The notes beneath the pieces were generated by a model. It did no database searches, was not told the DNA's origin, and saw only the letters and a program-made list of their open reading frames with translations. This document shows, piece after piece, positions 1-64,000 of a stretch of DNA of 64,000 nucleotides; the stretch's first letter is position 1, and each line of letters begins with the position of its first letter. Source of the stretch: Nemertoderma westbladi. Lineage: Eukaryota; Animalia; Xenacoelomorpha. The stretch covers positions 1 to 64,000 of the forward strand of contig JAUCBJ010000073.1 in assembly GCA_032718475.1 (NCBI GenBank). The letters are read 5' to 3'. A program made the position numbers and the translations under genes.

Positions 1-2026
1 TGAGAAACCCGTTTCTAGGAGAAGGGTAACACCAGTATGTTATACCGACGACGGTGAAAGCCAAACTTCTCAAGGAGAGGACAGCGGGAAAGACACTGAC
101 AGATCTTATTATGTCAATAAAATGCCTAAAGATCAGGTAAGTAAATCCGAGTCTCGACCCAATGACAGAAGGGAACCGGTACAAAAAACCCTTCCTACGT
201 CTCCTAAAAGAATTCAGGTGAGAAAGCCCGAGGAAAGAACAAGTGTGCACCACATAGCACAGGTTAAAGTAAGTAACATCAAGCCGAAATGTGTGCTGTG
301 CGACGGGCCCCACCGTTTAAATGCGTGTGATAAATTCCTGAGGAAATCACTAAAGGATAGACGTGAAGTCATGTGGGATAAGCGGTTGTGTTATAATTGC
401 CTCAGACGAGGACACCAACGGCGAACCTGTAACTCCGACGCAAGGTGTGCAAAGTGCGGCGCGAAACATCATATCTTGTTGCACGCTGAATTCGATCGAA
501 ATAGTCCGAATCAGGTAAGTGATTCCGAGTTACATGTCCAATTCAGTGATGTGAACGACACTGATCAATCTGAGATGGAAGGATTCTATACAGATGAGTT
601 CTCCGACGAAAACGAATCCTGTTACATGATAAATACCGCAGTGTATCGAGCACTCACATATGAAAAGGATCCAGACAACGACTTTACTCTAACTAATTCT
701 GAGCGACAACCATCTTGGAAAGAGCCATCTTCAAATGTAGGGATCCGAGAGTTTCCTGTGGTGCAGGTGAGGGTTCACGGACCTAAGAGGAGTTATGTAG
801 TGAACGCCCTCCTCGACTCCGGTAGTACAGGAACATTCATCGACAAAGAGCTAGCCGAAGATATATTTGCTGGACAACTCAAGTTTCAAACTAAGCTCAA
901 CATGTCTGGCATAATGCAAGTTTGGAAATCTACAATAACAGCTGATTATTATGTAGGCGCGTTGTCCACCCCACAAGACGAACTAGGAGAACACAGCATA
1001 AGGTCAGTGAAAATGGTGGCTATAAAGAACTTCGCTACTACTCAAGCAGACCTTTATAATTGGGACGAGGATGAGAGCATCCAACATCTTAACATACCTC
1101 GATTCCAGACTGATTATCCTGGAGTGCAAATACTCATCGGCCAAAACGCGCATGAGGCGCTGGAGACATTAGAGAAACGGCCTGCTCAACCGCAGCCACT
1201 ACAGACCTATGCGGTAAGAACTAGAGTAGGTTGGTACCTTACTGGACCTTCCGGTAGAACGCTCAGGGAAAGACTGCTTCAAGATCGCGTCTGCCAGATG
1301 AGTGAATGGGAAGATGATACTAGTGAGGGAGACGACCCAACTGAGGGAACACCACACTCCTCAGATAATGACAATCTTAGCTCCAATGTAGATCAATGGA
1401 GATATTGCCCCAAGAAGTTTACTCCAACGGACATCGCTTCCAGAGGAGCAACTCCTCAAGAACTGACAGATACTACAGACCGATTAGGTGAACCCGACTT
1501 CCTGAGTAAGGAGAATGAATGGCCTCCCCATCTTACTCCGACTGAGATTATACCAGCCAAGGGAGCGGAGAAAGTCGAACCTGAAACCCGGACGTGTGGA
1601 TCGGAGTTATTTGAACCCGGGATAGATCTGTCGGTATTACATGTTGCCAGGGACGACGCCGTGGATCTGGGCCTCCCCACCGCGAGTGGATCCTTCATGA
1701 AGATCAGAGAGAGCGATTGGAGCTCTGGAACATCAGACGTCTCGCAGGGACTCTCACCTCTCCTACAGAGAGCGACGGACCACTATAGCTCCTGGAATCG
1801 GCTTTGTGACGCCGTCATCTACTTTGAGCGATGTTTCTATCGTCACTATTCCAGGACGAAGAGGAAACCTGGAATTGTATTCAGGATGCAGCGACTCAAT
1901 CACCCAGTCGGTCGTTTGTGTTTATCAGAAGGGAATGGAGGACTCTCCGGAAACTGTGGAAGGCAAGATTCTCTTCCCACGACCACCTCCCTAATCCTTC
2001 AAACATCTAGGGACTCCATAACGTAA
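1..2026 (+). mobile_element. BEL/Pao LTR retrotransposon polyprotein ORF (gag zinc knuckles + aspartic protease, RT deleted, RNase H C-terminal remnant); frame is open back to the window start
   Basis: Three tandem Cys/His knuckles typical of BEL/Pao gag (CVLCDGPHRLNAC, CYNCLRRGHQRRTC, CAKCGAKHHILLH); protease ALLDSGS, ILIG and TRVGWYLTG; then WRYCP..TPTDIASRG, PDFL...WP and SSWNRL, which resemble the BEL RNase H end and linker. No YVDD RT motif seen. Confidence 0.88.
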
Positions 2027-2044
2027 CAACATATGGAGTGGGTG

Positions 2045-2447
2045 TGTGACTCTATTATTTATATTATTCTATTATTTTTATATTTATGTATGTATTACTA
2101 TGTAATTTTATTATAATCGTTTTATTTAATTTAGTAGAATATTATTTAGCGATTATTTTGTAGAATAGTGCAATATATTCGTGTTTATTACGTACGTAAT
2201 TACTTATATTATATTTAGTGCGACGGCGAAGAAATAATTATTTTTTCTCTTTCCTTACTGTCCGTATTATATTATAAATACGTAACTACAGTAAGATGAA
2301 ATGTCCGTACTTATTAAAGTACAATAAAGCCACTACTATATTCAAGTATTATTGGTAGGCAGAGTATTAGGAATGCAAAGTTCAGATCCTCGTGTCTCGG
2401 CTAAACCAAGCTCTGGGTAGACCTTGGAAACGACTTGCCTCTTCACA
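2045..2447 (+). mobile_element. Probable 3' LTR of the BEL/Pao element
   Basis: Purine-rich ATGGAGTGGGTG just after the ORF, followed by TGT; AATAAA near 2323; candidate end CTTCACA at 2447. The partner LTR is outside the window, so boundaries are unverified. Confidence 0.45.
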
Positions 2448-2542
2448 CTGACATTGCTTCGTGCGATATTGCTCTCATACCGTATATTAAATAATACATA
2501 TAGTAGCGTGATGTCCCTTTAACAGTAGCGTATAACGCAAAA

Positions 2543-2852
2543 TAAATCTGTTAAACCCTTTGACCATCTGTAATTCTAGTCGATTAAGATATCGCGGCAC
2601 CCACCGATATACTTGAAAGACAAATTCTAGAATCAGTGGTTAACGTCCCCAGACAAGTTCTGGAATAAATCGGTGCCCATCTCAAATATTAATTATTTAA
2701 TATTTGCAAATCTAATAAATCAAAATCTGTAAAATTCAGATCCTTCAGCAATTCTAGTCAATTAAGATATCGTAGCATTTACCGATATTCTTAAAAAGAC
2801 AATTGTCATAGAATTAAGGATCTTGTGTCCCCAGACATATTCTAGAATCAAA
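2543..2852. repeat. Diverged two-copy tandem duplication (~180 bp period)
   Basis: AAATCTGT..AATTCTAGTC.ATTAAGATATCG..ACCGATAT..AAAGACAA..GTCCCCAGACA occurs twice in the same order. Confidence 0.7.
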
Positions 2853-5800
2853 ATATGTCAATTTAATTATCAAATAATAAAATTTCAGGGAATAAATTTA
2901 AATTCATGCCTTTTAATGAATTTAATAAATTGCCATTTTTACGCAATTTATAACATTCCCTAAATTCCATTAATTAATAGATCAAGGGAGCGGAGATTTA
3001 TCTTATTATGTGTATGAGTGTGCGAAAGTCTCCCAAACATAGTCAATAGCCGATAAAATTCATAAAGTCATGTATAAAACAGGACATTGACTATTAAAGA
3101 ATTACTATTAAATAACATCCCAGATCTGTATGCATTGGAATCACCCTAATTCTACCGCTAGCTTTGCATAATGTCACCATAGCAACAACCACGCTAGAAT
3201 TAGAATTGAGTTAAACGAACAATAGAAAGCTTGTCCCATTGAATAGCATAGGGAATAAATAGCGCACTACTAGTATCCCAGGATACATACTAATACAGTG
3301 ACATTCTGGAAGGCATTGACTAACGGACAAATGGCCCGAATGTGTGTAATTTGTGACAAGTTGTGTGTGTGGTATTTGTGAGTTTATAGGTGAATGTTAC
3401 TGCTAAGGTGTGTTTACAGTAGCCAGTCGCAATCGTAAAAGTAACCTAACTCTCCAAGGAAAACCTGAAGTACATCTAAGACTTTGGGACGGACAGTTGA
3501 GTGACTTGTGCCGGTTGTCGTTGTCGTTGTGCGGCTACGTCGTTGGCGAAAGTACAGAGGCGACGACACATCGGCGCTGAGGATCTCGTACTGTCCGGGG
3601 TTGATTGGGGTAGGCAGCGACGCCCGCTCGCCTAAATATAAACTCATTATAATATGGATAAACTCATATATAGCAGATATGACGGAGTTGATAGAAGATG
3701 GTCTTGGTATCGGGGAGCGATATACTCTACTTTTACAAGCGTTTGTTGATAGCTTAATACGCGGCGACGTTAGTCCAACTGCTGCGAAGGACGATGGTCG
3801 TTATATCGAACCGCCAATGTCCCAAGAGCAGCTCACGCGAGTTGGACTATAGAAAATTCGCTGCTCGATATACGCAGCGTAATGGTACGTATATGGGCTT
3901 CTTAACTAATGGTCATCCTATCGATTTACACAATACGGACTATGTCGACTATATATCCTGCCCAGCGGAGTCGGAACCATAAACTGAAATTCGAATGCGA
4001 AAATTCTATTCGAAATCGACTCGAAAGAAAAGACACTAAAGAAACAAATGGACGCGGTAACTCCAACGTATATTTGGAATTCTTGATAGAAGCATTGTAA
4101 CAACAAATAAATATCACCCGCGTTTACCCTACCAGACGTGCGTCTTTGGTATTATTACGATAAATGCCCTAGACCCAACTAATAAGCGGAAAGACATAAA
4201 CATCCACGTAAACCGAAACTTGTTGACGTATCACCTATGCTCACTCGGCTCGAACGATCCTGGAGTAAACCTACGATCAGAGTCCCGGAATACTCGGTCA
4301 AACCTCCTCATTCCTTAGTTGGACCTCAGACCTGCGATCTTGGTGGTGTCGCGGATCCTCGCGGACTGTATTCACTGTTCAAAGATCTAGTGCTACCCTA
4401 ACAATTAATCGGTAACACTCCGACAGTGATTTCTAGCTAGCCGCCCATCTTACCTAGCCGGATTGTGACGCGGACACCTAATATCACTATCCAACCGTAT
4501 GGTCGTCCACGTTTAACGCGATACAACCCCTCATCAAGGGGAAGGAGAGCGTTGTACGAAACGAGTTAAACGCTATTTTATAAAGATCAAAAGGGAAACC
4601 TGCGTTTGTTCAGATAAACGTAAGTTATACCAGTGAGTCCAATCGATAAACGAATTGGCCTTATCTCAATTCGATTGGGAAATCCAGAATCTCTAAGAAG
4701 TTATCGAACTTGGACGATCCTATTCTCTGCGAGAGTTTTTGGATGAACGTATCCAGCTACGAGCGGAGGAAAATCAGCTCGAGGAGAAGCATATCGAAAC
4801 GGCAGATACCTCGACCACAATCCTACACCTTCTGATGCAATCATATTGCACCCTTCACCCAGGAGTTATGGCCCTCCTAGTAAAGTGGCTCCCCCCAAAG
4901 AGAAAAAGACTCTTGCTAGCCTCAAAAAACTGCGTGAACGCCGTCTGCGTAAGAAAGACTAACTGTTTAGAGTATCTTTATGTTTTAGAAACTGTGATTT
5001 TTATATTTTATAGACTGAAAATCCCATTTTCTGGGAGCGGTGTAAAAGCCTTTGCTGAATTGCCCCGTTATTTTTATTATCTTTTACATTAAAATACTCT
5101 GTAGTTGATTTAATAAGTGTAAGAGACCGTATTATTGCTGTATCGGTGTTTTTAGAGGATCTAAGACCTATTTCCTCCGTATGTGTACTGTGAAAGGCAT
5201 ATTTTATGATTCTATGGCAATTCGTGACGCAAAGGGGTGATAGCTACTCTTGAACAGTAGTTACTATGACTACGGTTAACAGCTGACATTCATACGTGTT
5301 GATTTCCTTTGTTCTACGGCGTCTCTCAGTTCAGTCAGCCAATTAGAGCGTTTTTGTGGCTCCTTGTACAGAAAATTTCCGAGAAATGACGCAATGCCTA
5401 TGTGCAGTGTTTACATTCAGTCTTGAGCCAAAGAAAGAACGGCTTGGAAGTATTTTGTGCTGTACTGCTTTTTAGTCGTACACTAGTAGGTTTAATTATA
5501 AAGGGCATATATCCTTTAACCTACCTAAAGACTCTGATGACTGATCATACATGCTGACTGCTGAAACATTGCAAACTCATAACAATCAGTGTTCAGTTGT
5601 TGTTTTATACTGCTATTTACTGTCAGTTCTTCATAATATGGTTGATGAATTATTATATTTGGAATAACGATAAATAACCCCGAAACCCAATGTTCTTGAT
5701 ATACCGAAGGTAAGAGAGAAGGGTTACAGATAAACTATTGTGACTTATGTTAAAGTGGTTTGAAGTGAATCTAATGTTATTTGATAGACCCTACATGAGC

Positions 5801-6414
5801 CAGTCTGTGTTCCTTTTATATGTGACTAAAATCAGTGAAGATCGGCAGATTAGTGTGCAGTATTGTGCAGCATTGTGTATGAGTGAGTCTGTTAAAGAAG
5901 CATTCCTAAAGAATGCGTCATATATGTGGATTATAATTAAGCCATATCGTTGTGAGTAGTTTAAGTCATAACTCTGTTTATATAGATAAAGCGCCACGTC
6001 CTAAAGGAACTGTTAATATTACCGAAGGTGAATAATATTGTCAGAGATTATATAGTACTGTCAGTCGAATAATACATTAGGCTTACATAGCAATAAAATT
6101 AAACCGTCGAACCCAATCTCCCGGGAATATCCAGCGGGTGAATGGTCGCGCACGGATTGGTTTCGACTAGTGTAGTGAATCAAATACTTGTCATAGACTA
6201 AAAGCAGATTTAATATCTAGAAGACATCTTGATTTGGTGGGTTAAACTGCCAAAGGTCTGAAAGCGCGAACAAGGGGGGTGAAACTATCTATGTTTAAAA
6301 TGTCATGCAATCTCATTAAGATTTGTAGAAAAATTGGAGGATTTCCAACTGAATCACGATTAACTATATTCCGATGTAAAAATGATGGGAAAGTTATTGG
6401 TATGTTTTTGCATT

Positions 6415-6660
6415 AAGTGGGTGGTTTTGGTGTAAGTGGGTGGTTTTGGTGTAAGTGGGTGGTTTTGGTGTAAGCCATCCACTGGTTTTGGTGTAAGCCA
6501 TCCACTGGTTTTGGTGTAAGCCATCCACTGGTTTTGGTGTAAGCTATCCACTGGTTTTGGTGTAAGCCATCCACTGGTTTTGGTGTAAGCCATCCACTGG
6601 TTTTGGTGTAAGCCATCCACTTTTTGCATGAAGTGGGTGGTTTTGGTGTAAGCCATCCAC
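6415..6660. repeat. 23-bp minisatellite (CTGGTTTTGGTGTAAGCCATCCA)n
   Basis: Directly visible tandem copies with shorter variants; explains ORFs 6360-6656 and 6413-6616. Confidence 0.92.
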
Positions 6661-7035
6661 TTTTTAAAATTGTTTCTGGATATTTTGATGTTATTTAATC
6701 TGGAGCAGATTGTAATGAGGTTAACTAATCTGGAAAACGGGTTGGTGCTCTTCTACTTCTCGAATTACGGCTGTTTGATCCACGGAGACACATCTCCCCG
6801 GTGGAATGTTTCATATTCTGGTGATCTAACAAAACAAAATATTTTTTTTATATTGGAAATTGATTTCTATAAAATTTAATAATTCTTTAATTTTATAGAA
6901 AAATATTTAATTTCTCAAAATTTACATATTTTTGTAGGTTATTGCTGTAGCGTCTCCTAGGGATAAATTTTGGCATTCTTATAAAACCATTAGTTATCCA
7001 TCTCTCCGATAACATATTAGATTCTACTTAGATGT

Positions 7036-8735
7036 ATAATATGACGTTATTGACGCTTTATCCCGTAACTCTTTGAGAATTTAATTACCTCACCATAATA
7101 TGACGTTATTGACGCTTTATCCCGTAACTCTTTGAGAATTTAATTACCTCACCATAATAATATGACGTTATTGACGCTTTATCCCGTAACTCTTTGAGAA
7201 TTTAATTACCTCACCATAATGACGTTATTGACGCTTTATCCCGTAACTCTTTGAGAATTTAATTACCTCACCATAATAATATGACGTTATTGACGCTTTA
7301 TCCCGTAACTCTTTGAGAATTTAATTACCTCACCATAATATGACGTTATTGACGCTTTATCCCGTAACTCTTTGAGAATTTAATTACCTCACCATAATAA
7401 TATGACGTTATTGACGCTTTATCCCGTAACTCTTTGAGAATTTAATTACCTCACCATAATGACGTTATTGACGCTTTATCCCGTAACTCTTTGAGAATTT
7501 AATTACCTCACCATAATAATATGACGTTATTGACGCTTTATCCCGTAACTCTTTGAGAATTTAATTACCTCACCATAATAATATGACGTTATTGACGCTT
7601 TATCCCGTAACTCTTTGAGAATTTAATTACCTCACCATAATGACGTTATTAACGCTTTATCCCGTAACTCTTTGAGAATTTAATTACCTCACCATAATAT
7701 GACGTTATTGACGCTTTATCCCGTAACTCTTTGAGAATTTAATTACCTCACCATAATAATATGACGTTATTGACGCTTTATCCCGTAACTCTTTGAGAAT
7801 TTAATTACCTCACCATAATGACGTTATTGACGCTTTATCCCGTAACTCTTTGAGAATTTAATTACCTCACCTTAATAATATGACGTTATTGACGCTTTAT
7901 CCCGTAACTCTTTGAGAATTAAATTACCTCACCATAATGACGTTATTGACGCTTTATCCCGTAACTCTTTGAGAATTTAATTACCTCACCATAATAATAT
8001 GACGTTATTGACGCTTTATCCCGTAACTCTTTGAGAATTTAATTACCTCACCATAATATGACGTTATTGACGCTTTATCCCGTAACTCTTTGAGAATTTA
8101 ATTACCTCACCATAATGACGTTATTGACGCTTTATCCCGTAACTCTTTGAGAATTTAATTACCTCACCATAATAATATGACGTTATTGACGCTATATCCC
8201 GTAACTCTTTGAGAATTTAATTACCTCACCATAATAATATGACGTTATTGACGCTTTATCCCGTAACTCTTTGAGAATTTAATTACCTCACCATAATATG
8301 ACGTTATTGACGCTTTATCCCGTAACTCTTTGAGAATTTAATTACCTCACCATAATATGACGTTATTGACGCTTTATCCCGTAACTCTTTGAGAATTTAA
8401 TTACCTCACCATAATAATATGACGTTATTGACGCTTTATCCCGTAACTCTTTGAGAATTTAATTACCTCACCATAATATGACGTTATTGACGCTTTATCC
8501 CGTAACTCTTTGAGAATTTAATTACCTCACCATAATATGACGTTATTGACGCTTTATCCCGTAACTCTTTAACTCTTTGAGAATTTAATTACCTCACCAT
8601 AATATGACGTTATTGACGCTATATCCCGTAACTCTTTAACTCTTTGAGAATTTAATTACCTCACCATAATATGACGTTATTGACGCTATATCCCGTAACT
8701 CTTTAACTCTTTGAGAATTTAATGACCTCACCATA
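7036..8735. repeat. ~60-bp tandem array, about 28 copies, ending at a KDM1B splice acceptor
   Basis: Unit ATGACGTTATTGACGCTTTATCCCGTAACTCTTTGAGAATTTAATTACCTCACCATA(ATA)n; length varies through AT-rich slippage; the last few units carry an extra AACTCTTT; the last unit ends CCATAG at 8736. Confidence 0.97.
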
Positions 8736-8736
8736 G

Positions 8737-8964
8737 GGCCGCGTTCGCGTCATCGTAGTTGGAGCCGGTGTCGCCGGATTGGTTGTTGCTAGGCAACTAC
8801 ATAACTTTGGTTACAGTGTCACTGTGTTGGAGGCTACTGACCGGGTGGGGGGTCGTTGTCGAGACGACGCCCAATGGTCGTCCGAGGGTGCCACGATGTC
8901 GCCCCTTAGCGGACAGTTTGTGTACGGAGTTGTTAATAACCCCATTACCATGTTGTGTCGTCAG
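8737..8964 (+). CDS. KDM1B: Lysine-specific histone demethylase LSD2/KDM1B, internal exon (FAD-binding Rossmann fold)
   Basis: AG at 8735-8736, GTGAGT at 8965; 228 nt, phase 0; [40 protein letters not shown]...[18 protein letters not shown] and NNP match LSD2 as recalled. Confidence 0.93.
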
Positions 8965-9269
8965 GTGAGTTTGTCGCCAATAATTAATATAATCGCCATA
9001 AACTATATTGTCCGACGTTTTATTTCTTAAATCACCTCAGTAAATCTACAAGCTATGATGGACCAGAAGGGCCAATTTGTTTATTTTTTATTTTTGACTG
9101 TCAAATTGGTAAATTTTTTTTTTTTTACCTGAAAAAATAACCAAAAACAAAATTGAAAAACAAAAACAAACCAACAAAAAAATACAAAATTTAGATAAGA
9201 AATGGTTTAATTCGTTTATTTTTTTCTAACCTGGAAAAAAAATAAATAAAAAACAAAATGTTAGATATA

Positions 9270-9516
9270 CCGTGGCTGATTCAGGCCAATTTGATTATCT
9301 TTATTTTCATAAAATTACTAATGTACAGTAATAGAATTCACCTTAAAAGAAATACTAATGTAATAAATACTACACTATCAAAAAATGGCTACTAATGTAA
9401 TATAACTGATTTCAAAAATTAATGCCGGTACTAACTAATGTAATAAAATTCACCTTTTAATTATATTAGTAACTTTAGAAAATAAAGGTATTCAAATTGG
9501 CCTGAATCAGCCACGG
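9270..9516. mobile_element. MITE with TA target duplication (Tc1/mariner-type), nested in the IS3EU-like element
   Basis: TA|CCGTGGCTGATTCAGGCCAATTTGA ... TCAAATTGGCCTGAATCAGCCACGG|TA, a perfect 25-bp TIR; internal TACTAATGTAAT repeats. Confidence 0.9.
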
Positions 9517-11220
9517 TACAGATAAGAATTTGTTTAATTCGTTTTTTTTGTTCCTAACCTGGAAAAAAGTGTATATATTTTATAGCCCTACATTAGATGG
9601 GTACTGGTACTGCAGTAGGTACTTACTTAATAGGCCTAGGTTAGTAGGTCGATCAGTAGGTATCATTATGTGCCATGTGCCAATTACTGAATTAGGCTAT
9701 CTCAGTATCTAGATCTGTAGATTACAGGATTATGTAGACATAGACAGTTATATCGAGTTGAGTACCCGTCTGGCCAGCGCGTGGGCTGGGGGCCAGTCTT
9801 CGCGTCAGAGGGGGCAAAAAGTCCCAAAAGTGGGACAATTTTCGGACAACTCTTCGATTTATCACTCTCAGCGTTTCAAAATGGTTTGGTTTTGGCTATA
9901 ATTTTGAATATAGGTGCCTAAGATGCTATTCTACATGACAGGTCAGAAAAAAAAATGTCGCTATTTAATATTAGTTAATACTAGTTAACAATAAAAAAAA
10001 CTTGTTTGCGCTTAAAACCCTAAGGATTTTACAGTTTTGAATCTAATCACATTAAAGTTTTTTTATATGATAGATCAAAGATGGGGCAACATAACTATCA
10101 GGCGAAATTTTGTGAAAATGATTCTGCACCGCTAGGTGGCGCTGCAAATTTATCCAAATTTTGTAGGTTTGTTATAAATAAATAGTATTAAATTTTATTA
10201 ACAAAAAATTTCGAAAAGTTATCTGTTAGGCCTACTTTTATGCAGGGTGGCTATCTAGACGTAGACACCCACAGAAAGTTTCAGACTGATTGCATAAAAA
10301 TTGTAGAAGTAGTACCGGTAGGGTTTTGAAGTTGACAATTTCATAAAAAATATATTTGGAGATAATCGACCTTTCATTATACATAGTAATAGTAATTTCA
10401 ATAGGAATCCCTAAATGGAAATTGTTATAACTTGAAAACTAAAAGAGTTATTAAATAGCGGTTCCAGATTTGGAAACACCATGTAATGGTGCATTACATA
10501 CAATAGATCATAAAAATATCATATCAAATATCAGAATATGTATATATTACTAGCCATAGTAAGATAATAATTCGTTTACGTAAAACAATTACGGTACGGC
10601 ATACACCCAACACAGTTCAACCAATCACCATCACTCTCATCGGGTTAAACCCTTATTAGGTGGAGGGAAATTTAAAACGTCACTGCGCTTTGTGAGTTTG
10701 CAGTGAAGGTTTTTAGTCATTTCGTTATTCTTACATTTTGAGTACTGAAGGAGGCCAGGAGGCCGATAACGTGTTACTCTTTAAAAAACCTTAGCGTTTT
10801 TATATTAACCAGCCAGACCCCTTAATAACTGTCGTTATTATTTTCAATATATTACTTTGTTAATTGGAAAATGAGGTAAAAAAGGGGAAATAACGGTTGA
10901 ATAACAATAAATATAATAATATTTCGATTTATTAATTAGATTTTTGTTATAGATGGAACTTCCTATAATAACAGGTTTGGCTGCTTCCCCGCTGCCGTCG
11001 ATAAGTTTTCTTATTTCTTGGTGTAGCCGAACTATTAAACAATTCTGTGTTCCGGCATCAACACGCAGTTTCCTGGGCAATGTGTCAGTTAACTGCAGGA
11101 AAGCGAAGTAATTTTGAGTTACGATTTTAGGATTGTTATTGCTGGTCAATCTATCTAAACTAAACTAAGGCTAACTATTTTTCTTGAAAATCCGTCAATT
11201 GCTGTGGCTGCATGGGAGGC

Positions 11221-11397
11221 GATGGGATGGGATGGGATGGGATGGGATGGGATGGGATGGGATGGGATGGGATGGGATGGGATGGGATGGGATGGGATGG
11301 GATGGGATGGGATGGGATGGGATGGGTGGATGGGATGGGATGGGATGGGATGGGATGGGATGGGATGGGATGGGATGGGATGGGATGGGATGGGATG
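11221..11397. repeat. (GATGG)n microsatellite, about 35 copies
   Basis: Directly visible; truncates the transposase-like fragment. Confidence 0.98.
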
Positions 11398-12470
11398 AGG
11401 AAGGGGAATCCGTAAGTTTTAAGTGTATCGAAGCCGGCCTTTGTCTCAGCGATTTTCGCAATCTGTGATTGACAACATCCGGATCTAAATAATTAAGCAT
11501 TAGGTGGACCCTGTTCTGCGGCATATTAATAGAATACTTTGACCATAATAAGTGTTTCATAGCTCGGTAGCCGCAATTCATCGCACCATCCTGGAGCTCC
11601 ATTAGTATTGCAACTAAAACTGTCACCAATGACTTCTCGAAATTCCTTAACTTTAACTGTAGTTTTCTATCAATTATAATCAGACATACTGTACTACCGG
11701 ACAGACAGAGGCACTCAATCATGTATAATCAAAGTAGCAACTATTAAGAATTGGTTTTTGGTTTATTTTTTTCTAGGTTAGAAAAAAATTAACGAATTAA
11801 AGCATTTCTTATGTAAAATTTTGTTTTTTGTTTATTTTTTCAAAAACAATAAATAAACCAATTTTTCTGTCAAAAATAAAAAATAAACGAATTGGCCCTT
11901 CTGGTCCACCATAACAAGCCATACTTAAAGTATAAATCATGATAAATAATATCTTATACCTTTATCATCCCCAATTAACCTCGTGTTTCGTTGGACGACG
12001 TGTATGTGTCCCGTCGTCTGAATATCTAGTTATGGGTTCGAACCCGTATCAGTAGTGAGGTTTTTTGTAACCCATTGACTAAAAAAAATTATAATTAATA
12101 ATTATCGTTATTTAATCAATTATTATTGATTGATACCTATGATGATATTCGTTGAGACCTGCTCGTATCTATTATGGCGATATCCACACTTCTGAGGTAT
12201 CTTTTCATCGAATTCTTTGTGTTAGTTTTATTGTATATTTTAAGCATAATATTAAGATAATGTAAGTTACACAGGCTGGAGGAATATCGAAATGTCATAT
12301 TTTTGAAAAAAATAATATGTATATTGTTTTCATTTTGTTGGTATGTAACATTGTAGCAATACTGGTACTTGGTGACATGCTCATCTGCTAAAATATTAAA
12401 AATAGTTTTAAATTTAGGAAACACTAAAAATTAAATTCTGAACAGGGTATCAGGTCTACCTTTTACCTGA

Positions 12471-12640
12471 GCCGCTAGCTGAATGGTTTAGAGCGTCAGA
12501 CTTTCAACCTGGAGGTCACCAGTTCGACACCCCTCCCCCCCCCCCCCCCCCCCCCCCCAACATCTCTCTCACCGATGCCTTCCCGCATAGACAAGACTGA
12601 CTCAGCGGGTTGGCGGAGCTGAGTCAAAGAATGAACTGAT
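12471..12640 (+). mobile_element. tRNA-derived SINE-like head or tRNA pseudogene
   Basis: A-box-like TAGCTGAATGG, anticodon-arm-like CAGACTTTCAACCTG and B-box-like AGTTCGACACC; no acceptor stem; followed by poly-C and a GACTCAGC/GCTGAGTC hairpin. Confidence 0.5.
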
Positions 12641-12727
12641 AATTGTTGGAAAATGTCGCTTCTATACAAAATACAAATGTTGACCTTTTTTTTCAAAATC
12701 AACTGAAATAAGAATAACAAGTAAATA

Positions 12728-15700
12728 ACTACTACTACTAGGTCGAGCGAACTCGGACAGTGGAAATGAGATCCTTCCAGGCTTCCCGATTCTCCATGGT
12801 TGTCGCAATTTCGTTTCTCCCAAGTTCAGTATCCCTTTCAAGTTGATCTATATATGTTATGGCCGGTCGTCCACGACTACGCTTTCCATGAGTTGGTTGC
12901 CAGAGAAGTAGATCTGGTATGACCTCGTCTTTACTTCGCCAGCAGTGCCCACTGAATCTTAATCTGCGTTCACGGAGGGTGGTTGATACAGGTGGTATTG
13001 TACCATAAAGCTCGGCGTTTGTCATGTGTTGTCTCCAGCTGATGTTTAGGGCTGCCCTTAGTAGTCTTGTGTAGCAACCATCAATTCGTTGTTCAAGTGA
13101 TTTAGTCAGTGTCCAGGTCTCACCCCCGTATAAAAATACACTTTCCACTGTGGCTCGAAAGAACTTAGTCTTCAGGTGCCTGGAGAGATCTGATTTCCAG
13201 ATGGGATCTATTTTTGATAGAGCTACCCACCAAGCCTTCGCTTTCTAACTTCTTTGTCCTTTTTGCTACTCTCTATCCATGATCCAAGGTACTGGAAGTC
13301 GTCGACCTTCCTTAGTGGATTATTATCAATGGTTGTCAAGTTTCCATCAACATTAAAGGTCATGAATTCGGTCTTGGTAGCATTTATATGCAATCCAACC
13401 TCCTTAGCAGCCCTCTCCACTTTATTTAGTAGAAGCTGTGCATCTGCTAGCGTATTAGAGAGCAGGGCGATGTCATCCGCAAAGTCGGTGTCTGTGACTG
13501 TAGTTGCCGGATATCTACTACTTCTGCGTTCTTGAAGTGTGAATCCCAGATCTTCACCCTTTGTGGCCGTCCTCATTGCGTAATCCAGCACAATTACAAA
13601 TAGTAATGGTGCTAATGTGTCACCTTGCAGTACGCCAGCCAGGATTGAGAAAAACTCAGTTTCACCATCTGGTGAGAGTACCTGCGCTTCTGTGTCACAA
13701 TATAACAATCCAATGCCAGCAACAATTACTTCTGGTATTCCATAAGCTCTTAGGATTTCAAGCATTTTACCTCTATGGATGGAGTCGAATGCCTTCTTGA
13801 AGTCCACAAAAGTCATGACTGCGGGGAGATTCTTTGACTTAATTCCTTCAATCAGTCTCCGTAGTGCAAGTATCTGAGCTATTGTTGATCTACTTGGTCG
13901 AAATCCGTTTTGGCTCTTACGCAGTAGTTTCTCTATGTGAGGCCTAATCCTATATAGAATCATTTTATTGTATATTTTGGCAGCTACCACAAGCAGACAG
14001 ATCCCACGATAGTTTGTTGGTATGCCGAGGTCTCCTTTCTTGGGGAGAGGCTTTAGTTGACCTTTAGTCCAAATTGGTGGTGGCTTTTCCCCTTTTAACA
14101 TCCGGTTGCAAACATTGCAGGACATTGCTTTCGCCGTGAGGACCAGCCAGTGCATAATCTTGTACTTTGGCAGCCTCATGGAGTGAATAAGCATGGTGGA
14201 CAGCCCATGACTTTCTGGAGACGCATCTTAAAGGACACTGGCCTTAAAGATGCGGATGATCTAGCAAATGTCATGGGTGATAGGGATTTGTGGCGGTGCA
14301 ATTTTGTTGACAAGCCGGCACAGCATTCCTAAAAATGCAGCTGCAATGCAGCATGCCGATCCTAGTAGTGCAAACATTCAATAATGGTCTGTTTAGCACT
14401 CCGGTTTTCCATATCTCCGCTGGGATTTCATCTAATCCACTTGCTTTATTATTGGACATGCTTTTAATGCTTCTTTGGAGTTCGGCAGGTGTGAAGTCCC
14501 CTGTTTCTATAGGTAGTGTCTTGTCATATATTTTCCTTGTAGGGCTGACCTTGATGTTTGGTGGCTGCCCAAGCAAGTTGCTGAAGTGATTTTTCCACTT
14601 CCCAACACGTTCTTCAGGACTATCGGCTTTGAGGCCCCCCTTTCCACAACTTTTCCGACCAGATACCTCATTTACAGTTTGCCAGGTAAGTCTTGATTGT
14701 TGCTGTATGTGAGCAGTTGTAATTGCTTCAGTTTTATCCTGTATGTACTTTTCCTGGCTGATATTGTAGGCCAATTTAAGATCGTCCTTAGCTTTCTCAA
14801 CCTTGTTAATGTTTTCGGTTGTTGGTTGTTCGGTTTTAACTTTGTAGGCTATCTTAAGATCTTCTCTCTTACAAGTAACCTCAGAGTTTTGCCATGGCAC
14901 ATACTGTTTTCGTTTGGGTTTCTGGGGGATATGCCTCTTAGATGATTCCTTGTGGGCTGTTATTATATTCTGGTATATTGAATCGGTGGATTGGTCTTCA
15001 TCCATTGACTGAAGTGCTTCAAAGCGGTTTTGAACTTCTACTGTATAAGCATCCTTTACAGCATTGTCAGTTCTGAGTTTCTCCCAGTCATAGTTGATTT
15101 GCTTGCTTGTCCTGGGTTTGCTGCCTCTCAAATTGAGTCTGATCTCTGCAGTCACAATTCTGTGGTCCGAACCAATTACGTTGAACGAGCTGTATGCCTC
15201 GCAGTTGATCATGCTGTTTCTCCACTTTTTGTTTATAAGGATGTAATCCAGTTGTGCTTTGGTTCCATTAGGGTATTGAAAGGTCCATAGCTTCCCCTTA
15301 CTCTTTTCGAATGTGTTGTTTGTTGGGATCAATTCACATTCTTCCATTAGGTCTAAAAGTAAGTACCCATTTCTGTTAGAACTGGTGTTATAGGTGTAAC
15401 CCTTGATGTCTTCTGGGCCAATTTGCGCATTCAGGTCACCAGCAATGACTTTAACATTGTGTTTCGGAATGTCCTCAATAAGTCCAGTCAGTTCTTCATA
15501 AAACTTGACTGCTTGTTCTGGCTCTGAGGCATTGGTTGGACTGTAGCATAGCAACATATAACTGTTGTCTTGGGATTCCCATCAAATGTTGCGATCATAA
15601 CCCTGGAATTTATAGATTCGATGTTGTTTAGGGTCTTAAGTGCAAATGGGCTTAGCAGAATTCCTACTCCGCCAATTGATGCATTGGCCGAGTTTCTTAC

Positions 15701-15870
15701 TGCTGAGCTTGTTACTAACGTCCATCCATTTCCAATGTCATTGTACTTCATGGCAGTGTCTTCATGACAAATCCGATGTTCTTGGATGCAGATGATGTCG
15801 ATGTTATATTCCATTGCCAGAGCGACCATGTCACCCTGTTTGGTAAGTGCTTTCAGCGTGCGTGCGTTCG
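12728..15870 (-). mobile_element. RTE/RTE-X-like LINE (APE endonuclease + RT), disrupted by two frameshifts and a nested insertion
   Basis: APE motifs ICIQEHR, GGVG, GDLNAQIG, QLDYIL, SDH; RT motifs NYRGI, QNGFR, FVDFKKAFDS, GVLQGDTLAP, FADD, YLG; C-terminal LYGGETWTL and RSRGRP; (TAG)n 3' tail at about 12728-12740; split over ORFs 15488-15829, 14271-15557, 13223-14194 and 12738-13148. Confidence 0.95.
14117..14368 (+). mobile_element. 5'-truncated 3' end of a second RTE-like LINE, inserted antisense into the first LINE
   Basis: Flanked by the 10-bp TSD TGCAAACATT (14107-14116 and 14369-14378); ends TAGTAG; near-identical to about 53200-53452; removing it restores LLNVCNRMLKG of the host LINE. 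Confidence 0.92.
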
Positions 15871-15995
15871 GATATAAAGTCGGATATATAAATAATAATA
15901 TGTATTGGTAATTGTTTAATCTCGTATATTAGTATTCTATTACTAAGTTTAAAGTATCCCTAGAGATAATTAGTTGGTGTTTATTACTTATTTAG

Positions 15996-16295
15996 GCTGA
16001 TTTTAGTCTGGATCCAATTGTCGACGAGATCCCACTGATCCGTCACAACGGATCTGTTGTGGATCCGTTAATGAACCAACGGATTGACTTCCATTTCAAC
16101 GCTGTTCTTGACGCGATAGCGGAATGGCGAAAGGAAAAATCGATACGGGAAGACGTTGGCTTGGGAGGGAAGATCAAGTTCTTCCATAACGCCTTCGTTG
16201 GCGAGACTAAACTCAGGTTCTCGGAAGAGGAAGACAGACTGATGGAGTTCCATTGCGCCCTTCTAGAACTCAAATGCGGGGCGCCTTTAAATACG
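15996..16295 (+). CDS. KDM1B: KDM1B internal exon (amine oxidase domain)
   Basis: TTTAG|GCT ... ACG|GTGAGT; 300 nt, phase 0; DPLMNQRIDFHFNAVLDAIAEWRK matches the LSD2 DFHFNALLD..EWRK motif. Confidence 0.93.
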
Positions 16296-16507
16296 GTGAG
16301 TTCCAATTAGCCATTCTAGAACTCAAGTCTGGGAATCGAGTGGTTCGTGTTGATACGGTTGTTCTAGAATAGTTCTAGAGTAGTTCTAGAATAGTTCTAG
16401 AGTAGTTCTAGAATAGTTCTAGAGTAGTTATATGCCATAGAACATAATAGTATAATAGTTGCTATTCGTGAAAATAATTCGCGTATTATTTGTTTCTATT
16501 GTATCAG

Positions 16508-16714
16508 GTTTCCTCCCTCTGTTGGGACCAGAACGAATCCTTTGTCCAGTTCGCCGGTTCCTCTGCCAGACTGGTAGAAGGCTACGAAGCAATCACTCGT
16601 CGTCTTACCATTGGTCTAGACATCAAGTTACAGTCCCCAGTCGTCAAAGTAACATACAGTGGTAGTGGTGTGGAAGTGGTGACCTCGAGTGGTGATATAT
16701 GTAAAGGAGATAAA
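16508..16714 (+). CDS. KDM1B: KDM1B internal exon
   Basis: ATCAG|GTT ... AAA|GTGAGT; 207 nt; VSSLCWDQNESFVQFAG...GY...GLDIKLQSPV...YSG. Confidence 0.93.
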
Positions 16715-17288
16715 GTGAGTGATTCCGTATTACATTGTTTTATTTTCTCTTTATTAGCTCACTAACATAACTAACTATAAAATGCAGCTTTATTTCCGAG
16801 AATTTATTTCGCCAAACAAAGTCTAGAATACGTAATGAACAATATCGTTATTACACATAACCTAACACTATTCTGAGTGAACGAATTGTTCAGTCTAATT
16901 GGAACAGTTTTATTCTTGGAGGGATTTCGTGTTTGAAGAAGTCAATTAAGCTGGATAAAGTAAACCTGTATTTTTTGCGGTCATCACAGTGATTAAAGTA
17001 TCAATGTGCACCTGTTATAAAACTCTCATTTAAGAATTAAGTTATAAATCGCTGGACAGCTGCTTGTACAAAAATGAGTGATTTACACAGTTGGTTTTGA
17101 TGTTTCTGACAAACTGATTTATACATTTTAGACTTTTTTACCGTCAGATTTTTTTCTGTGAAAAATTTCAGTCATAAACAAATATTAGTTTCCTATTTGC
17201 TTCCTCACTTATAATTTAACCCCTTCTTGTAATCTGTAGGTAAATGAGTTTATAGTAACTTTAACAACTAAATTAATTTTATTCTCAG

Positions 17289-17804
17289 GTCGTCGTTGCT
17301 GTGCCTCTATCGGTTCTCCAATCGAAAGGGATCCAGTTCGATCCGCCGCTCAAGGAGACCAAGGTCTGTTCGGTAAACCGCCTGGGTTGCGGCCAGACCG
17401 AAAAGGTGATCCTTCGATTCGGTGAGGCCGCCTTCTGGGCCTCCAAGGTGGGTAAATCCCGGGTGTTCGGCGGAGTTCCCACCGGCGGCTCCCGTGGTTG
17501 GTTCTCCGTGTTCTACGACAACTCGACCCGCAACCGGTTCATAATCGCCGGGTTGGTCTCCGGCTCCGCCGTACAGGAGATGCGGTCGCTAAGCGACCAG
17601 CTCGTCGTCGAGCGTTGCTTAGCGACGCTTCGCAAGTTGTTCCCCGAGGAGAAGGTTGGCATTCCCATAGAGACGACTGTTACTCGTTGGTACAAGGAGA
17701 CGTATTCCGGGATGGCGTACAGCTTTATTCCGGTGGGATGTACCCCGGACGATGTTGAATCCATTACCAGCGATGTCGATGGCGTTCTATTCTTTGCCGG
17801 AGAG
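17289..17804 (+). CDS. KDM1B: KDM1B internal exon (includes the conserved catalytic Lys in TEKVIL)
   Basis: CTCAG|GTC ... GAG|GTAAGT; 516 nt; VPL..LQ..IQFDPPL, LGCGQTEKV, RGWFSVFYD, VTRW, MAYSF, FFAGE. Confidence 0.95.
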
Positions 17805-18120
17805 GTAAGTGAAACTACTCACCCTATTATATTGCTGTAAATCCAATAAACATAAATTAGCCCAACAAAGGCAACTAAAAAATGACAATCGTTGTATTTT
17901 GAAGCAAAGCAATCGTAACCCACAGTAGTGTTTAATCGGGATCCCCGTTAAAAATGTAATCCCGGTCCCGATCCCGGTCCCGATCCCGATCCCGGTCCCG
18001 ATTCCGAGTTTTTTTGGAACGGGATCCCGAAGTATATCATCCGATGAATAGTTGAACCAGAAGAGATTGATCTCATCGAATTCTCTGATTACTGGATATC
18101 AGTAAATCATCCAGTAATCA

Positions 18121-21100
18121 AACCAAACTGTTACCGTTTTATATTTACAGCACACCGAACTAACTCAAAATCTTACCGTTTTATATTAGCAGCACACCGA
18201 ACTAACTCAAACTCTTACCGTTTTATATTTGCAGCACACCGAACTAACTCAATCTGTTACCGTTTTATATTTGCAGCACAGCGAACTAACTATAACTGTT
18301 ACCGTTTTATATTTGCAGCACACCGAACTAACTCAAACTGTTACCGTTTTATATTTGCAGCACACCGAACTAACTCAAACTGTTACCGTTTTATATTTGC
18401 AGCACACCGAACTAACTCAAACTGTTACCGTTTTATTTTTGCAGCACACCGAACTAACTCAAGCTGTTAACGTTTTATATTTGCAGCACACCGAACTAAC
18501 TCAAACTGTTACCGTTTTATATTTGCAGCACACCGAACTAACTCAAACTGTTACCGTTTTGTATTTGCAGTACACCGAACTAACTCAAACTGTTACCGTT
18601 TTATATTTGCAGCACACCGAACTAACTCAAACTGTTACCGTTTTATATTTGCAGCACACCGAACTAACTCAAACTGTTACCGTTTTATATTTGCAGCACA
18701 CCGAACTAACTCAAATTGTTACCGTTTTATATTTGCAGCACACCGAACTAACTCAAACTGTTACTGTTTTATATTAGCAGCATATCGAACTAACTGAAAC
18801 TCTTACCGTTTTATATTAGCAGCACACCGAACTAACTCAAACTGTTACCGTTTTATATTTGCAGCACACCGAACTAACTAAAACTGTTACCGTTTTATAT
18901 TAGCCGCACACCGAACTAACTCAAACTCTTACCGTTTTATATTTGCAGCACACCGAACTAACTCAAACTGTTCCGTTTTATATTAGCAGCACACCGAACT
19001 AACTCAAACTCTTACCGTTTTATATTAGCAGCACACCGAACTAACTCAAACTCTTAGCGTTTTATATTTGCAGCACACCGAACTAAATCAAATTCTTACC
19101 GTTTTATATTAGCACCACACCGAACTAACTCAAACTCTTATCGTTATATATTTTCAGCACACCGATCTAACTCAAACTCTTACCGTTTTATATTTGCAGC
19201 ACACCGAATTACTCAAACTGTTACTGTTTTATATTTGCAACACACCGAACTAACTCAAACTGTTACCGTTTTATATTTGCAGCACTCCGAACTAACTCAA
19301 ACTGTTACCGTTTTATATTTGCAGCACACCGAACTAACTCAAACTGTTACCGTTTTATATTTGCAGCACACCGAACTAACTCAAAATCTTACCGTTTTAT
19401 ATTAGCAGCACACCGAACTAACTCAAACTCTTACCGTTTTATATTTGCAGCACACCGAACTAACTCAATCTGTTACCGTTTTATATTTGCAGCACAGCGA
19501 ACTAACTATAACTGTTACCGTTTTATATTTGCAGCACACCGAACTAACTCAAACTGTTACCGTTTTATATTTGCAGCACACCGAACTAACTCAAACTGTT
19601 ACCGTTTTATATTTGCAGCACACCGAACTAACTCAAACTGTTACCGTTTTATTTTTGCAGCACACCGAACTAACTCAAGCTGTTACCGTTTTATATTTGC
19701 AGCACACCGAACTAACTCAAACTGTTACCGTTTTATATTTGCAGCACACCGAACTAACTCAAACTGTTACCGTTTTATATTTGCAGCACACCGAACTAAC
19801 TCAAACTGTTACCGTTTTATATTTGCAGCACACCGAACTAACTCAAACTGTTACCGTTTTATATTTGCAGCACACCGAACTAACTCAAACTGTTACCGTT
19901 TTATTTTTGCAGCACACCGAACTAACTCAAGCTGTTACCGTTTTATATTTGCAGCACATCGAACTAACTCAAACTGTTACCGTTTTATATTTGCAGCACA
20001 CCAAACTAACTCAAACTGTTACCGTTTTATATTTGCAACACATCGAACTAACTCAAACTGTTACCGTTTTATATTTGCAGCACACCAAACTAACTCAAAC
20101 TATTACCGTTTTATATTTGCAGCACATCGTACTAACTCAAACTGTTACCGTTTTATATTTGCAGCACACCGAACTAACTTAAACTGTTACCGTTTTATAT
20201 TTGCAGCACACCGAACTAACTCAAACTGTTACCGTTTTATATTAGCAGCACACCGAACTAACTCAAACTGTTACCGTTTTATATTAGCAGCACACCGAAC
20301 TAACTCAAACTGTTACCGTTTTATATTTGCAGCACACCGAACTAACTCAAACTGTTACCGTTTCATATTTGCAGCACACCGAACTAACTCAACTCTTACC
20401 GTTTTATATTTGCAGCACACAGAACTAACTCAAACTCTTACCGTTTTATATTTGCAGCACACCGAACTAACTCAAACTGTTACCGTTTTATATTTGCAGC
20501 ACACCGAACTAACTCAAAAACTCTTACCGTTATATATTTGCAACATACCGAACTAACTCAAACTGTTACCGTTTTATATTTGCAGCACACCGAACTAACT
20601 CAAACTCTTACCGTTTTATATTTACAGCACACCGAACTAACTCAAACTGTTACCGTTTTATATTTGCAGCACACCGAACTAACTCAATATGTTACCGTTT
20701 TATATTTGCAGCACAGCTAACTAACTATAACTGTTACCGTTTTATATTTGCAGCACACCGAACTAACTCAAACTGTTACCGTTTTATATTTGCAGTACTC
20801 CGAACTAACTCAAACTTTTACCGTTTTATATTTGCAGCACACCGAACTAACTCAAACTGTTACCGTTTTATATTTGCAGCACACCGAACTAACTCAAACT
20901 GTTACCGTTTTGTATTTGCAGTACACCGAACTAACTCAAACTGTTACCGTTTTATATTTGCAGCACACCGAACTAACTCAAACTGTTACCGTTTTATATT
21001 TGCAGCACACCGAACTAACTCAAACTGTTACCGTTTTATATTTGCAGCACACCGAACTAACTCAAACTGTTACCGTTTTATATTTGCAGCACACCGAACT

Positions 21101-24100
21101 AACTCAAACTGTTACCGTTTTATTTTTGCAGCACACCGAACTAACTCAAGCTGTTAACGTTTTATATTTGCAGCACACCGAACTAACTCAAACTGTTACC
21201 GTTTTATATTTGCAGCACACCGAACTAACTCAAACTGTTACCGTTTTGTATTTGCAGTACACCGAACTAACTCAAACTGTTACCGTTTTATATTTGCAGC
21301 ACACCGAACTAACTCAAACTGTTACCGTTTTATATTTGCAGCACACCGAACTAACTCAAACTGTTACCGTTTTATATTTGCAGCACACCGAACTAACTCA
21401 AATTGTTACCGTTTTATATTTGCAGCACACCGAACTAACTCAAACTGTTACTGTTTTATATTAGCAGCATATCGAACTAACTGAAACTCTTACCGTTTTA
21501 TATTAGCAGCACACCGAACTAACTCAAACTGTTACCGTTTTATATTTGCAGCACACCGAACTAACTAAAACTGTTACCGTTTTATATTAGCCGCACACCG
21601 AACTAACTCAAACTCTTACCGTTTTATATTTGCAGCACACCGAACTAACTCAAACTGTTCCGTTTTATATTAGCAGCACACCGAACTAACTCAAACTCTT
21701 ACCGTTTTATATTAGCAGCACACCGAACTAACTCAAACTCTTAGCGTTTTATATTTGCAGCACACCGAACTAACTCAAACTCTTACCGTTTTATATTAGC
21801 ACCACACCGAACTAACTCAAACTCTTATCGTTATATATTTTCAGCACACCGATCTAACTCAAACTCTTACCGTTTTATATTTGCAGCACACCGAATTACT
21901 CAAACTGTTACTGTTTTATATTTGCAACACACCGAACTAACTCAAACTGTTACCGTTTTATATTTGCAGCACTCCGAACTAACTCAAACTGTTACCGTTT
22001 TATATTTGCAGCACACCGAACTAACTCAAACTGTTACCGTTTTATATTTGCAGCACACCGAACTAACTCAAAATCTTACCGTTTTATATTAGCAGCACAC
22101 CGAACTAACTCAAACTCTTACCGTTTTATATTTGCAGCACACCGAACTAACTCAATCTGTTACCGTTTTATATTTGCAGCACAGCGAACTAACTATAACT
22201 GTTACCGTTTTATATTTGCAGCACACCGAACTAACTCAAACTGTTACCGTTTTATATTTGCAGCACACCGAACTAACTCAAACTGTTACCGTTTTATATT
22301 TGCAGCACACCGAACTAACTCAAACTGTTACCGTTTTATTTTTGCAGCACACCGAACTAACTCAAGCTGTTACCGTTTTATATTTGCAGCACACCGAACT
22401 AACTCAAACTGTTACCGTTTTATATTTGCAGCACACCGAACTAACTCAAACTGTTACCGTTTTATATTTGCAGCACACCGAACTAACTCAAACTGTTACC
22501 GTTTTATATTTGCAGCACACCGAACTAACTCAAACTGTTACCGTTTTATATTTGCAGCACACCGAACTAACTCAAACTGTTACCGTTTTATTTTTGCAGC
22601 ACACCGAACTAACTCAAGCTGTTACCGTTTTATATTTGCAGCACATCGAACTAACTCAAACTGTTACCGTTTTATATTTGCAGCACACCAAACTAACTCA
22701 AACTGTTACCGTTTTATATTTGCAACACATCGAACTAACTCAAACTGTTACCGTTTTATATTTGCAGCACACCAAACTAACTCAAACTATTACCGTTTTA
22801 TATTTGCAGCACATCGTACTAACTCAAACTGTTACCGTTTTATATTTGCAGCACACCGAACTAACTTAAACTGTTACCGTTTTATATTTGCAGCACACCG
22901 AACTAACTCAAACTGTTACCGTTTTATATTAGCAGCACACCGAACTAACTCAAACTGTTACCGTTTTATATTAGCAGCACACCGAACTAACTCAAACTGT
23001 TACCGTTTTATATTTGCAGCACACCGAACTAACTCAAACTGTTACCGTTTCATATTTGCAGCACACCGAACTAACTCAACTCTTACCGTTTTATATTTGC
23101 AGCACACAGAACTAACTCAAACTCTTACCGTTTTATATTTGCAGCACACCGAACTAACTCAAACTGTTACCGTTTTATATTTGCAGCACACCGAACTAAC
23201 TCAAAAACTCTTACCGTTATATATTTGCAACATACCGAACTAACTCAAACTGTTACCGTTTTATATTTGCAGCACACCGAACTAACTCAAACTCTTACCG
23301 TTTTATATTTACAGCACACCGAACTAACTCAAACTGTTACCGTTTTATATTTGCAGCACACCGAACTAACTCAATATGTTACCGTTTTATATTTGCAGCA
23401 CAGCTAACTAACTATAACTGTTACCGTTTTATATTTGCAGCACACCGAACTAACTCAAACTGTTACCGTTTTATATTTGCAGTACTCCGAACTAACTCAA
23501 ACTTTTACCGTTTTATATTTGCAGCACACCAAACTAACTCAAACTGTTACCGTTTTATTTTTGCAGCACACCGAACTAACTCAAACTGTTACCGTTTTAT
23601 ATTTGCAGCACACCGAACTAACTCAAACTGTTACCGTTTTATATTTGCAGCACACCGAACTAACTCAAACTGTTACCGTTTTATATTTGCAGCACACCGA
23701 CCGAACTAACTCAAACTGTTACCGTTTTATATTTGCAGCACACCGAACTAACTCAAACTGTTACCGTTTTATATTTGCAGCACACCGAACTAACTCAAAC
23801 TGTTACTGTTTTATATTTGCAACATATCGAACTAACTCAAACTCTTACCGTTTTATATTAGCAGCACACCGAACTAACTCAAACTGTTACCGTTTTATAT
23901 TTGCAGCACACCGAACTAACTCAAACTGTTACCGTTTTATATTTGCAGCACACCGAACTAACTCAAACTGTTACTGTTTTATATTTGCAGCACACCGAAC
24001 TAACTCAAACTGTTACCGTTTATATTTGCAGCACACCGAACTAACTCAAACTGTTACTGTTTTATATTTGCAGCATATCGAACTAACTCAAACTCTTACC

Positions 24101-27100
24101 GTTTTATATTAGCAGCACACCGAACTAACTCAAACTGTTACCGTTTTATATTTGCAGCACACCGAACTAACTCAAACTGTTACCGTTTTATATTAGCCGC
24201 ACACCGAACTAACTCAAACTGTTACCGTTTTATATTTGCAGCACACCGAACTAACTCAAACTGTTACCGTTTTGTATTTGCAGTACACCGAACTAACTCA
24301 AACTGTTACCGTTTTATATTTGCAGCACACCGAACTAACTCAAACTGTTACCGTTTTATATTTGCAGCACACCGAACTAACTCAAACTGTTACCGTTTTA
24401 TATTTGCAGCACACCGAACTAACTCAAATTGTTACCGTTTTATATTTGCAGCACACCGAACTAACTCAAACTATTACTGTTTTATATTAGCAGCATATCG
24501 AACTAACTGAAACTCTTACCGTTTTATATTAGCAGCACACCGAACTAACTCAAACTGTTACCGTTTTATATTTGCAGCACACCGAACTAACTAAAACTGT
24601 TACCGTTTTATATTAGCCGCACACCAAACTAACTCAAACTCTTACCGTTTTATATTTGCAGCACACCGAACTAACTCAAACTGTTCCGTTTTATATTAGC
24701 AGCACACCGAACTAACTCAAACTCTTACCGTTTTATATTAGCAGCACACCGAACTAACTCAAACTCTTAGCGTTTTATATTTGCAGCACACCGAACTAAA
24801 TCAAATTCTTACCGTTTTATATTAGCACCACACCGAACTAACTCAAACTGTTACCGTTTTATATTTGCAGCACTCCGAACTAACTCAAACTGTTACCGTT
24901 TTATATTTGCAGCACACCGAACTAACTCAAACTGTTACCGTTTTATATTTGCAGCACACCGAACTAACTCAAAATCTTACCGTTTTATATTAGCAGCACA
25001 CCGAACTAACTCAAACTCTTACCGTTTTATATTTGCAGCACACCGAACTAACTCAATCTGTTACCGTTTTATATTTGCAGCACAGCGAACTAACTATAAC
25101 TGTTACCGTTTTATATTTGCAGCACACCGAACTAACTCAAACTGTTACCGTTTTATATTTGCAGCACACCGAACTAACTCAAACTGTTACCGTTTTATAT
25201 TTGCAGCACACCGAACTAACTCAAACTGTTACCGTTTTATTTTTGCAGCACACCGAACTAACTCAAGCTGTTACCGTTTTATATTTGCAGCACACCGAAC
25301 TAACTCAAACTGTTACCGTTTTATATTTGCAGCACACCGAACTAACTCAAACTGTTACCGTTTTATATTTGCAGCACACCGAACTAACTCAAACTGTTAC
25401 CGTTTTATATTTGCAGCACACCGAACTAACTCAAACTGTTACCGTTTTATATTTGCAGCACACCGAACTAACTCAAACTGTTACCGTTTTATTTTTGCAG
25501 CACACCGAACTAACTCAAGCTGTTACCGTTTTATATTTGCAGCACATCGAACTAACTCAAACTGTTACCGTTTTATATTTGCAGCACACCAAACTAACTC
25601 AAACTGTTACCGTTTTATATTTGCAACACATCGAACTAACTCAAACTGTTACCGTTTTATATTTGCAGCACACCAAACTAACTCAAACTATTACCGTTTT
25701 ATATTTGCAGCACATCGTACTAACTCAAACTGTTACCGTTTTATATTTGCAGCACACCGAACTAACTTAAACTGTTACCGTTTTATATTTGCAGCACACC
25801 GAACTAACTCAAACTGTTACCGTTTTATATTAGCAGCACACCGAACTAACTCAAACTGTTACCGTTTTATATTAGCAGCACACCGAACTAACTCAAACTG
25901 TTACCGTTTTATATTTGCAGCACACCGAACTAACTCAAACTGTTACCGTTTCATATTTGCAGCACACCGAACTAACTCAACTCTTACCGTTTTATATTTG
26001 CAGCACACAGAACTAACTCAAACTCTTACCGTTTTATATTTGCAGCACACCGAACTAACTCAAACTGTTACCGTTTTATATTTGCAGCACACCGAACTAA
26101 CTCAAAAACTCTTACCGTTATATATTTGCAACATACCGAACTAACTCAAACTGTTACCGTTTTATATTTGCAGCACACCGAACTAACTCAAACTCTTACC
26201 GTTTTATATTTACAGCACACCGAACTAACTCAAACTGTTACCGTTTTATATTTGCAGCACACCGAACTAACTCAATATGTTACCGTTTTATATTTGCAGC
26301 ACAGCTAACTAACTATAACTGTTACCGTTTTATATTTGCAGCACACCGAACTAACTCAAACTGTTACCGTTTTATATTTGCAGTACTCCGAACTAACTCA
26401 AACTTTTACCGTTTTATATTTGCAGCACACCGAACTAACTCAAACTGTTACCGTTTTATATTTGCAGCACACCGAACTAACTCAAACTGTTACCGTTTTG
26501 TATTTGCAGTACACCGAACTAACTCAAACTGTTACCGTTTTATATTTGCAGCACACCGAACTAACTCAAACTGTTACCGTTTTATATTTGCAGCACACCG
26601 AACTAACTCAAACTGTTACCGTTTTATATTTGCAGCACACCGAACTAACTCAAACTGTTACCGTTTTATATTTGCAGCACACCGAACTAACTCAAACTGT
26701 TACCGTTTTATTTTTGCAGCACACCGAACTAACTCAAGCTGTTAACGTTTTATATTTGCAGCACACCGAACTAACTCAAACTGTTACCGTTTTATATTTG
26801 CAGCACACCGAACTAACTCAAACTGTTACCGTTTTGTATTTGCAGTACACCGAACTAACTCAAACTGTTGCCGTTTTATATTTGCAGCACACCGAACTAA
26901 CTCAAACTGTTACCGTTTTATATTTGCAGCACACCGAACTAACTCAAACTGTTACCGTTTTATATTTGCAGCACACCGAACTAACTCAAATTGTTACCGT
27001 TTTATATTTGCAGCACACCGAACTAACTCAAACTGTTACTGTTTTATATTAGCAGCATATCGAACTAACTGAAACTCTTACCGTTTTATATTAGCAGCAC

Positions 27101-30100
27101 ACCGAACTAACTCAAACTGTTACCGTTTTATAATTGCAGCACACCGAACTAACTAAAACTGTTACCGTTTTATATTAGCCGCACACCGAACTAACTCAAA
27201 CTGTTACCGTTTTATATTTGCAGCACACCGAACTAACTCAAACTGTTACCGTTTTATATTTGCAGCACACCGAACTAACTCAAACTGTTACCGTTTTATT
27301 TTTGCAGCACACCGAACTAACTCAAGCTGTTACCGTTTTATATTTGCAGCACATCGAACTAACTCAAACTGTTACCGTTTTATATTTGCAGCACACCAAA
27401 CTAACTCAAACTGTTACCGTTTTATATTTGCAACACATCGAACTAACTCAAACTGTTACCGTTTTATATTTGCAGCACACCAAACTAACTCAAACTATTA
27501 CCGTTTTATATTTGCAGCACATCGTACTAACTCAAACTGTTACCGTTTTATATTTGCAGCACACCGAACTAACTTAAACTGTTACCGTTTTATATTTGCA
27601 GCACACCGAACTAACTCAAACTGTTACCGTTTTATATTAGCAGCACACCGAACTAACTCAAACTGTTACCGTTTTATATTAGCAGCACACCGAACTAACT
27701 CAAACTGTTACCGTTTTATATTTGCAGCACACCGAACTAACTCAAACTGTTACCGTTTCATATTTGCAGCACACCGAACTAACTCAACTCTTACCGTTTT
27801 ATATTTGCAGCACACAGAACTAACTCAAACTCTTACCGTTTTATATTTGCAGCACACCGAACTAACTCAAACTGTTACCGTTTTATATTTGCAGCACACC
27901 GAACTAACTCAAAAACTCTTACCGTTATATATTTGCAACATACCGAACTAACTCAAACTGTTACCGTTTTATATTTGCAGCACACCGAACTAACTCAAAC
28001 TCTTACCGTTTTATATTTACAGCACACCGAACTAACTCAAACTGTTACCGTTTTATATTTGCAGCACACCGAACTAACTCAAATTGTTACCGTTTTATAT
28101 TTGCAGCACACCGAACTAACTCAAACTGTTACTGTTTTATATTAGCAGCATATCGAACTAACTGAAACTCTTACCGTTTTATATTAGCAGCACACCGAAC
28201 TAACTCAAACTGTTACCGTTTTATATTTGCAGCACACCGAACTAACTAAAACTGTTACCGTTTTATATTAGACGCACACCGAACTAACTCAAACTCTTAC
28301 CGTTTTATATTTGCAGCACACCGAACTAACTCAAACTGTTCCGTTTTATATTAGCAGCACACCGAACTAACTCAAACTCTTACCGTTTTATATTAGCAGC
28401 ACACCGAACTAACTCAAACTCTTAGCGTTTTATATTTGCAGCACACCGAACTAACTCAAACTCTTACCGTTTTATATTAGCACCACACCGAACTAACTCA
28501 AACTCTTATCGTTATATATTTTCAGCACACCGATCTAACTCAAACTCTTACCGTTTTATATTTGCAGCACACCGAATTACTCAAACTGTTACTGTTTTAT
28601 ATTTGCAACACACCGAACTAACTCAAACTGTTACCGTTTTATATTTGCAGCACTCCGAACTAACTCAAACTGTTACCGTTTTATATTTGCAGCACACCGA
28701 ACTAACTCAAACTGTTACCGTTTTATATTTGCAGCACACCGAACTAACTCAAAATCTTACCGTTTTATATTAGCAGCACACCGAACTAACTCAAACTCTT
28801 ACCGTTTTATATTTGCAGCACACCGAACTAACTCAATCTGTTACCGTTTTATATTTGCAGCACAGCGAACTAACTATAACTGTTACCGTTTTATATTTGC
28901 AGCACACCGAACTAACTCAAACTGTTACCGTTTTATATTTGCAGCACACCGAACTAACTCAAACTGTTACCGTTTTATATTTGCAGCACACCGAACTAAC
29001 TCAAACTGTTACCGTTTTATTTTTGCAGCACACCGAACTAACTCAAGCTGTTACCGTTTTATATTTGCAGCACACCGAACTAACTCAAACTGTTACCGTT
29101 TTATATTTGCAGCACACCGAACTAACTCAAACTGTTACCGTTTTATATTTGCAGCACACCGAACTAACTCAAACTGTTACCGTTTTATATTTGCAGCACA
29201 CCGAACTAACTCAAACTGTTACCGTTTTATATTTGCAGCACACCGAACTAACTCAAACTGTTACCGTTTTATTTTTGCAGCACACCGAACTAACTCAAGC
29301 TGTTACCGTTTTATATTTGCAGCACATCGAACTAACTCAAACTGTTACCGTTTTATATTTGCAGCACACCAAACTAACTCAAACTGTTACCGTTTTATAT
29401 TTCGTGACCATAGAGCCAGAACAACACATACCACAATTTTTCAAAAAAAAAATTTTTCACCAAAATTACTCAAGATGGCGTTCTACATCTTATGTTAAAA
29501 TCCTAGACTTGTATGTCAGTTCGTTTAGGAGATATGGAAAACCAGAACAACCCACACAACATAGAAGTTGAAAACTGTTAGACGTAAAACAACACATACC
29601 ACACTTTCCCTATCATACTTTGCCAGGAAAAACACCATTCAATAGTCGAGGAATGACGTGAGTTCTTATGTTTCTGTGATAAAATCCTAGAGGTAAAACA
29701 ACACACACAGATTAGAGTTAATGTTAAATTTCAGTTTGTGTTGTTTTGCCTCTTTGGAAAATAACGAAAAAAACAGTTTTTTTCATTAACAAAATTTATT
29801 CTGAATGCTAGCCACTATTATAAAATGTGTCATTGTATCTTCCCAGACCTCTGTCGAAAAAATTAGGAGACGGGATCCATATAGAGGGAAATGAGAAGGT
29901 TTTTTGCATTTTTCTCGAAACCACATTTTTTGGTGAGTGTTGTTCTGGCTCTTTGGTCACGATTTGCAACACATCGAACTAACTCAAACTGTTACCGTTT
30001 TATATTTGCAGCACACCAAACTAACTCAAACTATTACCGTTTTATATTTGCAGCACATCGTACTAACTCAAACTGTTACCGTTTTATATTTGCAGCACAC

Positions 30101-32582
30101 CGAACTAACTTAAACTGTTACCGTTTTATATTTGCAGCACACCGAACTAACTCAAACTGTTACCGTTTTATATTAGCAGCACACCGAACTAACTCAAACT
30201 GTTACCGTTTTATATTAGCAGCACACCGAACTAACTCAAACTGTTACCGTTTTATATTTGCAGCACACCGAACTAACTCAAACTGTTACCGTTTCATATT
30301 TGCAGCACACCGAACTAACTCAACTCTTACCGTTTTATATTTGCAGCACACAGAACTAACTCAAACTCTTACCGTTTTATATTTGCAGCACACCGAACTA
30401 ACTCAAACTGTTACCGTTTTATATTTGCAGCACACCGAACTAACTCAAAAACTCTTACCGTTATATATTTGCAACATACCGAACTAACTCAAACTGTTAC
30501 CGTTTTATATTTGCAGCACACCGAACTAACTCAAACTCTTACCGTTTTATATTTACAGCACACCGAACTAACTCAAACTGTTACCGTTTTATATTTGCAG
30601 CACACCGAACTAACTCAATATGTTACCGTTTTATATTTGCAGCACAGCTAACTAACTATAACTGTTACCGTTTTATATTTGCAGCACACCGAACTAACTC
30701 AAACTGTTACCGTTTTATATTTGCAGTACTCCGAACTAACTCAAACTTTTACCGTTTTATATTTGCAGCACACCAAACTAACTCAAACTGTTACCGTTTT
30801 ATTTTTGCAGCACACCGAACTAACTCAAACTGTTACCGTTTTATATTTGCAGCACACCGAACTAACTCAAACTGTTACCGTTTTATATTTGCAGCACACC
30901 GAACTAACTCAAACTGTTACCGTTTTATATTTGCAGCACACCGACCGAACTAACTCAAACTGTTACCGTTTTATATTTGCAGCACACCGAACTAACTCAA
31001 ACTGTTACCGTTTTATATTTGCAGCACACCGAACTAACTCAAACTGTTACTGTTTTATATTTGCAACATATCGAACTAACTCAAACTCTTACCGTTTTAT
31101 ATTAGCAGCACACCGAACTAACTCAAACTGTTACCGTTTTATATTTGCAGCACACCGAACTAACTCAAACTGTTACCGTTTTATATTTGCAGCACACCGA
31201 ACTAACTCAAACTGTTACTGTTTTATATTTGCAGCACACCGAACTAACTCAAACTGTTACCGTTTATATTTGCAGCACACCGAACTAACTCAAACTGTTA
31301 CTGTTTTATATTTGCAGCATATCGAACTAACTCAAACTCTTACCGTTTTATATTAGCAGCACACCGAACTAACTCAAACTGTTACCGTTTTATATTTGCA
31401 GCACACCGAACTAACTCAAACTGTTACCGTTTTATATTAGCCGCACACCGAACTAACTCAAACTCTTACCGTTTTATATTTGCAGCACACCGAACTAACT
31501 CAAACTGTTACCGTTTTATATTAGCAGCACACCGAACTAACTCAAACTGTTACCGTTTTATATTAGCAGCACACCGAACTAACTCAAACTGTTACCGTTT
31601 TATATTGGCAGCACACCGAACTAACTCAAACTGTTACCGTTTTATATTTGCAGCACACCGAACTAACTCAAACTGTTACCGTTTTATATTTGCAGCACAC
31701 CGAACTAACTCAAACTGTTACCGTTTTATATTTGCAGCACACCGCACTAACTCAAACCGTTACCGTTTTATTTTTGCAGCACACCGAACTGCTCAAACTC
31801 TTACCATTCTATATTTGCAGCACACCTAACTAACTGAAACTATTACCGTTTTATATTTGAAACACACCGAACTAACTCAAACACTTACCGTTTTATAATT
31901 GCAGCACACCGAACTAACTCAAACTGTTACCGTTTTATATTTGCAACACACCGAACTAACTCAAACTCTTACCGTTTTATATTTACAGCACACCGAACTA
32001 ACTCAAACTCTTACCGTTTTATATTTACAGCACACCGAACTAACTCAAACTCTTACCGTTTTATATTTACAGCACACCGAACTAACTCAAACTCTTACCG
32101 TTTTATATTTACAGCATACCGAACTAACTCAAACTGTTACCGTTTTATATTTGCAGCACATCGAACTAACTCAAACTGTTACCATTTTATATTTGCAGCA
32201 CAACGAACTAACTGAAACTGTTACCGTTTTATATTTGCAGCACACCGAACTAACTCAAACTCTTACCGTTTTATATTTGCAGCACACAAGAATAACTCAA
32301 ACTGTTACCGTTTTATATTTGCAGCACACCGAACTAACTCAAACTCTTACCGTTTTATATTTGCAGCACACAAGAATAACTCAAACCGTTACCGTTCTAT
32401 TTTTACAGCACACCGAACTTACTCAAACTCTTACCGTTTTATATTTGCAGCACACAAGAATAACTCAAACTGTTACCGTTTTATATTTGCAGCACACCGA
32501 ACTAACTCAAACTCTTACCGTTTTATATTTGCAGCACACAAGAATAACTCAAACCGTTACCGTTCTATTTTTACAGCACACC
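18121..32582 (+). repeat. 42-bp satellite array (about 330 units) filling the last KDM1B intron; each unit is a copy of the 3' splice-site region
   Basis: Unit GAACTAACTCAAACTGTTACCGTTTTATATTTGCAGCACACC; runs directly into the terminal exon at TTACAG|CACACC; interrupted once by a MITE at 29403-29961; diagnostic variants recur in multi-kb blocks. Confidence 0.98.
29403..29961. mobile_element. Non-autonomous TIR element (559 bp), possibly Sola1-like, inserted in the satellite
   Basis: TIRs CGTGACCATAGAGCCAGAACAACACATACCA / TGGTGAGTGTTGTTCTGGCTCTTTGGTCACG; comparison with uninterrupted units shows ATTT duplicated (AWWT-type 4-bp TSD). The superfamily call is inference. Confidence 0.85.
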
Positions 32583-32663
32583 AACCGCAGTTTCCCCCAG
32601 ACTGTTACCGGCGCCTACCTTAGTGGAATACAAGAAGCTTCTCGAGTCGTTGTGAATACCTGA
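32577..32663 (+). CDS. KDM1B: KDM1B terminal coding exon
   Basis: TTACAG|CAC; HTNRSFPQTVTGAYLSGIQEASRVVVNT-stop continues FFAGE in phase 0 and matches the LSD2 C-terminus TNRHFPQTVTGAYLSG.REA. Confidence 0.95.
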   Translation, partial: HTNRSFPQTVTGAYLSGIQEASRVVVNT

Positions 32664-32836
32664 CGTGCAACACAATCCAATCTATTATATCAATACACCG
32701 GACCCCAACATGGACCGGTACAGTGACTCAGGTGCAATCCTTCCTATTACTATGGTTACAATACCCTAACTACAAATATTTGGATCCATTGTTTAACTTT
32801 CATACATTATATTCTCTATATTTTACATAAATAGTA

Positions 32837-32842
32837 AATAAA
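32837..32842 (+). promoter_or_regulatory. Candidate polyadenylation signal for KDM1B
   Basis: AATAAA about 175 nt after the stop codon, followed by GT/T-rich sequence. Confidence 0.55.
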
Positions 32843-33559
32843 AACTTGTAAGATTTATTACGTGTTGTTATTGTTTATCGTAGTAAGATTAATTACGTGT
32901 TGTTATTGTTTATCGTAGTATTAATTTTTAATTAATCACATTTTTCTGGAATTATTTCATTCAATATTGTAGTCCATACTCTCGCAATATTTTGTGTTTT
33001 ATAATTTCGTGTCTGTTTCGTTTAGCGCTACTTAAATACAATTGTTTAACGTATATAATTTCTTAAGTCTATTTGTTACGTGTTAGTTGGAGCAACTTCA
33101 AATTATATCTATATAAACTCCGACACAATGTCTTGATGTTGTACAATGTTGTATTTGAATCATTCAAGTAGTTTTCTTCTACTAATATTGGAACTATTTT
33201 ATAGAAATTATAAATAGTGTTTGTTATAATAATTTGAATACAATATTCCATCTAAAGTCTTATATTATATTAATCTATTCACCCCGATACTACTATACCG
33301 ATACTACCGATAATACTATAAAATATATTATAACGTGTCAACCGATTCGTACGTAGATTCTCAGCTTCCAAAAGATAAAACCTTATAATAACTAAAGCCT
33401 TAGATTATAAGACTATATAACGCACTTTATAAGACTATAACGGAAAAGAGTTTTAAATTAAATTTAAATGTAACTGATACAAAACTTTGGGAAAATTTAT
33501 AATAAATTATTTCCGGCGAGGTTTTATTATTGGAACCTGAGAATCTACGTACGAATTTG

Positions 33560-34350
33560 TCGACACGTTAATCCCGGTCTGTGCGTCAACTTCCGACACG
33601 TTAATCACGGGCTGTGCGTCAGTTTCCGACACGTTAATCCCGGGCTGTGCGTCAGCTTCAGACACGTTAATCCCAGGCTGTGCGTCAGCTTCCGACACGT
33701 TAATCCCGGGCTGTGCTTCAGCTTCCTACACGTTAATCCCGGGCTGTGCGACAGCTTCCGACACGTTAATCCCGGGCTGTGCGTCAGCTTCCGACACGTT
33801 AATCCCAGGCTGTGCGTCAGCTTCCGACACGTTAATCCCAGGCCACCCGCGGCCCAGGCTACCGTCGTTAATCCCGCGAGGCTACCCGCGTCCCAGGCTA
33901 CCGTCGTTAATCCCGCGAGGCTACCCGCGTCCCAGGCTACCGTCGTTAATCCCGCGAGGCCACCCGCGTCCCAGGCTACCGTCGTTAATCCCACGAGGCC
34001 AACCGCGTCCCAGGCTACCGTCGTTAATCCCAGGCCACCCGCGTCCCAGGCTACCGTCGTTAATCGCGCGAGGCCACCCGCGTCCCAGGCTACCGTCGTT
34101 AATCGCGCGAGGCCACCCGCGTCCCAGGCTACCGTCGTTAATCCCACGAGGCCACCCGCGTCCCAGGCTACCGTCGTTAATCCCGCGAGGCCACCCACAT
34201 CCCAGGCTACCGTCGTTAATCCCGCGAGGCCACCCGCGCCCCAGGCTACCGTCGTTAATCCCGCGAGGCCACCCACATCCCAGGCTACCGTCGTTAATCC
34301 CGCGAGGCCACCCGCGCCCCAGGCTACCGTCGTTAATCCCGCGAGGCTAC
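33560..34350. repeat. Compound GC-rich minisatellite: 33-bp units followed by 39-bp units
   Basis: CCGACACGTTAATCCCGGGCTGTGCGTCAGCTT to about 33840, then GGCTACCGTCGTTAATCCCGCGAGGCCACCCGCGTCCCA; shared core CGTTAATCCC. Confidence 0.93.
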
Positions 34351-34545
34351 ATGGACAGGTTTATTCTGGGCAAAACAGTAAACGAGAGTCAAGTGCGGAG
34401 GTTAAAGTTTCATTTGTAAATAATAATAACTAGTACGGGCTCTGTAGAGCCCTGTAGGGCTCTGTAGATCCCTGTAGGGCTCTGTAGAGCTCTGTAGGGC
34501 TCTGTAGATCCCTTTAGGGCTCTGTAGAGCTCTGTAGGGCTCTGT

Positions 34546-37500
34546 CAGGGCCTTCATAAAATAACAGGCCTGGACACAGAGCTGCCCTCAAAAAAATAAG
34601 AGGCCAAGTAGGAAGTGTTACTTCATTTCACTCTATGATCATGGGACCAACACATATCAGTACTATATCGTGTATGGGGAATTTAATGGACACATTTTTA
34701 AGTCACAGTTACCATAGCAACAGTGACTTTCTCCTTAGCAATGGGTAAACAAACAACTTTGTGGCCATTGGATCAACAGAAATCAGTACTATATCGTGTA
34801 TGGGGAGTTTAATGGACACATTTTTAAGTCAGTTACCATAGCAACATAGATTTTCTCCTTAGCAACGGCTGAACTAACAAGTTTGGGGCTATGTGACCAA
34901 CACCCACCCCACTATATCGGGTATGACTTTCGCCCTAGCAACGGGTAAGTAAGGGCTCTTTTTCGTTATCTGTATGCTATATACAGTAGCCTATACATCT
35001 ATATCTATCTATATATCTATATCTATCTATAAGTATAAAGCCATTTCGTTATAAAGTAAGCTAACTTTTTATTGATGATACCATTAATATCTGATAATAA
35101 TTTATTGATATTACGTGAATGATTAATTAAACATTTACTTTATTTTCTGAACTGACATTAAAGATTGCGTTTCATAGATAAATTATACAAAAAGAATTAG
35201 TATTTCGATCATGTTTGTAAAATGTTGACGTAAATAGTTCCATCATCCAACACTTTTCAACTTTTTGAGTTTTTTGTCGTCAGCTATCTGCTTTTTCCGT
35301 TTTGCTGATTCGTTTGTGACGTTTTTTCTGAAATTATTGAGAAGAATATTAGACAGCCGGCCCTGCAACGATGTTCCCTCACCCATTTTGTGACCACTTT
35401 TACACTTTGACATGCCGAGCAGCTGTCCAAATAATGCAACTAATAATTTCCGTGGTGCTTTACTGGACAGGAATTTATTTCGTGTACTTGCTTCAGTCAT
35501 CAACAGCTTTAGGCTTGCGAGACATCGTGAAACATATAATACAAGCCACTTACAAGGAACAGTGAGTTTTCCTCTGTCAATCATCGTAGTATATTGAAAT
35601 GACTTATCGAGGTAAATTGTTAAGTCATTGTCAGTTAGTTCAGCTTTGCAATCATCACATTTAATCTTATGTTTGATTCTGAAAGCTAACACTCCAGCCA
35701 AGTATATTACCACCATTGCATCATTTTCGGATTCTTCCTCTAGTAGACAGTCAACTTGTGGGTTACCCAGTATTGTATTTATAATATCATAATCTTCACT
35801 AGTTAGACTGCTCTCACTACCATCACCTTTAAATTGATCCAGAAATGAGGAAAGAGTTAGATTGAAATTGCGCTGATTCGATTGGAACAACTTTATGAGT
35901 GACTTCAGCTTTAGTTTTCGTTCAGAACAAATGATCTCGTACACACTGATGAGATAGGAGCACCCACTCATCCTCCGAAATAGAGCAAAAAGGTGTTCTA
36001 TTGCATCGTTCTGAAAACGTCCAGGTAAAATATACTTGTATAGTATAGATCAATATTGTAATTTGACAATGTTGTTACTTTCATCATCATGGACATAAGT
36101 AATTTCATTCCAGTCTGCAGTGATTGTGTTGGTAGATACTTTGTCTTTAACTTTTTCTTTAAAAAAACAGGTATTGTCAAATATTGTTCCTCTCGAATCA
36201 TCGTCAGTTGAAATCACTTCAACATTGGCATCCACATCATTCGCTTCATGGTTCTCCAAATCATCAATGTTGAAGTTCCAATCTGATGTAGTTGGAAGTA
36301 TATTTTTAATGTAAACCGTTGGTGTTGTTAGGAGCTTTGTAAATGGTGGGACAATTAACTCAATGGGATCAGGAAAAGTGACTAAACCTTTGTTTACAAA
36401 GTTATTGCGGAAGCATTTTATTTCATGCACTGGATCTCCCATATTAAATAAAACTCTGCCAGTAAAGGGATTTATTATCACAGCTCCTCCAATAGCCTCT
36501 GTGGCGCTATGATTCGTTCGATTACCATCCAGGATGAGAGCAATAGCATTCAGAGTACATACATGCAGTACTTTCAAACTTTCCATGATAGCATTCTTGA
36601 GAATATCTGTATTAAGGTTAACCACTGGTTTCATCATCACCACTTCCTTTTCTTTACTGCGCAGAAAAACTACCTGCATGACCAAGAGTGTTTTTGCCAA
36701 ATACTCACATACATCATTCTCACAAGGTATAGGGATTGGCCCTTCAGGTAATCCAAATAGTTTTCCTTCATTGTACATTAATTTGGCTTGTACATAAACT
36801 TCGTCTATCTGCAGAATACAGTCATAGTCACGAAGGTGAGAAAATCTCGACGACCAGTAAGATTGAGCCTCTCCAATTCCACTAACTAATCTTCTAAGAT
36901 GACGCTCACTAGGAAAATATAGTAACTCTGACAGTTCGCGATAAGCAGCAGCGGAAATTGCATGCAAAATCACCGAGAAACACAATAAGTCAGCTAGTTT
37001 ACCAAAACGGTGACGATTTGGAGGAGTGCAGCTTAACTCAATTTGATCTGCGCACAATCTAAATAACTTACTTTGCTTTTCATCAACTACCTTATCTGAA
37101 AGTCCCTGTAGGTCTTTCACAACGCTTTCTATTGTAGCATTATGTATTTCATTCCATTCGACTTCTTTGGCAAAGGTTAACACACTATTCAATTCACTAT
37201 ATCGAGAGATCTTCTCCCATTTTGTCAAGTGCCCCGGCAACGTAATTTTCTTACCGTTAACGAAAACTTTCACCATGCCATTGCTGTCTAAACTGACTAA
37301 AGAACCAGCTTCGCTTTCACCATGCTCTCCAAAAAGGTGAACGACATTTTCATTATTTTGGATTAAGTTATAGAATAGCTTGTTTGGTTCAGATAGTTCG
37401 CCCTCATCGAATTGAGATGTGGACACTATTATGTCACTTGACAAAAACTCTCTGATCTCCGCATCTAGTCTTTCACCCTCATCTTCTCTTCTCTGCAGTT

Positions 37501-37968
37501 GATGCAAATGAATTTGAGCTTGCTTCCACATTACCCCGGCACGAAAACGGTGTTGCATCTCTATGAAGGCGCATTCTTTGCCCTGTTCCAATCACATGAC
37601 TTGGAATGAAATGGTTCTCACAAACTCCCATACTATCAGTTAATGTCACTACACCATTTTCGCGTAGTGCCTCTTGCCACAACTTTCTCTTTTCGACGTT
37701 TTTTGGTGGAGCAAAAACAGTTCTCAATGCACTCCGCTGACTCCCACTTTCACAGTTATTGACACTGCAGTGTCTAACCATAATTTCAAAATTTCACAAC
37801 ACACAACAAGTATTTAATAAAATATTAAATTATTTTTGTTCTAGAACATAACTCCATTGGCAATTTGTGTAAATCCTTTATGATTTTATTCTTGAAAACT
37901 TCCTACTTGGCCTCTTATTTTTTTGAGGGCAGCTCTGTGTCCAGGCCTGTTATTTTATGAAGGCCCTG
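34546..37968 (-). mobile_element. P-element-family DNA transposon, defective
   Basis: Perfect 71-bp TIRs starting CAGGGCCTTCATAAAATAAC (34546-34616 and 37898-37968); GCTCTGT on both flanks; ~125-bp subterminal direct repeats at 34640-34950; encodes a THAP-DDE transposase. Confidence 0.93.
35243..37781 (-). pseudogene. THAP-domain P-element transposase, disrupted
   Basis: THAP C2CH (CSVNNC..W..VCENHF..ATP); IDEV, LDG and DPVHEIKCFRNN; after an in-frame TGA at 36050-36052, YILPGRFQNDAIEHLFALFRRMSG; frame change after THAP; most of the insertion domain appears absent. Confidence 0.88.
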
Positions 37969-38203
37969 GCTCTGTAGATCCCTGTAGGGCTCTACAGAGC
38001 CCTGTAGGGCTCTGTAGAGCTCTGTAGGGCTCTGTAGAGCTCTGTAGACCGTACTCTGTACTAAACGGTTTATTTTAAATTATTTATTTTCTTGTCAAAC
38101 AATTTCTACGAAAATGCGTTTAAATATGTTCACTATGGATACAACAAATGTTATTTTTGATTTGATAGCTACGAAATAATTTATAATTTATCTTACAATA
38201 ATA

Positions 38204-38401
38204 ATGGAGGGGAGTTCAAGACCCACAAGTGTGGACCGAAGTTTGAGAAGAGAGATAACGTGTCTGACACCCTTACACGGGTTCCATACCAATAGTAGTC
38301 TTATAAAGTCAACATCGTCGCGTGAAACTGATTCTAATAATCGATTTAATTATGAATGTGGTGGTCTAGGAATGGACTATATCAAGAAGTTGCAGAATCA
38401 C
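38204..38401 (+). CDS. Exon 1 of a small uncharacterised coiled-coil-motif protein
   Basis: ATAATGG start context; 198 nt ending CAC|GTATGT; joins in phase 0 to 39820 to give DYIKKLQNH-IYLLELEIAFLR. Confidence 0.65.
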
Positions 38402-39819
38402 GTATGTTTATAGTTTAATAAATTGTATTTTTATTTATTTAGTTTTATAGGCCTACTGTATCATTCGCTAGGTGTAATTTATAATCAGAGTTCAAGTTGT
38501 TGTGTTGTTATTATCAGTTATCCGCAAAATATTTCTTGTTGGGCATATTTTTTCACATTATTTGGGTTTTATGCAGCAGCATGAACTAAATATAGCGCGA
38601 GGCCGATCTACATTATTATTCTGTATTTAAGTTGAGTGTAACACGGCCTTGTGATGTCAGTGAACCAAACCCAGTTCCTATATAGAATGATGTATGGGAT
38701 ATAGAAAGAAGGTTTGGTCGAGAATTCGTATTGTTTGTATTTAGGCAGTTATTCATTGATTGTCCTACTACCCAACTACTTCACCCAATGGGTTTATAGT
38801 ACCGGTGATTCGATTGCTGCCCTCCGGCTCCTTTATATTCTGTCCACTGACTCCCATTGATGAGATGAACCGCTCTGCCCTCGCCTTCTCTCTATCCGTT
38901 ACCAGTGAATCCGTCTGATATCATCCGTGTCACTAACTCGGATGGGCCGAGGTTGGGACCCCGTCGCTTGCGTTCGTCGCGTCGCGACTAGCTGACTCAA
39001 CGTGTCGGTACCCGCGGGTTAGACCTCCGGGGATGCCCGATGATTTTAATTCGAAGAACTCCGCCCAACATTATATTCTCATTGTAATTTGGTTCAATGA
39101 ATCCGCACATTTGTATTGATGAATGTTAACGGTGGATAAAGTTACACCCACAGACAGATAAAATCCATAAGCTTTGTGTTCTTCAGGTAGCAGTCACAAA
39201 CCCTTGTATCCTTGTATACATTGCCGAAACACGCGTAATAATAGAGTATAGTTATCTTTTTTGATGTCTATCTTGTTTCGAGCGCACCACTTATTCCTAT
39301 AATTTGGTTGTAGTTATATATTTTATATCGCCCGACACTGCTATATCAATCATAGTCGGATGCCACTGACTTATAGTAATTGTTGTATATAATTTTATTT
39401 AGTGTTAGTTCAGTTACCAAAACACATCAACACCCTGCAGGCACTAAGTATGAGAGTTTCCGGCCACTAACACCATGAAACTAATCAGCCCGCCCCTGCT
39501 CTTGTCCTTGACAGCTGATTGGCGAGAGGAACGTGATGGAGAGCCAGTGACATTACCGAAGCGTCTACTGATAGAGTGATAGGCATTGGTATTGATAATG
39601 TAGATGGATTGGGTAGTTAGCAGTGAGTGACATGGCTGATCGCGATGAGTAGAGGTGTTGTGTTAGAGGGGCCGGCTAGCAGGTTGTGGGAGCGTCTTAG
39701 CCTTGGCCTACTTGGCCTTTTCAAAAATTAGGCCCTGGGCTCGGGCTGGTAGGTCAGGACTCATCCCTAATTAATTGAATAATTTATTATTTAATGACGT
39801 AATATTTTACTATACGCAG

Positions 39820-40140
39820 ATATATCTTTTAGAACTGGAGATAGCGTTTCTCAGGGATGAATTGAACTCGAGTTTGGCTATAAAACGCGATATAGTAGCC
39901 GAAGCTGGTATTATAGTTGAAGATCTACAAAATAAAAGCGATAAGCTGGATTACCTAACTGATCGTCATATGTTAAAGCAATCGAGTAGCAGTGATGGTC
40001 TATCACACATGTGGACCAACGTTGATATTCGATATCCACAGAGATTGCGTGACGCACCTGGTAGCAGTAGGAGTTTAGTTGATGGTTTCTCAACTCAAAG
40101 GGACAATAATTCACCTGATAGCTTAGATGAAACTCAGTAG
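39820..40140 (+). CDS. Exon 2 (terminal) of the same protein, 172 aa in total
   Basis: ACGCAG|ATA acceptor; open to TAG at 40140; AATAAA at about 40187. Confidence 0.65.
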   Translation: MYLLELEIAFLRDELNSSLAIKRDIVAEAGIIVEDLQNKSDKLDYLTDRHMLKQSSSSDGLSHMWTNVDIRYPQRLRDAPGSSRSLVDGFSTQRDNNSPDSLDETQ

Positions 40141-40420
40141 TTATGAATTAGGCGACATTTATGTTTACTTGTTTTTCATACTTCTAAATAAATATTAAAC
40201 ACATTTTAATTTCGAATTTCCCAAAAACTGAAATACACGTTGTTTGAATCCCCCTGACAACCCACCCACCCCCCCCCCCCCCCCCCCCCCTCCCCTCCCG
40301 CCTGTATCATTGTCAAGGCCCACATGGCAGCTTTGACAACACTAGCACCCGCTATTGTCAACTCCTGTCAGTGCACATAAAGTGGAAGGGAAACAAATAA
40401 AAATAAAATAATAAATACCA

Positions 40421-40945
40421 ATATACACCATAACCAGTAATATAGTGTCATTTTCTGAGGTCAAAAGAGAAATAGGCGTTCAAAGATTACATAAATTATC
40501 GTTCGCTGAAGGCCATTTATTATATTCAATAAAATAATACACAATGTTCTGGAACACTCTGTTAATGTATGACTAGCTAAGCAATAACTACTCATAAAAT
40601 AAATAACACGTTCAAGAATTTTGTGTATTTATTAAATAGAATAAATGGCCTGCATCGAACAATAATTCTTGCAAATCTTTGAACGCCTATATCTCAGCTG
40701 TTTCTCAACTAAATTCAGATATTGTTACATATTTCACAAAAGACACTTTTTTAAAACGCTGACAAAAAATTTCAAAGCAAAATCGGAAATTCCGGTTTCA
40801 TGGCAACAACCACGGTGAGTTGAACTAGTTGTGTTTCAAATTTAAAGCAATTTGATTAAGATTTGTAGAAAAATTTTTTTTTGGGGGGGGGGGGGGGGTC
40901 CGTGTCATCAGAAAATGACACTATATTACGGGTCATGGTGTATAT
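40421..40945. mobile_element. Foldback/MITE with terminal and internal inverted repeats
   Basis: ATATACACCATAACCAGTAATATAGTGTCATTTTCTGA / TCAGAAAATGACACTATATTACGGGTCATGGTGTATAT; internal inverted pair GGCGTTCAAAGATT / AATCTTTGAACGCC; related to 60298-61218. Confidence 0.8.
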
Positions 40946-41050
40946 CAATATTATAACAAAATAAAATTCTCTAAAATGCTTAACTCATCGCTTCCTTTCT
41001 AAACTATTGAATGAAATAGATAAATAAACCCAACTAAAATCATACAAACT

Positions 41051-44000
41051 ACTAGAAAGCCTGTGGCCTTTGGCCACAGCTTTCTAGTACACAAACTTGT
41101 TCAACAATTCAAACATAAATTTAATTTTTTAGTTACTGTAACTTAAAAGGAAATGTCACAAAACACAGTTTTCACTCAAACAAAGGCAGCTTTACCTGGC
41201 AGGTGACTACTAACTAGGGCTTATACCGGTACTGTGTAGCAGTAGGGCTTATACTGTGTAGCAGTAGGGCTTATACTGTGTAGCAGTAGGGCTTATACTG
41301 TGTAGCGGTAGGGCTTATACTGTGTAGCGGTAGGGCTTATACTGTGTAGCGGTAGGGCTTATACTGTGTAGCAGTAGGGCTTATACTGTGTAGCAGTAGG
41401 GCTTATACTGTGTAGCGGTAGGGCTTATACTGTGTAGCGGTAGGGCTTATACTGTGTAGCAGTAGGGCTTATACTGTGTAGCAGTAGGGCTTATACTGTG
41501 TAGCGGTAGGGCTTATACTGTGTAGCGGTAGGGCTTATACTGTGTAGCGGTAGGGCTTATACTGTGTAGCGGTAGGGCTTATACTGTGTAGCAGTAGGGC
41601 TTATACTGTGTAGCGGTAGGGCTTATACTGTGTAGCGGTAGGGCTTATACTGTGTAGCGGTAGGGCTTATACTGTGTAGCGGTAGGGCTTATACTGTGTA
41701 GCAGTAGGGCTTATACTGTGTAGCGGTAGGGCTTATACTGTGTAGCGGTAGGGCTTATACTGTGTAGCGGTAGGGCTTATACTGTGTAGCGGTAGTGCTT
41801 ATACTGTGTAGCGGTAGGGCTTATACTGGTAGCGGTAGGGCTTATACTGGTAGCGGTAGGGCTTATACTGTGTAGCGGGTAGGGGCTTATACTGTGTAGC
41901 GGTAGGGCTTATACTGTGTAGCGGTTGGGCTTATGCTGTGTAGCAGTAGGGCTTATACTGTGTAGCAGTAGGGCTTATACTGTGTAGCGGTAGGGCTTAT
42001 ACTGTGTAGCGGTAGGGCTTATACTGTGTAGCGGTAGGGCTTATACTGTGTAGCGGTAGGGCTTATACTGTGTAGTGGTAGGGCTTATACTGTGTAGCGG
42101 TAGGGCTTATACTGTGTAGCGGTAGGGCTTATACTGTGTAGCGGTAGGGCTTATACTGTGTAGCGGTAGGGCTTATACTGTGTAGCGGTAGGGCTTATAC
42201 TGTGTAGCGGTAGGGCTTATACTGTGTAGCGGTAGGGCTTATACTGTGTAGCGGTAGGGCTTATACTGTATAGCAGTAGGGCTTATACTGTGTAGCGGTA
42301 GGGCTTATACTGTGTAGCGGTAGGGCTTATACTGTGTAGTGGTAGGGCTTATACTGTGTAGCGGTAGAGCTTATACTGTGTAGCGGTAGGGCTTATACTG
42401 TGTAGCGGTAGGGCTTATACTGTGTAGCGGTAGGGCTTATACTGGTAGCAGTAGGGCTTATACTGGTAGCGGTAGGGCTTATACTGGTAGCAGTAGGGCT
42501 TATACTGTGTAGCAGTAGGGCTTATACTGTGTAGCGGTAGGGCTTATACTGGTAGCGGTAGGGCTTATACTGGTAGCAGTAGAGCTTATACTGGTAGCGG
42601 TAGGGCTTATACTGTGTAGCAGTAGGGCTTATACTGTGTAGCGGTAGGGCTTATACTGGTAGCGGTAGGGCTTATACTGGTAGCAGTAGGGCTTATACTG
42701 GTAGCAGTAGGGCTTATACTGTGTAGTGGTAGGGCTTATACTGTGTAGCGGTAGGGCTTATACTGTGTAGCGGTAGGGCTTATACTGTGTAGCGGTAGGG
42801 CTTATACTGTGTAGCGGTAGGGCTTATACTGTGTAGCGGTAGGGCTTATACTGTGTAGCAGTAGGGCTTATACTGTGTAGCAGTAGGGCTTATACTGTGT
42901 AGCGGTAGGGCTTATACTGTGTAGCGGTAGGGCTTATACTGTGTAGCGGTAGGGCTTATACTGTGTAGCGGTAGGGCTTATACTGTGTAGCGGTAGGGCT
43001 TATACTGTGTAGCAGTGGGGCTTATACTGTGTAGCGGTAGGGCTTATACTGTGTAGCGGTAGGGCTTATACTGTGTAGCGGTAGGGCTTATACTGTGTAG
43101 CGGTAGGGCTTATACTGTGTAGCGGTAGGGCTTATACTGTGTAGCGGTAGGGCTTATACTGTGTAGCGGTAGGGCTTATACTGTGTAGCAGTAGGGCTTA
43201 TACTGTGTAGCGGTAGGGCTTATACTGTGTAGCAGTAGGGCTTATACTGTGTAGCGGTAGGGCTTATACTGTGTAGCGGTAGGGCTTATACTGTGTAGCG
43301 GTAGGGCTTATACTGTGTAGCGGTAGGGCTTATACTGTGTAGCAGTAGGGCTTATACTGGTAGCGGTAGGGCTTATACTGTGTAGTGGTAGGGCTTATAC
43401 TGTGTAGCGGTAGGGCTTATACTGTGTAGCGGTAGGGCTTATACTGTGTAGCGGTAGTACTTATACTGTGTAGCGGTAGGGCTTATACTGTGTAGCGGTA
43501 GGGCTTATACTGTGTAGCGGTAGGGCTTATACTGTGTAGCGGTAGGGCTTATACTGTGTAGCGGTAGGGCTTATACTGTGTAGCGGTAGGGCTTATACTG
43601 TGTAGCGGTAGGGCTTATACTGGTAGCAGTAGGGCTTATACTGGTAGCAGTAGGGCTTATACTGGTAGCAGTAGGGCTTATACTGTGTAGCGGTAGGGCT
43701 TATACTGTGTAGGGGTAGGGCTTATACTGTGTAGCGGTAGGGCTTATACTGTGTAGCGGTAGGGCTTATACTGTGTAGCGGTAGGGCTTATACTGTGTAG
43801 CGGTAGGGCTTATACTGTGTAGCGGTAGGGCTTATACTGTGTAGCGGTAGGGCTTATACTGTGTAGCGGTAGGGCTTATACTGTGTAGCGGTAGGGCTTA
43901 TACTGTGTAGCGGTAGGGCTTATACTGTGTAGCGGTAGGGCTTATACTGTGTAGCGGTAGGGCTTATACTGTGTAGCGGTAGGGCTTATACTGTGTAGCA

Positions 44001-44810
44001 GTGGGGCTTATACTGTGTAGCGGTAGGGCTTATACTGTGTAGCGGTAGGGCTTATACTGTGTAGCGGTAGGGCTTATACTGTGTAGCGGTAGGGCTTATA
44101 CTGTGTAGCGGTAGGGCTTATACTGGTAGCGGTAGGGCTTATACTGGTAGTGGTAGGGCTTATACTGTGTAGCAGTAGGGCTTATACTGTGTAGCAGTAG
44201 GGCTTATACTGTGTAGCGGTAGGGCTTATACTGTGTAGCGGTAGGGCTTATACTGTGTAGCGGTAGGGCTTATACTGGTAGCGGTAGGGCTTATACTGGT
44301 AGCGGTAGGGCTTATACTGTGTAGCGGTAGGGCTTATACTGTGTAGCGGTAGGGCTTATACTGTGTAGCGGTAGGGCTTATACTGTGTAGCGGTTATCTG
44401 CCAAAGCAAATCCAAAAAGGTTATGAGCAACAAAATTGGACATGGATTTAATTTCAAACATTTCTTTCACTTTCACGTATTTCGCCCCCTTGTGGCAGAC
44501 TTGAGAACTGCAGACTGATCAGCGCCCTCGCAGCCTTTGGTGTAGTAGACCTCTGCCAAGTATCAGCTAAAAAGCATTATAAATAACAAAATGGGAGAAA
44601 TTTTCACTTTCTGACATTTCACCCTCTAGCGGTAGACTGGAGAACTGCAGAAGAGTCTGTGTCTTCCCAAACACGCAGCCTGTGATCAGGTCCATATCTG
44701 CAAAGTGTCAGTTAGAACAGGCTGAGTCTGTAGGGGCAACTACTCTTTATACAGTTTCCTGCCTGCTGACCAGAAATTTTGCCCAAATCGTCTACAGAAT
44801 AGAATAGCCC
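41051..44810. mobile_element. Probable non-autonomous Helentron-like element carrying a central tandem array
   Basis: Terminal hairpin ACTAGAAAGCCTGTGGCC-TTT-GGCCACAGCTTTCTAGT at 41051-41088, central 22-bp array and repeat-like distal flank; the right boundary is approximate. Confidence 0.4.
41215..44394. repeat. 22-bp satellite (GGGCTTATACTGTGTAGCGGTA)n, about 145 copies
   Basis: Directly visible; A/G variant and 20-bp deletion variant. Confidence 0.98.
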
Positions 44811-46175
44811 AATTTGACCACAAATACGCATTCACACATAAAATGACGCATACAAGATAACGGTAGTTCGCGTTCAGGTGCTCGGGACGACCTACTTCAC
44901 ATAGATGCGCAAGATATAGTCAAGACCCAACGTGTGAGTGAAAGACTGAACTGCGAGGCCTATTTGTACTGCAAAAATCTAAGTAAAACATTTAAAAATA
45001 TACGGTAAATTTTGCGACCATACCGAGTTCGGGTTGGAATTTGTTTAGTTGCATTGTTAGACGGTTTGGCCCAACTACAATTAATTAAATCTGTTAACGC
45101 AACCCGAATGAACTAAGTTGGGGGACAAACTATTTGGAGTAAACCTATTGTGTAGGATCCGTCTACCGGCCCTGCGTGCTCAGGTAATATGCGCTGCGCA
45201 TATACACCGCCACGTGCCTACAAGGAGACACTATGAATCCTGTGAGCGCTGAGGATGACCCCACGACCCAACCCTAGTGTCAGCCGTTCGTTATCTACGC
45301 ATTCCGTTCATACTACCTCTCTTTGTCTCCCATAGGAGGGATGGATTGTTCATCGCACCACTCCCAACATGACTGCCGACACCGTGCCCTCTCTCTCTCT
45401 CTCGTCCCTATAATAGTCCAGGTAGGCCCTTCATTGTGCCAAGTTTAACGGTTTAAACATTATCTAGACTATTATTATAACGGTATATACATCGCAATAA
45501 TATGTTTGTTATTGGGATAATTTAAATTTGGGTATATTTTCCCATTGAGTTCGGTGAAATGATTTAAAATTTAATTTATTTAACGGCCCATGGTGTTTCT
45601 GCTGTACTACAGTAAGACATCTCAAAGAGTCTAATTCAGAGAGAAAGGAGAATTTCAATTCAGACGTATTTACTAAACTGTTTGTAAGGTTAGTTTTGAG
45701 TTCATTATTTTAATAATTTGCCTGCTTGCAAATAACAAGTTTCATCGTTGTATGAAAAGTAGCACTTTTCATCATCTTTTACGTATTTTATGTACCAAGT
45801 GAGCGCAATGAGAGAGGTTTACACAAGTACACATGGAACAAGTGTTGCGCTTTTCATACACTAATGTAGATGAACTTCGGCGTTTTGAAAGCAAAATTAA
45901 TCACATTTATATTGCGAACTTAGCGACCTTATTTTTGAGGAGAATCAACAGACAGTATTTTTCTGTACCCAACTAACATGCAATTAGGCCAAAGATTATT
46001 GTTGATATGCTATTTTTTTAGTGACGATTATTTGGAACATTACCATTAAATTCTTTCATATTGTAACGTTTGTAATGGATTGTAGTTTCTATAACAACCG
46101 TATGGTAGAGTGTAAACGCTACGCCGACAAATCACAACGGTTTTGGGTCGAATGTCCGAATGAGACGAAGGATAT

Positions 46176-46590
46176 TGTTACATTATGAACCTGTTGCATT
46201 ATGAACCTGTTACATTATGAACCTGTTGCATTATGAACCTGTTGCATTATGAACCTGTTACATTATGAACCTGTTGCATTATGAACCTGTTGCATTATGA
46301 ACCTGTTGCATTATGAACCTGTTGCATTATGAACCTGTTGCATTATGAACCTGTTGCATTACGAACCTGTTGCATTATGAACCTGTTGCATTATGAACCT
46401 GTTGCATTATGAACCTGTTGCATTACGAACCTGTTACATTATGAACCTGTTGCATTACGAACCTGTTGCATTATGAACCTGTTGCATTATGAACCTGTTG
46501 CATTATGAACCTGTTGCATTATGAACCTGTTGCATTATGAACCTGTTGCATTATGAACCTGTTGCATTACGAACCTGTTACATTATGAAC
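46176..46590. repeat. 16-bp minisatellite (CATTATGAACCTGTTG)n, about 25 copies
   Basis: Directly visible. Confidence 0.97.
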
Positions 46591-46688
46591 TGTATTAAGT
46601 GTTCTTGACTCTCACTTATTGCTTTCGTTAGGATATCAGTGTGTTCCCTTCCTTCGCCCTTAATAATTGATAATTAACATTAATAATA

Positions 46689-46958
46689 GTTGTGGGGCGA
46701 GCCATGAAGTCTAGGTGATCCTTTACGTAGCGGTATAATTTGTGGACCGTCTGTCGCGAATGTAAGAAAGTCTATCAAGCATTGATGAAATGAACCAAAC
46801 TTGGTACAAATGTCGTCTATCAAAGGTCTACACACTCATACAGTTCCTCTGTCGGTCGCTAGGTGGCGAATGACTTATTCTACGAATGTCCACTAATTGT
46901 ACCACCCACTACACAAAGGCTAGACATAGTGCTGCGCGAAGCTCCCACGAACTTGTTT
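46689..46958 (+). mobile_element. Short Helentron/HINE-like non-autonomous element
   Basis: Begins TTGTGGGGCGAGCCATGAAGT, as at 55500; shares TTGATGAAAT..CCAAACTTGGTACA; ends GCTCCCACGAACTTGTT, which is partly inverted relative to the start. Confidence 0.55.
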
Positions 46959-47595
46959 GATTCTATTGTCGATTGTCCTTAAACTACCTTACACTTATCA
47001 AACAATAATGCCTGGCTCCAAGCCGTACTAAACTAGTTTAGAACGCTTAACCAGTCATTATTATGCCATATATGGTTTAGAGCACCTTGGCTGGCTCTTA
47101 TCCATGCTAGAACAATAAAGCATACTTAAGATGTGTTCTAAAAGTTTATTGTTTCTAAATAATTATTAATTCATTTGCACGTAATGTTACAAAAGTGCTC
47201 CTTTGTTGTTATTAAATTATTATAGGGCCAGCTGATTTTGGTTGCTTTAATGTTTATTTCCTTTTTAGTTTTCGAAGAATCGTATACTACAAGTAAATAC
47301 GTAAATCTGGAGCGATCGATCGTAAACATATTGCTATTGGGCTGATCCATGTGAATTAGGTACTGCAGCAACAGTCGACGAGTAAGTTTCCTATTCCGAA
47401 TTAACAAGGTGGGTAGTAGATACCGCACTCATAAATACGAACAGCAAGTCGGTGGCATTCGTGGCAAAGTATCGAAAGAGAACAATCAGCTGAGAGATTC
47501 AGATTCGAATATAGAAACACACAGTCAGACCAAGTCCTTTACTAATGGTTCTCATTCGATAATAGATTTCCACTGACCAGTCTAGCCCCACACTA

Positions 47596-49348
47596 AAGTT
47601 ATATTGTAGGCCTACCCCACACCTAGTTACATGCAGTATAGTAGTGCTGTAAGTTATATTGAACCGCCTACCCCACACCTAGTTACATGCAGTATAGTAG
47701 TGCTGTAAGTTATATTGTACGCCTACCCCATACTTACTTACATGCAGTTTAGTTAGTACTGTAGGTTTTATTGTACGCCTACACCACACTTACTTACATG
47801 CAGTATTAGTAGTAGTACTGTAAGTTATATTGAACCGCCTACCCCACACCTAGTTACATGCAGTGTAGTAGTGCTGTAAGTTATATTGTACGCCTACCCC
47901 ATAGTTACTTACATCAGTAGTAGTAGTAGTAGTAGTAGGTTTTATTGTACGCCTACACCACACTTACTTACATGCAGTATAGTTAGTACTGTAAGTTATA
48001 TTGAACCGCCTACCCCATACTTACTTACATGCAGTATAGTAAGTAGTTCTGTAAGTTGTATTGAACCGCCTACCCCATACTTACTTACATGCAGTATAGT
48101 TAGTACTGTAGGTTATATTGTACGCCTACACCACACTTACTTACATGCAGTATAGTTAGTACTGTAAGTTATATTGAACCGCATACCCCATACTTACTTA
48201 CATGCAGTATATTAACTAGTACTGTAAGTTATATTGAACCGCCTACCCCATACTTACTTACATGCAGTATAGTTAGTACTGTTGGTTATATTGTACGCCT
48301 ACACCACACTTAGTAACATGCAGTATAGTTAGTACTGTAAGTTATATTGAACCGCCTACCCCATACTTACTTACATGCAGTATAGTAAGTAGTACTGTAA
48401 GTTATATTGAACCGCCTACCCCATGCTTACTTACATGCAGTATAGTAAGTAGTACTGTAAGTTATATTGTACGCCTACACCACACTTACTTACATGCAGT
48501 ATAGTAAGTAGTACTGTAAGTTATATTGTACGCCTACACCACACTTACTTACATGCAGTATAGTAAGTAGTACTGTAAGTTATATTGAACCGCCTACCCC
48601 ATACTTACTTACATGCAGTATAGTACGTAGCACTGTAAGTTATATTGTACGCCTACTCCACACTTACTTACATGCAGTATAGTAAGTAGTACTGTAAGTT
48701 ATATTGAACCGCCTACCCCATACTTACTTACATGCAGTATAGTACGTAGCACTGTAAGTTATATTGTACGCCTACACCACAATTACTTACATGCAGAATA
48801 GTAAGTAGTACTGTAAGTTATATTGTACGCCTACACCACACTTACTTACATGCAGTATAAGTACTGTAGGTTATATTGTACGCCTACACCACACACTTAC
48901 ATGCAGTATAGTTAGTACTGTAAGTTATATTTAACCGCCTACCCCATACTTACTTACATGCAGTATAGTAAGTAGTACTGTAAGTTATATTGTACGCCTA
49001 CACCACACTTACTTACATGCAGTATAGTAAGTAGTACTGTAAGTTATATTGTACGCCTACACCACACTTAATTAAATGCAGTATAAGTACTGTAGGTTAT
49101 ATTGTACGCCTACACCACACACTTACATGCAGTATAGTTAGTACTGTAAGTTATATTGAACCGCCTCCCCATACTTTACTTACATGCAGTACAGTAAGTA
49201 GTACTGCAAGTTATATTGTACGCCTACACCACACTTACTTACATGCAGTATAGTAGGAGAACTGTAAGTTATATTGTACGCCTACACCACACTTACTTAC
49301 ATGCAGTATAGGTATTGTAAGTTATATTGTACGCCTACCCCACACCTA
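47596..49348. repeat. ~60-bp satellite, about 29 diverged copies with two subtypes
   Basis: GTACTGTAAGTTATATTG(AAC/TA)CGCCTAC(C/A)CCA(T/C)ACTTACTTACATGCAGTATAGTAAGTA. Confidence 0.95.
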
Positions 49349-52300
49349 GGTTGGATAAATATTTCTCCATTTGACGCAACACCGCCGCGGCCGCTATGAG
49401 GGAGGTGAATACCGCGGCCGCTCCTAAAGCCGCTATCACTATATAGATCACTATATAGGTTAACTTGGGATTCTGGGGGACTTTTCGATGAAGGAACTGA
49501 CCAAATTTTTTTATTTTCTCACCAGGGGAGCGGCTCGGAATTCTAAGATATTAGCAACTCTAACATTATTAAATCTAACCCTTCGACGGACACGGCGGAC
49601 AAAACACCGTCGTTTTTTCGACAATTTTAAAATTTTTTTGAAAGGCGCTCTACAGTGGCTCGAAAAAACCCTAGGTTATTGCTTAGCCGACGCCGGGATA
49701 CGATAGAAGGGATTAATTAGTGAATTCGTTTTTTTTTTCAAAAAAGATTACCACGCCTTTTTTCCGAAAATGTCCGTCAAAGTTGAAAAAACGGACAAAA
49801 TGACTTTGCGGGATCCGCTATAACTCGGCTAATATTAATCGTACGGGGACGAAAGTAACGCGGTTGGAAAGGGGAAGAGTGGTACTACCTTCGTATCGAG
49901 TGGGGGTAAGATATTTATTAAAATTTCGGGTGGAAAAAGGGGCTGTAAATTTGTACGTTTTTGTCCGTCTTTTTTGGAAAACTTATTTCCGAAATGTTTA
50001 ATGTGACAACGCGGGTAGGAATCAACTAATTCTTTTATGAAACTCGTAGAAGACCATTGGGGCTACGTTCCTATCGAATGGGGGTACAAAAAATATGTCG
50101 GCAATAGGGGCCAAAAAGGGCCAGAATTTGTAAAGTAGTTTTTATCGAATAATTTTTTATTTTTAACTTTAGTTGGTTAAGGTACATTCTATACAGTCAA
50201 TATCCATACGGGGAATTCAAATATGCTATCGGTTTTGCTCCAAGGATGATATTAAAAAAATGAGGGCCAAAATTATAATTTCGCGCTTCAAACTCGCTTC
50301 GCGGGAAATCGTCTCGCTCGAAAACTACTTAACTTACGGGAGATTTGTTTACACAGAATTATAGTGCGTTAAATTATCTATCTAACAGCGTTAATCACAG
50401 CGCCGGAGGTATTATAAAACTGGAGCAGCAGGCGATTGTGTGAAATATAATATTTATAAAAAGGGACGAAAAAATGTTTTTTTAACAAATCGCTATTCCA
50501 TTATAATTTAACGTATTGCGCCAAAAGTACCTGTAAAAAGTATCAAATTAACTCCGCTATCTTTTATCTTAACATATATAATTAAAATTACGAATTTTAA
50601 GGGTCGAAAAATATCGCGTTACTTTGGCCCTTTTTTTTAATTTTTTTGGGGCCAAAAATAACCCCTTCTCAAAAGATGAAGAAAAAAATTACGGCAAAGA
50701 ATATACCAATTTTATTGAATTTGGACCACCAGAACCGAAGTTAGAGCGATTTTAGTGAAAAAATAAAAATAATTTTTTTTGCAAAAAAATTAAGAATGGT
50801 CAGGTCAATATTGGATTTCGAACCCGCGAACTTAGGTTTCATTTACGTGATTGATAACCACTAGACTATGTGACCAAGAGAATTTGAAATTTTCGAGTGA
50901 CTATTTTTAAACATCAATAACTTCGGTTCTACTGGGCCGTTTGATCTGAAACTTTTTTCATTGGATAGAGGATAGATTGTAGTGTGTGAAATAGGATACA
51001 ACTTGGGAAAATATTTATGTGCACTTAGTGCAAAATGCACTTAAATAGTGAACATTTTTTCGATATTTCAAACACTATTATTTCCAGTTCTATTCATCGT
51101 AGAATGTTATTTTTTGGATTAAAATGTAGTTTGGAATGATTTCTAACTATAATCGTAACATTTGTTTAACTTTTTATGTCTATAAAGTGACTTAAAATGT
51201 CCATGAATATGGTCCAAAATCGCAAATCCAGATTTATTAAATTGGATTTTTGACACTTTTAGCGACTGACACTTGATCATACACCATCGTAGATCGGTAG
51301 AGGATAAACATAAGTTTGTTAAATAAGAGCCACCATTACGATCTGCTAAAGTGCATTTATACAAATAAGTGTGCAAAAGTGCAATTTTTTTAATAAGTTC
51401 AAATTATATAGTATTGGGTTATTTCTTTGCAGATACTTTATTTTCATATTAATATGTTGTTTGAACCTTACTGAGCGCATTAGGGGATATGCGTACAAAT
51501 AACCGGCCCTTATGAGGCTTCGATTGGGTAAATTAATAAAACATAAGGTTGTATAGTATAATATTCTAAAAACCAGTGTGATATTAAATGCACTTTAAAT
51601 AATAAATAGAAATCAAATAACAATTGGACCACACAATTATAAACTCGCACAATTTTGTACTTATTATATCGCTTCAAATTAATTCAACAGTGGATATTTG
51701 GGGGAAGGGGGAAGTTACAGTGTGCATTCGGGGGAAGTTTGGTGAACTGCATTTATGCAGTGAATCCAAACTTCCCCCTTTGATATATCATATACTTAAG
51801 ACATGCTAGGGTGACGGGGAAATATTTGTTACTGTCACACTTTCCTTCCATTTATCCTATCCTTTATTATTACCCCAGTCAGATAAGAGATAATAAATCA
51901 GTAAAAACTAAACTAAACTGTCTTTCATGCAAACAAATGGGTGAATGACCATGACCATGGAAATAATTTTAAATATAATTGTATATCAACTATTTGGGGA
52001 GGCTTCCAAGTTAAACCCGAAAACAATTATTTTGTTACATAGTAAATAACGTTGTATGTTCTTCTTCCTCTCATAATAAAATATAAATGAAATATCTCAG
52101 ATAGCTATGCCCTGTAACATTTCACAACCAAAATATTTAAGTGTGAAAAGTGTAGGCCTACCACACCACGCCCAAACAACCGCAAACGCATAGCCAACAA
52201 ATTTAACAAAAGGTTACATACATGTTGGGTTCATGACGAGATGAGTGAAAATTGATCGCGTAATATAAAGTAAAAAATTAAGAGACGGGCTGGCTCTCCT

Positions 52301-52804
52301 CCACTTTCTTACCCAATGGATATGTTGTTGTAATAATCTAATATTGGGGCGGCTTTCTCTCGTTACATACAGTATAGTAGGTAATTCCTGTAATAGGGGT
52401 TGTGTTGTTTCAAGGTAATTATTAGCATGTGTACAGTTTGTCTGATTATTTCGTATTTCGTCTAATGGTTGATCATGGTGGGCTTTTTAGTATACATTTT
52501 CAGTAAATTCGTTTATTTCAGTTTGACATGGCCGTTTGACATGGCCGTTTATTACGTTTTTACATGACATTTTTAAATTAAAGTGTAAATTTTGACATGT
52601 AGGACTATGACATTTTGACATATTTGATAAGACATTTTGAGATGTTGGGTATGATATTTTGACCTTTATGACATGGTGGTATTTATTCGTTTGGCCAAAA
52701 TTTCGTCGTGTACTTGATTTTAACATGTAATTTTTAACCTATGAAGTTTTGCATGTATGATATTTGATACATGTTGTCTATGATATTTTGACAGGTAAAA
52801 TAAT

Positions 52805-53465
52805 GTCAAAATCACCAGCCGATCGCCTCAATGGTTGGAAGGCCCACTTTGAAAATCTCCTCAATAATGACAGGTTATTGCACTCCCAGATATTCCTATA
52901 GGCGTGGGCAGCATTGAATTGGGCTTTTCAGGATTTGGAAGTCACACAGAATTCATCGGAAACTTAAGGTCCGATTATTTAGGGCAGCAGTAGTTCCAGT
53001 TCTCCTCTATGGGAGTCCATGCTGGGCTCTAACTGCTGAGGACACCATATCTCTGGATGGCACATTCACAAGAATGCTACGCCGGGTTCATTGTGTCAAG
53101 TACAATGCACACATCTCCAACCAGACACTATATAACATTGGAGGTGTCTCATTGGTTCCACTAAGCAAGACACTAGAACATTGCCGCCTCCACTTTGCAA
53201 CATTGCTTTCGCCATGAGGACCAGCCAGTGCATAATCTTGTACTTTGGCAGCCTCATGGAATGAATAAGCATGGTGGACAGGCCATGACTTTCATGAGAC
53301 GCATCTTAAAGGACACTGGCCTTGAAGATGCGGATGATCTAGCAAATGTCATGGGTGATAGGGAGTTGTGGCGGCGCAATTTTGTCGACAAGCCGGCACA
53401 GCATTCTTAATATGTATATAATGTAACTGCAATGCAGCATGCCTATCCTAGTACAGTAGTAGTAG
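52805..53465 (+). mobile_element. RTE-like LINE remnant (linker fragment joined to the C-terminus and 3' tail)
   Basis: KSPADRLNGWKAHFENLLN, then LKVRLFRAAVVPVLLYGSPCWAL..LDGTFTRMLR and NLVLWQPHG; TAG-rich tail; same family as 14117-14368. Confidence 0.85.
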
Positions 53466-53573
53466 GTTGAAAGTGCGTGAAGTCCCGTTTAATGATTGCA
53501 AGAGTCTAGTCTAGTATTATCCTGTTAACATTTATGTTCTCGACGTACGGACTACAAAACCGTGAACTTATAT

Positions 53574-53733
53574 TTATTTTTCGTAAGGAACTGAACATTT
53601 ATTTTTCCTAAGGAACTGAACATTTATTTTTCCTAAGGAACTGAACATTTATTTTTCCTAAGGAACTGAACATTTATTTTTCCTAAGGAACTGAACATTT
53701 ATTTTTCCTAAGGAACTAAACATTTATTTTTCC
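53574..53733. repeat. 25-bp minisatellite (TAAGGAACTGAACATTTATTTTTCC)n, about 6 copies
   Basis: Directly visible. Confidence 0.95.
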
Positions 53734-55496
53734 CAATTATTTGCTTAACATCAACTACTAATTATTGTATCTATGGTATGATTGCAGTTATTTTGAGGGT
53801 GTGTACGTCTACGCATAGGTGGTGTCACGTCTTGTTATCGTAACATATTGCAATGTGTTAATTTTAAAATAAAATTTAACCTACATATATTTCATTATTG
53901 TGTATAAACAATTTTACACTCAATAATGTATCTAATTATATTCATTTTGTTATATTTGTTACAATTAGAGCTAATCTTTGCATACATGTTGGTTTCGTAT
54001 TATATACTATTATGACTCATCTAAGGTATTGTGACCCAACCCTCTTTGGGACGTGTTGTGTGCAAGTTCTGTTCACTGCTCTAAGATTACTGGATTACTT
54101 AATATATATAACAATCAACAATATTAACAGTACTTATTGGTGTGCATTAATAAGACTTCATTAATTGAGAAATCCATGTCTCTGTATTATTCTACCCAGT
54201 AGCCACCCACCCATGTATATAATAAAATAATCCACTTGCCAAGAAAGACAATAAAGCGCATAGTTTATAAGAAAGGCGTGCTATTGACAATTATAGGCTT
54301 AATTCATTTCTTGAGTTTTATTTTGGCAACTGTGCACCATGTTTTTTATTATGCCTACATCTTTTTAAGATGAGATTAATTCAAAGAAAGTCGATATAAG
54401 AATTTAGGGGGTAATTTACTTGGCAGGAAACAATAAACTTCCATACTATTTCTTTACTAATAGCATAATTTGCAAACTTTCTTAAACACACAGAGCGGTT
54501 GCATTATCAGTATTTAATAGTGTCGATTAAGGAAAATGTCATTAATTGTGAATCAGGTGATGATAAAAATGTACAAAATGTAATAAAATAACAACAATGT
54601 ATACGAATACGGCCTTTAAAAATATTTTGAAAAACTAATTTAAATTATCTTTTTATGCGATGTCAAACAAATACTGCAAACTCCATTTACCTCATTTGCG
54701 TAAGCCAGAGTTTACTCTGGCTGTGACACATAAAGCCAATAAGTAAGTTGAATTTCTTGACCATGTGATCGAACAAAAGGTTATTAAATACGTCGGCAGG
54801 TTTGCAGCTCCAGAAGCCGCCAGAAACCCTATCGGACTTTAAAATCTCCTGCTGCCATTGTTCGAATATACCGAGAATAAAAGGCTGCCCGGGGCGGGGC
54901 AGCCTTTCTTAACTCAGAAAGTCGCCCTTTGAACAACATAGAGACCTTTCATCAACTAGAACCCTACTTTCTCTCTGCATTTGTGAACGCGACGTAGTAA
55001 ACCTACACGAAAGGAAGCGGCGACTATGATACATACCGCTAACCAGTAGGATTTAGGCCTACTATGATACATACCGCTAACCAGTAGGATTTAGGCCTAC
55101 TATGAGAACCACAGGCCCCAACGAGCTAGTATTTCCTCGTTGACCCGGTAAACTGTGCCCTAATTCGAATGGGCCCTGTTGACGAATATTTCAACTCTTT
55201 CTACGTAGGAAAGCCATTGTGTGAGTATATAGGGTCGCCAATGGGGCCTTTACTCTAATTGATAATTAAAAGCGAGTTTTTGCAAATGGAATTTCAGCCC
55301 CCGTGTCCCTTCCATTTAAATCCTAACCCGAAGGTCTTAAGATATATTATTTTGTATTCAAGGAATGTAGATTATAAATCTCGGCGCGCAACCCTTAATA
55401 CGAAAATAACGCATTCCATTTGCATTATAGAGGGGTTGGAATTACTTCGGAATGCAGCCAATAAGAAAGGGCCCCATTCCACCTACAATCCTAATT

Positions 55497-55760
55497 GTTT
55501 TGTGGGGCGAGCCACGAAGTGAGTGAGCCTTAGCGTAGTGGTACCATTAATCAACCTGTCGTTCTGTCGTTCTGTCGTTCTGTCGTTCTGTCGTTCTGTC
55601 GTGTTCAATTTTAAACGTTAATAACTCGGCCAATCTTTGATGAAATCTATCCAAACTTGGTACACATGTTGTATGGCAAAAGTTTAGAAATTTTCCAAGT
55701 AGAATTTCCGTGTGGCCTTCGAGAAGCTAAGATAATAGCAGTTAATTAGTTAATTAAGTT
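55497..55760 (+). mobile_element. 5' part of a Helentron/HINE-like element
   Basis: TGTGGGGCGAGCCACGAAGT, then a (CTGTCGTT)n microsatellite, ATAACT and CCAAACTTGGTACAC; a related motif occurs in reverse orientation at about 57653-57690. Confidence 0.55.
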
Positions 55761-58700
55761 GATTACGGTAAAAACACCATTTTCAACCTGCCTTTTAAAG
55801 GAAATTAATTGTTTTACAGTATAAGACTTCAATAATTATACTTAAAAAATATACAGATGTAATCCGCATACTCCATTCTATTATAGTTTTTAATTAGTTC
55901 AAGTGATTTGCTTTAATAATCGTGTCTTTAATTGATCTAAAGTAATTAAACCGGCATAAAAAATGTATTCTCATTAAATACTGCTCATTTATTGGTTAAC
56001 ATCCAAGTTGGCTTGATTCCCAGCAACACTTGAGGTATTCAGTCAGCCTTGCTTGTAAGAGGCAGACTGCTGCTGCTGCTAGTAGCCATCCATTCACTCA
56101 CTCTCCATTGAACTGGCTGATTGGAGGTGTGTGTGTATCGGGTTCAATGACATTAATATTATTACTAAAGTAACGTCGGGATGTTAATATTCACTGGAGC
56201 TATGAGTCTCTCTGGTTAGTTGAATGAATGAAATAAATAATTGTTTTACTGTTCCGAATATCAATGTTTATTTCTGTAGGCCAACTTACTGTATTATTAT
56301 TTAATCTAAATGTACATAATAGTTTAAATAAATTATTTCACAATTTCATTCCAATTCATACTGCTTACGCAACCATGCTAATTAGGTATATTAAATGGCA
56401 GGATTGTTTTTAATTAAAATTTTTACAGAGCAAACAAGTATATTGTATTTAACTGAAAGTTAATTTATTTCGGTAAGTAGGCCTTGCGGTTTGTTAGTTT
56501 AGTTAGTATAATAAGTATCAAATATATTACGTGCTGCTGTACAGTAAACGCGGCTTTGCGTTATTGAATTACAGAATTGGCGGTACAAAGTACATTAATA
56601 GGGATCAGGCATATTGCATTTATATAATTGTTGTTGTAAATGTACAATAATATGCGCCACTAGTTTATTTTAGTAACTGCAATGTGTATTTCATTTGTAC
56701 CTGCAACCCATTAAAAAGGGCATCTGAACATATCGCGGACAGGCTGACTATTCACCATAACAAAAAAACCCAAATCGCCGCAGTTCCACTTACAGTTCCA
56801 TATTATTCTGTTTTGCAATTCAACCCAATTTATCTGCTCTCTGCTACACGCGGTTTTATCCACGAGTTTTGTAAAGTCCCGACTTATCGGGAATGACATG
56901 AACTTAGCGTCCGGAATATTCTGATCAGATTAAATCTACTTGGCGCTGTAATACTGCATCCCGTTGTACCAGAAGTTATTAAAACATACCGGCTGTTCAG
57001 CTAGTCTCAACTCCTAAATCTCTAAATCACTGCACGACTACTGTCTTCTGAGGAATTTATTTGGAACGTCGTTTTAGTGTTCGTGTGTCGCTGTTTGTTT
57101 AGGATTAATTTCGTTTATCTTTAACTTGCTACGTATATGGTCAACCGGGTTTATGTAACCTATGCTTCAACATGTAAAATTATATACGATAGACAGACAT
57201 ATAAACACTAGCTATAAAGCAATATACTAAACATATATATGGTGCGCACGATGACCTACATCCAGTAGGCCATGGCGCGCACATAGACACATCTGGCTAT
57301 GATGGAGGTTCTGAGATTTTTCACAACCCTCGATTGCAACCTACATTTACAAAAATATAGTTATTGTGAACGATGTGACGCCATTGTAAGGTTTATTATG
57401 ATTTATTATAAGTGTACAATTCATGATTTATTATGAGTGGTGTAAAACTTTGTGACACTGTAATTTTTGTGTGATGGAATCCGTGCAATGTTAAACTCTG
57501 AAATAGTCAGAATTGGAATTATCGAACCTAGAAAACTGAAATACTGTGTACTTCAAGATTTCAAGATTAAGAGACAGAATACTCAGAAAGCATGAATGTT
57601 CAAGATCAGGCAACGCGTTCATGGGGCCTCCGCGCGACACGAGACTGCATACGTACCAAGTTTGGTATAATTTCATCAATGATTGACCGCTACTAACTAG
57701 GGCTCTTTGAATTACGTATGACAATTTGTAGTTTTACAATACTCGTGTCCTTCATTAGCCTCGTTACGCTCGTCCTGTTTTGTCAGAAAATATTTTTCAT
57801 AAACGCAGACTGACGACCTTTATAACTATGCAAAGTCTCGAAACTGTGCGAGTAACTGCTGATTTATGGCAGATGGATACTCGAATCCACCCCAAAACTC
57901 GTTGCGTTCGTACTGTACAACCTGGTCACCAAATATATACCTTACAACATTCCATTATCAGTACTAATCAAAATTATATATCATCCAATATACTAAACCA
58001 TGTGGTTGACGAGTAGTGAAAACAATAATCCCTATTGAGGATTATAGTCAACACAGACTCGTCTTCATTACAACCGTCGTTGCACTCGTCCTGTACATCT
58101 GGTCACCAAAATAAATAAAATAAAACATTCCACCAACGGTACTGATCAAATTGACATATCGTCCAATATGCTAAACAAGGTTATTTACGAGAATAGTCAA
58201 CACTATATTAGATTCCTTCGTTACCCTCGTTGCGCTCGTCCTGAAGGCACCACAGAATTTCTTTTTGGAAAATTTCTAGAAAAAACCTCGTTAAAAGACT
58301 TAGTTGTCGTGTGATTTATCCTACAGCCGACCACCACGTAGGCCTACTAGGCCTACTGTACATACCGGCTGCAGCATGCAATAGACTGAAACAAGAACAT
58401 TGATACTGCAGGGCTGTAGCATGGATTGTATGATGCTCTTAAAATCTTATATACTTTCAGTTTATCAATTTGGTATGGTATTACAACCAATCAGACAGTT
58501 TTACATAGATTACAGTACACCAAATAAGATTAGCCTGTCTGATTGATGTCTACCCAATGTATTCCTATTGTACTCTGTGTGACTGGAGACTGGGCCATGG
58601 TGTTCTTTAGTACAGAACGCCATGATCTGGGCTCACGTTTTTGCCATTGCGCTACTACTTCTGCCAGTATACATGCATACATGTGTACTCTCTACTTCAC

Positions 58701-59779
58701 GTTTTGATTAGTATGCAGATTATAAGGGTAAATATTAATATTGTTGTATCCACGCAACTCAACCCACGCGTAGGTCAAGGTGAAGGTGACACCGTCAGCT
58801 CTATATCTGTCGCTCTAAGATATCCCATACATTATACGCACGCATGTGCGCTTACAGTAAGTGTCGTCGTGGAATAATATAATAGTTTCGCACGTTTTAT
58901 TTTTTCCTTTGGTAGGGTACTAATGATAAAACAAAACATGATTTAATCTACTTTCTACCAGCATGAATACAATCTCTCTTAGGTCTTTAGAATTGGTGAA
59001 TTTTCCCATGATATCACGATTCACGATTAGGCAGATAGTTAGCAATTGCCTTAAAAATAACACTAGTAACTTAATTTCATTATTGCACTACAGACTACAA
59101 TACTCATGTACAATACTCAGGTCTCTGATCTCTAAGAGTATGGCGTTCACCACAAAACGGCACTTAAACTTTCATTCCACTAACCAACAAAAATTGTAGG
59201 AAAGGAATGGAAAGTAGATTACTTGAAGCTTGTTGCCAAACTTCCTTGCCAACTGTAGTACTATTAGTCGAATCACAACCCAGTTAGGCATGGGCAGGCA
59301 ACGTGTTCTAAGGGGTGTGCAAGCTCTCTATCACACAGGTGCACTTACATTGTAGTTCTATTTGAGGCCTCGGACCTACTCTCTGATTGGCTGATCTGTT
59401 CTGGTGTGCCATTCCTGTCCCTCTTATTTCCTTATTTATTAAGAAATCGTAATCAATCGAATTCAGTGAACATCTCTGATAACTTGCCAACATTCCTTTT
59501 TACTTGTTCAGTATTGAACTCATATTTATTATTCATGTCATTGCGTAGCTTTGCTTTTTAGTCTATTTTGGTGGCAGTGAACTACGGAATTGGACAACGA
59601 TTAGCAATTATTCCTGGAATAGAAGATTATTTGGTAAGTAGTACCTTCCATCGCCCTCATATACCTAATCGCTTTATAATGCGTATTCCTACAATTACTA
59701 ACTCATCATTATTTAACAACAACTATTGTTTGCATGTACTGTAGATATATTTTTTATATAATAGTAGCCAACTTTATAA

Positions 59780-60025
59780 TATTTTATTAAGAACCCCCGG
59801 GTGAATTAATTTCCGAGTACTGTATCAGACAATATACCGGTAAATATAATATAGTAATACATTCAATTATATTAAAGTAAACTGTTTAAAAAAATATATA
59901 GAATATTTTATTAAGAACCCCCCGGGTGAATTAATTTCCGAGTACTGTATCAGACAATATACCGGTAAATATAATATAGTAATACATTCAATTATATTAA
60001 AGTAAACTGTTTAAAGAAATATATA
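59780..60025. repeat. Near-perfect two-copy tandem duplication (~125 bp)
   Basis: TTTTATTAAGAACCCCCGGGTGAATTAATTTCCGAGTACTG...AAACTGTTTAAA occurs twice. Confidence 0.93.
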
Positions 60026-60297
60026 GGATATTTCAAAATATATCCTAATTACGGGATATATTTGGAAGAGCATCTGGAATTCTGTATCAGTATTTTACAA
60101 AGGTAATTAATTGAATTTATCAGATAGTGACGCAGATTGACCGCAAGTAAAAAATTTATCTCCAGCGCAAATTTGGTCGCTTATGAAATAGAGTTTTATT
60201 ATTTATATTAAGTTGAAATAAAGTATTGTTCAGTTCAATTTAAAAAAAATACTTTGGTTAATTATTAAATTAAATTAAGTTTTTAAACGTTTAGACT

Positions 60298-61218
60298 AAA
60301 CACAAACACCTGAAATATTGTGTCGTTATTCTGGTACATGACCCCCCCCCCCCCCCCCCCCTCAAATTGTTCTACAAATCTTAATGAGATTGCATGAAAT
60401 TTGAAACAGAGATAGTCTCACCTCCCGACCACTGACTGGGTGAGCCAGCATTTTTATTTTTGCTTTCAATCTTTAGCTACAAGCGTTTAAAAAAGGTATC
60501 GCAGTCGATATTGCACCAGTTACACCGCAGTTATTCTTCAACCTTATAGTGATTTGTTGCTACTGTTAGTAAGCTGGACGTACAAGGATTCCAAAAATGT
60601 AACACAATCAGAATTTCGTGGAAAAATCGCTGAGATATGAGCGTTCTAATGTTGCATGGTTATGCACTTTGCAAGGCTATTTTATTCTATTTAATAAATG
60701 CACAATATTCTGGAACATTTTGTTTATCACCTACGTAGCTGGGCAACAATTCAATACCTCTTTTATTATACTATTACGTAGATACTCACATTCACAAACA
60801 AAATGTTCCAGAATATGTTGTATTTATTAAATAGAATAAAATATCCTTGCCCAGGTGTAAAACCATGCTACTTTTAAACCTATATCTCAGCTATTTTACG
60901 ACGAAATTCTGATTGTGTTATATATTTGGGAATTCTTGCACGGCCAGCTTTCTAAAGTTCACAACAAATCACTATAAAGTTAAAGTTGAATAATAACTGC
61001 AGTACGACGGGTGCAATATCGACGGAGCCACCTTTTTTAAACGCTTGTAGCTAAAGAATGAAAGCAAAAGAATAATTCTGGCTCGCCCAGTCAGTGGTCG
61101 GCAATTGAAACTATCCCTGTTTCAAATTCCATGTAATTTAATTAAGATTTGTAGAACAATCGGGGGGGGGGGGGATGTATATGAATAACGACACTATATT
61201 CCAGGACATGGTGTATTT
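60298..61218. mobile_element. ~920-bp foldback (almost fully palindromic) element
   Basis: Nested inverted pairs: poly-C/poly-G, TTGTTCTACAAATCTTAAT/ATTAAGATTTGTAGAACAA, CGACCACTGACTGGG/CCCAGTCAGTGGTCG, CTTTAGCTACAAGCGTTTAAAAAAGGT/ACCTTTTTTAAACGCTTGTAGCTAAAG, and ATATTCTGGAACATTTTGTTT/AAACAAAATGTTCCAGAATAT around a centre near 60760. Confidence 0.9.
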
Positions 61219-61659
61219 GCGGAGATTTTTGCGCCATTAACACTAATTTACATTATTAGCTGTCAGTATTTTACTGTAATGGATACAGAGGCCCGGCATC
61301 TTATTCAAAACTCTGAATTGTGTATTTGGTAATATTTAATTACATCAATTTAATTAAATTAGCTTAAATGTTACTTATATACGTACATTTAGCGCTATAT
61401 AAATATTATATTATTATTATTATTATTACTTTCTTGTAAATAAATAAACTAATTATAACTAAAAAATAAAAAACTAACACAAGAGTTGAAAACATTTGAA
61501 TTCAGACACTAACATCTCATTTCCTTTCTTTATAAGAACTAATAAAAATTTTATCGGTGATTTTTATTAGCCATTTTTTCATAAATTAAAGTTAAAACAT
61601 GTCTGTCAGCTGTTATTGTCAATTCCATCTGTTTTCATCTCTTTAGGATACCGGTTGCC

Positions 61660-63810
61660 ATGGAGACGGTTAGATACGAGGCGCGCGTGCGCCCTACCGG
61701 CTACTTTGTGCCCCCGACGTACGAGATAGCTTCCCGACAGGTCGGGGGGTCCTTGCTTCCCGCCCACAGCTGGTTCGATCCGCCCCCTCGTCTAGCCCCC
61801 CCTCACGACATCCCCTCCAGCAGCGAGGAATCGCCCCCCCAGCTGTCCCCCTCCACATCTGGGGAAGTCCGAGGCTCACCGGACGACCCAGGACACTATG
61901 TCCGAGGCTCACCGGACCCCGGACACTACGTCCGAGGCTCACCGGATCCCGGACACTATGTCCGAGGCTCCCCAGAGCCCGGACACCACGTCCGAGCCTC
62001 TCCGGAGCCCGGACACTACGTCCGAACATCGCCGGACCCCGGACACTACGTCCGAACCTCGCCGGACACCGGACGTGAGGGACTGTGGACCTACGAGGAC
62101 CAATTCCGATCGCTTTACGAAATATCACCGGACCCGAACCGGAAGGCGTTCCTCGACAACCTGTTCCTGTTCATGCGGAACCGCGGAACTCCTATAAGCC
62201 GAATCCCAATAATGGCGAAACAAACTCTCGATCTGTTCGAATTGTTCAACGAGGTGGTCGCGAAGGGCGGCTTGGTGGAGGTGATTAACCGTAAACTCTG
62301 GCGGGAAGTCGCCACCGCTCTCGGTCTACCGGCCTCCATCACCAGCGCAGCATTCACTCTCCGCACTCAGTACATGAAGTATTTGTATCCGTACGAGAGC
62401 GATTACCTCAAACTCAGTCATCCTCGGCAGCTGCAGGCCGCCATAGACTGCAACCGTAGGGACGGGAGACGGGCTGAGTCTGGCAACAACGGGCTGCTTA
62501 GTAACGGATCAGTGGGTCACCTTAGCAACGGATCTATGGGTCACCATAGTAACGGGTCAGCGGGTCACCATAGTAACGGGTCCGTGGGTCACCATAGTAA
62601 CGGGTCCACGCCAGTCTACCGGACTCCTCCCGTTCTGGAGGAACAGCCGCAGGACCTGTCGGTCTACCGACCGCGGACCGCCGAGGTCAGTAAACCCCCG
62701 TCCTACTCTACGGCGGTTCAGCGTCAGTCTGGTCTCCGTACCAACGGTCTCACCAACGCCGACCATCCGACAAACCCCATAGACTTCAGTCGGAACTCTC
62801 CGACGGTGACGGGGCTGGCACCGCGCAGTGTAGTGGCCACCACCGGGTGTCCGACGAACCTGCAGACAGGGTGTCCGACAAACCTGCAGACCGGGTGTCC
62901 GACAAACCTACAGACCGGGTGTCCGACAAACCTACAGACCGGGTGTCCGACAAACCTACAGACCGGGTGTCCGACAAACCTACAGACCGGGTGTCCGACA
63001 AACCTACAGACCGGGTGTCCGACAAACCTGCAGACAGGGTGTCCGACAAACCTACAGACCGGGTGTCCGACAAACCTACAGACCGGGTGTCCGACAAACC
63101 TACAGACCGGGTGTCCGACAAACCTACAGACCGGGTGTCCGACAAACCTACAGACCGGGTGTCCGACAAACCTGCAGACCGGGTGTCCGACAAACCTGCA
63201 GACCGGGTGTCCGACAAACCTACAGACCGGGTGTCCGACAAACCTACAGACCGGGTGTCCGACAAACCTACAGACCGGGTGTCCGACAAACCTACAGACC
63301 GGGTGTCCGACAAACCTACAAACAGGGTGTCCGACAGACCGTCGACGGCGTTGGTCCCCCTGGATCGACGATTCTGGAATAGAAGAGGACGCCATCTACC
63401 GAGAGCAACGGGAAATGTTAGCCAACAACTCAGGAATCCCGTTTAAAAAGAGATTGAGCTACTCCGCGCAGCAGGGGAAAGTTGTGGTGAGTCGGTCTGG
63501 GGGTGCCGACAGCAGACTCTCAGATAGTAGACATATGGATGACAGACACACAAATAGCAGAGACCCACAAGATACCGACACCAACGCGAAACCCCCAATG
63601 GCCTTCCAGCAATCCCGAATGAGTATCCAGCCAATCACAGACAAGCTATCCCCCTTCGCCACGCCTCTTGCGATGACAGTGGAACTCACCGGAACTATTT
63701 ACTCTGGGGTTTTGTATCCGGTCGCCTTGACTCCAATGACTCCAGCCACTCCCATCAACTCGACCCCTATAGATACATTCGCTAATGGCTTGAAATGCCA
63801 CCCTTACTGA
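61660..63810 (+). CDS. ARID3: ARID3/dead ringer (retained)-family AT-rich interaction domain transcription factor, 716 aa
   Basis: Extended ARID (FLDNLFLFMRNRGTPISRIPIMAKQTLDLFELF..KGGLVEVINRKLWREV..LPASITSAAFTLRTQYMKYLYPYE..LQAAID.NRRDGRR); REKLES-beta-like MTVELTGTIYSGVLY; GCCATGG start; acceptor TCTTTAG 13 nt upstream; AATAAA at about 63843. Confidence 0.95.
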   Translation: METVRYEARVRPTGYFVPPTYEIASRQVGGSLLPAHSWFDPPPRLAPPHDIPSSSEESPPQLSPSTSGEVRGSPDDPGHYVRGSPDPGHYVRGSPDPGHYVRGSPEPGHHVRASPEPGHYVRTSPDPGHYVRTSPDTGREGLWTYEDQFRSLYEISPDPNRKAFLDNLFLFMRNRGTPISRIPIMAKQTLDLFELFNEVVAKGGLVEVINRKLWREVATALGLPASITSAAFTLRTQYMKYLYPYESDYLKLSHPRQLQAAIDCNRRDGRRAESGNNGLLSNGSVGHLSNGSMGHHSNGSAGHHSNGSVGHHSNGSTPVYRTPPVLEEQPQDLSVYRPRTAEVSKPPSYSTAVQRQSGLRTNGLTNADHPTNPIDFSRNSPTVTGLAPRSVVATTGCPTNLQTGCPTNLQTGCPTNLQTGCPTNLQTGCPTNLQTGCPTNLQTGCPTNLQTGCPTNLQTGCPTNLQTGCPTNLQTGCPTNLQTGCPTNLQTGCPTNLQTGCPTNLQTGCPTNLQTGCPTNLQTGCPTNLQTGCPTNLQTGCPTNLQTGCPTNLQTGCPTDRRRRWSPWIDDSGIEEDAIYREQREMLANNSGIPFKKRLSYSAQQGKVVVSRSGGADSRLSDSRHMDDRHTNSRDPQDTDTNAKPPMAFQQSRMSIQPITDKLSPFATPLAMTVELTGTIYSGVLYPVALTPMTPATPINSTPIDTFANGLKCHPY
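62842..63336 (+). repeat. Coding 24-bp minisatellite, about 20 x TGCPTNLQ, within ARID3
   Basis: ACCGGGTGTCCGACAAACCTACAG tandem copies, in frame. Confidence 0.97.
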
Positions 63811-63949
63811 CTGACTCACTCAGTAGTTGATTCCATAAAATGAATAAATTATTTATGATTATTAGTTTTTACTCGATATAACTTAATTTAAAAAAAAATG
63901 TTAAAAACATTTTAGCAGCACCTGAGTAACCTTATTGACTAACCGACTC

Positions 63950-64000
63950 TCTCACTCACTCACTCACTCACTCACTCACTCACTCACTCACTCACTCACT
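63950..64000. repeat. (CACT)n microsatellite running off the window end
   Basis: Directly visible. Confidence 0.97.

What the first reader, a model, noticed from the sequence alone, without database searches (positions are those of the whole stretch)
17805..32663. A 14.8-kb intron built from about 330 tandem copies of its own 3' splice site
Seen: each 42-bp unit has ACTAAC (branch A about 30 nt upstream of the AG), a T-rich tract, TTGCAG and then CACACC, the same first six bases as the terminal exon. The acceptor needed to complete the conserved FAD-binding C-terminus is the last one (32576), and it has a weaker branch motif (AATAAC) than the decoys. Splicing to the first unit (AG ending 18150) gives HTELTQNLTVLY-stop, a truncated enzyme. 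The units contain no consensus 5' splice site. Known: simple scanning favours the first AG after a good branch point, and terminal exons are defined together with the poly(A) site. Inference: the gene must skip hundreds of consensus acceptors, relying on poly(A)-coupled terminal exon definition or stepwise splicing. The array could also act as a length-dependent expression control or an SF1/U2AF/U2 snRNP sink.
Basis: partly seen in the sequence, partly recalled or inferred. Interest (0 to 1): 0.82.

Follow-up and report, generated by a model that had tools for sequence, protein, structure and literature searches.

The report
Giant acceptor "mirage" in LSD2 intron
The last intron of an animal's histone demethylase gene (KDM1B/LSD2) holds 330 head-to-tail copies of its own intron-exon border; the cell likely splices past them to the last copy, which would make this a very large, likely tolerated case of a repeat type already described in lancelets as a "mirage".

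Summary
The last intron (17805-32576, 14,772 bp) of a KDM1B/LSD2 gene with five stop-free exons holds 330 copies of a 42-bp unit spanning its own acceptor; 302 end in AG. Only the last acceptor restores the conserved motif spacing.

- The unit is a decayed copy of the intron end plus about 34 exon bases.
- It is 14 codons long and open in the exon's frame, so the 15 AG decoys nearest the exon would insert residues, not truncate.
- One decoy matches the real site over 156 intron and 6 exon bases, so intron-side signals cannot separate them.
- A 559-bp insert brings two GTGAGT donors into the array.

This fits the lancelet "mirage" class and mirrors the human F7 donor repeat. The scan already noted many such arrays in other genes of this genome (unchecked notes). 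Most likely it is a tolerated repeat expansion, with the true site chosen from the exon side (exon sequence plus nearby poly(A) signal). No RNA was available, so which AG is used is untested here. Nothing supports a regulatory role or stepwise splicing.

The parts
8737..8964 (+). KDM1B/LSD2 exon with the GxGxxG FAD-binding motif (76 codons, phase 0); the exons for the N-terminal half were not found in the window
   Evidence: N-terminal searches blank
15996..16295 (+). KDM1B exon (100 codons, phase 0)
16508..16714 (+). KDM1B exon (69 codons, phase 0)
17289..17804 (+). Penultimate exon, 172 codons, ends FFAGE
   Evidence: human KDM1B E 9e-39; KDM1A E 9e-21
17805..32576 (+). Last intron, 14,772 bp, GTAAGT to TTACAG; the first 319 bp are not array
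18124..18150 (+). Partial first unit and first decoy acceptor; begins with the 13-bp motif shared with the exon
18151..32576 (+). 330 tandem 42-bp units (commonest type at e.g. 18319-18360); 302 end in AG; built of higher-order blocks
29403..29961 (.). 559-bp MITE-like insert with terminal inverted repeats and ATTT on both sides; holds GTGAGT at 29658 and 29933 on the + strand
31905..32576 (+). Last 16 units, open in frame into the terminal exon; 15 AG decoys (31904-32534) read through to the true stop
32253..32414 (+). Twin of the real acceptor (AG ending 32408): identical to the real site over 156 nt upstream and 6 nt downstream
32577..32663 (+). Coding part of the terminal exon (28 codons plus stop); its first 34 nt resemble the unit
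32837..32842 (+). AATAAA followed by a GT-rich stretch; likely poly(A) signal, 260 nt after the real acceptor
   Evidence: function inferred

Best explanation
This is a locus-specific minisatellite spanning the last intron-exon border of a KDM1B/LSD2 gene, which likely arose by tandem duplication of that border and is likely tolerated because splicing would pick the last copy from the exon side. Shown: 330 units, each an intron end plus exon-like bases; an intact catalytic reading frame that needs the last AG; higher-order blocks; an exact twin site 168 nt upstream. Inferred origin: a duplication of about 14 intron and 34 exon bases. The exon part then decayed, losing 6 bases and both internal AGs and gaining ACTAAC, and the unit was amplified in blocks by unequal exchange. 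Inferred splicing: in a long intron an acceptor is committed only with a partner downstream. Decoys are followed only by more repeat. The last copy is followed by the complete exon and, 260 nt on, the poly(A) signal. Some leak to the nearest decoys is expected, and would give in-frame 14-residue insertions that likely inactivate the enzyme.
For: Gene intact: five exons join in phase 0 with no internal stop, 445 aa, 41-48% identical over 430-447 columns to 5 of 5 homologues compared, 3 of them named KDM1B or histone demethylase by their sources. Spacing fixed: 81 of 81 motif-bearing proteins have 8 residues at this junction; 72 of the 153 scanned lacked the motif as written. Origin: unit and exon share a 12/13 match (5 of 2000 shuffles), the unit aligns to exon start plus intron end (1 of 5000 shuffles), and the array's left edge begins with that same 13-mer. 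Turnover: a 64-unit block repeats with 6 differences in 2687 bp, and 48 units repeat exactly. Edge units diverge more (2.8 against 1.2 differences per unit), as reported for BflGb6 (PMC3087553). Intron-side choice is excluded for at least one decoy by the 156+6 nt twin. Tandem arrays cover 38.5% of the window, and a second array abuts another acceptor of the same gene. Lancelet mirages are reported not to disturb splicing. Last-exon coupling to 3' end processing is described, as is cross-exon proximity in long introns.
Against: No transcript of this gene was seen, so use of the last AG is inferred. In the human data of PMC9225289, long introns reduced the preference for the upstream acceptor but are not said to reverse it. 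Decoys 42 and 168 nt upstream would still define an ordinary-sized last exon, so poly(A) proximity alone is a thin discriminator. The insert's two GTGAGT sites match the hexamer of 3 of the gene's 4 donors, so exon definition should create a 293-nt pseudo-exon there. In human 6-16 and CBS, two pseudo-sites are used besides the real one. The exons for the N-terminal half were not found in the window.
Confidence: 0.7

Rival explanations
1. Leaky choice with consequences: a large share of transcripts splices to decoys. The nearest give in-frame insertions, the distant ones truncations with long repeat tails. Array length or edge variants therefore set the dose of active LSD2, as a burden or as a tuning device.
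For: The unit is 14 codons and open in frame; 15 decoys reach the true stop. One decoy is identical to the real site over 162 nt. Neighbouring pseudo-sites are used in human 6-16 and CBS. An unchecked note on this genome reports use of a variant donor copy in GALNS.
Against: The final open run of 16 units is not special; runs of 18, 18, 18, 16, 16 and 15 occur inside the array. Unchecked notes on four other acceptor arrays of this genome report transcripts joined to the true copy. Nothing here shows selection on length.
Confidence: 0.15
2. The gene copy is dead or silent, perhaps broken recently by the expansion, so no splice choice is made.
For: The N-terminal exons were not found within 8.7 kb upstream, where retrotransposon-like sequence lies.
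Against: 445 codons without stop or frameshift, GT-AG at all four introns, conserved motifs, an intact terminal exon and AATAAA. Introns here run to 7-15 kb, so the 5' exons may lie outside the window.
Confidence: 0.07
3. The array is real but its length is inflated by assembly.
For: Blocks of 38-48 units (up to 2 kb) are exactly repeated. A lancelet mirage was reported as mis-assembled in a draft genome.
Against: 63 unit types, 16 of them single-copy. Block copies differ (6 of 2687 bp). The insert sits in 1 of 5 copies of its host unit. The window has no N.
Confidence: 0.05
4. The intron is removed stepwise (recursive splicing) through the array.
For: Many evenly spaced acceptors with ACTAAC.
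Against: Recursive sites need AG followed by a donor (own knowledge). Units give AG|CAC, and GTRAG occurs only in the insert.
Confidence: 0.03

Closest known systems
Lancelet 'mirage' minisatellites, above all globin BflGb6 (PMC3087553, passages read); also Adh3, troponin C and PGBD5 (PMC3902484, passages read; the Adh3 and troponin C papers themselves not seen)
   Same: Tandem copies of an intron's 3' end plus the start of the next exon, many keeping the AG; homogenised core with divergent edge units; reported not to disturb splicing.
   Different: 330 units against 3-6 in BflGb6; the exon part is decayed beyond the first 6 bases; it precedes the terminal exon, so no downstream donor is available; the unit is a multiple of 3 and open in frame; splicing not observed here.
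Human F7 intron 7 37-bp VNTR, with the 6-16, CBS, LAMIN B2 and PDGF arrays (PMC1557585, abstract and passages read)
   Same: A minisatellite whose end unit spans an exon border and repeats the splice site into the intron; the site next to the exon is preferred.
   Different: Those are donor arrays of 5-25 copies, where the true site is transcribed first. Here acceptors are repeated and the true one is transcribed last, after 14 kb of decoys.
KDM1B/LSD2 (PDB 4GU0 and relatives)
   Same: Best match of both last exons; colinear over the whole amine oxidase domain.
   Different: The N-terminal half was not found in the window.

Membership tests
Mirage minisatellite | Tandem repeat unit spans an intron-exon boundary of the host gene | tested here: met
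   Units end in the acceptor and begin with the exon's first 6 bases; further exon likeness at 5 of 2000 and 1 of 5000 shuffles
Mirage minisatellite | Many but not all copies keep the splice signal | tested here: met
   302 of 330 units end in AG
Mirage minisatellite | Concerted evolution of the core with divergent boundary units | tested here: met
   Higher-order blocks; 1.2 against 2.8 differences per unit for the core and the last 20 units
Mirage minisatellite | Normal mRNA is still made | not testable with these tools
   No RNA run was listed
Mirage minisatellite | Length differs between haplotypes or cells | not testable with these tools
   One sequence only; no genome is held
Recursive-splicing intron | Acceptor directly followed by a donor (AG|GT) | tested here: not met
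   Units give AG|CAC; GTRAG occurs only in the insert
KDM1B/LSD2 | Closer to LSD2 than to LSD1, colinear amine oxidase domain | tested here: met
   136 against 78 bits; 6-17 gaps over 430-447 columns
KDM1B/LSD2 | N-terminal zinc finger and SWIRM domains (recalled) | tested here: inconclusive
   Not found in the window; may lie upstream of it
Coding tandem repeat (LRR-like) | Repeat is part of the protein and under coding constraint | tested here: not met
   58 units carry a stop and 23 an indel; the final open run is unremarkable; third-position GC 0.31 against 0.46-0.72 in exons; Pfam LRR hits have 0 stretches passing alone

The most novel reading that the evidence does not exclude
The spliceosome, cued by the 3' end machinery and exon sequence, picks one acceptor out of 303 at single-unit (42-nt) resolution, even against an exact twin. 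The in-frame edge decoys give a ladder of dead, repeat-extended LSD2 forms, so array length and edge variants act as a heritable dial on a histone demethylase. In an animal where such arrays fill many introns, this would point to an unusually strict exon-side splicing rule.
Probability: 0.12. Interest if true: 0.72.

Novelty: new member of a known kind. Interest (0 to 1): 0.36.

Why it matters
How a last exon is chosen when identical acceptors are transcribed first is an open question that is usually probed with two-site minigenes. This locus is a natural version with built-in controls: an exact twin 168 nt upstream, in-frame decoys without a premature stop, and an insert that supplies donors mid-array. 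The repeat class is known and the scan has noted many such arrays in this genome, so the genome-wide pattern matters more than this one gene.

Tried and rejected
- Whole genome: none is held, so no genome-wide splice consensus or paralogue check was possible.
- RNA runs for 15990-17810: none was listed; this is no evidence either way. No reads were laid.
- Exact scan of metagenome contigs for the terminal exon's first 34 bases: 0 matches.
- Word-based protein searches for this species' own spliced product: 1 distant hit among 1305 candidates, and 0 among 143. The best representative was 48% identical. The organism was not identified.
- N-terminal exons: nothing significant by profile or tblastn.
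- RNA structure hiding decoys or marking the real site: rejected for the 3 stretches folded, z +0.55, +1.44, +0.51.
- Coding LRR reading: rejected.
- Dispersed satellite: no match to the unit outside the array in this window.
- Selection for stop codons in decoys: the TAG variant is in 46 units, but block duplication makes the counts non-independent, so it was not tested.
- My first exon borders were off by 1-3 bases and were corrected. The pyrimidine counts for two other acceptors share that offset and were not used.
- Seven literature searches found no paper on this locus or on acceptor arrays of this size. The library lacks most subscription papers. No supplements were read; those of PMC3087553 hold the BflGb6 alignment and may bear on the comparison.

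Full report
Observation. TRF reports one array at 18124-32582 with period 42. Segmenting against the commonest unit gives 330 units from 18151 to 32576 and a 27-bp partial unit in front. 307 units are 42 bp and 23 carry an indel; 302 end in AG, 248 in TTGCAG. 293 have both ACTAAC and a final AG. Counting the partial unit there are 303 AG acceptors, the last being the real one. The unit was not found elsewhere in the window.

Host gene. The exon 17289-17804 matches human KDM1B at E 9e-39 and KDM1A at E 9e-21. The exon 32577-32663 matches the next KDM1B residues. Five exons (8737-8964, 15996-16295, 16508-16714, 17289-17804, 32577-32663) join in phase 0 with GT-AG borders and no internal stop. 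The 445-aa model is 41-48% identical to 5 of 5 homologues compared. The N-terminal half was not found in the window. Among 153 proteins held, 81 carry the motif across this junction and all 81 have 8 residues there; 72 lacked the motif as written. A working enzyme therefore most likely needs the last acceptor.

What the unit is. It shares the exon's first 6 bases and also a 12/13 match to exon bases 22-34, which code QTVT in both (5 of 2000 shuffles). It aligns to the exon start plus the intron end with one 6-base gap (1 of 5000 shuffles), and the left edge of the array starts with the same 13-mer. I infer a duplication across the acceptor, decay of the exon part, then block amplification. A 64-unit block repeats with 6 differences in 2687 bp, and 48 units repeat exactly 5588 bp away. 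The last 20 units differ more from the consensus than the core (2.8 against 1.2). A 559-bp element with inverted ends and ATTT on both sides sits at 29403-29961 in 1 of 5 copies of its host unit. That argues the blocks are distinct DNA, though length inflation by assembly is not excluded.

First, the commonest unit reads HTELTQTVTVLYLQ without a stop in the exon's frame. 58 units carry an in-frame stop. The median decoy ends after 45 residues, but 15 decoys (31904-32534) read through to the true stop and would add 14-224 residues inside the conserved motif. Second, the decoy ending 32408 equals the real site over 156 bases upstream and 6 downstream. No rule based on branch point, pyrimidine tract or AG can separate the two. 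Third, the insert holds GTGAGT twice, the hexamer of 3 of the gene's 4 donors. The pseudo-exon 29365-29657 would carry a stop. Fourth, AATAAC at the real site need not be weak in this species: 0 of 4 other acceptors have ACTAAC within 40 nt, and the real site has the top pyrimidine count (11 of 14, reached by 17 of 303).

Mechanism. The likely choice is from the exon side. [quoted passage not shown] In long introns the sites closest across the exon are favoured (PMC9225289, abstract and passages). Against this: for acceptors that paper reports only a reduced upstream preference, the nearest decoys would still define a normal-sized exon, and the insert's donors should activate one decoy. Exon sequence beyond base 6 is probably needed as well; this is inference. 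RNA folding gave no signal in 3 of 3 stretches. Recursive splicing lacks AG|GT sites. No RNA could be examined: none was listed, and protein and contig searches did not return this species' transcript.

What is known. Lancelet genes carry 'mirages', tandem copies of exon borders. BflGb6 repeats an intron's 3' end plus the exon start 3-6 times, and RT-PCR suggested normal splicing (PMC3087553, passages; PMC3902484, passages). I took the term and these two papers from earlier notes of this scan and checked the passages myself. Human F7, 6-16, CBS, LAMIN B2 and PDGF are donor-side cases (PMC1557585, abstract and passages), which I found by my own search. Three structural features of the class were met here; normal splicing and length polymorphism could not be tested.

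Context. Tandem arrays cover 38.5% of the window. A second array (7036-8735) ends at another acceptor of the same gene, but its units stop one base short of the AG (26 CACCATAA, 1 CATAG). Earlier notes on this genome list many exon-border arrays, some larger than this one, and several report transcripts using the true site. 70 of 79 notes fit my first look-up by words. These notes are unchecked and are not counted as support.

Verdict. The feature is real and a new member of a known kind. It is most likely a tolerated by-product of a minisatellite-prone genome (0.7). Its value lies in being a terminal-exon case with natural controls. Interest 0.36.

Noticed in passing
window 7036-8735: A second array (about 28 copies of a 59-67-bp unit) ends at the acceptor of the GxGxxG exon. 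Its units copy the intron end but stop one base before the G of AG, so they hold no copy of that acceptor (26 CACCATAA, 1 CATAG); each has one other AG, in TGAG.
   Followed up: partly
window 16261-16429: A 13-bp piece near the end of exon 15996-16295 recurs 19 bases into the next intron, followed by an 11/22-bp repeat of its core; possibly a decayed donor-side duplication.
   Followed up: partly
window 29403-29961: MITE-like insert with about 30-bp inverted ends and a 4-bp ATTT duplication; no second copy in the window.
   Followed up: partly
window 34546-37968: P-element-like DNA transposon with long inverted ends and a transposase frame on the minus strand (Pfam PF21787), inserted into a 20-bp minisatellite.
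   Followed up: partly
window 12738-15581 (- strand): Broken LINE-like element (RVT_1 hit) inside the intron after exon 8737-8964.
   Followed up: no
window 2-2026: 674-codon open frame with a zinc-knuckle-like and a protease-like motif by eye, likely an LTR retrotransposon fragment; no Pfam hit.
   Followed up: no
window 61585-63810: Single long frame with an ARID domain and in-frame 30-, 24- and 24-bp tandem repeats.
   Followed up: no
window 41230-44394 and 47596-49345: Further large arrays (22 bp x 145; 59 bp x 30). The second begins at a stop codon that ends a short open frame, and its minus strand carries GTAAGT in many units; host genes not worked out.
   Followed up: no
window 17845-17850: An AATAAA lies 40 nt after the last donor; no other AATAAA occurs in the intron.
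   Followed up: no
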